From Isurus oxyrinchus (taxonomy: Eukaryota), in assembly GCA_026770705.1 (NCBI GenBank), contig JANJGN010000026.1, positions 29,574,001 through 29,638,000 of the forward strand: 64,000 bases of DNA, read 5' to 3'. The notes below the pieces were generated by a model. It saw only the letters and a list, made by a program, of their open reading frames with translations. It was not told the DNA's origin and searched no databases. Below, piece by piece: positions 1 to 64,000 of the stretch (position 1 is the stretch's first letter; the number at the start of each line of letters is the position of its first letter). The position numbers and the translations under genes were made by a program.

Positions 1-585
1 TGTATGAGTATGTTCATGTTTGTGTCCACATGGGTGTCTGTGAATGTGTTAGTCAGTTCCTCTGTGTTTTTGTATCTGGGTGTTGTCTGCTCATGTGTGT
101 GCATGTGTTAATGTATGTCAATGCATTGTTTTAATGTGTACGATAGTGTGTATCTTTCTGTCTGTATTTCTGTCATTGTGAACGTGTGATAATGCATATG
201 CTAAAACTTACATTTGTACTTTGTATCCTTGTATGAGTCTGCTTATCTGGTTTTATCTGTTTGTGTGTGTGTGATTGTGTACATGTGTGTGAGCGAGTGT
301 GTCTGTGTGTGTATTTCTGTATATATGTGATTGTGCGTGTGTATTTGTTTATGTGTGTACGTGTGTGTCTGTGTATGTTTGTGCATCTGTGTCCATGTGT
401 TTGTGATTGTGTGCACGTGTGTGTATATTTGTCTATGTGTGTCTGCCTGTGTTTGTGTGGGTGTGCATGTGTGGGTGTACATGTGTCTGCTTGTACCTGT
501 GTGTGTTTGTGTCTGTGTGTCTGTGCCTATGTGTGTGTGTATACACGTGTTTGTGTCTGTCAATTTGTGTCAGCTGTGTGTATTT
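1..585. repeat. Degenerate (TG)n low-complexity tract
   Basis: TG/TGTA-rich sequence; the overlapping C/V- and T/H-rich ORFs are by-products of the repeat. Confidence 0.9.
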
Positions 586-1074
586 TTACTATTTTTCCAA
601 ATTTCACCAGGTACCAATGATCGAGTCTGATCTTGACGGTGAAAAATTTGGTGAATATTTTCAATATTCTGTGTATAAACATGTTTTCTGTGAGATGCAA
701 GGTGATATCAGGTGAACGAATGCAAACAATTAACCACGAGCCTCATAAAAGTTCAGGGACAGAACCTTGAATAACCCAGGGAGGATTTAAACATCAGTTT
801 AGATTCGGATGATGGGAAATCAATCTTAGCATAAGCTTAACAGGGACAAGAGTGTTAAAACATCTTCAAGTTATGTTGCATAAATAGATGTTTTTACAAC
901 ATCCTAAGCATGATGGGAGTTTAAAATCTAGCCAGAAAGCTAGAAGTTGACTTGGACTGTTGGTAACTGAGTCCTTATAGTAGAGACCCATTCCCTTCCA
1001 GATTCTCTGCTCGGGGACTGAGGGTCCAGTGAGTTAATAGTTTTGCTCTGTCTGGTTGTCTAAGCAATTTCTCT

Positions 1075-1470
1075 TTTAGTTCTCTCTGCTGAGAAGGTGG
1101 AGACACACCGAGTTAACCAATGACCTTCCTCGTCTTTTTGTTTAGCAAGTGGAGGTAAAATTGACTTAATATTTTCCTTTCAGTTTTCTCTGTCGGGTAA
1201 GTGGAGGTACAGTGGGTTACCAGTTTTCCTTCCCCTCTCTCTGTTGGGAAAGTGGGGGTACAGTGGTTAATCAATTCCACCCCCCCCCCACGACCTGCTG
1301 TTGTGGAAGTGAAGGTGCAGTTGTTTAACAATGTCCCCTTCCCCTCTCTCCATTGGGAAAGTGGGAGTACAATGGTTAACAATTTCCTCTCCCCCTCTCT
1401 CTGTTGGGGAGGTGGAGGTGCAGTGGGGTAACAATTTCCCTTCTCCCTCTCTCTGATGGGAGATTGTTGG
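1075..1470. repeat. Degenerate ~50-60 bp minisatellite, about 7 copies
   Basis: Recurrent ctctctgttggg(a)aagtgg(a/g)ggtacagtgg(g)tta units. Confidence 0.7.
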
Positions 1471-1869
1471 GACATATTTCTGTGTGACCCTAACTTCAGT
1501 TCCCAGTGGGTGTGGTGCAGAAGCTTAAAGCTGACATCCATTTTAAAGGGATGGACGACAAGAGAAGCAGGAACACCGAGATCTAAATGTGCTGTGTTTG
1601 TTTATCAGAATTGAGAAATTGTCAGATTTCTCCTCAGCGGGAGGAGATCTGGTGAATTTATTTTGCAGAATCCTGTAATGAATGAGCTTTACACTGTCTC
1701 TAATCCAGGGTGTATCTGAGCTGGGACCACTGGATGTACAAGACTTGGGTCTGAGCCCTGTGAGTATCGATTTTAACAAAACACATCTAAAATTAACAAA
1801 AGTGGAAAACAACATTAATTAAACGATTGTGTATTTAAATCACGATTGGAGAAAAGGACTTTATTATTT

Positions 1870-1875
1870 TTTATT
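1870..1875 (-). promoter_or_regulatory. Poly(A) signal of the secretory mu transcript
   Basis: AATAAA on the minus strand about 30 nt past the native stop codon. Confidence 0.6.
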
Positions 1876-1902
1876 GAAGTTTGAAATGTAAACAAGAGAT
1901 TC

Positions 1903-2350
1903 TCATTGACATGAATTAACATGCTGCCAGACCTGCTGAGTTTTTCCAGGTAATTCTGTTTTTGTTTTGAATTAACAGTGTCCATCAGTGCAAGGGAAAT
2001 GTTCACAAAACTCGGTTTACCACCGGATTTGTCAACCGTTCTGTTGATGAACTTCAAGGGGATTGCTTCATGTCTCACCACACAGGAGTAAGAAGCGCCG
2101 CTGGCCCACTCCTCCACTGCAATGGATAACAGGCTGTACATGAAGAAGGAGCGATTGTCATTCTCCGCCACTACCTCGGTGTTCTTGTAATTCCCGGGAT
2201 TCACAGGCTTGTCTTGACAGTCCACTTGACGAAAAATCTCTCGCAGGGAGAAACCTGTCACTAAACAGCTGAGGGAGACGAATCTCTGAGCGGAGACATC
2301 TTCTGCCGAGGGCAGGAGGACAGACACGGACGGTTCCCGCGAGTCTTTAA
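1903..2350 (-). pseudogene. IGHM: IgM heavy chain Cmu4 exon plus secretory tailpiece, damaged
   Basis: Acceptor ttttctgcag|2350. Reads [34 protein letters not shown]...[41 protein letters not shown]. Native TGT CAA TGA (CQ*) at 1911-1903 is displaced by an insertion. Internal G|GTAAA transmembrane-form donor at 2020. A local +1/-1 frameshift removes the conserved Trp. Confidence 0.92.
1922..1967 (+). mobile_element. 46-bp Penelope-like element 3' fragment with 10-bp target-site duplication
   Basis: 46/46 identical to 49520-49565; flanked by TGAATTAACA at 1912-1921 and 1968-1977. Confidence 0.9.
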
Positions 2351-2489
2351 CTGCAGAAAATGTACAATAAATGTCAATAAACTGGATACTTTCCTAGACA
2401 ATGAAACGGCCGGTTAGATGTGAGAGAAACGTGTTTTGTGATGAATATTAAGGTTTTCATTATCCACTTTTCGGAACGATATCACCGAT

Positions 2490-2675
2490 CCTTCACTATA
2501 GCTGAATCCAAATCCTGGAACTCCCTCCTTAACAGCACTGTGGGTGTATCTACCCACATGGACTGCAGCCGTTCAAGAAGGCAGCGCACCACTACCTTGT
2601 CAAGGGCAATTAGGGATGCACAATAAATGCTGGCCCTGCCAGCGACGCCCATATCCCATGAATTAGTAAATAAAA
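2490..2675 (+). mobile_element. LINE (CR1/L2 clade) 3' end fragment
   Basis: aaatcctggaactccc...gggcaattagggatg..caataaatgctggc tail, repeated at about 8960-9145, 27120-27245 and 29335-29370. Confidence 0.75.
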
Positions 2676-3064
2676 TACTTTGGGATCTGTCTGGCTTTCC
2701 AGCTCGGAGCAGAGTTGGCACAATCCTTTTCCCTGAGAACTTATGGGGTTGGACGAGAAAGTTTCTCAAAGTTTACAGCACAGAAACAGGTCATTCTGCC
2801 CAACTGGTCCATGTTGGTGTTTCAGCTTCGCACCAGGCTCCTCCCATCTTGCTTCATCTAAACCCAATGGCACAGCCTTCAATTCATTGTTCATTCATCT
2901 TACTTATCAATTTCCTCCTGAAAGTCCACAGGCCCAGACCGTTTAGTTGGCAAAATTGCTTATCAGAGTAGACCATGAATACACTGAATAGTAAATATTG
3001 ATCCTGACACTTACACTGGAAATAGACACACTGAACTACTTATTGCCTCAATCTCACTGCTCAC

Positions 3065-3376
3065 CCGGTTCCTTGTGGATGGAAGTTCTTAAAGGAGTCG
3101 GCAGATCCTGATGGCTCACCACGCAGTAGAACTCAGCCCCACTCAGCCAGGCTTGTATCGAGATGTCTACGTTGCTGACCACGCTGTCGGGATCCTCTCC
3201 TGGTTGGACGGCGATCTCTGATTTCAAAGGCTTCTTCTCTTGTGCCCAGGACACGAGGACTCCATAAGGAGCATTAGAAACGATGCAGGTTAAGGTCATG
3301 GTCGCCTCCAGTAAGACCTGTTCTATTGGCGGTGGCAGTAGAGTAATTGTGGGATCATTGGGGCAGTGTTGATCAC
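3065..3376 (-). CDS. IGHM: IgM heavy chain Cmu3 exon
   Basis: Open C1-set domain [30 protein letters not shown]...VSW...[26 protein letters not shown] acceptor and phase-1 G|GTGAG donor are intact (312 bp). Confidence 0.9.
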
Positions 3377-3994
3377 CTTTGAGACAGAAATAAAGATCAA
3401 CCATAGTTTCACCTTCAGAAGCAGGACAGCAGTATTCAGCCTTCACTCCCTGAAGGAGAATAAATCACCTTGGACATATCAACCTCTAACTATTGTCTTT
3501 AATTTTGTTTACACAATGGAATACCAGCTTGGTCTGTGTAAATTGTTCTCATAATTTAAGTCCTTCAGCCTCGGTAACATTCTCATGAATCTGCGTTGCC
3601 CCAGTACCAATACAAATGTATCATTCTCGGGCCCTGGAATGCAGTACTGAAAGCCATTTTATAAATAGGGTGGATGCATTTCCAACACTCTATCCCAAAG
3701 CTGTTACCAGTGAAGGGTTCCAGACACCTTCTACCTCTCTAACTATGATCAGCTGACTCAGGGTAAAGCTGATATCAAGTCCACCTCACTCACTCTGTGA
3801 CGTCAATGTAGAGACGTGATGTGATAAAATCCTGAATGGTGAACAATCCGAATGCAGCCATTACATCGGAATTAAACAATAACTATATGATAGTAAATTA
3901 GAAGTTGTTCCGTCTACTAACTCCAATAAATTCCTGATTTGATTAACGTTGGAGTGGAGAATGATCTATTGCTTCCTCGATTTGTATTTCTTAC

Positions 3995-4309
3995 CCTCAC
4001 ACTTGGTGGTGTTTCGACTTTGGGCGACCTCTTGGTGAGTGACCTGACAGGTATAGACCGCGTCGCTGAACCATTCCCCAGCAGAGACTTCCAGCCGACT
4101 GGTGGCCGAGAAGTTCCCGTTCATTTCAAAGGCGGGAGAGGTGACAATTCCTGAATCCATGGGTTGTCCATTCTTCAGCCACTTCACGGTCATTGAATTT
4201 GGTTGGAAATCGATGATTGAACAGACGGCGGTTGCAAATTTGTTGGTTGTGATTTCTTCCCGGGAACTCACGGTGAGGAGAACAGTTGGAGGGAAGATGT
4301 CAAGAGGAC
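3995..4309 (-). CDS. IGHM: IgM heavy chain Cmu2 exon
   Basis: Open C1-set domain [36 protein letters not shown]...KWLKNG...YTCQVTH. AG acceptor and G|GTAAG donor are intact (315 bp). Confidence 0.88.
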
Positions 4310-4779
4310 CTTCAAAAATACAGGTTAAACATTTCTTGCAGAAGAAATTGATAACAGATACAATTAATTCCTACATTTTAATAGGTACTTTTCCATTATT
4401 AGACACTAACCGAGAATTTGCAGGGAACAAATCTATGCAAAGCACTATAAATATGTTATAACAAAGGCCCTATACAGCTCGCTTTCCAGCATATAGGATG
4501 ACATTATTTTGAGTACTTCAATAACTTTATTCCCATTGTTAATTTACAGGATTCTGATTCCCGCATGCAGTCCCCACAGGGATCTCTCATATCAGTTGGT
4601 ATCCATAGTTTTCCGAGAAGTACATTAGCCAGACTGTATTAATGAAATAGCATTGATGTTATGGAGATAAAAGTGGGACCTTAACAGTGCGTAGTCTCAA
4701 TTGCTATTGTACGATATACCTTTATTATTTTCTTCACTGCTCTCCATATTCTACATTATATCAAATTGATAAATTTGTG

Positions 4780-5736
4780 AGCTGGAACATAACAGCCCTC
4801 ACACCCTGGCCTGAGATTAACCCATCCAATCAGATTGGAAATACAAGTCTTGTGCCCTCAACTAACAGCACATTCCATGCTTTAAAACGACCGCCTTCCT
4901 CTGCCTCATTAGCTTATTACTTGTTTTGGCTATTAATGGGAACGCAATTGCATAGCGGCATATCATTAGATTAAAGAAACTCTCGTCAGCATCTAAAGTG
5001 CTTGTGCTGGACTTAACCATCACCAACTTGTTGGTTATTGTTGCGTCCACACTTGATATTATTGCTATTACCCTAGATGATATTGCAATGCAGTTATATA
5101 ATAATTTTATCCTTCTCTTGTATATAGACAACTTTTATGCCAATGCACCTTTCTTAGCCTGCATTGTTGTTGACCAATACATAGCTGTTGCCTATCCCAC
5201 CAGGTCTCAGGCCTGGAGAAAGCATCGATACTATGTTATATTGAAACTTGGCTGGAAGTCTTAGCTCTGAGTTTAATTATTCTTTTCAGAATGATAAGAA
5301 TATTATATAATAGAGTTTCATGCAAGGAAATGTCCACGGTGTGCAGGCCACGGGAAATCTTCATGCTGATTTCTGAAATTATGTTGTTCGCCATTCCAGC
5401 CTTGATTCTGTTCATGTTCTATGTACTAACATCACAGAAACTAACAGGAGTGGGAACTGGGAAGCAACCCATGGAGTTGACGAAAAGAAAATGTTGAAGA
5501 TAGATGCTGGAATGTTGGTTCCTCTCCTTTTCTGCTTTGCCCGTTATCACGTCCCTGAACTATACTATGGGGCTCAGGATCTGCTAGATCCATCATATCC
5601 AGTCACAGCATTTTACTGGTGCAACTTTCCATTTTACGTGTGGGTTGTCACTTCCTTCTCTGCCTTTCTAAATCCCTTGCTGGGCATTTTCAGGTCCCAG
5701 AACTTTAATTGGAGATCGGGCTGTTGTATCGCGTAA
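4780..5736 (+). pseudogene. Single-exon rhodopsin-family GPCR pseudogene (P2Y/LPAR/GPR4-like delta branch)
   Basis: Across frames: N-terminal NxS/T sites, TM1 LLLVLAINGN followed by an in-frame TAG, TM2 VLDLTITNLL, TM3 FLACIVVDQYIAVAYP (DRY-like), TM5 LFAIPALILFMFY, TM6 LLFCFARYH, TM7 FSAFLNPLL. Several frameshifts. Confidence 0.8.
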
Positions 5737-6362
5737 TGTTTTGGAAACACACCCTCAGCGCGCCCCCATATTGATCGGCTTTCGGCTTTAGTTTAAAGTC
5801 ACTCTAGGTACTTTTCCACAGTAATGTTTGAACAGAATGCATGGGATACGTTGAGACCCTAAGTAACCTTAATTAGGCCAAATGTTTTAACCAAAGAAAC
5901 ACCGTACAACAAAAACAGTTCCATCTTGTGTGCAGCTTATTCATCCAGAACCCATTTTGCAACCCGTATCTGCTATGTTCATGCGCGTGTTATCATTCTA
6001 TTTATCGACAGACAGGTCTATTTTTCTGCCTGCCCGATGCAAGGGTGATAACAGCTTTTGTATATTATCAAGGACTTCAGCTGCTGGGGGAAGGGTGACT
6101 CGGGAAAATGTATTAGGCTTTCCTTTCAATTTAACACTTTGCTCTGATATTTTCATTGATGTGTCTTTATCAAGATTTTGCTAATCAGGGGTTGCGATTG
6201 TTGGGTCCAGAAATCATCCTCTGGCTGCCCGGCCATGTCTCGATTCAATCAGAATTGAACGGACAATTGCAACGCCCCCTACTGTCTGGTAACATGTTAG
6301 CAAAGGTCACGGACATTCCAACGAATCGGCTGGGTTCTTGACGGGTTTGAAGAACTGAATAG

Positions 6363-6398
<36 letters not shown>

Positions 6399-6979
6399 CG
6401 AGAAAGTAAAGGTTTCAAGATTCAAGGAACTACTGTAGCTTCAAATGGACGTCCTGTCACCATATCTCAATGTAGAATTGTGTCCATGACTAACTGTCGA
6501 TAAGAAAGACAACGATTAGCATTTTGCCTGAATAAATGTCGGGTCATTACGCGGAATGGCGTTTCTTTTTTAAATCAAGCCTTGCTGTTGATAAAAAAAA
6601 TAAACTACAGACGTAGGTAATAAGGTGACTTAACACATTTACATGAAAAAGGAGGTACAGTGAAGTGTACATAAACAAATAATACCTGCATTTACCACCC
6701 ACCATCAGGTGTAAGGAAGGATTTACAGGGTGATAATCAACCTGTTTTGCCACGTCACGAATGCATCTTCCGTGGCCAACATGTCCTTGAGTGGAACCCG
6801 AAGCTTATTGCCCAGAAGTAGGGACGCTACCCAATGCACCATCAAACCTCATGATCCGTACACAAATAGATAGATAAACCAGTAGATCGATAGTTACCCA
6901 GACTGATGGATAGTCCAAGGTTAAAGAGACAGATTGACGGAAGTGCAAATGAATATGAAATAAGCATAACAGGAGTAAC

Positions 6980-7137
6980 CCTTGTAATCCACTCCAGTCC
7001 CTGACCGGGTTTCTGTCTGTACCAAAGCATCGCGTAAAAGCTGGACACCTCATAGCTGCAGTCCATCTGCACCGAATCCCCGCACTGGACTGTTTTCGAT
7101 GCGGGAGATTGAAGCACACTGTCCGAGAGACATGGAC
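6980..7137 (-). pseudogene. 5' half of a TCR alpha/delta-like V exon, no RSS
   Basis: tttccag|GPCLSDSVLQSPASKTVQCGDSVQMDCSYEVSSFYAMLWYRQKPGQGLEWITR, then V similarity is lost. A leader-like LKLLSVILARRT G|GTAGGT lies near 7230-7267 without an in-frame ATG. Confidence 0.75.
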
Positions 7138-8959
7138 CTGGAAACGTATTTAGGGTATGAAACACTGGATAAACGAGATTAATAATCAACAACTCACTCT
7201 GGGTTATTGGGTATTTGTCCTGTACCTACCTGTTCGCCTCGCCAGAATGACGGATAATAGCTTTAACTGTGCAACACAACATATGTTTGCTATGAGAATG
7301 TCAACAGAAAAACGGGACACCGCTCACAGCAGAAGAAAGCGAATCTGGTGCAGAGATTAACATGTTGGCTGATTGAAGTCAATGTTGGATACTCAATGTC
7401 TCGGTCACGTGTTTATTTTTCCCACTCCTCATTGGCTGGAAATTGATACTGTTCACCGGAAAGAAGGAGGTGGTTTGTTGGTCCGCTGCTCAGTTCTCCC
7501 GCGGTTCACTTCTGAACCAATCAATTTGTTAGAAGAGCAGCAGCTTCTTCTGCTCCGGGTGGAGGCAAGTGAGGAAGCACATCTCTTTATGAGGGTCACT
7601 CCCGTAAGCGACCATCCTGACACTGGGTGTTCAACTCTAGTTGAAAACGTCCCTTAAAGGATGAGTGATCTCTCGAGGAACTGTACCTCAGTAAACAGTT
7701 AACACCATCAGGACAGCCTAAGGAGCCATTTCCTTGCAGAATATGTGGCCCCTGTGGGCTTGTGCCTCACAAAGCAATTAGTGCTTGCCTTGAAACCCTG
7801 GAGTCTGAAGACGCGAGATCCATTTTCTGAGATGGAGCAGGAGCAGATCAGATGGGTTCACATTGCCATTCCTCTCCATTTAAGAGCCCACAAAATGAGA
7901 AAGAGCCACATTTCCTTCAGAAGGGATGGTGGGGGCGGAGAGGAATGAGGGCAGCTCTTGTAGCAGAGATGTGGTGGAAATTGTGTGGCTTCCGCAGTAT
8001 TAATTACTCTCCCATTATTCCCCCTTACAACGGATTGTGGAAACATTGACAGTGGATGTGAGATCAGCAAAAGTGACTCAACTCTCCACATCTTATCCTA
8101 GGCGAATGGGACAGCGGTTATCGTTTTCCCTGCAGACGGGTGAATCATTGAGTCCGAGTGGATTCCAGGAGCGAAATAGGATTTGGAAGCGCAGATTGGA
8201 TGATGGATAATTCGAAAACTCCAGGAAAGGAGCAGGGCGATTTCTGGGCTTCGTCTGCCACCTGTTGGAGGAAATCAAAATTTCACCCCAGCAATTTCTC
8301 CTTCCATTCAGCGGTCGAGAGTTACTCTTCAATGCCGCTTAGGCAGCAACTGCCCCGAATCGGCTGTGGTGGCAATTTAGCAGTTGCATGTAGTACATGA
8401 CAAAGTTCAGTGAACAGGTCAGATTTCCAGGAGACCTCCCAGCTGAAATAATAGAAACAGTATTAGTAACCCTGCCCTCTCCCACTGGGGGCAGAGTTGA
8501 ATTCTTGCCGCTACACATTTCAGATAGTATTTTCCACGATTTTAAAGCTTTTATCTATTGTATCGATCATTCTCTTATTAAGGTGATGGTAATAAATGAA
8601 CTAAGTTACTAAACCAATCATATAATTATACCATTGCCATTAGTCAGTCTGTCTCCTGTGATCTAGCTCGTTTTCGGAAAAAATATACTTTATTCATGAA
8701 ATATCTGAAAGAACATTACAAAGCGTTTCAAAATGGCCATCACAAAAAGAGCAGTCATATTTCGCTTTTCCACATAGATCATGAAGTGCTTCAGCAGAAT
8801 CAATTATCATTACATTCCAACCTGGTCTTTACAGGCAGTCCAGCCTTGTTTTTCCTCACAGTCATACAGCGCAATTGTATTTCAGGTATCTAAATAACTG
8901 TTGCACTTTAATGTACTTCAATGCAATTGTGACACATGTAGTATTCACTGCATACAGTT

Positions 8960-9145
8960 CCATCTCTGTCGCTGGGTCAAAATCCTGGAACTCCCTAACT
9001 AACAGCTCTGTGGCTGAACCTGCACGACGTGGACCACAGCGGCTCAAGAATATAGCTCCTCACCAACCTCTCAAGGGGCAATTAGGCATGGAAAATAAAT
9101 GCTGGCCCAGCCAACGAAGCTCACATCCCATGAATGAATAACAAA
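8960..9145 (+). mobile_element. LINE 3' end fragment (same family as 2490)
   Basis: Sequence similarity to 2490-2675. Confidence 0.7.
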
Positions 9146-9529
9146 TAATATTGAATAGGTCTCCCAGGAGCCTGTAGAAAAACTGATATCGAGAGTCACA
9201 GTCAGTGCCCACTAGAGGGCTCCCTCTCACACCAATGAGGAGGAGGGACAATTCAAGCTCCACAGTGAGTTTCAAGGAGACCTGCCTGATTTATTAGAAA
9301 ACAGCACAAAACTGAGTTGTGCAATGCTGAAGGTTTGTCCCGCTTGATAGAGCTTGGAATGCATTCTCTTGAACACAACCTTCTCTCCTTTATCCATATT
9401 TTCCCGTTTGAATGCAGGTGACAATGAATTCGGATTCAGTTTATTTCAACTCACAATGTAAACCAAAGTCGAATTTTATAAAAGCTTCTATTTCTTTTTA
9501 TCATCTTTTGATGTCCTATATTTGCCGGT

Positions 9530-9920
9530 GTTCCCATCTATCTGCTGCCCTTGTGCTACTGGGTGGTAGAGGTCGTGGGTTTGGAAGGAGGTGTCTAAGG
9601 AGTCTTAGTGAATTTCTACAGTGCAACTTGTAGATGGTACACATTGCTGTTATTGTGCGTTGGTGGTGGAGGGAGTGAATGTTTGTGAATGTGGTGCCAA
9701 TCACGCAGCTTGCTTTTTCCTGGATGGTTTCCAGCTTATTGAGTGTTGTGGGAGATGCACTCACCCAGGTAATTGGGGAGTATCACATCACACTCCTGAC
9801 TTTTGCCTTGTAGATGGTGGACTGGCTTAGGGGAGTGGGGAGTGAGCTGCTGGCCGCAGAATCCCTAGCTTCTGACGGGCTCTTATAGCCGCAGTATTTA
9901 TATGGCTAGTCCTGTCCAGC
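9530..9920 (-). mobile_element. LINE reverse-transcriptase C-terminal fragment
   Basis: ...SASPTTLNKLETIQEKA...IHSLHHQRT...; related copy at 51880-52110. Confidence 0.75.
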
Positions 9921-10289
9921 CTTGTGATGATTAAACCAAGCATTGAGCGCCCTCAGTGTCTATTCTGTTTGCAGATGTCTCCCTCATTCTAGAATGCACC
10001 ACTTCTCCATTAACCTTGATGATGTTGAACAACCAGTGAGGATTGGACAGGATGTCTTCATACATGGTTCCCCTCCATGTCTATCTGGCCGATCGGAATC
10101 TGCAGTTTGTTTGAGTTTCCCGGCCGCTCCTGGGAACAGTTGGGTGATAGTTTGAATGGAGGTTAATTTGATTTCCTCTCGCTGTGTCTTTCTGAACGGC
10201 TGGCAGCGCCGCTGCGCATTGTAACTTCATCCATCCACGATTCTACACAAAGCCCAACAGACAGGAGCTCCCACTAACAATGCAAAGGC

Positions 10290-10590
10290 ACTTTTTGTAC
10301 AGGGGTGGGACTGATTTTCATCACTGTGAGACGGCACCGTCAGTGAGCTGCAGACCCGAACTGGTGAATTTATTGGCGATCTGGAGCACTACAGAGAAAT
10401 GACTTCTCGCAAATTCTGCTTTATGTTCATTGTTAGCAGTATCCTTAATGCTGACTCGCCGCATTGTCGCTGTCCACCCTGTCAAAGGGCTGCTCGATAT
10501 TTGAAGACACCCTATCTAATGCCCGCCCTCAACAATCTGTTGTCGTGTCTTAGGATGATTGCACCTCTATTCCTGTGTCCCCTGTGGTGC
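10290..10590 (-). pseudogene. Internally deleted V pseudogene (family of the 29-kb V) with intact 23-RSS
   Basis: Promoter and leader start homologous to 28850-28980, joined directly to FR3 homologous to 29755-29850. CACAGTG 10328-10322, 23-bp spacer, ACAAAAAGT 10298-10290. Confidence 0.75.
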
Positions 10591-10634
10591 AGCGAGACCA
10601 ACAGGTTTTGAGAGCAGAGAGTCAGTGACCTGGA

Positions 10635-10880
10635 TTGAACGTGGGCGACCCGATGTGAGCTCAGAGACACGGTGAGCCGGTGTCAGGGTGAAATATTGAA
10701 TATGGGAGGCACGGTGTGAGCTCAGGGACACGGTGAGCCGGTGTCAGTTTGAAATATCGAATGTGGGCGGACAGATGTGAGCTCAGAGACAGGGTGAGCC
10801 GGAGTTAGTGAGAAATATTGAATGTGGGCGGTCCGGCCTGAGTTCAGAGACAGGTTGAGCCGGTGTCAGTGAGAAACCTC
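10635..10880 (+). repeat. 61-bp minisatellite, about 4 copies, upstream of an intronless V
   Basis: gagctcag unit starts at 10657, 10718, 10779 and 10840. Confidence 0.85.
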
Positions 10881-11047
10881 GAGTGGATAAATGCCAAGAC
10901 TCGGCATCTTTCGTTAGTTCGACAGGAAGGCGCCTCTGGGTTGAACCTGAAGCTCCTTGTTGAATCTTCTGAATATAATATCCATCTCCTGCTTCTAACT
11001 TGACCCCTTTGGACAATTGCTTCAACACCATTTTATCGGATCTGATA

Positions 11048-11416
11048 ATGCTGAGAATTCGCAAAGTCCTTTTGCTGTTTTTCACTAAATCTACACAGAG
11101 GTGACCAGAGAAGATGAGGTAACGCAGCTCCCTCGGCAGATGGTTGTTAGTGAAGCGGGAATCGCAGCCATGAACTGCACCATCACCAGTGTGTTCAGTG
11201 CCGTGTACTGATACAGGCAGCTCCCGGATCAGCCTGCCCAGTATCTGGTTATGGCCACAAGAAGATCCAATCAGCACGAGAGAATCACTGAACAGTCGGT
11301 GGAGATAACAAACTCAGTACCCCGAAAGTGAGGGGCGCTTGGCTCCCTGACACTGCCACCTATCTCTGCACCATGATGCAGAGTGCAACAAAAGATGTCG
11401 AGCCCAAACAAAAACC
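11048..11416 (+). pseudogene. Intronless leader-V pseudogene (paralog of 17054-17386)
   Basis: MLRIRKVLLLFFT..., frameshifts, TGA at the conserved Trp, DTATYLC. RSS CAGAGTG 11379, 22-bp spacer, ACAAAAACC 11408. Confidence 0.85.
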
Positions 11417-11855
11417 TGCAACATGATGGAGTTCCTCTCCACTGTCTTTTGGGATTGGTATTATGACTGTTACGATTATAAAAATCCGAGGGCCGGCCAT
11501 TGAGCTCAATTAGAAAATGTATATGCAGGAGAAACCTTTAAATGAAGCCTCAGTAAAGAGATGCATATATAGACAGAGTAAAATGAGGGCTAAACACGCA
11601 AGCCGGAATGAGTAAGAGAGAAAGGAAAAGCTTTGTTAGAACACTGGACCAGGAAAAGGAGAGAAAGGCAAGGTGGAAAATTGAAAGTTAAGCTACAGGA
11701 AGCAGGAGATGATGTTTTCACTGTTTCGGCTTCAGTGTTAGGAAGTGAACAACGTCCAGTAACTTTGTTGAACAAACGGATTACAGAAAGACTTACAATA
11801 AAGGCATTGCTTTGAAATTGGTGTCACTGTTTTTTATATGTTCTTATATCATTGT

Positions 11856-12265
11856 CAGCCCTAGTTCAGTTGGTGCTGCGCTCTCATCAGAATGACAATG
11901 TTCCCGGGTTCAATCTCACTCCAGGACTTAACTAAAAATTCAAAGCTGACAGTCAGGTGCATTTCTGAAGGAGGTGACATCTTTCAGGTGAAACATGAAA
12001 ACGAGACGGCATCTCCCTGCTCCGGTGATTGTTAAATACCTCGTGGTACAACTTCCAAGAATAGCGTTGGAATTATCCAATGTTTATCCTCCAGGTTATC
12101 TCGTCATTACCAAATTTCTGTATGTGGGAGATTGCCAATTGGAAATTGGCTGTTGAAGTTCCTACATTACAACAGTGACCCCGCTTTCAAAAATACTTCA
12201 GTGCTGTTAAATGCTTTGAGGCGTCCAGTAATCATGAAACGTGCTAAATAAATGAAAACCTTTCC
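11856..12265 (+). mobile_element. Old tRNA-derived SINE (DeuSINE/SacSINE1-like)
   Basis: tRNA-like head (tagttcagttggt...gggttcaatctc), Deu-like core and L2-type tail. Reverse copy near 60210-60560. Family name is from recall. Confidence 0.6.
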
Positions 12266-12649
12266 TTATTTGTTGTTTTGATTAACGTTTATCCATGTGG
12301 TTATTAAGGTTGACAGATTGGAAACATCAGCACAAAACATTGCACCCATCCGGGATAGTCCAGGAGCTCAAAGTACAAAATAAAATATTAGGTTTGGAGT
12401 AGTCAAATTCCAATTACACAGATAGTGGGTACTCAGTGTGGGGTATGGATTCAATTAGAGAGCAGGAGAAAAAAATCACTGAAATTGTTGGATGCCACAT
12501 TGGAAGGTGGGGATTTGGATATCTCGGGATCAGTGAACCACAGGAGGGAATAGCTTTTCTTAATTGCAACAGTCATGGAAGCTGCAAACTGTGGGAATTT
12601 GGTGTCAAAAAAGCACCACGCAATTGGCTGTAGGAGCCACAAGGAGGGG

Positions 12650-13450
12650 ATGTGAAACTGTGAGAAATACTGGTGATCATTGAGCGAAGATAGTTGGCCT
12701 CTCTGACAAATACTGCGTGTGGCTGGCTCAGCGTGAGCTCAGAGAGTGTGAGCTGCTCTCAGTGAGAAACACTGAGTGTGGACGGCCCGGTGTGAGCTCA
12801 GAGAGTGTGAATTGGCCTCAGTGAGTAACATTGAGTGTGGGCGGCCCGATGTGAGCTCAGACAGTGCGAGCTGGTCTCAGTGAGAAACATTGCGTGTGCG
12901 TGGCCCGGTATGAGCTCAGAGAGTGTGAGCTGGTCTCAGTGAGAAACATTGAGTGTGGGCGGCCCGGTGTGAGCTCAGACAGTGTGAATTAGTCTCAGTG
13001 AGAAACATTGAGTGTGCGTGGCCCGGTATGAGCTCAGAGAGTGCGAGCTGGTCTCAGTGAGAAACATTGAGTGTGGGTGGCCCGGTGTGAGCTCAGACAG
13101 TTTGAATTAGTCTCAGTGAGAAACATTGAGTGTGCGTGGCCCGGTGTGAGCTCAGAGAGTGTGAGCTGGTCTCAGTGAGAAACACTGAGTGTGGGCGGCC
13201 TGGTGTGAGCTCAGAGAGTGTGAGCTGGTCTCAGTGAGACACACTGAGTCTGGGCATCCTGGTGTGAGCTCAGAGAGTGTGAACTGGTCTCAGCGAGAAA
13301 CACTGAGTGTGGGCGGCCCAGTGTGAGCTCAGAGAGTGTGAGCTGGTCTCAGTGAGAAACACTGAGCGTGGGCGTCCAGCTTTGAGCTCGCAGAGTGTGA
13401 ACTGGTGTCCTGCAGAAAGACTGAGTGTGGGGTACCGCTTGTGAGCTCAG
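12650..13450 (+). repeat. 59-bp minisatellite, about 13 copies
   Basis: Consensus gagctcagagagtgtgagctggtctcagtgagaaacactgagtgtgggcggcccggtgt; unit starts every 59 bp from 12735 to 13443. Confidence 0.95.
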
Positions 13451-13666
13451 AGGCAGTGTGGGAGGGAAGGGGAGGGTGTGGTAGGATAGTGGCCCGGGAA
13501 CATGTACACTCTGAGAACAGGTTCTTCGGTTTTTCTCTTCGAAAATACCTCTGATCTGGACCTGAAGCGGTTGATTGGCTGTTTGTTAATCCTCTTGAAT
13601 TAATATCTGGTTCGAACCCGGCCTCTGTGGAGAATTCTTTCCACCAGCATTTCACCTGGTCAAATA

Positions 13667-14034
13667 ATGTTGCGGATTTACTGAGTTATCGTGCTGCTTT
13701 ACACACTTCCCTGAACGGACAAGTGAAGATGACGTGGTGCAGCTCCCTGGGCGGCTGGTTCTCAGTGAAGCTGGAATCACATCCATGAGCTGCTCGGCTA
13801 CCACTGCGTTCACCACCCTGCACTGGAACAACCATCGCCCGAATCAGCCCCTCCAGCATCTGGTGATGGCTACAAGTGGGACCGATCAACAAGGAAGGAT
13901 CACTGCTGCAATCTGGGGAGGCACTAAATTCAGTAACATGACAGTGAGGGCTGCGTGAGTGACAGACAGCACCACCTATCTCTGTGCCGTGATGCCAAAG
14001 TGTAACAAACAGGCGGAGAGTCTGTACAGAAATC
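13667..14034 (+). pseudogene. Intronless leader-V pseudogene (paralog of 17054-17386)
   Basis: MLRIY*..., VQLPGRLVLSEAGITSMSC...W...QHLVMATSGTDQQGRITA...*VTDSTTYLCAV. RSS CAAAGTG 13996, 23-bp spacer, ACAGAAATC 14026. Confidence 0.85.
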
Positions 14035-14624
14035 CACACCCAGTGGGGGAGCTGCTCTGCTGTGTTTTGGGGTATCCGGTAATAATAATGGAAAGCTATA
14101 GCGAATGAGCATAAAATAGAAAATAGTGAAGCTACAGAGTTCAAAAAGTGTGAAACAAAGAGAATTGGAAACACAGACAGGGACAACTGAAGAGCAAACA
14201 TAAAAGAAAAATGAGTGAGGGCGAAGGGTAGAAAACTTTGCTAAATGAGCATAATTTTCAAAACACGATTAGGTTGAAACCCATTTGGGAATACGTTTTA
14301 AGCTAAGGATTTACTTCTGAACACAAGCAATCTGAGTTGTGCCCATGACATTGTCTGTGTGCATGTGTGTGTTTGTGCTTGTGTGTGTGCACGTGTGTGT
14401 GTGTGAGTGTGTGTGTGTGCTGTGGCCAATGAGGATAAGACAGGATCCTCACACATCCTCTAGGTCTTTGGCTGAGGTATCAGGGACAAAGCAAAACTGC
14501 ACAAGAGACTGCTTCCTGGGCCACATGTAGTGATGATTCACGCTAACAGCGCCAATGGCCACAAGTGGCTGATTGAAACCGGACTCTTGTCTGAAGCAGG
14601 AACTGATGAGGACCCGCTGTGCTG

Positions 14625-14770
14625 AGAGAGGTGGGGCGGGAGCGCGGGGGGAGGGGGGGAGATAGGGAGGCGGGGCGGCGAGGCGGCTGGGAGGCAGGAC
14701 GGTGGGCGGGGAGGCGGGGAGGTGGGGTAGCGGGGCCGTGGCACGAGGGGTGGGGGGGCGGGTGGGATGT
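14625..14770 (+). repeat. G-rich low-complexity tract
   Basis: More than 12 runs of G3 or longer. Confidence 0.8.
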
Positions 14771-15509
14771 CTCACTGAAGGAGCGATTCTTTCATTTGGC
14801 TGTGGGAGGTTTTTAATTGAAGAAAGTAACTCAGTTTTCGGCCAGGAGAATATTGGTCCTGTGAAACAGTTTGTTTGAATCTGCATTTGGAAAACCACAA
14901 CAGCACGTGTTGTTTTTGGGAAGTTGTAGATTGTACTTCTGTTTGAACTAAAAGGCAATTTCTTAACTTGGGTAAAATGTCCTGAATATTTCAGTTGAGA
15001 CTCTATAAGAGCAATTGCCAAAAAGATGGTTTCATTGTGGAGCTTTGGTGAAAATTAAATTGAAGTGAGAGCTCGTTATTTCGATCTGTCAAATTGTTTG
15101 TTCAGGAACAACATATATCATTGTTCTAATATGAAGAGCCCATAAATATCTCCGAAGAATTATGGAATCATACTTCGACAATTGGTTCACTGATCTGACA
15201 GGAAAATATGACTGAAGTCACAGTTAGCAGCATCATATTGGTGAAACTGCTAGAATGTAAGAGGGAGAATTAACACTAGAATAAGTCAAAGTCAGTCATA
15301 ATCTCATGTTTCCAATCACAATAACCAATCAATGAATTCTGTCGCCTCCCACCACCCCGCACCCCCACCTCACCCTGACGCACACGACCCCAAAGTTTCT
15401 AACAACGAAACCATTACGCCTATGAGAACACTGACTGTTGCCCAATGCGAGGTGTTTGCACTTACTGACAACCAGATCACCACGGTCCGGACTCACAGTA
15501 CTACTGAAG

Positions 15510-16330
15510 ATAGAGGAAAGTGAGGTGAGAGCATCCTGAGACACAGCAATAGGTCATTGAGAGCGAGGATGGAAAAAGCGGCCTTCAAATATCTAACTCC
15601 TCTTTTACAGAGCGGACAGTGACAATGTGGCGACTCAGCATCTGGCCTGCGTCAGGCAGCTGAAGCCTTGAAATATTTCAACTGATGAATTTAGTCGAGG
15701 TTCAGGAGATCTGGAGAAAAACGGACTTTGGCAAAATCTGCGTCATCCAAATTACCAAAAGAATATTTCCACAGTAGAAACTCGGGCTGCGTGTCTGAGT
15801 ATTGCTGGTAATGGTATAAATTATATCTGTTCGATGTAGTATCATATATACAGCAGCGGAGCGCGACTGACTAATATAATCCCCATGAATTATATTTGAA
15901 AAACAGGGCCCAACAGGAAAAGAATATCGACTCACGGTTGTTTAAAATTCAAACTAAATCCATACTTGGGAAATTAGAGGTAAAATAAAACTTGGTTAGT
16001 CCAGATTTACCCTTCAGTAATGATGCCTGCGGTGCATGACTGCTCTCCCTTCAACACAGAGTTGTGGAAAGCAGTTCCACACCTCCACAAAAAAACCGCT
16101 TTGGCCTGTGTGTCTGAGCTCCCACCTGTTGGCGGGTGTGCGCAACCGCACCAATGAAACATCTCAGACAAGATGCGAGAGGAAACCAAATAAACCGAGG
16201 ATAAAGCTGTTATCAACAGTTTCCAGGAGGGGCCGAGAGAACAAACTTCAGAATCCAATCGGAGCGACACCATTGATCAATCTGCCAGTTAAACTTTCTT
16301 TCCTGTTTCTAATCAACTAGTTCTGTCAAT
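15510..16330 (+). pseudogene. Highly decayed V remnant (family of the 29-kb V)
   Basis: Promoter and leader start (ttttacagagcggacagtgacaATG) match 28940-28975. RSS-like cacagag...acaaaaaaa at about 16055-16095. The 3' flank matches 30020-30115 and 35860-36010. Confidence 0.55.
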
Positions 16331-17014
16331 AAAATCAGAGATCTATGTTTAGATAATATCCAAGAAAGAGGCTGCTGAAACCCAACCTCCATTAAACCTG
16401 GGCGGCAGCATCTTACAGAGCCTGAGACTGGGGTCACGACAATGTGATAATCTACCGATCGCAAAGTGAATCGCGGAGCTGGAGGGAAGCGAACAAAGGG
16501 AAACTGAACAGAAGGGATTAATAGAAGTAAAAACAGAGAAACCAGAGAAAATAAAACGGAAAACTTATTAAAATGTATTCAATACAACAATGCAACTGAT
16601 TGAATGAAATTAAGATCTTGTCAATGCCCCTGAGTGAGGGTTGCCTCGGAGGATCAGCTCAGTGCCTGTCTGTCCTCAATGGCTAACTCCGTTTTTTTCT
16701 CCACCTTTCTCACTCTTTTCTTTCTATCTTTTTTACTGTCTGTTTCAATAGTTTCTTAAATATCTGTCCTGTTCAAATATTATTACTGCAGCTTTTCTCA
16801 GGCTCTTTTTCGCTACATGTTCTGCCCGACGTCTTCACTCTTCCTTTTCCACCGTCTATGTTTCCAGCTCTCTTTATTTCCGACTCTCTAAATATGTCTT
16901 CTATGTTTCATTTATTTTGGCTCTCATATCTCCTACCTTCCGATCATTTTATAACCGCGCCACTCGCAATGCTGAAAGTCCAAAAACAGTAGAGCGGCTG
17001 TCCCACTCGGTGTA

Positions 17015-17053
17015 GGTTTCTGTACGAGCTCCCCATATGTTTGTTACACTGTG
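17015..17053 (-). promoter_or_regulatory. 23-RSS
   Basis: CACAGTG, 23 bp, ACAGAAACC. Confidence 0.92.
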
Positions 17054-17386
17054 GCTCACAGCGCAGAGATAGGTGGCAGTGTCTGTAGCTTGGGTATCGC
17101 TCACAGTCAGGATACTGAGTTTGCTACCTTCACTGATTGAAGCCGTGATCCTCCCCTGTTGACCGGTTCCTCTTGTGGCCATTACCAGATACTGGGGTGG
17201 CTGATTCGGGAGCTGTCTGTACCAAGACACGAGGCTAAACGCTGTGCTGTGGGAGCAGTTCATGGTCACGTTTCCTGCTTCCCTAACGAACACCTGCCCA
17301 GGGAGATGCACCGCCTCATCCTTACCGGCCACCTCCGTGAATGTCAGAGTGAAAAACAGCAAACAGATTCTGTAAATTCTAAGCAT
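17054..17386 (-). CDS. TCR alpha/delta-type V segment, leader and V in one exon, apparently functional
   Basis: MLRIYRICLLFFTLTFTEVAG-KDEAVHLPGQVFVREAGNVTMNCSH...WYRQLP...DTATYLCAVS. Both Cys and the Trp are present, and the RSS follows directly. Confidence 0.92.
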
Positions 17387-18373
17387 TATCGAATCACATG
17401 AAATACCGGTTGTAACAATTGTCTCGGGAGGTCAGGTTAGAAGAAGGAGATGGATATCATATGCATCATAATTAACAAGAAGCTAAACACGGGCTTCAGG
17501 TCCAACTCAGAGCTACCTTATTGTCGATTGAACACAAGAAGCTCAGTCTTGGGGCTTACACGCCCATATTCAGCGTGTCACATTGACACCAGCTCACCCT
17601 GTCTGTGAGCTCGCACCCGTCCGCCCAGATTCAATTTTCTCATTGGTTCACATCGCTCTCTCATGGCATGTACCGGTAAGTGCGTGATTTCCCGCCAAGC
17701 TATAGTACACAAGATAGTTAGATAGACAAGTTAGAACAGTTATTCCCTCGTTCCTACTCTAGGTCTCTTATCGGGGGAGACCCTACATCACACCTTCAAC
17801 TGTAGCATCCAACGATTCCAGTGCATTCTTCTCTCGAATTCTGGCTGAAGCTTTAGTCCACATTGCGATAACTCAGTGTGACAACGGGAAGGTTTGCCCG
17901 AAAGTCTCCTTTCATATTGCGAACCCTTGTGCTTCCCCACTTGGTTGCAGTGCGAGCTATTTTTTCAAATATTAACAGCATGCCAACAGTAATAGCAGCA
18001 TTGACAACTCATTATAATGAATTACGTTAAATAATATAAAACACGCTGTGAATATTGAAATATTTTTGCTTCCACATGTGTTCCTTTGATGACATTTTCT
18101 TCAATAAAGTCACCGAACATTGTCCTCAGCCTGGAATTCGCCCCAACACTAAACACAACAGTCTCCCACTGCCCTCTGGTGGCGGTGACTGGAACTATAA
18201 GGTGCAGCTTTCGAGCACTTGTTAGCCTTCCGCATTCAAGGTTGCATTTAACAATTTTCCTACAGCATTTTTTTCTTCTTTCTATGTTTTCCCTTTGCAT
18301 TTTGGACGGAATCTGCTTTCCTTAGATACACCTCTTCAAAACCTACATTTCGTTCCTTTACTTGCCCCAACAC

Positions 18374-21300
18374 CATAAGACAATATGACCACAAGACAAA
18401 GGAGCAGACATGAGGCCATTCGGCCCATCGAGTCTGCTCTGCCGTTCAATCATGGCTGATAGCTTTCTCAACCTCATTCTCTCGCCTTCTCCCCGTAACC
18501 TTTGATCTCCTTACCAATCAAGAACCTATCTATCTTGGTCTTAAGTACATTCAATGACCTGGCCTCCACAGCCTTCTGTGGCAATGAATTCCATAGATTC
18601 ACCACTCTCTGGCTAAGGCGGTTTCTCCTCATTTCTGTTCCAAAAGGTCATCTCTTTACATTGAGGCTGCGCCCTCGGGTCCTAGTCTCTCCTACTAATG
18701 CAAATATCTTCCCCACGTCCACTCTATCCAGGCCTTTCAGCATTCTGTAAGTTTCAATCAGATCCCCCCCAACCTTCTAAACTCCATTGCGTATAGACCC
18801 AGAGTCCTCAAACGTTCTTCATATGTTAAGTCTTTTATTCCTGGAATCGTTCTCGTGAACCTCATCTGGATGCTCTCCAGGGCCAGCATATCCTTCTGAG
18901 ATATGGGGCCCAAAATTGCTCACAATATTCTAAATGTGGTCTGACCAGAGCCTTATAAAGCCTCAGCAGCACATCCCTGCTTTTACATTCTAGTCCTCTC
19001 GAAATAAATGCCAACATTGCATTTGCCTTCCTAACTACTGACTCAACCTGCAAGTTAACTTTAAAAGAATCCTGGACTAGGACTCCAAAGTCACTTTGCA
19101 CTCCAGAGTTCTGAACTCTGTCCCCATTTAGAAAATGGTCCATGCCTCTATTCTTCCTACCAAAGTTCATGACCTCACACTTCCTCACGTTGTATTGCAT
19201 CTGCCACTTCTTTGCCCATTCTCCTAACCTGTCCAAATCCTTCTGCAGCCTTCCCACCTCCTCAATACTACCTGTCCCTCCACCTAGCTTTGTATCATCT
19301 ACAAACTTAGCCAGAATGCCCTCAGTTCCTTCATCTAGATCATTAATGTATAAAGTGAAAAATGGTCCCAACACTGACCTCTGCGGAACTCCATCAGTCA
19401 CCGGTCGACATCCTGAGAAGGACCCACTTATCACCACTCTCTGTCTCCTGCCAGAGAGCCAATCTTCTATCCATGCTAGTACTTTGCCTCTAACACCATG
19501 GGCCCTTTTGTTATTGAGCAGCCTCCTGTGCCGCACCTTGTCAAAGGCCTTCTGGAAGTCCAAGTAGATAACATCCATTGGCTCTTCCTTGTCTAACCGA
19601 CTCGTTACTTCCTGAAAGATTTCTAACAGATTTGTCAGGCATGACCTCCCCTTGATGAAACCATGCTGACTTTGCCCTATTTTACCATGCACTTCCAAGT
19701 ATTCTGCAATCTCATTCTTAATAATGGACTCTAAAATCTTATCAACGACCGAGGTCAGGCTAATCGGCCTGCAATTTCCCGTCTTTTGCCTCACTCCCTT
19801 CTTAAACAGGGAGGATACATTAGCAATTTTCCAGTTCTCTGGGATGCTCTCTGACTCGCGTGATTCCTGAAAGATCAGCACTAATGCCTCCACTATCTCT
19901 TCAGCTATATCCTTCAGAAATCTGGGGTGTAGTCCATCTGGTGCAGTTGATTTATCCAGCTTCAGACTTTTCAGTTTTCCTAGCACCTTCTCCTTGGTAA
20001 TGGCCACCATACTACCCCTGCCCCCCGACTGTCCTGAACTTTGGGGATGTTACTCGTGTCTTACACCGTGAAGAATGATGCAAAGTACCTACTCAGTTCC
20101 TCCACCATTTCTTTGTTCCCCACTACTACTTTTCCAGCGTCATTTTCCAGCGGCCCAATGTCCACTTTTGCCTCTCTCTTACCCTTCATAAATCTAAAAA
20201 AAATCATCTTGCAATCTTCTTTTATATTACTGGCTAGTTTACCCTCATAGTTAATCTTCTCCCTCCTTATTTCTTTTTTAGTTGTCCTCTGTTGGTCTTT
20301 GTAGGCTTCCCAATCCCCTGGTTTCCCATTGCTCTTAGTCGTGTTGTGTGCTTTCTCTTTAGCTTTTATGCTGTCTCTGACATCCCTTGTCAGCCATGGT
20401 TGCCTCGTCCTCCCTTTAGTATGCTTCTTCTTTCTAATGATGATTTTTTGCTGTGTCTCCAAAATTACTCTCAGAACCTCCTGCAATTGCTGTTCCACTG
20501 TCTTTCCTGCTGGTCCCATCTCCCAGTCAATTCTGGCCAGCTCCTCCCTCATGCCTCTGTAGTTGCCTTTATTCAACTGGAATGCTGTTCCAGCTTTTTC
20601 CTCTCAAATTGCAGGGTAAATTCTATCATATTATGGTCACGTCCTCCTAAGGGTTCCTTCACCTTAAGCACTCTTATCAAATCTGTCTCATTTCACATAC
20701 TAAATCTAGAATTGCCTGTTCCCTAGTGGGGTCCACCACAAGCTGCTCCAAACAGCCATCTCATAGACAATCCACAAATTCCTTTCCTTGGGATCCACTA
20801 CCAACCTAATTTTCCCAGTCTACCTGCATATTGAAATCCCCCATGATCACTGTAACCTTGCCTTTCTTACACGCCTTTTCTGTCTCCTGCTGTATCTTGT
20901 GCCCCACATTCTGACCACTGTTCAGAGGCCTGTACATAACTCCTATTATGTTTTATTTTACCATTGTGATTCCTCAATTCTACCCACACAGATTCCACAT
21001 CATCTGACCCCACGTTGTTTCCTGCTATCGATTTAATTTCATTTCTTACTAACAAAGCAACCCCACCACCTCTTGTAACCTGCCTTTCTTTTCGATAAGA
21101 TGTATATCCTTGGATATTTAGCCCACAGTCCTGATTCCCATGCAGCCAGGTCTCCGTGATGCCCACCACATCATACCTGCCAATTTCAATCTGCGCCACA
21201 AGCTCATTTACCTCATTTCGTATACTGCGTGCATTCAGATACAACACCTTCAGTCCTGTATTTCCCGTCCCCTTTCTCATTGTCGTCCCTTTATCTGATG

Positions 21301-22135
21301 TGTTGAAAGTTAGATTCCTAGCCTTTTCCAAACACTCTGTCCTATTTTGTGTTCTGCAGAATTTAATAGCCTCTCCTGGGCTCTCCTTTCTTTTCAGTTT
21401 TTTCATAATTTTCCATGAAGTTGAATCCACCCCCCCCCCCAACATGCTAAACTGCTGCTTTGTTTCCCATTAGTCATACTTCTTGGGGTTTTACCCTTCC
21501 GTTCCCCTCCTCTTTCTAGTTGAAAGTTCTGTTGACCACCCAATTTACCCTGGGAACATTGGTCCCAGATCGGTTCAGGTGGAGACCTTCCCAACGGTAC
21601 AGATGTCTCCATGCCAGTGCCCCACGAAATGGAACCCCTCTTTCCCGCACCACTCCCTTAGCCACGTGTCTACTTCCCTTATTCTCGCGTCTCTATGCCA
21701 ATTTGCACGTGGCTCGTGTAGTTATCTGGAGATTATAACCCTTGAGGACCTGTTCTTTAAAGTATTTCCTAATTCCTGATAATCCCCAAACAGGTCCTCT
21801 TTCCTTGTTTTATCTAAATTATTTATCCCGACGTGGACAACAACAAATGGATCCTCCCCTCCCCCTCCAATATCCTTTCAAGCTGGTTAGAGTCGTCCCT
21901 TACCCAGGCACCGGGCCGGCAACATACCAAGCATGACTCTCGATCCTGCTTACAAAGGATGGTATCAATTCCCTTAATTGTAGAATCCCTTACAAATACC
22001 ACTTGTCTTTTTGCTCCCCCCTCTTGAATGGCTTTCTTTGCCACGGTGCCGTGGTCAGCTGGCTCATCCTCCCTACAGCCCTGTTCCTCATCCACATAGG
22101 GTGCAATTACCTCGTACCTGTTGGGAAAGGTCAAG
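18374..22135 (-). mobile_element. CR1-clade LINE, long copy with frameshifts (ORF1 esterase, ORF2 endonuclease plus RT)
   Basis: ORF1 RQVVFVRDSTIKGID...CRPGAWVRD; endonuclease LKVLYLNARSIRN...DVVGITETWL; RT DVIYLDFQKAFDKV...GVPQRSVLGP...KFVDDTK; (tcttatg)-type 3' tail near 18374. Confidence 0.93.
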
Positions 22136-23239
22136 AGCTAGAGCACACAACAGAATGGGTATCAAAAAATTATTACAGTATTAAACAATCTACAATTAGA
22201 ATACATGAACTGTTTGAGTTTTAACACATTCAGTGAAGGCGGGATGGGCCGAAGGTTATCATTGAGAGAAATGAAGTATAATTGTTAAAAAATAGTTTCC
22301 CTGAAGAGATTAATTAGAAAATAAGAGATTTAAAATAAAAAGGGGAATGTCTCAGAGAGAGAAAGGGAAAGAGGAAGGCAGCATTGAGAGAGAGAGAGAG
22401 AAAGAGAGCGAGTGAGAACAAAGTGGTTCAGTAAATTAGCCGCTTTCTCAGACAGAAAGAAGAGGGAAATTAAAAGATTTTTCTGACAGCGATGACCACC
22501 TCAGCAACGGAATGGCCAATATGACACGAATTTCCAAACAAGAATGCATAACAGAAAATGATATCAATAAAAATTGTCGGTATTGAAAGATCTGCAGTTA
22601 CAGTTTGAAGAAGAGAAAATAAAATGCTGAAACATTCTGGTGAAGATAAATCTTATATATTTGTGGAATGACAGTGGAAGCATGAAAAATGATTTGTTTC
22701 TATACAAACACACAGAACAGGCGATATCTGAAATGTAATTCCGTTGATGCACTGAAACTGAATATCAGGCGCTGCGCAAAACGGATGGCCACTCCGATAC
22801 CACCCGGTTTAGGCCAAAGCCACAGGCAAATTACGAGCACAACATCTTTACTTATAATATTATCTGTCCATCTCACAGGGGCGTAGACTAATACAGTAAT
22901 AACTGAGACTGGGTGTAGTATAATATAAGCAGAGAAATGGGCTAGTGCAGTAATAACAGAAACAGGGACTAGTGTTATAATAACAGATACAGGGCCCATT
23001 GCAGCTTTAACTGATTTAGGAAACTGTGTGATATAAACAGAGACATAAACTAATGAGAGAGATAGATCTATCTATTTAAAGATAGAGACATTGAATTATA
23101 AAGAAAGCTAGTTGAAACGAGAAAGAGACAGAATAATTGATTATGTGAGACAGAGCAGGGGAGCGAGAAAGACAGGCAGACACAGCCGGGGTGGAAGGTG
23201 ATTGGTCAGTGTCAGCTATACATTACCCTGAACCAACAG

Positions 23240-23450
23240 TAATTGGTGCAGAGCTGACTTCATATCTGAGAGACCAGCCAATCGTAGGGCTTAGAAGCGC
23301 CCATCAGTTCCCCAAGAAGAGAAAACTGCCTTTGGCATAAGACTCCAAGCGTCAACATATTTTAAACAGCTTGCTGTTTACTATCGAATCAGGAACCACG
23401 TGTTCCTTGTGTGCTTTACTAATAATAATGGTCGTACTGCACGGAGAGTC
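23240..23450 (+). pseudogene. Orphan V promoter plus dead leader (paralog of 33860-34090)
   Basis: Shared ctgagagaccagccaat block. The leader has ACG for ATG and GAGAGT for GTGAGT. Confidence 0.6.
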
Positions 23451-23639
23451 TGAGCTAAAATCCTCAGTGTGTGTTTCATGGGTTATATTTACTCACAGAT
23501 TTTGACACATTCTGTAAGCATTCACCTTTTAACTCTTTCAGGGATGAGCCAATCGGCTGCGAGGTCCGGCTGATACTCAACAACTTAAACAATTCTGGTG
23601 AAACTCACTGTGTTCAAATCTACCATCAGCTCCCCGAAC

Positions 23640-24060
23640 ATGCTGGGTGTTACTTTTTAATCATTCCTCGCAGCTGCAGCTCTCTTAACTGGTAAGATTG
23701 ACAAGTTACGCAATTTTCATCTTGATGGTGATACTGAGATAATAATCTTCCCTTTAACTGCCTTTTATCTGTATTTGCATATATCCCTTTAACTCAGTAA
23801 CAATTGGTTAAAATAAAAGTCTCATAAAAAGTTTAAGTTCTGTATTTCTAAATTTCTGCAGGTGTTCATGCTGCGGACTCTGTCTCGTAGGAGCCGGAGA
23901 GAGTGAAACAGTTTGATGGAGACTCGGTGAACATTAATTTCAGTTATGCGACCACTGCCGGTTTCTATTTCATACAACTGTACCGTCAGCACCGGGACCA
24001 GGCTCCCACACTCTTTATCTCCATCCCTTCTGCTGGGGATGTTTTCAGGGCAGAGGGCGT
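23640..24060 (+). pseudogene. Truncated TCR V pseudogene
   Basis: Leader MLGVTF*SFLAAAALLT G|GTAAG (23640-23691). V exon from 23862 reads VHAADSVS*EPERVKQFDGDSVNINFSYATTAGFYFIQLYRQHRDQAPTLFISI. No 3' end or RSS. Confidence 0.75.
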
Positions 24061-25264
24061 GTACCTGAAATGGCTTTCGTGAAGAGTTCGGTTAATATTG
24101 CGCAACATCCGGCGTCTCTGCCTATTGGTTCATTCCTCACAGAATCAGCACGTGGTTCTTTATTCTGTTTTTCGTCCAATCAACTGAGAGTTCCTTTACT
24201 CTCCAATTCGTGACATCAGATCGGGCAACAGTGAATGGAACAGAGATTAGGACAGGAATTAAACACAATGTTATCCCTTAAACTGTTTGAGGCTGCGAGG
24301 TGTGTGGAATGAATGGAAAGAGATCATATTGTGCTGTTATCAGTGTAGGAAGCTCACGTTAAAAGAACTGTTGTCTGATGATTAGGGCAATCCACAGCTA
24401 ATAGAAAAGCGGTTATAGAGGACCAGGGTGCTCTGAAAGCTTTGAATAAAGCGACACGGTCAAATGGACCAATTCCACCTTTTACGTGAATGAAATGTGG
24501 ATTGACTGACAGGGTTGAACAGAATGGGAGAGGTAAGCAGCAGATGAGATTAGACAAAATCTACTCAGTGAACTATATTTACAACATCTTTACATTCTTA
24601 ATATCTTAAACGTTCATCATAAGTTTTAAAATGAAACAGACTTTTTATTTGAAATGATAATCTCTATTCCCGAATATTTTTCATTACTTCTTTTTAAAAA
24701 TGAATTAATTGAATAATGTTACAAACATGTTATTGAAGAATTGTCTTGGGTTTGGGGTAAGAGTGGAGATGCGGGATTAATTGTATTGGTCATGCGAAGA
24801 GCTGGCAAGAGCACAATGGGCCGAATGGACTCCTCCTCTGCTGTATGGTGTATTGATCTGTGCCTGACTGAACTAAACACTGTTTCCGCCACAGACCTGC
24901 CCAACAGTCAAGAGCTGAAGATTAGCAATATGAGAAAATGATAGCAGCAAAACGGTAACAGGTTTCAGCCGACCTTGTTAAACCTTTCCCTGCTGAATGG
25001 AGGGTGTCTGTGGACCTGTAGTTCACAAATGAGTCAACCGTATTGAGGAGAACAGCGTTGGGTGTGGAGGTTGTCATTCCTCGCTAAAGATCAAAAGGAT
25101 GAATCTGCAATTCCGTTCATTGTGTTTCCTGGTTTCTGCACTCAGTGGATCAGGAATATTATTGGAGATTTGATTTAATTGGGAATTATTGGGATTTACA
25201 ATCAAGAATATTAAATTCGTGGTAAATATCTTTCATATTGTTAAGGAGGGCAAGGGTTCAATCT

Positions 25265-25440
25265 AACACTGATGCGCTGCTCTCGCTGATGCGCCGTTCT
25301 CGCTGAAGCGCTGCTGTCACAGATGCACTGCTCTCGCTGAAGCGCTGCTTTTGCTGATGCGCTGTTCTCACTGATGCGCTGCTTTCGCTGATGCGCTGTT
25401 CTCGCTGAAGCGCTGGTCTCGCTGATATGCTCTCTGAAGC
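25265..25440. repeat. 17-bp tandem repeat, about 10 copies
   Basis: ctga(t/a)gcgctg(c/t)tctcg units. Confidence 0.85.
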
Positions 25441-25514
25441 CAGATTTTTCATTTATCCTTTTCAATAAAAGCCACAACTATATCCTTTAGCTCAGGAAGT
25501 ACTGGTGGGCCAGC

Positions 25515-25655
25515 CCGGAATTCGGAAGGAGAGTAATATTGGATCCGAAACGTTCAATCTGCTTCTCTCTTCACAGGTGTTGCCAGACCTGCTGTACCTT
25601 TCTGGCATTTTCTGCTTTCATTTCAAATCTCCAGCACCCGTATTTTTTTGCTTTC
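25515..25655 (+). mobile_element. Old Penelope-like terminal repeat fragment
   Basis: ...ccgaaacgttcaa...tgccagacctgctg...ctccagcacccgtattttttt resembles 49465-49600. Confidence 0.65.
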
Positions 25656-26039
25656 ATACAAGGTACACATCTATTTTGTCTGATGCAGACTGAACGCATC
25701 AGTTGCTTTAACGCTGCAATTTCTCCTGCATTTAATTAGAGCTCAAAAATGATGAATGACTGCATTTGGTTTTGGAAACGAATGCCTTTAATGTATGAGC
25801 ATTTGAAGCCTGTTGTTGTGCCCAGGCCCGGATACACATGAATTTTATTACCTCCCTTGGCTGCACAATATTGACTAACCTCGCCTTCTACAACAGGAAG
25901 CGGCATCTAACGCTGATGAATCTCCAGGGAATGGAATGTACAAGGAACACTTGGATATTTTCAATGAATTGAGAACTTAAGGTAGACTAGAACAGCACCA
26001 TTCATCTAAATACTTGTTTTTTTTTAAACCTGTCTATGA

Positions 26040-26740
26040 GGGAGAGTCTGGGGGGAGAATCATATCGACTGGCAGACAGAAAAAAATCAGGGAGTGACAT
26101 AGGTAGAATCACGGATTGAGAAATATAGAGAAAGCCTGAGTGACAGGCAGTGAGCAAAACACAGATGGAGATACAGGGCGATAAGCAGGAGGGAAGGCAA
26201 TGCTAGAAAATGAAGGAGAAACATGGAGATAAACAGAGAGAGAAGCAACGAGATAAATGAGAGAGGGGTAAAGGGTAGAAATAAGAGAGAAAGAGAGGGA
26301 GAGAGAGACACACACACACATAGATAGATAGAGAGAGAGGGTAGGATTTAGATGCAAATACAGAAGGAGAAAAAGATGTCACAGTATGGGCACATTAAAC
26401 CATGAAACGAAGAGAAACAAATGGAAAGTCAGTGAGTGAATCAGACGGACAGACTGTGATAAATATAGAGGCAGAGACAGAGAGAGGGCGAGGAACAGAT
26501 GGAGATACAGGGAGATAACTAGAAGGGATGGGAACGATAGAAATGAAGGAGACACTGGGAGATAAACAGTGGGAGAGAGTGAGAGAATGAGGGAGAGACG
26601 GAGATAGGAAGGGAAATGGATGAAGATACAGGGAAGGAAAAAGTTTTAGAAATAAGGAGATATTATAGATGAAGAGAGACAAACGAACAGACAGCAAGGT
26701 AAACACATAGTGAGAGAAATTGTGATAACGTGAGGAAAGA
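26040..26740. repeat. Purine-rich GA low-complexity region with an internal duplication
   Basis: About 26155-26245 resembles 26490-26580. Confidence 0.7.
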
Positions 26741-27589
26741 CGTGCCCTAATTAGAAGCTGGAATTCCAGGAGGGAAAGAAAAATAACATTATGCAACACA
26801 TGATATGGAAAGGCTGACTTCCGAGAACTACATGGCCTCCTGGATTACTAGATCAAGATCATAACCACCATGTTATTGTTCCCGTACCTGCGGCAGTAAA
26901 CAAACAAACACAACGTAGGAGCTCCATCTGGTGGCGACCTGGATTAAATGGACACTACCTGGAAAAATCACCGGTTTCTCAAATTATTGAAGGATGTTGT
27001 TGCATGATTGTGTTGTATTATTCCTGTTCATATTATATATTGTAATGCAGACGAATAGATACACGGGAGCTAATTCCAACTTCATTTTAAATCCGGCGAT
27101 TCCCTATGTTTATTTACATGCACCACATGCATTGAAGCGGTTCAAGAAGGCAGCTTGCCACTACCTTCTCAACGGCAATTAGCGATGGGCAATAAATGCT
27201 GGCCCGGCCAGTGAAGCCCACATCCTGTAAATGAATAAAAAGATGCACTGGTAATGATGTTGCTGATGATGAGATGGTGACTATTCCCAACATTTATGTC
27301 AGAATTGAGCCATCAACACACAGTAGAATATTCGGCTGCTGAAATGATGACAGATGAGGGAAATAATATTACCCTGAACTTGATCTTCAAACCAAGCTAT
27401 TTTAAGCTCTAGGTGTTGTGGTGTAGTCAACAATCCAGGCACCCTCCGCTGTCCACCCTCTCCATGGATGGATAGAAAACTGGAAATTCTACTTTGGTAA
27501 AACTACCAAGATCACTGAATTAACGATTAGTAAAGACCTGATCTCCGATCCAGGTGTGTTGCTGTGCCATGCTTCCCTACACTGCTGTA

Positions 27590-28125
27590 AGGAGATTTAC
27601 CAGGATGCTGCCTGGGATGGAGGGTCTGAGCTATGAGGAAGGATTTAATAGGCTGGAGTTGTTTTCTTTGGAGTAGCGAAGGTTGAGAGGGGACCTGGTA
27701 GAGGTGCATAAGGTTATGAGGGGCATAGATTTAGTGGGTAGGAAGGCACTTTTCCCGTTAATAGAGGGATCAATAACAGAACGGGGGTGGGTGGGGGGGG
27801 GGGGGTGGGTGGTGGTGGGTGGCGTGAGGTCGGGGGGAGGGCATAGATTTAAGGTAGGAGGTAGAAGGCTAAGAGAGGTGTTTAGGAGGTTTTACTTTCA
27901 CTCAGAGGGTAGTGGGAGTCTGGAACTCGCTGCCTGAGCGAGTAGTGAGTCAGAAACTCTTGGAAATTTTCAGAAGTATTTAGATATTCACGTGCGTTGG
28001 CATAGCCTCCATGGCTATTGGACAAGCACTGGAAAATGTGATTAGTGTAGTCAGATCTTTGTTGACCAGCGCGGACAAAGTGGGCAGAGTGGCCTCCTTC
28101 TGTGCTGTAAACGCCTGTAAGTCTA
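27590..28125 (+). mobile_element. CR1 LINE 3' fragment
   Basis: RFTRMLPGMEGLSYEE...RLRGDLVEVHKVMRGID, followed by CR1-type 3' UTR. Confidence 0.8.
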
Positions 28126-28959
28126 TACGAGTAAGGAGGGGTTTGCAGGGCCGACAGGGTTAAGTTTGCTGTTTGTCTGGTCTGATGTCTTGGTCAATTC
28201 CGTGTGGTCTGCCTGTTCCTTTTTGAGATTTCGTAGCGTTTTGATACAACCAAGTGGCCTTATAGGCCATGTCAGAGAGACCAGACCAGGTAAGGACAGC
28301 AGGTTTACTTACTTAATGGACATTGGTGAACCAGATGGATTTTTACAACAATCGACAGTAATACTTTTAATTCCAGATTTTTATTTAATTCAAATTCCAC
28401 CATCTGCCATGGCAAACCGTGGTCTCCAGGGCATTTCCCTGGGTCACTGGGTTACTATTCCACCGACAATACCAGTGCGCCATCGCCCAAGTCTGTTCAT
28501 TTGTTTGTGCAGTAACAACAGAAATCGTTGCTCTAATATGATAAGTCCATAAATCAGTCTGACAAGATATAAAATCATAGTCAGATTACTCGTTAAGTGG
28601 TTTACGAGGGAAATCTCCTTGATAGTGAGGCGAAAATAATTATAGAGAACAAATTCACCCCGAATAAACCAAACCCATGAACAATCCTGTGCTTGAAAGG
28701 TTCAATATCCAGACATGGATTTAATGACCACTCTGCAAGACTGAAACTATCGCCTGATGAAGCCACTGACTGAATCCCAGCTCATGGTGTTTCTGATCAC
28801 TGGCAGGCAGCTCACCATCTACCTTTGTCACAGCAGCAGTGGTGAGACAAGGAACTGAGGTGAGGACATCCTGAGACACGACAGCTGGTTATTGAGGATG
28901 GGGCTTAGAATGGGTATCTTCGAATATCCAATTCCCCTTTTACAGAGCAGACAGTGACA

Positions 28960-29882
28960 ATGAGGCTACTCAGCATCGGGATTGTGTGGGCGGCATTTCC
29001 CACAAGTAATTGTGGACCACACAGATCTTTTCTCAGTTTTAAACCATGAAGGGACGCCGTGTAATACAGAAACTCAGGTTAATGCTCTCGGTTTCCAGGT
29101 TCGGATCCCGCCATGGCAGATTCTGAAATTTGATTTAATTAGAAACCTGGGATTATAATTACGATGAATCGATGGTTATAAAAACCCATCATGTTTTCTG
29201 ATGTCCTTTGGGGAAGAAAATCTGCCGCCCTTACCTGGTCTTCTCTCCACGTGACTCCAGGCCCAGAGCAATGTTGTTGCCTCTTTCAGAAAATGCCCTC
29301 TGAAATGACCCGGCAAGCCCTCAGTTGTCACCACCAAGGGCAACTGTGATGGGCAATAAATGCTGGCTCAGTATACATCTTGTATCTCCTGAATATTTAA
29401 CAAAAACGTAAATTTTGAACAGTTCTGATGAAGAGTTATTCGGACTCGCAACATCAACTGTATACCTCTTTGCAGATGCTGTCAGACCTGCTGTGTTCTT
29501 CCAGGTATTTTTGTTTTTGTTCTAACTTTGAACAGTCGTCGGTCTGATCTTTTTCAGTTTGAACATGTTTTTCAGATGCAGGTCATGGAGACTCTAGCAC
29601 TCAAACGCTGTCCTCACATGTTAGGACAGAAGGAGAAGCGGTGACTTTAAGCTGTACTGATGAAACTACACGGAGGAGTTCTCATTTATACTGGTACCGG
29701 CAACACCCAGGTACACAGCCTGAGTTTATATTATGGAAACATTGGAGCTGTAGTGAAGTTAAAGTAGGTTTTGCTAAAAGCCGTTTCTCAGTCGAGTTCC
29801 AGACCTCGAATAAATTCACCAGTTTAACCATCGCTGGTCTGCAGCTGACTGATGCTACCGTGTATTACTGCGCTCTCAGACT
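28960..29882 (+). CDS. TCR alpha/delta V segment, open frame but mutated RSS heptamer
   Basis: Leader 28960-29005 MRLLSIGIVWAAFPT|GTAATT. V exon 29576-29882 AGHGDSSTQ...VTLSC...LYWYRQHPG...DATVYYCALR. RSS CGCAGTG 29883, 23 bp, ACGAAAACT 29913. Confidence 0.88.
29060..29400 (+). mobile_element. tRNA-derived SINE with LINE-type tail, in the V intron
   Basis: B-box-like ggttcggatccc, core aaaacccatc...aaatctgccgcccttacctggtc, tail gggcaataaatgctggc. Partial reverse copy near 28250-28480. Confidence 0.65.
29415..29525 (+). mobile_element. Penelope-like terminal fragment with hammerhead-like core
   Basis: cagtt CTGATGA a gagt..actc GCAA catc aactg ... gatgctgtcagacctgctg. Confidence 0.7.
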
Positions 29883-32049
29883 CGCAGTGATGGAAAACGG
29901 TCTGGCCCCTGTACGAAAACTGCCTTTCGACTGTCGATAGGAGCTCCTGTGTGATAGAGTTTGTATCGAATCTCGGGAAGATGCAGCGCCAATCTACAGA
30001 GGCGCTGTCAGCCCCTCAAACACATGTCGAGAGGAAAACACATTCACCTCGGATCAAACTGTCACCAAATGTTTCCAGGAGCGGCCAAGAAGACAAACTG
30101 CAGAATCCGATCCAACCAAAAGGCCATCACAGAGTCACATTTGAAAGTATCAGTTCTAATCCCCACGCTCAATTTTTTGCTCTCATGTCTAGGAATGTTC
30201 CCACCTGACATCCTTGCCCTTCTCTGGTTCTGTGAGATCCGTTGGTGGTGAGCTGTCTGACATTGAATGGAAACACTCCGAGCTGGTCTACAGTCCATGG
30301 CCTGATGGAGGAATGGCTGCACTTTTAGAGACAGGAGTGGGGGGAGTGAAACCCTGGTCTGTTAATTATCACCAGCAAACTCTGTATTAATAATGGTGAC
30401 AGAAAACATCTCAGCATTAAGGAAACATTCTCAAACTTGATGGGGACTCTGTACCAGATGTTTGCGTTAAAGATCTGGTGAACTTCGCTCATTGTGTACA
30501 AACTGTCTCTGGCCCAGTAACACACTCTGTTCAAATAAATCCTGTGAACAGGCCGCGGCCAAAGGCTTCAGGAACCTGACAGGGGAGATGGGGAAAGGGG
30601 AACTCACTATTACAGACAGGCGCTGAAATTGCATTAAAAGGCAAAAAGGAAATTAAAGTGATCAAATAGCTTTATGACAGTCGGTTATCGTACAAATTCG
30701 ACTTGAAATTAACTAATACAACTAATTTGACAAGTGTTTTGCACCTCTTAATGTTGAGTTTTGTTATTTATTATGATTTTTTTTTTGGATGGTCGCTGTG
30801 ACTCTCGCTGTGGAGGCGAGATTGTTGTTTCTGTTAATCACCCTCTGCTAGGAGTTAACAGGAACACCCAGTGGGGTTTTTGTCTGGCTCCCACTATATC
30901 TCTGCAGCAGTGTGGGCTTCATGACACAGATATACACGGCGGTGTTTGAGAGAAGATCCCAGGTGATATTTGAATGGAGAGTTTTGTTTCCTCAGCAGAG
31001 AATCTATCTGGTAAACCTGAAGACCATTCTTCCTTTCCCAAGCTATACACCTTCAGTAAATTACTCGGAACTTCCCTGGGATACTGGAAGAGAGTTGGTG
31101 GCAGGGCAGGCTGCCGAGTAAGGCAGTCCAGAATAATGTTCTGACTTTCCCGAACCGCTAATTCAGACGGACCCTAAGACACTGAAACCTCGTCATTCAT
31201 TCCTGCAATACAAATGCACACATTTTAAAAAGTCAGGAACTTAACACCACTCCTGGCGACACACTGACTATTTGAACATAGACTCACCAGGCAGCAAGGC
31301 CACTATTATCAATTAGGAACATGGGGAACAAACATATACTGTTCAGTTTAGAATTTCACAGAAAGTAACATAATATTCTAAACATATTGATACTCCTGGT
31401 ATGATATTAAAATATAACCCAGATCACAATCAGATTTCACTTATTGAGACACTGAGGAGCGTTCCAGGGACAACGTTGGCTGTCAGAATTGATTACAGTT
31501 GCGCTACAATCAATGAGAGCTGCAAACCAGAGTTTCTCTGATTGGTTCTTTATCTCTCTCCGATGTTCTAAGAGTCTCAGTCTGTTTGCCGCGACCTCTG
31601 TCTCCCTGGTGAGGCAATCTCTCCTCGAAATGAATTTCCTCGCTTCTATAAAAATACATGGAGGTGAAAACAAATAATTCAGGGAATGAATGCAGAGTTT
31701 GAAAAATTCACTGAAACACCACCAGGAGGCATGAATGTTAATGTGGATATCAGATATAATTGTGATATCAGACTTAAAGTCAATCAAACAATGTCGTTTC
31801 TGTTTGTCTCTTTCAATGAAACCATCGTGACCAGAGATCATATGGGTGGCATGGTAAATATAAAATAGATGAGTAAGGAAAGGAAATATGAAGCAAATAT
31901 GCATTTCAAGATAAAAGAGCAAAAGAATTTAGGAGTCCCGAGACAATGAATAAGGAGCAAGCAGGCAAAGCTGTTAAATTCTATGATTCCAAGCAACGAT
32001 GACCAATGGAGTTCGAAATACGACACATCAAACCTTCCTGAAGCATTTA

Positions 32050-32280
32050 ATAGAGAGAGAGAAAGAGAGAGAGAGAGTAGGGGTGGAGGAAAGAGAGAGA
32101 GAGTGAAGAGAGATAGGTATTTAGCTAGCTAAATAGATAGAAATATATTTAGATAGATAGATAGATAGATGGGTAGTTAGATAGATAGATGGGTAGATTT
32201 ATAGACGGGTAGATAGATGGGTGGATGGATGGATGGATGGGTGGGTGGATGGATGCATGGATGGATGGAGAGATAGCTAA
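32050..32280. repeat. (GA)n/(GATA)n/(GGAT)n microsatellites
   Basis: Direct inspection. Confidence 0.85.
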
Positions 32281-33549
32281 TATTAATGGGGTGGGGGTCT
32301 GTAGCCAAAATCACAGCGTGCACTCCCATCTGATCGATTATGGATGTGGCCTGGGTAGCAGTGTGTGTACTAATATACCGGGGGCTTGGTAGTCTGAGGA
32401 TGGAGAATTCACTATACACTGACACAGAAAATGTATAATCATTTCATCGTATTAAACAACCAATTTAACCATTGCAGAGAGAACATTTCACCTCCTGTTC
32501 TGAGATTGCTCCAGGACCGGGAACAAACGTCCATGTCTGTTGAGCTGCCAGAATCAGTCCCCGAGAAGAGAGTGGAGACATCCATCCCAACTGACTGGGG
32601 CTGTAGTTAACCCTGGATCCCCAGAGTTGCAATGTCATTGCCTGATCTGATGCTCAAATCCGTTCCCGAGGTGAGACCGATCTGCATCTTCTCTGCCTGG
32701 GTCTTAATTCAATCCCAATTCACAGAAATGAGTGGGGAATATACCACGATTCTCACCAATCCTGGCATTACAACGAGTCATGCATGAGGAATCTAATCCA
32801 AGAAGCATAAGTGGGAGGAGCCTGAGTTTCATTTGACATAGGCGAGTGGAGTTATTAGATCAACTGCTGCCTGGGAAGTATAAAAAGCCGCCGATCCTCC
32901 CAGCTGCTTGTGTCTGTTGGAAGTTGGATGAAGGTTGTCTGAAAACCTATCACTTTTATCTTGCTCTGCTACTAAAACCGACTCTCAAAAGTAATAACAT
33001 GACGTTGTGAGTCCACGTCATTCACTGTTACTGGATTAGTTTACAACTACTTCAGTCCAAAACATAGAAATTGGGAGAGAGTAGAAAGTGAGTGGCACTT
33101 TCAGCAGTTGAATGGACAAGGCTAGATTCGGTAGAGAAAATGCAGCGATCATGGATAAAGAACGGGGATGGGTCGGTGGAGATCTGAAATGGTGGGAAAA
33201 AGAATGGGATTTGGAGCATAACGAGTGGGAATCAGAAATTCGTCAGTGGCGATAAGGGATGAGGAGTGGAAATAAGACATTAGAGAGAAAGAATGGGGGA
33301 TTAGGCAGCAGGGTTGGAAGAATAGGGAATGGGCATCAGAGAGTAAAATGTGTGGGCGGGGGCGGATGGGGTGGTTGTTGGAGAGCGAGGGATGTTTGAG
33401 CAGATATCGGGAATGTGTAAGTAGATTATTGGGGGAGGAAGAATGAAGGACGCCAGTCATTCTAAATAAGTATCCACCAGAAGAGACGGAGAAGTACGAG
33501 TGTGCATGTACATCTCTCAGGGATACTATCTGAGAGACACCGGGGAATG

Positions 33550-33750
33550 CCTAGCAATGTGGGAAATTGCCCGGGTATGTCCTGTACACAAGAAACAAGA
33601 CAAATCCAACCGCCCGATCAGACTACTTTCGATAATCAGTAAAGTGATGGAAGGGATCATCAACAGTGCTACCAAGCAGCACTTGCTTAGCAATAAGCTG
33701 CTCACTGACGCCCAGCTTGGGTACCACCAGCGCCATTCAGCCCCTGACCA
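33550..33750 (+). mobile_element. LINE RT fragment
   Basis: MWEIARVCPVHKKQDKSN.RPIRLLSIISKVMEGIIN...LLTDAQLG. Confidence 0.75.
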
Positions 33751-34038
33751 ATTACATCAACAACAGTGCGAGAAACACGGATCCTCAGATGAAGAGAACA
33801 CCTGAGATACCGGGAAAGACAGGGAGAAAGAGAAAGTCAGGGGAAATAGTCGGTCCAGAACTAATGGGTGTCGAACTCTCAGTTCTGAGAGACCAGCCAA
33901 TAATAGCGCTGGGAAACGCCCCTCAGTTTCTCCATAAGTGAAGTCTGCCCCTGATCCGAATTTCCACTTGAAATCAGAACAGAGTGTCAATGTATTTGAA
34001 ATATTACCTCATTTCTTCCGACCGCTAATCGTGACACC

Positions 34039-34475
34039 ATGTACTCCCTGTGTTCCTTCAGTATAATAATAGTCATACTTCCCGGTGAGTCAATGTTTAA
34101 ATAGTCAATGTCTGTTCCATCTGCTATCTTCAATTTCAGATATTTGATACATTGTGTTTTGTTTTGGGAACAAATGGCAAAGATTCAGTGTCCCAGGCTC
34201 CCCCTGAATTAACGGTTCTGGAAGGGCAGAGCATAAAACTGGACTGTAATTACTCGACAGCTGTTCCAACTCTGTTCTGGTACACTCAATACTCCGGGGA
34301 AGCTCCGATATATTTAATGAAGATATATAGCTCAGGGAATGCAGATAAGTCTCTAGATTTCCCAGACAGGTTCACTGGTGTTTTGCACAAAGGAAACAAA
34401 ACGGTTCATTTGAATATCGCCGGGTCTGTTCTCTCCGACAGCGCCGTGTATTTCTGTGCCATGAACCCCACACTG
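34039..34475 (+). pseudogene. TCR alpha/delta V, open frame but acceptor AG>GG and RSS nonamer deleted
   Basis: Leader 34039-34084 MYSLCSFSIIIVILP G|GTGAGT. V reads GTNGKDSVSQAPPELTVLEGQSIKLDCNY...WYTQYSGEAP...DSAVYFCAMN. Heptamer CACACTG at 34469, no nonamer. Confidence 0.85.
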
Positions 34476-35159
34476 CTGCAGAGATATAGCGGATCCCGTA
34501 CTGGGAGTTCCAGTCAGCACTCAGCAGAGGGCGGTTTCACACCGATAAAAAGAAAAATTCAGCCTGTCAGTGTCACAGAGTCATTAATAAAATATCAAAC
34601 CCAAACAGAACTCTGAACAGGAACAGGTGAGTAGCAATTGAGCAATTCTATAAGTTGGGTTCTTACCATGCATCTATACAAAAAATGAATTTCACAAATT
34701 AATTTGTGGTGCGTTACGTCATATTTTGCATTTTGACGATCTTTCCTTGCCTGTCTGAATTATTGTTCAGCCCTTTCTCCATCCCCATTGTCCTTTTCGA
34801 GGTCTCTTTGGTCAAAGCTGGCACATGCTCTCTATTTGATCAGAGTGCTTTTCTGGTTCAGGAAGGTATATGGAAAATGAACACATTTCACAAGGTAATG
34901 ATTACGCTCTTTTCAACAAGCCCCAAGTACAGAGTTCCCTTAACATTCATTGCCATTTCAAGTGTCTGTTTAACGTTTTCTGACATAATTCACAACCCAG
35001 TGTTTCTGTTCTTCAATAACCAGACAAGGAGAACCATCCCCACCCCTGTCCCTAACAATGTAACCATCTCCTTTATACGGACAGTGACTATAGACCCGCT
35101 CAGACTGGTTCCAGTCACTGACAGCCACTCCCCCACTTACAGGTCTTAAAGCGTCAACT

Positions 35160-35790
35160 GAGGCACAAGGAAGTGAGATGAGAGGATCATGAGAATGGCA
35201 ACCGATTATTGATGTTGCAGATTAGAATGAGTTTCTTCCATCTCAATTTCCCTTTTACAGAGCCGACAGCGACAATGCCGTCAGGCAGCAACTAGGTTGT
35301 ACGGGGCATGGCCGGTATATTTCTGACAGGGAATTGTGAAATTAACACATTTCATCTCATTTTCAAAACATGGTTTCAATCTGAATTTTAAACACTCTCC
35401 GGTATGAATATTTCCTGTTTGACTATGTGTTTCAGATCTGAGTCATGAAGGCCCTGTCACTCAGATACTGTCCTCAACTGTTAAGACAGAAGGAGAAGTA
35501 GCTGCTTTCAATTTCACCTATGATATTATATGGAGTGACTGTGTTTTAGTCTGGTACCGGCTGGTCCCGATCGGGCTGTATTTACAGGGACAGTCTTACT
35601 CATGTCTGCAGGCAGTCGGTGAGACAGACAACAATAAATGGACCGTTCAGGGAGTCAAAACTCTCTCTCTGAGCGGAGAAAGTGAACTCTGAAGAGTTGA
35701 TTAGAAGCAGAGCTCTCAGCCGGAGTTAATGATGGGAAGCAGTCTCACCCCCCGTACTTTGAGCTACGGCTGGGAGCTCCTGTCTGTTGA
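35160..35790 (+). pseudogene. Disrupted V pseudogene (family of the 29-kb V)
   Basis: Promoter and leader homology at 35160-35335. Exon from about 35436 reads DLSHEGPVTQILSSTVKTEGEVAAFNFTYD...VWYR, then unrelated sequence. RSS-spacer and 3'-flank remnant from about 35725. Confidence 0.7.
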
Positions 35791-36090
35791 GTTTGTATCG
35801 GATCTCGGGCAGGTGCAGCCACAATGCTCAGCGGCGCTGTCAGCCGCTCAAACACAAACAGAAATGAAACCACATTCACCTCGGATCAAACTGTCACCCA
35901 TCTGTTTCCAGCGGCGGCCGAGAGAAAGAAACAGCAGAATTTGATTCTACCGAACACACCCATCGTCAAATCAATCCACAGGTAAAACCGTTCTTCCTGT
36001 TTCTGATCAGCTGTTAATTCCCTTAAACCCAGGACTCGACATTCAGATCAACTTCGGGAAGGATGTATCTGAGCCTCAAACCTGACTGGC

Positions 36091-36098
36091 TGACGTCA
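36091..36098. promoter_or_regulatory. Palindromic CRE (TGACGTCA) in a V promoter
   Basis: 270 bp upstream of ATG 36361, with CRE half-sites nearby. Confidence 0.5.
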
Positions 36099-36360
36099 CA
36101 CAGACTGCAGGGTGGCGTCACAAATATTGCAGGGCGAGGTCACACAGGCGGATGTCGTGACGTATGCGCAACCCCCAACCCCCGCCCCTCTACCGCACCC
36201 CGCCGTCGACATCCCATCATGTCCTGGGGACCCGGGTCTGGCGGACACAGTGTAACTGGTGTTGGGCTCAGTTTGATTTGCCGCAGGGCTGCCTCCTCCG
36301 ACAGCCTTCCTTGGCCTGAATCTGTTTAGATTTACTCTACGCAAGTCGATAGAATCCGAC

Positions 36361-36878
36361 ATGAAGCTGAGCTTCACTTCAGTGATAATCTCCCTGGATT
36401 TCTTACTCTTCCCTTCATGTGAGTGTGATTGCTATTTCAGACAAGAATAATTTACACATAATTTTACACATCCGTTATGCTGTGTTACTTTCTACTTTGC
36501 TTTATTGCATATCTTGTATTATGTTATGTTGTGCTCTGTTATATTTTATTGTACTAGATAATATTGCTTTTATGATATTACTCTATATCTACATATTCTT
36601 TTCAGATGCAACTGGCAGTGAAGAAGTATCACAGTCTCCTGAGTCACTGGGTGTTACCGAGGGAGACACTGCATCGTTGACCTGTTCCACTACAGCAGCA
36701 GGACGGATCCTACAGTGGTACAGACAATACCCGGACGGCACCGTGCAGCACCTGGCGACTGGTACTAGCGATCGGGACAGGATCACGGCTCGGTTCATTT
36801 CAGCAGAGAGGAGAAGTGCTCTGAATGTTAGTGACGCTCGAATGATAGACACCGCCACCTATTTCTGCGCGGTTGAGG
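36361..36878 (+). CDS. TCR alpha/delta V segment with very short CDR2, apparently functional
   Basis: Leader 36361-36418 MKLSFTSVIISLDFLLFPS|GTGAGT. V exon 36606-36878 ATGSEEVSQSPESLGVTEGDTASLTC...WYRQYP...DTATYFCAVE. Confidence 0.92.
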
Positions 36879-36917
36879 CACAGTGCAGCAAAGATCAGGA
36901 GGGACCGTACAAAAACC
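36879..36917 (+). promoter_or_regulatory. Consensus 23-RSS
   Basis: CACAGTG, 23 bp, ACAAAAACC. Confidence 0.95.
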
Positions 36918-37111
36918 TGCTAGGGTGACCCTCACCGTTTGTTGTCGGTGCAGGCATCAGAGGGCTGGGAGGTTCATAGCTTTCGAGTAAGAAAACGTCC
37001 TGCACTCGCCCAATAAGTTCCTGATCGGAGTTTCCTCTTTGATTTTAGATGAGAATGTTCAACATTCGTTTAAAATTCAGTCATTTTCTGTCGAAGCCTG
37101 AACCAGACATC

Positions 37112-37470
37112 ATGTTGTCCCGATTGTCCTTTCTGATAATAGCCGTGCTGTGCGGTGAGTCGATGTTTAAAGGGTCATGGTCTATTTCATGTGTTAAATT
37201 CAATCCTAGACTTTGACACATTCTGTGTTTGTTACAGCAACGAGTGGTGCAATGGCGCAGACTCACTGCCCCTGGATCCCTCTGAGTTTACTTGCTGGAA
37301 GAATAGAATGTAATGATCAGCTATTGTTACTCCATATCGGTGAGCTTTCTCTACCTCTATTAGTACATCAATATTCCGGGGAAGCTCCGAGATATTTACT
37401 GAGGCAATAAAACTCGGGGCATGGGGATAAGCCTCAATACTTCCCAGACCAGATCTCTGCTGATTTGGCC
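37112..37470 (+). pseudogene. Truncated V pseudogene (family of the 34-kb V)
   Basis: Leader MLSRLSFLIIAVLC G|GTGAGT. Decayed exon contains HQYSGEAPRYLLRQ*NSGHGDKPQYFPD. Confidence 0.75.
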
Positions 37471-37632
37471 ATAGGTGAATACAGCAACTCTAATGTTTCA
37501 CACGTAAAGCTGTCAGTGTTTGTTCTCTACGAACACGGAAACAAACGAACGTCCCAGTTTGAGCCACCAAGAACACTTAGCCTAACTCACTGAGGTTTTT
37601 GTACGGGCTCCTGGCTTTTACGTGAGGCTTTG

Positions 37633-38161
37633 CCTCACTGCGCAGTAATAGACCACCCCGTCCTCCACACTCAGGCCGCTTATATTGAGATAACCGGGCT
37701 GTTTGGACTTGTCAGCAGCCGCCTGATATCGTCCTGAGATTTCATCTTTTCTCAGTGCTACTAATTTGGTAATTATCCAGCTTGGATGCTGTGCCGATTT
37801 ATGCCGATACCATTGCATACTGTATATATCCTTGTCTGTATATTTGCAATCTAACTGCACCGAACCCCCTTCTGACACGGTTAAGGTCACTGGGGTCTGA
37901 GTTACTGGATCGGCACACAGCCCGCCTGTGAAAGTATAGGAACAGAAGAGTATATGATTAAAGAGGATCCATCTAAACATGTGCAATCTAAATGACGGTG
38001 CGCAAATTCCCATGAACCAAGCTGTTCAGAATATGTATAGAACTGATCGTTAATCCTAATAATTGCTAGTGCAAACCCTTTGCCTCAACCTGCTAACCTG
38101 TTTTTATGAACATAATCCAATACTTACTGCCCCAGACAGCCGCCAGTATAATGAGAAACAT
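37633..38161 (-). CDS. TCR alpha/delta V segment, open frame, degenerate heptamer
   Basis: Leader 38161-38128 MFLIILAAVWG|GTAAGT. V exon 37925-37633 GLCADPVTQTPVTLTVSEGGSVQLDC...WYRH...EDGVVYYCAVR. RSS CAAAGCC, 23 bp, ACAAAAACC (37632-37594). Confidence 0.88.
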
Positions 38162-38579
38162 GTCTGACTGAATCTCTCCCAGTGAATGCGAATGGAATGA
38201 GCCAGAGATTGAAAAGGAGAGATGGAACCTGGGTTTTGTTCAGCTCATAGTTCCACCCACACTCTGCAGGGGTCCAGGCCCGTTGTGACCTCACTCAGGA
38301 AACCATCTCTATTGGCTTTGACATTGGCCACACGTGACTTGCTAATTAGCATGCTTGGGTTTGACGCCCTCGGCTGGTGGATTCTGCTTTCATCCGGTTA
38401 AGGGGGCGATTGATTGGATTTGGGGTTTATTGAAGTACATATCAAAACACGAATGTTATTTTTTGCCAGAAGCCTAAATTGGAGCTGATCAGAATCAATT
38501 TTTTTTTCGTTGATGTTTATGCGATATTGAAATAATATTAAAAGTTTATAACTCGCTGATTAGGGTTCAGGGAACCACA

Positions 38580-39090
38580 GTTTACATAGAATGTCAAGAT
38601 ATTGGAGGTAATACACCAGACTTGTACCAGGGATGACGTTTTCCAATGTGAATGGACAAAGGAAATTGGTAGTACTTTTCTTATGTCAAAGAATTAAAGG
38701 AGGTAGTTAATTGAAGTACTCAAAATTATAAGAAGTTTGATGAATCAGATCGTGTACTGTTGTTTTTACTGGCAGAAAATTCGATAATCCAAGTACCAAA
38801 GATTAAGAGAAAAGAGACAGGGAAAGATTATATTCACTTATTACACTGCCATGTTAAAATCTGGACTGCACTGTCTAAAGGAATGGCAGAATATTCATTA
38901 AAAACGTTCAGAAGAAAATTATATGCAACTTAGAAGAAAATTATACGCAACGTAAAAGAAGAAAAAAACTGCTGGCCTTCGTGGAAAAGGTGGGGTTGAA
39001 AGATGAATTGATAACTCTTCCAATGAGGCATAGACATGATAGGCCGAATGGCCTCAATTCTTTGCTCTAAGATCCGATGATTCTAGTTCC
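38580..39090 (+). mobile_element. Old CR1 3' fragment
   Basis: Degenerate RT C-terminus and 3' UTR ending gacatgataggccgaatggcctc. Confidence 0.55.
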
Positions 39091-39430
39091 TTCATGTCCC
39101 TCCCACTCTATTTGTTGTCAGACACTTGAACAGTCAGCAGGTGCGGGCTAGTCATTGACATTGAAGGTTCAACCCTGACTATTTCCCCTCCATCATTTCC
39201 GAGTGCAGCTGAGAGTCACCGCACACTTCACTCAACATTGAGTCACCGGATACCCGCCCACAGCTTCCGTTTGCTGCTCTCACTCTGAGTCGATTGTGTG
39301 ATTGGAGAGATTGCTGCCGCTGGTCCATTCCTGTCATTGGCTGGATCAGCAGTGCAGTGGGGCGGGGATCTGTATTTCTGCTCCGACAGAGGTTTTCTCG
39401 CACTGCAGGGTTACCGACGCAGGAAGTGTC

Positions 39431-39955
39431 ATGGGGAACCGTTTGGCTTATTTCGTCATCATTATGTCACTTCTCAGTAAGTATTTTCCTCTAATTACTA
39501 TAACACAGATGTTGTTGTTGACAAAGCAATAGTGATGGTGATGATGATGATTCTGTTGATCAATGTGAGGCTGATACTGATTGTTGTTATTGCTATTGTT
39601 TTATGTTAGAATGGAGCCACCAAGATACAGTGGAACAGCCGCTTGCTGCAATAACTTCTGACGAGAAAAGTAATATCACACTGATTAGCATATTGAAAAT
39701 AAGTACTCCTAACCCTTATGTGTACTGGTACAGTCAGCGCCCCGAACAACCTCCACAGTACATGCTTCATATTCTGGGAGGGATGCCATTCAGACATAAG
39801 GATGCCAGTGATAGGTTTTCAACATCGTTCAATGAAACTGCCAAGATTACCGAACTCATGATCGGTAACATCCTGATTTCTGACAGCGCGGTATATTTCT
39901 GTGCCTTGGACACCACACTGCTGCAGAGAGAGAGAGCGGATCCCGTATAAAAACC
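39431..39955 (+). pseudogene. V segment, open frame but first Cys>Ser and 26-bp RSS spacer
   Basis: Leader 39431-39476 MGNRLAYFVIIMSLL|GTAAGT. Exon from 39610 reads WSHQDTVEQP...NITLIS...YVYWYSQRP...DSAVYFCALD. CACACTG 39914, 26 bp, ATAAAAACC 39947. Confidence 0.85.
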
Positions 39956-40564
39956 CTCACTGAGAGTTTCCGTTAGTGCTCAACAGAGGGCGCTCTGAAA
40001 CCGATAAACAGAAGCATTAATCCCGCCTCCACCGTGAGAAAAGTTGCAAAAATGCACACCTGCAATAATAGAAAACAACAATTTCTACAGTAACATTAAT
40101 TTTCGATTTCAACTTACATATCTGATAACATTAACATTACGGACCAATTTGTGGTGCCTCATGTCACATCTTTCTCTTTGGATGCCTTTCCTGCCCACTT
40201 GATCCTTCTCACGCCCTGTCTCCACGCGTTACCCATATTTGCAGACATCTCCTTCAGGCTTTGGCTTAAAGGTTTCAAACCTTTGATACTTCTTTGAACA
40301 TTAACTCAAAATTATGCTAACTCAGTGAGCCATAGGGCTTGCCCCAGTTTTAACCGATTTAGCCAATGAAAACTTAATTTATTATTTAATTATTTACTAA
40401 TCCTGACAAGCCTGTGTTCACCCTGCTCGCCCCCAATTTGGAATACATATGAAAGTACAGCAGCTGTTATCGAGAGGCAGAGTTATATGATTTTAGAAGG
40501 GGACATAAATATTGAATTAACCTCCTTACAAATGGGATTCGATGTGTGACAACACTTCCTGCTC

Positions 40565-40815
40565 CAGCCCCGCCCACAGCTTCCGTTTGCTGCCTTCTCT
40601 CTGATCCGCCTTGCCTGCCCTGTGTGATTGGACAGATTGCTGCCGCTGTTCTCTGTTTGGCATTGTTTGGATCAGCAGTTCAGCCGAGCGGGGCTCGGTA
40701 TTTCTGCTCTGACAGAGAATTTCCAGGGCTGCAGAGCTACAGAAAGAAGAATCATCATGTGGAACCATACTGTACCGCTCCTTCTTATTATATCAGTTCT
40801 CAATAAGTATTTTCT
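40565..40815 (+). pseudogene. Orphan V promoter plus leader (paralog of 39250-39485)
   Basis: MWNHTVPLLLIISVL with donor GT>AT; no V exon follows. An inverted promoter fragment lies at about 41095-41210. Confidence 0.7.
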
Positions 40816-42245
40816 TCCAAGTAAAACTTCATTTTCCTTCGGGTACAAGCGTACGAACAAGGAGCAGGAGTAGGCCATTCAGTCCCTCTTGCCTGCTTCG
40901 CCATTTTAAGCCGGAAATGTTCACCCCAACTACCCCCGCTATCCAATCACCACCTTCCATACCAAGAATCTATCCACATCGTCCTTAAAATATTCAAGGA
41001 CTCTGCTTCCATCACCTTTTCAGGAAAAGAGTTCCAAAGGCTCTCGATCCTCTGAGTGAAAAAATCGCCTCATCTCTGTTTCAATTCAGGTCCCTGGTTC
41101 ACTGTACTGCTGATCTATCCAATGGCAAGAACAGACCAACGGAAGAAAAACCTCCAAGAACAAAATCGGGACAGAGGAGAGGAACAAACGGAAGCTGTGG
41201 CCGGCGATGCTGCAGATTGAAAACTGATAAAATTGCGCAGCGGTGACCAGCTGCAGCCGGAACTGATGGAGCGGAAATCGCGACGATTGAAACTCCAGAA
41301 GTCTGTGGGCATCCTGCACCTGTTCACAGATCAAATGGCTGAGAAAAAATAGTAAGGGAGGGCAGGAAGGGAATTATAAAAAGATACGGAACGGAATGAG
41401 GACTCCGCTTACCGTATCTGTGTCTATTTGAAAGGCCCATCACAATCGCCTTTCACACCGCACATTTTCCACGCTGTTTTCCTTTCTCAACTTATAACAA
41501 TTCCATATTGAAATTTATGATTGGATCCTCTTCCCCGATTATTTCAGCCACCTATTCCAGATGTTAACACGTACAATGTAATAAATAAAGCAGATCTTTC
41601 CCCCTCTGTTGTTTTCATGAAATCGAAATGATTTGGTTATTGAATCTTCTGATAATGGAAGCACCTGCGAACTAATCTGTCAAATGGGCATAATTTTAGC
41701 ACATCTCTTTTACCTTCTTTGTTACGAGGGCAAGAATCCAAATTTCTCTAGACTATTCCAGCAAACGTTCCTCATCTCTGGTGCCATTCTGGTGTACAGT
41801 GTCCGCACTTTCTCCAAAATCTTGGCATTACTTCTACTTCGTCGCGCCCAGGATTTGGACAGAGAACTACAGCGATGATTTCTACAGATTTAACAACACT
41901 CTCTGACATAAGCATCAGCAGCAACAAAGACTGCGTCTGAACAGCTCCAATTTAGGCTTTTGGGGAACCTTTGTGTCTTGATAAGCATTTCAAAAACTCA
42001 ATGGCCGCATCCGAACACGGATTGAACCGGATTCACCAGCGGAGGGCGACAAGTTCAAGCATGGACGTCACTGAGTCACGTGGTGGAAACGCCAAAAGGG
42101 ATGATTCACTGAGTGAGGTCACAATGGGCCTGGCCCCCTGCAGTGTGTGGGTGGAACAATAAGCGGAACAGAGCCCGGGTTCCCTCTCTCCTTCTCAATC
42201 TCTGGCTCATTCCATTCATATTCACTGACAGAGATTCAGTCAGAC

Positions 42246-42774
42246 ATGTTTCTGATAATACTGGCGGTGCTGCTGGATAGTAAGTACTGGATTAAGTACA
42301 TCACGGCAGACCAGTAGACTAATGTAGAGGCATTGCGTTGGTAATTAATACAATTAACGATCCGTAATATCCATACGATCGACAGCTGGGTAGATAGGAG
42401 GTTCTACAAACTTACACAGCTACAAACAAATATTGATCAACACTGTTTAACTGCTTGATATTTCATTCCTCTACCTCACAGGCGGAATATGCGGAGATCC
42501 AGTAACTCAAGCTCCTGTTGCAATAACGGTTTCAGAAGATGGTTTGGTGCAGTTAGACTGTGAATACGCAGAAAAAAAAATCTATTCCATGCAATGGTAC
42601 CGGCAGCAAACGGCACTGCCACCAAAATGGATTATCACCAATATCATAGCACTGAAAGAAGATATAATTTCACGACGATATCTGGCGGCTGCTGACATGT
42701 CTCAAAAGAACGGTTACCTCAATATAAGCGAACTGAGTGTGGAGGACGGGGCGCTGTATTACTGTGCAGTGAGG
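42246..42774 (+). CDS. TCR alpha/delta V segment, apparently functional (paralog of 37633-38161)
   Basis: Leader 42246-42279 MFLIILAVLLD|GTAAGT. V exon 42482-42774 GICGDPVTQAP...VQLDC...WYRQQ...EDGALYYCAVR. Confidence 0.9.
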
Positions 42775-42813
42775 CACAGCGTCAAATCGCAGCGAGAATC
42801 CCGTACAAAAACC
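42775..42813 (+). promoter_or_regulatory. 23-RSS
   Basis: CACAGCG, 23 bp, ACAAAAACC. Confidence 0.9.
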
Positions 42814-43179
42814 TCAGCGGTTTTTACATCCAGAGATGTAAAAAAGGCAAGTCTATGTACCGCAATTTTATTGCTCTATTTGTCCTTGTCCAAATCCACA
42901 GAGAAGCAGTTTTGGGAAATATGCAAAACTATCTCCATGCCGCCATTTATAGGGTAAATAGCTGCGACCGTAACCGGGACATCGATTTGCCGACAGAGGT
43001 AAATAAATCTCTCAGAAGTGGAGTCCCTAAAGTTGATAATTATCGGCTATTCTTACAAAACCGTTAACTCAGGTGGACCCATTGTGAATTGGTAGATGGG
43101 TGGATTGATCAGTTTATTGTACCTATTTCCACAAGCATTTGATTTAATTTTCCTTTTATATATGATTATGTTAATTTCA

Positions 43180-43510
43180 TTCTTGTTTTGGAAGCTGCTT
43201 CTTGCCGCTGGGGAAAGAATCAGATATTGGTTTATTGGAAACGCAAGGAGAATCATTTTGCTTCACCATAACTCCACTTTTGCTGCAAATGAACTTATAT
43301 TCTTGAGCCGGCATTTCTGAAATCGAGCTCCTGAGCATCCCGTCTCCATATTCAGTGATGAAAGAGTTGAGGGATGGTTTAGAGTATCTGTGGACAGTGA
43401 GCAAGGCTCTACCACTCTCACCGTTCACTTGGTTCAGTTCCCAGATGCAGTAGTGCAGTGCGGTAAAACACGGGGAGGCAAGGAGGTCAGGAGACTGTAG
43501 TAGAACTCAT
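43180..43510 (+). pseudogene. Decayed V pseudogene (paralog of 56595-56890)
   Basis: NRAPEHPVSIFSDERVEGWFRVSVDSEQGSTTLTVHLVQFPDAVVQC resembles FR2-FR3; nucleotide homology to the 56.6-kb copy. Confidence 0.6.
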
Positions 43511-43689
43511 TCGACATGGGGACTGGGGAGGCAATCGAGACATGGGCTTTAGAAGCGAGATTGCTACCAGTCAATTCTACGAAAAAAAAAGACAGTTCAC
43601 CATCCGAATAATTTAATGGAATGAAAATATCTTTATTATTTATAATAACATAATAACATGCAGATTAATCCTCTGTGCAAAAATCAATC

Positions 43690-44020
43690 AAACATGGAAA
43701 GGATCTTTCCTCTTGTAGGTGAATCTAGAACTAAGGGACATTCTACAAAAATAAGCCGTCTCCTATTTAAAACAGAGATAATAAGAATGTTTTCTCTCAG
43801 AAAGTCGGGGGTCTTTGGAAATCCCTTCCTCAAAGGGCAGGGGAAGCAGGATCCTTGAATGTTTCCAAGGCAGAGGGAGATCGATTTTTGATAAACAAGT
43901 AAGTGGAAGATAACCGGGGGTAGGTGGGAGGTTACAGTCAGATCAGCCATGACCTTATTGAATAGTGGAGCAAGCTCGAAGGGCCGACAGGCCTACTAAA
44001 GCTTCTATTTCCTATGTTCG
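43690..44020 (+). mobile_element. CR1 3' fragment
   Basis: ERIFPLVGESRTKGH...; 3' UTR cagatcagccatgaccttattgaat...gggccga. A reverse related piece lies at about 40850-41080. Confidence 0.7.
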
Positions 44021-44939
44021 TATATATTTGATTTGATTGACATGGTCCTTTGATGATTAGGGTGCTCGCAAGCCTTACATTCTTCCGAAATGAACAATCA
44101 CAACCTCATCAATTGCATGTTAATGAATTTATGAACAAGAGTCTCATCTATTTATGCAAATGAACAGGTACTGCCTTAATGACGTGGGCACCTCAGAAAG
44201 CTGAGACAAATAATCTAGGAATGAATATTAAATAGTAAAGGTAGCATAAGCAAAACGATGAAAAGGTAAAAGTTACAGTAATAGTAAAACTAAAGCTATA
44301 AGAACCATAACAATGTGTCAGAATAATCATGCAGCAATATCTTGCAACAATATTCGAGAATAAATTGAGCGTCGTTGTTCTACAGACAATATTCCACTAG
44401 ATGGCGCTCCTGGACCTTGCCTTTGGAGAAAACTTAAACCGTCAGTTCACCGCTCTGACAGGTGACAACTGGGGATTACAGGAAATATTTTGGCGCTGTG
44501 ACACGTTACTGCAAACAATACTCTATATAGGGCAAGGATTGATAGGTGAATTACACAAGAGACTTAAAGATGGAGGCCTATAAATCATTTTATTTCATGG
44601 TCCAATGTCACTGCGTTGTAGATTTTCATTGTTAATTCAAGTGTCAGGTATAGGCAATGTAGGTGTACTTCATGATTCTTGTCTCTCCAATGCGCTCTGA
44701 GGTTTTAATATAACTGATGCCATTTAAACTTTGTTATGACTAGCTTTGGCCGATTGTAAACGCAATTTAAATTATAATCTAATATAATTTCATGAGTGGG
44801 CTTCACTTCTTGTTGTTAGGTGCTCTGCTTCGTTGCAATATTAAGAAAATCCCTGTGAATCTCAGTGGAGGCTGTATTACTGTTTCCATTTATTGGTGTG
44901 AGAGCGCCCTCTGGTGAGCTCCAACTGGACCTCTCAGCG

Positions 44940-45310
44940 TGGGTCTCTCTCCAGGATACGTGATATCGCTCCATCAGTTTGGGCGCCATGGCATGGAAAT
45001 CCAGGACAGTATGAGAGCTCAGAGTGTGGCTGATCTTTAACTCAGTATATTGGTAATTTCGTTAACATAGAGCGGAATAGATCAGTGAATGACGTGCAGG
45101 TTCATGTTTACATTCCCCCATAAGATAAGATGAATTATGTATTGTGGAGACTGGCCTTGTTGCTGGCTGTACCAGTCCACGAAAGGGCGAGAATCGTTTG
45201 TCTTCAAGGTACTACTAGGTGTGAAATGACTTCCCCCTTCAGACGTCATTTTTGGGAAAGGCATCTTGGTTTAAACAGGCGCACGGGGAATGGATTTTTA
45301 CTGGGGGAAA
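44940..45310 (-). pseudogene. Decayed V pseudogene (family of the 39.6-kb V)
   Basis: MTSEGGSHFTPSSTLKTNDSRPFVDWYSQQQGQSPQYIIHL. The 3' flank (cagagggcgctctcacaccaataaa) matches 39984-40010. Confidence 0.7.
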
Positions 45311-47182
45311 ATAATTATATTATTTCGTTGGACGGGGGCGTGAAAATCTTCATCCACATTCAACACGTGCATTTTTGAGACGATGGTCAATTAGATATCA
45401 AACAATCTCTCAGATCAATTAGAGATCAAGCTGTGTATATTTACTGGCCTGCCTCTCTGATCAGCAGAATGCGTCGTTAATGTCCCAGTTCTCTGAAAAC
45501 AACAGATTTGTGGTTACGGAAGTGACATCAGACCAATCAGGTCCAGTGATCTCAGCTCTTCCTATGGCATGTTCTGCAGGGTGTGACTTCAGACCAGCAG
45601 TAGCCAGTGCTCTCAACTTTTTCTTGTTTGATATTCTGCGGGTTTCTGACACACAAAGAGTCCCATGAACCCCGGAACAATTGAAATGCGAATCTCCGTT
45701 CTCGCTGTGATCTGGGTGACATTCGCTGTCGGCAAGAAATTTAAAATATGTTTTAATAAGGCTTCAGTTTCTGGAGGGATTAATTTGAAGAAAAAGAACA
45801 GGAATTCATGTTAATCAAGTGCCGGGCCTGCGTTAGAGCGCACTTGAGTTATTGTGGACAGATTTGGTATCTTCCTTGTAAGAATAATAAAGAGACACGA
45901 AACGCAACGTAGAAATTAATCATAATGACGATGTCAGAATTGAGAGATAACATTGCACAGACTAGGGCTCATTCCTCTAGTAAAGAGAAGACTGATTGGT
46001 AACCGGATAGAGTCCTTTAACATGACTAAATGGTTCATTGGGGAGATATGCGGAACGTGTATACACTTGAGGAGGATTCCAAAATAATGGGTCATAAATA
46101 AGAGTCACAAAAATATCCAAAGGGGAATTCAGGAGAAACTTCTTTCTCCTTTAGAATATGGAACTCACTGACACAAGGAGCAGATGAGCAAAATACACAA
46201 ATACATTAAGGGGAATCTGGATAAACAGTTGGTGGAAGAAATGACGGAGAGATTTGCTGATGTAATGAGATGAAGAGGGAGGGAGGGTGCTCATGGTGAT
46301 TGTAAACAACGACATAGGGCAGTTGGGCAGAACGAGCTTGTGAACTATAAATTGTAAATAATTTTATGTCACACTTACTGTGAATTTTCACAGTCAGTTC
46401 TGTTCAGTTGAACTTTTAACTGATGGTTTCCACTTTATTTAACCGTGTCCTCCAGATATGAGCGATGGAGATTCTGTCACTCAGGGGGAATCTTTGCTCA
46501 CACAGGCAGAGGGCAAAGATGTCACTTTCACCTGCACCTATACTGACGATGCTGATTAGTTATTCTGGTACGTGCAGGACCCAGCAGTCCGGAGGCGCAA
46601 GGGCGGTAGTTCTGAATTTAAGGCGGATGTCATTCAGAGCCGTTTTTCTGATACAGTCCACCAGTCAGACAAATCGTACCGATTGGCCCTATCGGAGCTG
46701 CGGCTGCCTGACAGCACAGTCTATTCAGCAGGTCTGGCAGTATCGGCGGAGAAGAAAAGAGTTGACGTTTCGAGTCCTCATGACCCTTCGACAGAACTTG
46801 AGTTCGAGTCCAAGAAAAAGTTGAAATATAAGCTGGTTTAAGGTGTGTGTGTGGGGGACGGAGAGATAGAGAGAGAGAGAGGTGGTTGTGTGGGCAAACA
46901 AGCAGTGATAGAAGCAGATCATCAAAAGATGTCAACGACAGTGGTACAATAGAACACATAGGTGTTAAAGTTAAAGTTGGTGATATTATCTAAACGAATG
47001 TGCTAATTAAGAATGGAGGGTAGGGCACTCAAGGTATAGCTCTAGTGGGGGTGGGGAGAGCATAAAAGATTTTAAGATATTTAAAAATAATGGAAATAGG
47101 TGGGAAAAGAAAAATCTATATAATTTATTGGAAAAAAAAAGAAAGGGGGAAACAGAAATGGGGTGGGGATGGGGGAGGGAGC

Positions 47183-48790
47183 TCACGACCTAAAGTTGTT
47201 GAATTCAATATTCAGTCCAGAAGGCTGTAAGGTGCCTAGTCGGAAGATGAGGTGTTGTTCCTCCAGTTTGCGTTGGGCTTCACTGGAACAATGCAGCAAG
47301 CCAAGGACAGACATGTGGGCAAGAGAGCAGGGTGGAGTGTTAAAATGGCAAGCGTCAGGGAGGTTTGGGTCATTCTTGCGGACAGACCGCAGGTGTTCTG
47401 CAAAGCGGTCGCCCAGTTTACATTTGGTCTCTCCAAGGTAGAGGAGACCACATTGGGAGCAACGAATGCAGTAGACTAAGTTGGAGGAAATGCAAGTGAA
47501 ATGCTGCTTCACTTGAAAGGAGTGTTTGGGCTCTTGGACGGTGAGGAGAGAGGAAGTGAAGGGGCAGGTGTTACATCTTTTGCGTGGGCATGGGGTGGTG
47601 CCATAGGAGGGGGTTGAGGAGTAGGGAGTGATGGAGGAGTGGACCAGGGTGTCCCGGAGGGAGCGATCCCTACGGAATGCCGATAAGGGGGGTGAAGGGA
47701 AGATGTGTTTGGTGGTGGCATCATGCTGGAGTTGGCAGAAATGGCGGAGGATGATCCTTTGAATGCGGAGGCTGGTGGGGTGATAAGTGAGGACAAGGGG
47801 GACCCTATCATGTTTCTGGGAGGGAGGAGAAGGCATGAGGGCGGATGCGCGGGAGATGGGCCGGACACGGTTGACGGCCCTGTCAACGACAGTGGGTGGA
47901 AAACCTCGGTTAAGGAAGAAGGAGGACATGTCAGAGGAACCGTTTTTGAAGGTAGCATCATCGGAACAGATGCGACAAAGGCGAAGGAACTGGGAGAATG
48001 GGATGGAGTCCTTACAGGAAGCGGGGTGTGAGGAGCTGTAGTCGAGGTAGCTGTGGGAGTCGGTGGGTTTGTAATGGATATTGGTGGACAGTCTATCACC
48101 AGAGATTGAGACAGAGAGGTCAAGGAAGGGAAGGGAAGTGTCAGAGATGGACCACGTGAAAATGATGGAGGGGTGGAGATTGGAAGCAAAATTAATAAAT
48201 TTTTCCAAGTCCCGACAAGAGTATGAAGCGGCACCGAAGTAATCATCGATGTACCGGAGAAAAAGTTGTGGAAGGGTGCCGGAGTAGGACTGCAACAAGG
48301 AATGTTCCACATACCCCATAAAGAGACAGGCATAGCTGGGGCCCATGCGGGTACCCATAGCCACACCTTTTATTTGGAGGAAGTGAGAGGAGTTGAAGGA
48401 GAAATTGTTCAGCGTGAGAACAAGTTCAGCCTGACGGAGGAGAGTAGTAGTGGATGGGGATTGTTCGGGCCTCTGTTCGAGGAAGAAGCTAAGGGCCCTC
48501 AGACCATCCTGGTGGGGGATGGAGGTGTAGAGGGATTGGACGTCCATGGTGAAGAGGAAGCGGTTGGGGCCAGGGAACTGGAAATTGTTGATGTGACGTA
48601 AGGTGTCAGAGGAATCACGGATGTATGTGGGAAGGGACTGGACAAGGGGAGAGAGAAGGGAGTCAAGATAACGAGAAATGAGTTCTGTGGGGCAGGAGCA
48701 AGCTGAGACGATCGGTCTACCGGGGCAGTTCTGTTTGTGGATTTTGGGTAGGAGATAGAAGCGGGCCGTCTGAGGTTGGGCGACTATCAA
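47183..48790 (-). CDS. Penelope-like RT plus GIY-YIG endonuclease (partial ORF)
   Basis: 535-aa open frame with the motifs above; upstream coding continues in another frame to about 49180. Confidence 0.9.
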   Translation of the reverse strand: MIVAQPQTARFYLLPKIHKQNCPGRPIVSACSCPTELISRYLDSLLSPLVQSLPTYIRDSSDTLRHINNFQFPGPNRFLFTMDVQSLYTSIPHQDGLRALSFFLEQRPEQSPSTTTLLRQAELVLTLNNFSFNSSHFLQIKGVAMGTRMGPSYACLFMGYVEHSLLQSYSGTLPQLFLRYIDDYFGAASYSCRDLEKFINFASNLHPSIIFTWSISDTSLPFLDLSVSISGDRLSTNIHYKPTDSHSYLDYSSSHPASCKDSIPFSQFLRLCRICSDDATFKNGSSDMSSFFLNRGFPPTVVDRAVNRVRPISRASALMPSPPSQKHDRVPLVLTYHPTSLRIQRIILRHFCQLQHDATTKHIFPSPPLSAFRRDRSLRDTLVHSSITPYSSTPSYGTTPCPRKRCNTCPFTSSLLTVQEPKHSFQVKQHFTCISSNLVYCIRCSQCGLLYLGETKCKLGDRFAEHLRSVRKNDPNLPDACHFNTPPCSLAHMSVLGLLHCSSEAQRKLEEQHLIFRLGTLQPSGLNIEFNNFRS

Positions 48791-49463
48791 GTTGGAAGCT
48801 GTGGGAGGGAGATCCCCAGAGGAGATGAGGTCAGTGACAGTCCTGGAAACAATGGCTTGATGTTCAGTGGTGGGGTCATGGTCCAGGGAGAGGTAGGAGG
48901 AAGTGTCTGCAAGTTGACGCTCAGCCTCCGCGAGGTAGAGGTCAGTGCGCCAGACAACAACAGCACCACCCTTGTCAGCGGGTTTGATGACAATGTCAGG
49001 GTTGGACCTGAGAGAATGGAGTGCAGTAAGTTCAGAGAGAGACAGGTTAGAATGGGTGAGAGGAGCAGAGAAATTGAGATGACTAATGTCGCGCCGACAG
49101 TTCTCAATGAAAAGATCAAGAGAAGGTAAGAATCCAGAGGGAGGGGTCCAGGTGGAGGGAGAATATTGGAGATGGGTAAAAGGATTTTAAAATCTTTTAT
49201 GCTCTCCCCACCCCCACTAGAGCTATACCTTGAGTGCCCTACCATCCATTCTTAAATAGCACATTCGTTTAGATAATATCACCAACTTTAACTTTAACAC
49301 CTATGTGTTCTATTGTACCATTGTTGTTGACATCTTTTGATGATCTGCTTCTATCACTGCTTGTTTGTCCACGCAACCACCTCTCTCTCTCTCTATCTCT
49401 CCGCCCCCCACACACACACCTTAAACCAGCTTATATTTCAACTTTTTCTTGGACTCGAACTCA

Positions 49464-49502
49464 AGTTCTGTCGAAGGGTCATGAGGACTCGAAACGTCAA
49501 CT
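49464..49502 (+). ncRNA. Minimal type I hammerhead ribozyme-like motif
   Basis: AGTT CTGTCGA A GGGTC atgag GACTC GAAA CG TC AACT: stem I AGTT/AACT, stem II GGGTC/GACTC, palindromic ACGT stem III. The core has U in place of the conserved A6. Confidence 0.55.
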
Positions 49503-50109
49503 CTTTTCTTCTTCGCCGATGCTGCCAGACCTGCTGAGTTTTTCCAGGTAATTCTGTTTTTGTTTTGGATTTCCAGCATCCGCAGTTTTTTTGTTTTATT
49601 AGCACAGTCTATTACTGTGCGCAGAGTCGCACAGTGAAGGAACTGAGCGAAGCCCTCGGACAATAACTGCTGCATCTTTCTGGGTCACAGCTGCTGTTTG
49701 CTAAGGGTTGCTTATAACAGCGGGTCAGACACTGACACGTGAATCCATTCCGGTGCACGCAGACCCCGAGCACAATCTACATCAACACCATTTAAAATCA
49801 CTCACTTTGAATACTGATTCCGTCTGGTTAGTGTGTTAATTGAGTGAAGTCAGAATTGGCTGTTGTTTGTTTGGGGATCCCTGGAAGCTCGCCACCTGGA
49901 ACCAGATATACCCTTGTACCGCTGTTATGGAAGAACTGAAGGCAAAGGAATAAATAACGTTTGATTTGAAATATTAGTCTATAGGGTAAACAAAGACCAC
50001 TAGGAGAGAACTTTAACTTTAAAGCAACTTATGAATTTTTAAAGTAAGAACGCATAAAATAAACAGGTTCTTATGTTAATCCATCTAATATTACTACTAC
50101 CTCCTCCTT

Positions 50110-50870
50110 CTCCATCACGTTAAGAGCATCTTCGTATTTGGCAAAGGACGATACAAACTATTCGCTCGGTACCTCAGCCCTCTGCCTCCATGCATAAATC
50201 CTTCTATTTTTATCCGTACTGACCATCCATTTTTACCATCTATTTCCAAAGAAAACCTTTTGGTTCTAGTTTTGTTGAGCTGCCAGTCCATTCTCAGACT
50301 TAATGCTTGCTGTTCCTATTTCTTGTTGTCATTTCCCCCTGAAATTTATGTATTCAGGCTGGTTGTTCCTTCTATCATTAATGTGGCATTTTTCATGAGC
50401 ACCCCTTTTCTGATTCATCTGACATTCTGCTTCCTTCGTCATCCAATGGGATCTGGATATGTTAGTCTTACCGTTACCCTTCAGGGGAATGCACCGTGAT
50501 AGAACACAAAGTACCTTCTTTTTAAAGACAGCCAATTGTTTCATTACAGTTTTCCCTTCCAAAGTTTGATTCTAATTTACCTGCGTCAGATTCTTCACAT
50601 CCCATTGAAATTGCCTTCCCAAAATTAATGGTTTATACAATAAATTTCCCATTGTCCTTTTCCAGAACTAACATAATCTGAACGATTATATTATCATTGT
50701 CCCTGAAATTCTACACCACCCCCCTCCACTAACTTAATCCAGTTGACTCACCTTATATCCAAGAAGCAGGTCCAACAATGCCATCTTCTTCATTGAAGCG
50801 GAGATAGACCGACTCGAAAATTGCCCTGAACACATTCTAGAAACCCTTTACCCTCTCTACCTTTTATTAT
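50110..50870 (-). mobile_element. Very old CR1-like fragments
   Basis: Patchy similarity to the 20.1-20.8 kb part of the long CR1. Confidence 0.4.
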
Positions 50871-51874
50871 ATTGCCGTCCCGGGGTGGCTGTGCCATCTA
50901 TATAGATGTTTTCTTTACTCAGACCAAGGACAGTGTGTAGTGTCCTATAGCCTCAGTCCCCTGATATATGTAGCTGATGAATGTCAGAGCCCCTGTGAGT
51001 GTCTGCCTGTACCAGGCTAAGCTGCTTCCAATATCAATGGCGAGCCGGCAGTCCAGTTCAACACGTTATCCTTCCAGAGTCACCACGTGTTCTGAACTCT
51101 GGTCCTCACACTAAAGGCTGCCATCAAAGCAACATTGCTCAAGCGAAACAGGATATAGGATTGACAAATGGGACATCTGATTAGAAAAGTAAACTCACAA
51201 AATGTTATTAGCATCAGGGCTGCAATTAGAAAAAGATCTTTGTGGGAGTTTCTATTCATGAAGATGAAGGTGGTGAAAAGGCGGATCGATAAGGGTCTGA
51301 ATTCCAGACCAGGACTTATTGCTGAGCCCACGACTCTCAATGATGGGAGGAGATGACATCCTTCTCATATAGTGAATGAATGATGGGCGACATTCTAACC
51401 GATTGGCTCCTTATGGGATGTGGTCATCAGACGTCATAGACTTTCACTTGAGGATTGACTTTCTCAAAACAAAGAAAGCTTGATCTGTCGCTAGGATGGA
51501 ATTTCCCTGTCTCTCTTAGCAGTGACCGATCTTATGGTTTGGGAGGACCTCTGTTTTATTTCTAACTCAAATGCTCACCGCCGTCTTCGAATCACAGAAT
51601 TTAACAGCATCATTTGCTCTTCCCCACTCTCTGGCGCCAAACATCAAAATCCTTTGCCCCTTAACTTTTAAAGGCATATTTGCTTCATATTTCCCTCCTT
51701 GACCCTCCAGTTGATATTTACCATGGTGGCCATGCGGCCTCTAGTCACCGTGGTTTTATTGAATGAGATAAATGGAAATGACATTTGTTGATTTTCCTTT
51801 CACTTCAAAATCAAGGCGAATGCTTCCAGTCGGAGGTCTCGCCGGTGGCTTAATGGAGCTGCATGTTTCTCCAT

Positions 51875-52110
51875 TTTGGTGCCAATCCAGGGGGCTGCTT
51901 TGTCCTGGATGGTGTCAAGCTTCTTGAATGCTGTGGGAGCTGCACTCATCCAGGCAAATGGGGAATGTTCCATCACACTCCTGACTTGTGCCCTGTAGAT
52001 GATGGACAGGCTTTGAGGAGTCAGGAGGTGAGTTATTCGTCGCAGGATTCCTAGCCTCTGACCTGCTCTTGCAGCCATGGTATTTATATGGCTAGTCCAG
52101 TTCAGTTTCT
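51875..52110 (-). mobile_element. LINE RT C-terminal fragment
   Basis: AARAGQRLGILRRITHLLTPQSLSIIYRAQVRSVMEHSPFAWMSAAPT. Confidence 0.8.
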
Positions 52111-52244
52111 GGGGCTTTCCTCTTTGTCAAGATTGGCTGGTCTTTCAGAGCTGCCTAAAGATATATACCAACCAGTGCTAGTTGTGGGTTAATTATTGAT
52201 GATTCCAGCCCAAGCTTCTCCTTGCCTAGCTGTGTGAGTAAGAT

Positions 52245-52635
52245 TCTCTGTTTGTCTGTTTGTCTCTCGCTCTCTCTGTCTCTATTGATGCTTCGGTGTC
52301 AATCTATCTCTTCAACTCTTCCTCTATCTCTCTTTGACTCTATATTTGCAGCTCTCTCTCCCTCTCCTGTTCCCCCGCCGCTCCCTCCCCCATCTCTTTC
52401 TCTCTCTCTCCCTCTCTCTCTCTCTATCTCTCTTTTCTCTCACTCCCCATCTTTCTATTTGCCGTGCTGTCACCCATTTTACTTAAGCAGCTGTGTTTCT
52501 CTTGAAATTTCTCTCCGCATTTTTCTTTCAATGCTTCTCCCTTTACATCAGTCTTACTCTCTGTTTAACTCGTAGTATTTCTTTCCCCCTCTCTCTCTCT
52601 ATCTCCCCATCTCATCCCACGCCTCTCTCTTCAGT
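52245..52635. repeat. CT-rich low-complexity tract
   Basis: Direct inspection. Confidence 0.75.
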
Positions 52636-55621
52636 AACATTTGAAGCGTAAAATAACGAAAATCGTTCAGAGTCCCTATCAGCACTGCCACAGTACATGA
52701 GCTCCATTACCAGTCAGAGCTGGAGGAGGTGAGGGGCACGGTTAAGAGAACATGACTGTGCACCGGTGAGATATCTTTGAAAATATAACCTGAAGCCGTT
52801 ACAGAACACCCAAAAATTGGCTTGTGCAGAAACTGATTCTGTTATTCATTCAGAAATCTACAGGTCTCTGTTAACACTATGGGTTGAAGTATCCGAATTT
52901 GACCGTAACTTAAAACGATTGAGAAACTACACTTCTCCTTATTCTGAAGGTGGTGATTTAACCAGGGGAATGCCTTCGGATCAGGATGTATTTTCTCCTT
53001 TATTTTCTATGTAAATTCCCCGGTACTTTTCTGTTGGGTAATTATGCAATAATGGGGGAATATTGTCGGGGAGCCGCAATATCACAGACCAGTGATCAGG
53101 GCAATAACCAAAAATTGGTAGAACCCCAACTCCATGGTGCCAGCCTGAGCTCCAGAATCAGAATCTTTAATCACAGAGGGAAAAAGGAAACTTAAACGTC
53201 GCCGGGATCTCAGCTGTTAAGCGGGAATTTCTTTCCAATTTGCATCTCGTTGAGCAACCACTCCATTCAGCTGGGGATCTTGATCATCATCAAGGGATCA
53301 GAGAGCGCCCTCCGCTGGACAGCACCTGCCTCACCGAGAACATTGGAATTCCGCACTGATTCAAACCGTTAAACACATATTTACACACAAGCGTGCACTG
53401 AGAGATAGCCACAGTAGGTCACCAAACCAGATGTTGCTGTTGTTTTAATTAGTTAAAGTGCAGAAACCATGGAATGGCAATTTACCTCACATCATCACTG
53501 GAGGCTTATTCGTGATTTTGGTGTTATCACTGCCGCATACCAATTTCAAAGTCAAAAAGTACTGGTGGACGAGGGAGCCGTTTGTCCCATCTTAATTTGT
53601 CCTTCCAGACATCCTGACATCCCTACAATTCCGGTTAGTTATTACTAAGGATATTCCATGCGTTCGGACTCTGTCACTTTGTGCGAAGACCTGTTCAACC
53701 AGCATTCACTCTCTGTGCGATCAACAACCATTTGGTAATCGTCCGAAAATGTTGTTTTCGTTTTTCCTCTCAACCCAAACACTTCAAACTGAAGAATCAG
53801 CCTCCTGCATCATCCCTGCACTCCTGCCAAGATTCAACTGCCTTATTCGTGCCTGGCAGCGAGATCTAGAGACAATTCTCATGGAGTATGGTTCCACTAC
53901 AAATTTCTACGTTTTATTTAGGACTTCCTCTGACTTGTGTCCTTGTTGGCTCGAGGTTAAACATCCCATTGGTGTTGTTCACTTCTCTACTGAATTCACT
54001 GCCCACATGGGACATGATTTCAGTGGGACGCACCAAACAAGGCGGGCGACATTTTTGAAGTGTCATGTAGGGAGGTCCAGACGTTGGAGGGTTTGCTTAC
54101 AGACGGACAATAAGGACCAGAATTACCATCGACGCCCGAATGCCGAGGATGTATGTTTTATTGTTAGTTAAACATCATTTTTATAATTTACTCGCACTTC
54201 AAATGAAATCGATAAAAATACAATATCTGCAATATTTGCAATCATGTTCAGCTAATTGTCTCACGTAGCAGTTGCCCCCTCCATTGTAAAATATTTTTTT
54301 AAAAATAGAACATTTCAGCAACTGATATCGATAAACAAATTTACCAGATTACACCCGTAGGTGGCTCATCTGCCGAACTCGGTATATTCCTCAGAGGAGA
54401 GAAGGGGCAATCAGTGACCGTCAGGAGAACACATGTGGTAATGGTCCAAAGTACAACCAAAAATTTCTGTCTCTCTGATACAAAAAAAAACACAAAATGT
54501 AAAATAGATGAAATGCTAAAGGAACTAAAAATTAAATATTAATTTAAAGTATTCATCTAAAGTAAAGGACGAGAAATAATTCAGGATTCAGGTGCTGGAA
54601 GTGGGGAAAAAGATGTTGGTTGCTTTAAAGAGCTAAATAATCTGAAGCTGTAAGCAGGGATGCGGAATGTAAAACACAAGAAGACAAGGATAAAGCTGCA
54701 CATATTATTGTTGAGAACACAGCTCAAGCACTTGGACCACTTTTAGGACTCTTTCACTTGCTGTTAACTTCAAAGTCAGAGTGTGGGACAGACTGAGAAA
54801 GTTGAATCAGAGGAGAGCAGAAGGTGATAATCCAAATACCTGAGCAACTTTTCACTATGAGAGGTAATATTAAGAAGAGGTCTGACAGAACTGTGACCAA
54901 TCAAGGAAGGTTCAAAAGGTTAAAAAGAAACAGAGTTAATCCAACTGTTCACTCAGTAGTCAGTGGATGGCGTGATTTATCGCCATTATAACGGAAAATG
55001 TTTTTCTATTTTGAGCAGTGGACTGTTAGAGAATATGATGGTTCATGAGAAATGGCGACTGAGGCAGAATTTATAAGTAATTTTTAAAGACAACTGAATA
55101 AATATTTGACCAGTAAAAGGAAATTTAAAAAGACAAATATGCAGACCCCAGGCAGATAATTAAGAATAAATGGATGAGTCTTTCAGAGAGCCAGCACATA
55201 GTGGGCCAAATTGCCTCTCTTTGTGCTTTGAAACTCTATGATTATAACATGGCGAAAGGCTCTTTTCAGTTTGAAAGACAACAGAGAACAAATCTTATGA
55301 AATGATTTAACCCGTTGATACACCAGAAGCAGAGAACTTCGTGAGCGGTGACAGTTCAAGTGGCCTCTGGTTTGAGAAACCACCAATCGCTCAGTGGCAC
55401 TGTGAGTAACGTCAGATAACGACATCTCATAACAGCCCAATCGGTGAGAATGTAGCCCATCAGTTTCCCACTCTACGAGGAGAATGTGAAGCTCTCCCCT
55501 CTCTTCCTCCACATCATTGAGAGTCCTGGACTCGGCAGCAAACCTCAGTCTCGAAATCCGACTCTGATTGATCCTCCTTTTGTCCATCTTCATCGTCATG
55601 GATAGAAAACCCCACAAATAC

Positions 55622-56032
55622 ATGTTTCCAGTTGGAGCCCTGTTGCTGTTGTTATTGTGGTAGTTTATTTATCTTATCAGAGGTATTATTTTAACAATCT
55701 CTTAATACCGTGTGGTAGTTGAGTGACCTCGTTTTGTTCACTGCCGTTCAGTGTGAGGATCAGAGCTCCTACCCTGAGCAGGTGCTGTAGCGGGAAGGGG
55801 AACGGATTGAACAGGGTTATCAGCTCTCGGTTGAATTTGGTTATTCTGTAGCCTGGTACAGACAAACACCGACAGGGGCTGCGAAACGTATCGCCTCCAT
55901 TCACCAGGGGAATATGGCCTAAGGGCGTTACACATTTTCCTTTGACCGAGCGAAGACGCTCAATACCATGTCTAGAGATAACACTGAGGCCCAGGGCATC
56001 AGACTTCATTATTGTGCGACAGCGTCACAGTG
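55622..56032 (+). pseudogene. V pseudogene with heptamer only
   Basis: Leader-like MFPVGALLLLLL. Exon reads CEDQSSYPEQVL*REGERIEQGYQ...VAWYRQTPTG...*GRYTFSFDRAKT...LHYCATA. CACAGTG at 56026, no nonamer. Confidence 0.72.
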
Positions 56033-56339
56033 AGGCAAAGGCGGATTCTGCTATCCAATCTGTCTTGTTAACCGCCGTGTGTCGGCTGCACCATTAACCT
56101 TTCCCCAAGCCAGGGCCTTTAGAAAGGCTGGCGATATTCAGAAATGTTACGTCCCCATATGTAAACTTAAAGTTACAACATCCTATAGCTGGCGTTACAG
56201 ATGCAGATTATTGAAACATATTAAGTAAAATGTTCTAAGTGGTTGTTCAACAACCAAGGTGTATAGATGGACAGAAAAACAACTCTCGCTCTCAGATACT
56301 TAGATAGAGATGCGAGAGAAAGATCAATAAACAAGGGAA

Positions 56340-56522
56340 TAAGCATATGGACAGACAGCTGGATAGGTAGATAGATAGACAGACATAAAGAGAGACAGAG
56401 GGACAGGCAGAAAGGCAGACGAATAGATTGATAGATAGGTGGATAGATAGGTGTATAGACAGGCAGATAGATGGATGGATAGCTAGATAGATAGATAGAT
56501 AGATAGAAAGATAGATAGATAG
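56340..56522. repeat. (GATA)n/(GACA)n microsatellite
   Basis: Direct inspection. Confidence 0.85.
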
Positions 56523-56594
56523 CTCATTTTATATTGCCGAAATCCGCAGGCACTTCATTTAATTCTGCTTTCATATATCATGAAATTAATTTGA

Positions 56595-56890
56595 TTCTTG
56601 TTTTGGAAGCTGCTCTTTGTCACTCGGAGACATTTCAGATATCGATGTATCGGAGAACTTTCGGGTCAGAACTCGCATTGAGGTACTGGAAATTCTCCAG
56701 TTAAGCTCCCGAGTATCTTGTCTTCACATACAGAGATGAAAGAGTTGGGAGAAGGTTTAACGTATCTGTGATCCGTGAAATAGTCTCCACCGCTCTCACT
56801 GTTAACACGGTTCAGCTGTCAGGCCCTACCGCATGTTACAGAGCAGTGAGTCATCGTGAAACGCAGAGCCAAGGAGCATATATGAGAACT
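56595..56890 (+). pseudogene. Decayed V pseudogene (paralog of 43180-43510)
   Basis: APEYLVFTYRDERVGRRFNVSVIREIVSTALTVNTVQLSGPTACYRAVS, then RSS-like CATCGTG, 23 bp, ATGAGAACT. Confidence 0.6.
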
Positions 56891-59099
56891 TACTGGGCAT
56901 GGAGACTGAGGAATCAACAAGTCCCGGGCTTCAGAAGTGAGAGATACACAAGTAAAAGTCTTTAGAAATATAATTTAGATGGGCAAATGCATCATCTGTG
57001 CAATTTGATACAACAAAATATTATTTCGAATTATTTAGAAGTTACAAGTTCATTTATTTCACAATTTTGCGCATAATCGACGCTCATCGAACCAGACTCT
57101 CTCTGCATTTCATTTGTGCTGGAGTTGCACTAGGAGTATGGTACAGTCTAGAGGTTGATTCGGCCTGTAGTTGATCCCTGTTCTATCTGCTCTGTAATTG
57201 TTTGTGAGACAGTGCAGAGTACTGACTCGGGATAAGAGTGGTTGAGCAGTGTAAAAGGAGCTTTTTTGTATCATAACTGTTTAATACCTGTCCTGACAGT
57301 GTTTCATAGCATAGTGTAGAGGGAGAATTTATCGGTTGAGTAACCAATGATGATCCTGAGTGTAATGCTAGGCTGGTGAGCAGCACTGACACCTGAACAT
57401 AGATACACAAACATACACAAACACAGAAATAGCAAAATACCTATCACACGTGATTGATCGATCTATTCAATTTTGATTTGTGACCACCTTTGATTCTTAA
57501 GGAATTGGGAAGGTTTTTTTTTACGAAATTGGAATCTAAATAATATAACGGTGGAAATATACAATATAAATATAATGGTGGAATTATTAATGTGAATGCA
57601 AATGAGCATGTATTGTGTTAATTTATTTAGCACACAAGAGAACTGAGACAATTAATCTCACTATTTGTGCAAACAAGCAATGGCAGCGAATGGAAAAGAC
57701 TAAGGAGGGAAGCTATGTTAATAGTAAAATCAAAATAATAGCATTCATTGCAACCTCTCGTAATAATAATTCAGCAAAATCATGCTGCAATATTCGGGTC
57801 GAAATTCAGTCATTGCTTTCCGCAGGTTTCCACTGGAAGGCACTCCAACACTTCAGCTTTGGCCAAAACTTACAAACCGTCAGTTTACTGGTGCCATGGA
57901 CATAACAGGAAATACCTCTGTTCCGTGACACTTCACTTCATACAAAGGTACATTCAGGGCAAGAACTTATACGTAATTTGCAGGTGCTGTGGCAAAGGAG
58001 GGTTAGACAGTGAGCTCTGGGAACCATTGTATTTCATGGTCCAATGGCACCGGGTAGTCTGAAGAAAAGGACTCACAAACCCTTCATTCAGATTGGTTTC
58101 TCAATGATTCATAAACAAATGTTAAGACATTCTGATCATTTTGTACCGTAATTAAATTTTTATTATTGGGTACGAATCGAAGTTTTCCAGGAACTACCTG
58201 GATACCACCATTCCTTTATTCCCGATAGTCTCGGATTGACAAAACCTCCTGACAAATAATTGTACATTCCCACCTTCCTCTGTGTAAATAACATTCCCTG
58301 CATTACAATATCGATTATACTTGAAAACAAATTCAGCCTTGTCACTTTCTGAAATCCTGAGGACGTAATATGTGGTGGAGAAGTTGGGGTGAGTCTTTTC
58401 ACAATCTCCGAGAGGGAAGTGGGATTCGTCCCTCGTTGTGAGCACTGTTTAGGGACAAAATGTGTTGTATGAAAGTATAATCATTCATGCTTGTATTGTG
58501 CTCTACCAATTCCCTGTGTATACATGTGTGTGTGTATGTGTTTATGTGCGTGTGTGAAAATAAACCATGTACGCATGTGTTGCATTATGCATGTTTGCAT
58601 ATTTCGTATGTAGAGTACATGTGTGTACAGAGCACAAAGCACATCATTCAGAGTGATGTTGGTAATATCGCATTAGACCCTGACCCTGCCTTATTTCATA
58701 CCATGCAAGGCAATGCCTTTGTTTATGTCACACAAGATCCGTTTTCAATTATTATTGTACTTGAGTGTGTCTCTGTTTACGTAATGCAAGTCCCTGTCTC
58801 AGTTCTCTATGAAGTAGAAAATGTCCCCTTTTATATGATATTAGTTTCCATATCTGTTATTGGCTTATTAGGTCTTGCCCCTATTACATTAAATCACCAC
58901 TTTTTGTGAGATTAGATCTTGTTCTATGATTAGATGAGGACATATTTTGGCTCCGTTCATGTTACACTAGGCTGCTGTTTAGTTCCTGTCACTCTAGGCT
59001 GTACCATGTCACTCTTTATAGTAGACCTGACTATCTCATTGACATTCTGTGTTTCAAACCTCACACATCCATCCACACTCTCTCACCAAACATATAACT

Positions 59100-59650
59100 A
59101 TGCGACTATGGGACTTCGAAACAGGAGTAGGCCATTCAACTCTCAGAGCCTAATCCACCATTCTGTACGTTCATGGATTATCTGCTTGTCGTCTAAACTC
59201 CACGTTTCCGTCTGCTACTTAACTTCATTGTCCATCAAAAATCTGTCTAACTCGTGGTATTAGCACAATGTAACTCATGTATTTATTGCTCACCCTCCAC
59301 TGCTTTCTGGGAAAGAGAATGTCACATACCAACGACTCACTGAGAGAAAAACAAATCTCATCTCCGTCTTAAAGGCAAGCCTCTTATTCTTACAATGTGC
59401 TCTTCCTTCTGGTCACTCCCATTAGTTGAAACATCCTCCCGGTATCCACCCTGTCAAGACTCACCGGCGCCCCGCCCCCACCCTCCCATCCCCATCCCCC
59501 ACTCCCCGCCCTACCCCCCCCCCACCCCACCCCCCGCCCGGCAACCCTCTGCCTCAGGAAGCTATACATTGCAATAACTTCACCTCTCATTCTTGTTATA
59601 TCCACTGGCTACTGATCCAAACTATCAAAGATTTCTTCATTAGATAAGCC
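59100..59650 (-). mobile_element. CR1 3' fragment
   Basis: aggagtaggccattcaa... 3' UTR and degenerate RT end, interrupted by a C-rich tract. Confidence 0.65.
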
Positions 59651-60735
59651 CCTCGTCCCAAACAACGATGGACTGATGGATAAGTTTGAGTGATAAGAAT
59701 GAGATTAAAGATCTGTCGCTGCACAAATTTGCTTTAACGTTTCTCAGAAAGAGAAAGACTGTTCGGGTGGCCTGAGATCGCTGTTCACATCCGTAAGGTA
59801 AAGGAGCAGATCAGTTGGTCGCTGCGTGTATGGCGGGTTTCAGAAAGAGCAACCCAGCTACTTATTGTTACTTGCTCTTAACAAAATTCCCCCTAGTATT
59901 TATTAAATTAAATTTTGAAACCTACGATTCAACGTGCGTCCAGCTCCCTTTCAGGCTGCAGAATCCAAGTCACAATTCACTGCTTAAAAAAACACTTCCC
60001 ATCCCATCACATACTCTGTTTTAAGTGTAAAGGGTAACATGAGTGGAAATTGTCTCCGTGAAGTGCGAGAAAGAAAGAAAGATGAAATAATGAAAAAAGT
60101 GAAAGAAAGAATGAATGAAAGTAAAAAAGAATAAAAGGGAGGAAGAAAGGCAGGAAGAAAGATAGATCAAGAAATATGCAAAGAAAGATGGAAAGAAGCG
60201 ACCTCAGGATTTCCCAAACTGCTTTGCCGCCAATTAAGTCTTCCCCCAGTGTGATGTGGGAAACACGTCAGCAAATGTGCACAGAGCAAGCTTCCACAAA
60301 CGTAATTGGAAAACTCATCAGATCGCTGGTTAAAGTCATGTTAAATGAGGGACAATTATTGTAACAACCCGGGGAAAGCTTTTCCTGCTCATTTTTGAAA
60401 TTGCGACAGTGGGGTATTGACGTTCCACCTGTGAGGGCAGATACTCAGCGTGGCTTAGTACCACATCCAGAAAAGTAGAAAATGCGATAGTTCAACCTTC
60501 ATTCAGTGCCACAGGCGTACTTTCAGCACTGGAGTATGGACCTGACATCTCTCAAGTAAGGGAGCTACAGCTCAGGATATTCATGTTTTAGAGAAAGAGG
60601 GCGACAGAGAGAGGGAGGGGGTGGTGAGCGAGGGGGAGAGAGAGAGAGAGGGAGACAGAGGAAGAGAGAAGGTGTGTGGGTGGTGGGTGGGGTATGGAGT
60701 GCTGCTACAAAATGAACTACTGTGATGCAGGTGAA

Positions 60736-63249
60736 TTAATGTGGGGGCATTTTGCCGTGATTTAACTGCTTAAAACAACCAGTGACCGTGGTGAAGGGAC
60801 TCGTCAGCACCTTCTTCAGCTCTTCCCGGAACTTGCTCTGGGCCACCGCGTAGATAAAGACGTTGTTGCACGAACTGATTAACTGGAGCATGTTGGCTGT
60901 CTCCTGGAGGATGTAATCTGAGTCATTGAAGTCCAGGCTGGTGAGATAGCCCTCGCCTGTGATCCGCACGTAGAGGAAATGTCCGAGATAGGTGGCCCAC
61001 AGGAGGAGGAAGCTGAGCGAGATGGCGAAAAGCAGGACAATGGACCTCTTGCGATTGACCATCTCCTGGTCTCCCTGAATCTCGGCGTCCCGGAGCCTCC
61101 TGCGGGCTCTGCTGGCCGCTAAGATGTACCTTACGGTCAGGGCGTTGAGCAGTAGAATGAGGAAGAAAGGGAGAAAGGGGGTTAAGAAGTGGTCCAGCCA
61201 CTCGAAGGCCTGCCAGATGAGCGAGGTGTAATAGATGGGCTTCATGCTGCAGAACCACGGTGCCCCATCTAGAATATACAAAGGCTGGTAATTGAGGTAG
61301 AAAGGGACGTTCCTGGCGCAGCTCAGGGCACAGACCAGTCCTATAACCAGCAACGCAGTTTTCTCAGTGCAGTATCTGGTCTTCAGGCTCTGACAGCAGA
61401 TGGCCACGAAACGGTCGATGGTGAAGGCAACCGTCAGCCAGACTGACACATCCCGCGTGGCACAGACCAGCACATTGCTGAGTGCGCATGCAGGAGTGCT
61501 GGACAGGACACTGCCCTGAAAGTAGATGCGGCCGATCCGGTTGAGGATAACAGCGGTGATGATGACCATGGAATCGCTTATTTCTACCGCCACCAGATAG
61601 CAGGTGATACACCGGGAGAGTCCGCACCGTCCTCGGCTTAAGATTACGATCCCCAGCAGGTTGGCTGTGAGAAATCAGGGGAGAGAGATGTTACTGAGCG
61701 GTCTCAAATCACTACTTCCTGGCTCATGCAAACAGTTACTGAATGCCCCCTCTTCCGCAACTCTGCCATCTCCAGATTCCAGCTGTTCCAAAGCCTTTGG
61801 TCAGTGTTCAGTATCCAATGCTGCACCAAACATTTGTGAACGCAGACGGCATTTCATTCGGTTCTTGCCACAAACTCTGCTCTCTGGCCACTGAGTCAAT
61901 CCCAAGGCCTCGCTATAAAACTTAAGATCATCCGAAACATGTACTGCCGATAGCTATAGTCAAAGCAATACCCGTGTTCCCATTAAGCCTATGCTCACTG
62001 ACATAGATTGGGTCTCAGACGGCAACATCGCGCTTTTAATAATGTCTCCCTTCCTGTTTTGAAATCCCTTCGCTTCCTCGCCTCTCCTAATCCCTCCAGC
62101 TACAACTATCTGAGACCTCAGCGCACGTCTGCTCTCTTTTATATCTCTGAAATTCACTGCTCCATGAGTAGCGGTTATGCCTGGAGTTTCTGAGGCCCTC
62201 ATCTCTTTAATTCCCGTCCGCAGCGGCTCCGCCTCTCATTCCTTCTTTAGGAAGTTTCTTATAACCAAAATCTTTGATCAAACTTTGGGTTAAATATCTC
62301 TTCCTGATGTTCGATATTAAATGTATTTGTTCAGGCTCCTGTGAAGCATCCCCACCATACGCACGGCAGTGACTGAAGAAACAAACGCAACTCCACCTTT
62401 CAAGTGAGAAATAAAGATGAGCGATAAACTTTGACCTTGCCAGTTACACCCACACACTGCGGATAATTAAAACATATTATTATTCGAAATGTGCAAAACC
62501 AGCCAGCACAAAACAAAATACATAATAGATTTGCAATTTCGAATCTCCACGAACCTCTTTCAAGCGTTTCTATAATTAATTGCTGAGACTACATTAACAA
62601 TCGGGACTGTCCAGTGGGAACTTGCTGTACAATAACTATTATATCCTTTCACAGGTCGAAAAGTGCATTTGTAAAATTACTGAATATACTTTTATATTGT
62701 AACTCATCTAATATAATGGTTTCGCTGTAATAATTAGTTTTCTGGTGCTGTAATACAATCTGTGCACGAAAATGCATGCTACAATACTATGATATGCTAT
62801 TATTCCGCACATTACTTAAAACTCTGGATTGGATCTGACTATACTAAAAGAAAATCCAGTGTTCAACAATATAACAATATGCAAAGCCATACATTATAGT
62901 TCATATTACAGCCATCCAGTAAACGGCATTCCTATAAATTTGCAGCATAATCAATTGAATAACACATTGTAATGCTGCACAATTCACCATAACGCAGTGT
63001 AATCGCATTTAAGGCAGATATATATGCACACACAAACACATATATGTAGGAACCCTGTTGAAGCCCTTGACACACTGATAACACAAAGTTGAAAAAAATC
63101 ACCGATCATGGAACGGGACAGACAAACTTTCTGGAGATTTACAAAAAACGTAAATAACTTATTTGGACCCATCACTTACCAGGGACACCAATAAGAGCGA
63201 GAATGGGATAGCAAATGGCAAAGAAGAGGCCTTTTGCTGGTCTGTACAT
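60736..63249 (-). CDS. Two-exon GPR139/GPR142-like class A GPCR (332 aa)
   Basis: Exon 1 63249-63180 MYRPAKGLFFAICYPILALIGVP G|GTAAGT. Exon 2 61664-60736 after tctcacag| reads ANLLGIVILSRGRCGLSRCITCYL...SVWLTVAFTIDRFVAIC...PFFLILLLN...NVFIYAVAQSKFR. The spliced frame is 999 nt and open. Confidence 0.9.
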
Positions 63250-63659
63250 CGTCTCTCAGAAAAGCAGGGAATTCTCAATGCTATGTACTTTAGTTCTGTG
63301 ACGCATTCAAAGAGTCCCTCATTTATTTCGAATAAGAGTCTCCAGAGGGACAATTAAGTTCTAACATGCACCTTAGTTACAGTTCAGTAAACAAACAGAC
63401 TAACTCATAATTTCATGCCTCCCATTTGCAACATTGGCAAGGTGGATCGTTCCATTATACACTTAGGTCAACTGCTGGCTGCAAATTCTGCTGTTGCCCC
63501 CTCTCCACAAACCATGCGCCTACCACAAGTTGAGCCGCTGATCGAAGATACAGACCTGGGTTTCTATCTCTAGCTAAAAAATGTTTCTTCCCATGTCTGC
63601 CACATTCGCAATTATGTTGTGCTTTTAGGTGGCAGATTATTTGGCAACGTTCTAATTGA

Positions 63660-63930
63660 GATCGGGGAGTCAATTCGACTAAGGAGTTGCAGACATTTAA
63701 GGAGCAGGGGAAGTCTTGCTGCATTTGTATATGGACTGCTTCAGTACCTGAGGGGTCGTGAATGTTGCTTGAGGCATTGGAAACTGAAAAGGCAATGGGC
63801 CCTGATAATATCCTGGCAATAGTACAGAGGATTTGTGCTCCAGAACTTGCTGCGCTCCCAGCTAAGCTGTTCCAGTGCAGCGACAACACTGACATCTACA
63901 TGGCGATATGGAAAATTGCCCTGTACGCAA
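63660..63930 (+). mobile_element. LINE RT N-terminal fragment
   Basis: ETEKAMGPDNILAIVQRICAPELAALPAKLFQCSDNTDIYMAIWKIA. Confidence 0.7.
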
Positions 63931-64000
63931 AAGACATTCGGCCGTATGCCTGGGCCCTCACTTCCCTCAGTACCGTCCTCAATTACTTGCTTACATTTTC

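Follow-up and report, generated by a model that had tools for sequence, protein, structure and literature searches.

The window, i.e. the whole stretch of 64,000 nucleotides analysed here (G000:C26:29574001-29638000), is free of N and lies within a 4.98-Gb genome. Near its left end, the minus strand carries three C1-set exons that are bounded by AG and GT in mutually compatible phases, and Pfam assigned all three to the C1-set family. The Cmu2 exon (3995..4309) has an open frame with an AG acceptor, a GT donor and phase 1/1, and the Cmu3 exon (3065..3376) is likewise open with canonical splice sites. The Cmu4 exon, which extends to the membrane donor (2021..2350), bears indels near 2232 and 2213 and is followed by the secretory tailpiece (1903..2020), which is split by an insertion and whose native Cys-Gln-stop is now out of frame. 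The 3' UTR and the Cmu4-TM intron (1..1902, minus strand) run on past base 1 toward TM1, and the homology to complete IgM clusters also extends past this point. A search beyond base 1, as proposed in the preliminary description of this DNA, located the exon TM1 (G000:C26:29572937-29572809) at ~1.1 kb past base 1, followed by TM2, both outside the window and both with canonical splice sites. Together, Cmu2-Cmu3-Cmu4-TM1-TM2 compose a membrane-form frame that is stop-free and in which every splice site is canonical.

Homology searches revealed that the three exons correspond to domains 2, 3 and 4 of named shark mu chains with 63-84% identity, the top named homologs being the mu chains of Heterodontus, Triakis and Ginglymostoma. 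They share with the elasmobranch IgM minicluster (VH-D-D-JH-Cmu1-4-sec/TM) the exon order, this level of sequence identity, and the tail and TM exons. By these homologs the exons are identified as a shark IgM constant region, which by origin comprises domains 2-4, TM1/TM2 and a tailpiece, the last being disrupted. The AG/GT ends, the Pfam assignments and the homology to shark mu chains agree with the preliminary description of three mu exons with intact splice sites. The block as a whole is not intact, owing to three lesions overlooked in that description, the +1 and -1 indels of Cmu4 and the tail insertion at 1912-1967. A suspected loss of a Cys in Cmu2 proved wrong, as the paralogs carry the same residue.

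Absence of the cluster head

Using the head of the C140 cluster as the query (word size 9, E<1e-3), blastn yielded no rows for Cmu1 or JH-D-VH in the window, in the 20 kb to its left or in the 81 kb to its right. Similarly, tblastn with the IgM of Triakis and nurse shark gave no CH1 or VH match exceeding the paralog background, and tblastn with Cmu1 and VH probes gave paralog-level matches only. The pattern of an RSS-flanked D segment has no match in the window, compared to two matches in each of two control clusters. The J motif is not present in the window either; it was found in two of the five other regions scanned, which are the two containing complete clusters. Altogether, these searches bear out the earlier statement that no Cmu1, JH, D or VH lies upstream of the three exons, and the VH, D, JH and Cmu1 that a functional IgM cluster has upstream in cis are missing.

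In all nine complete clusters examined, Cmu1 ends ~200 bases upstream of Cmu2. At the present locus, a remnant of 168 bases of the Cmu1-Cmu2 intron is left on the minus strand (4310..4477), and the ~40 bases adjoining the Cmu1 donor are missing. The decapitated cluster put forward in the preliminary description is thereby supported, with the cut mapped to the base at 4477/4478. Two features of a CH1-less heavy-chain-only receptor are found here, namely the absence of CH1 and an intact acceptor at the next domain.

Two joints and the GPCR-pseudogene block

The homology to all nine complete clusters stops at 4477-4490, where the IgM intron meets a block of 2.5 kb on the plus strand (4478..6979) that contains a broken P2Y-like class A GPCR. 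At this joint 1 (4476..4478), the two donors have two bases, AG, in common, and the microhomology sits inside ~20 bases of imperfect likeness between them. Paralogs of the whole block show 92-93% identity in C210, C242 and C301, and 87-90% in C140 and the right neighbour on C26. Two complete units (C140 and C26:29.66-29.74 Mb) carry the block at a distance of 64.5 and 69.2 kb upstream of the Cmu1-Cmu2 intron; its orientation there is as in the window, and block and intron are separated by Cmu1, JH and VH. The copies closest in identity (92-93%) belong to units other than the two in which this order was compared. Since the block has this upstream position and orientation in the two complete units, we infer that joint 1 would have arisen by a deletion of ~65-70 kb, followed by end joining on the 2-base microhomology.

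At the other end of the block, joint 2 (6979..6980) is blunt, with 0-1 bases in common, and fuses the GPCR block to a TCR-type V exon, which it cuts in the middle and the paralogs of which are whole. What is left of it is the 5' half of a V pseudogene on the minus strand (6980..7260), which has lost the leader ATG, the 3' half and the RSS. In C242 and C301, the corresponding 7-kb V sits ~22 kb away on the opposite side of the GPCR block, and on account of this position joint 2 could be either a second deletion or a tandem-duplication joint. No CAC heptamer starts either broken end in the donor flanks, as inspected by eye, so a RAG-made germline joint is unlikely.

Other rearrangements were considered as well. 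The 100 kb to the left of the window gave no match to the head, the V or the GPCR block, and a tandem-duplication copy on that side was rejected. A balanced inversion or a circular insertion with a stranded head was rejected within the limits of the searches, as no Cmu1 without a Cmu2 was found. All eight copies of the lost intron piece adjoin their own Cmu2.

Alternatively, a real IgM pseudogene might have been fused in silico to mosaic repeats at 4477 and 6979. Such a misjoin would be favoured by a highly duplicated region with many near-identical unplaced contigs; however, the two joints have only 2 and 0-1 bases in common with no long repeat, a gap of N is absent, neither side of joint 1 has an equal elsewhere in the assembly (the closest other copies reach 95% and 93%), and a stranded Cmu1 was found in none of 60 cases. 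That the joint homologies are short, both sides unique and stranded heads missing speaks for a real locus, and we regard a misjoin as quite improbable. Joint 1 was further checked in eight sequencing runs, which likely come from relatives or other individuals, since the best share of words is only 0.27. No listed contig of these runs bridges 4477, such contigs being informative on presence and not on absence, and the loose contig ends at 4476/4477 continue into the two donor flanks. The cover across 4477 does not rise in three of four runs and is unclear in one, again in runs that are likely of relatives or other individuals. Contigs from runs guessed to be RNA derive from paralogs, and exhibit the ordinary Cmu2-3 and Cmu3-4 splices without the tail insertion.

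The duplication unit of IgM and TCR-V carries along a family of P2Y-like class A GPCRs. A diverged copy at G000:C26 ~29.671-29.672 Mb (L024) has an open stretch of 336 residues. In the window itself, a further open 7tm_1 GPCR stretch of 312 residues, which we take to be GPR139-like, is located on the minus strand (61674-60739).

TCR-type V segments and the IgM/TCR-V mosaic

Beyond the half exon, ~15 further TCR alpha/delta-type V segments are distributed on both strands (10300..56050), most of which are broken. The V segments at 17.0-17.4 kb (minus strand), 36.6 kb (plus strand) and 42.5 kb (plus strand) seem to be open and have a 23-spacer RSS. The best PDB matches of the segment V34k are TCR-alpha chains; for V17k the assignment is less clear, TCR-alpha being outranked by scFv and light chains among its structure matches. 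The remaining V segments were classed as TCR-type by their likeness to V34k or V17k in addition to 23-spacer signals. Thus the upstream V segments look TCR alpha/delta-type, as previously described, most clearly in the case of V34k and less so for V17k. The constant-region block does not directly abut this array, as had been proposed: the 2.5-kb GPCR block (4478-6979) intervenes, and of the first V only half an exon is left. In one V family, represented at 17431-17010 (minus strand), ~11.05 kb and 13.7 kb (plus strand), the leader and the V apparently share one frame, with an intronless leader; the 17-kb copy of this seemingly intronless-leader family is open and has a 23-spacer RSS.

Pattern searches throughout the genome detected 108 Cmu2-like and 60 Cmu1-like sites. 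Among the 63 paired Cmu2 copies only the present one lacks a Cmu1, a ratio that holds for the paired copies and not for the whole genome, as the pairing left out 37 of the 100 listed Cmu2 matches and eight unlisted ones; those left out lie on contigs without a match to the Cmu1 pattern and apparently belong to another subfamily. Conversely, none of the 60 Cmu1 copies lacks a Cmu2. Three Cmu2 copies were unpaired by pattern, two of which had a Cmu1 once they were fetched.

On C26, 38 Cmu2 copies in both orientations occupy 24.0-40.0 Mb, and paralogs of the 7-kb TCR V interleave with them over 23.1-39.2 Mb. The nearest complete IgM clusters are located 264 kb to the left and 156 kb to the right of the window. 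The preliminary description had raised the possibility of an IgH-TCR junction; the complete clusters on both sides and the TCR V paralogs interleaved over 16 Mb do not bear this out, and an arrangement with IgH on one side only and TCR V on the other is not found. The locus is one spot in an interleaved mosaic, rather than an IgH-TCR border. According to the available part of a recent study (Flajnik et al. 2025, PMC12227049), IgH clusters are in linkage with TCR alpha/delta among sharks and rays, with some TCR-type V exons between IgH clusters. The present region has both the linkage and the V exons between clusters in common with that antigen receptor complex, but here the interleaving repeats over ~16 Mb with 38 Cmu2, apparently on a larger scale than the "some V exons" of that part of the study, where no headless constant region is mentioned.

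Near-identical IgM clusters are present on several unplaced contigs (C301, C152, C210, C151 and C140) and on C26 at 35-39 Mb. Those on the unplaced contigs may be haplotype duplicates, which would inflate the copy counts. At ~29.31 Mb of C26 (L015/L016), the neighbouring IgM cluster keeps its JH and Cmu1, but its Cmu2 and Cmu3 contain stops and frameshifts.

Lesions and substitutions in the exons

In Cmu4, a +1 indel near 2232 is followed by a -1 indel near 2213, and the frame is restored within ~20 bases. This pair of indels replaces the C-strand and removes the core Trp, a residue that is kept in all nine paralogs and in all six IgM chains of other sharks having that segment. The private substitutions of Cmu4 in the present copy include Pro>Leu and Gly>Arg. 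The secretory tail is frameshifted by a 56-base insertion (1912-1967), which leaves the stop at 1903-1905 out of frame and causes the loss of the penultimate Cys. Within it, a 47-base retroelement fragment (1921-1967) is flanked by 9-base target-site copies (1912-1920 and 1968-1976). The insertion is absent from all ten paralogs compared. Hence neither the intact Cys-Trp-Cys core of Cmu4 nor the tail Cys of a functional IgM cluster is present.

The 47 bases of the fragment are identical (47/47) to 49519-49565, which is the end of an RT-bearing element, and this match suggests recent retroelement activity. The element itself (46725-49597; Pfam RVT_1), which is presumably Penelope-like, truncates the 46.5-kb V.

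Analysis of the private changes gave 18 N to 5 S for the present copy, where an N fraction of 0.72-0.76 is expected under neutrality (p=0.65; 10 aligned copies), a small count in which nine of the 13 aligned paralogs were used, five of them near-identical and with almost no private changes. A frameshifted paralog has a private N:S of 25:7, similar to that of the present copy. Three diverged paralogs with open frames, at most putatively functional ones, have a pooled N:S of 23:21, and their contrast with the present copy stays above 0.05 (Fisher p=0.063). In the present copy, the private density is 2.3% in exons versus 2.7% in introns (p=0.68), compared to 1.5% versus 3.1% in the three open-frame paralogs (p=3e-5). 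On these small counts, the exon rate equals the intron rate, purifying selection of the kind that marks a functional IgM cluster is not seen, and the private substitutions look neutral. As the head-bearing pseudogene at C26:29.31 Mb decays in the same way, the decay does not date the deletion of the head.

A probable pseudogene and its rival readings

Taking the joints, the lesions and the substitutions together, the locus is very probably a headless, decayed IgM pseudogene that originated when the germline was rearranged at two joints within a mosaic of segmental duplications. Judging from its sequence, the copy likely has no function and decayed after the deletion, a dead member beside dozens of complete ones. 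In the proposed course of events, an inherited deletion would have taken Cmu1, JH, D and VH and joined the Cmu2-Cmu3-Cmu4-TM half to the GPCR block, and a second, blunt rearrangement would have joined the GPCR block to the middle of the V. Without a VH promoter and a J, the exons would no longer be made into a receptor, and indels, the insertion and neutral substitutions would have gathered in them. Several observations stand against the pseudogene: its membrane-form frame is stop-free with all splice sites canonical, the two Cmu4 indels compensate each other within ~20 bases, and the N:S contrast with the open-frame paralogs does not reach significance at the 0.05 level. The compensating indels could likewise result if an open frame were selected for; alternatively, the pair might stem from one slippage event at a short local repeat.

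The open membrane frame, the intact splice sites and the compensating indels would also be compatible with a CH1-less membrane constant region in use, to which a VDJ might be supplied by inter-cluster switching, or a leader by splicing to Cmu2, so that the surface chain would be free of light chain or devoid of a V. In nurse shark, switching over >120 kb is described in the available text of PMC4279169, and the complete clusters here are 156 and 264 kb off; V-less IgW transcripts are also known from the part of PMC5192425 at hand, in which, however, promoters are reported at V segments only. Moreover, the Cmu4 core Trp and the tail Cys are lost and the N:S ratio is neutral, the switch target is down to 168 intron bases, a J is missing between Cmu2 and all of the V segments, the closest leader is without an in-frame ATG, and the arrangement exists as a single copy among the 63 paired Cmu2. 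The nearest intact leader donor found on the same strand is at ~38.1 kb, ~34 kb off, with its own V acceptor next to it; neither a J nor a leader donor in frame that could be spliced to Cmu2 was found. RAG joining requires a J ahead of the constant region, and, judging from the cluster structure, any nearby J would carry its own C exons.

We therefore consider it extremely unlikely that the region is used in this manner. The earlier suggestion of a CH1-less region fed by TCR-locus transcripts finds no support, in that there is no J and the nearest V is without its ATG and 3' half; nor does the idea that the region is in use, given the lost Cmu4 Trp, the lost tail Cys and substitutions that seem unconstrained. 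A germline CH1-less, membrane-only mu chain that would act with a switched-in VDJ as a light-chain-independent B-cell receptor is accordingly most improbable on the sequence at hand; if true, CH1-less membrane mu would be a natural way for a heavy-chain-only isotype to derive from IgM.

A further possibility, which we consider unlikely, is sterile read-through, in which the half V would, from its promoter at 7.3 kb, give rise to a non-coding or junk transcript that enters Cmu2 through a cryptic donor. The upstream region of the 7-kb V is ~93% like that of an open paralog, a candidate phase-1 donor (G/GTAACT) is present near 6897, and sterile Ig transcripts are reported in the available part of PMC5192425. 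Against it, a start codon in frame is lacking and only half of the V is left, so that the product would be no receptor. Such read-through is compatible with the pseudogene and does not amount to a different function.

Relation to known systems

CH1-less heavy-chain-only antibodies, known from camelids and mu heavy-chain disease, and IgNAR offer themselves for comparison. The present copy has in common with them the lack of CH1, and hence, if made, its chain would not depend on a light chain or BiP. They keep a promoter, a V, a J and an intact Fc, whereas the present copy is without the first three and its Cmu4 is damaged. In a literature search that ran mostly outside the subscription journals, no description of a CH1-less shark IgM locus was found.

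Similar to the present copy, the nurse shark IgM pseudogenes of groups 6-8 and G2C, as described in the accessible section of PMC2435157, are non-functional copies among many clusters. They still hybridise with a VH probe, whereas the head of the present copy is cut inside the Cmu1-Cmu2 intron. The nurse shark IgM1gj, in the portion of PMC5192425 that covers it, resembles the present copy in that one germline C domain is missing. It is without CH2 and keeps CH1 and a joined VDJ, pairs with light chains and is expressed; by contrast, the present copy is without CH1 and the whole V-D-J. IgH-V/TCR-delta trans-rearrangement and NAR-TCR, as summarised in the available part of PMC12227049, likewise depend on the proximity of IgH and TCR, and bring an Ig V onto a TCR constant region via D-J. 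The reverse joining would need a J before Cmu2, which is absent in the present copy.

Read as a relic, the locus is nothing unusual, a further broken IgM copy of a gene family that evolves by birth and death, and of modest value as a base-resolved record of how IgH clusters are shuffled with TCR V arrays and GPCR blocks in sharks. A deletion within the short Cmu1-Cmu2 intron yields a CH1-less constant region in one step, and domain-deleted isotypes could arise from raw material of this sort. More interesting than the present copy is the layout of C26, where 38 IgM constant regions interleave with paralogs of TCR V along 16 Mb.
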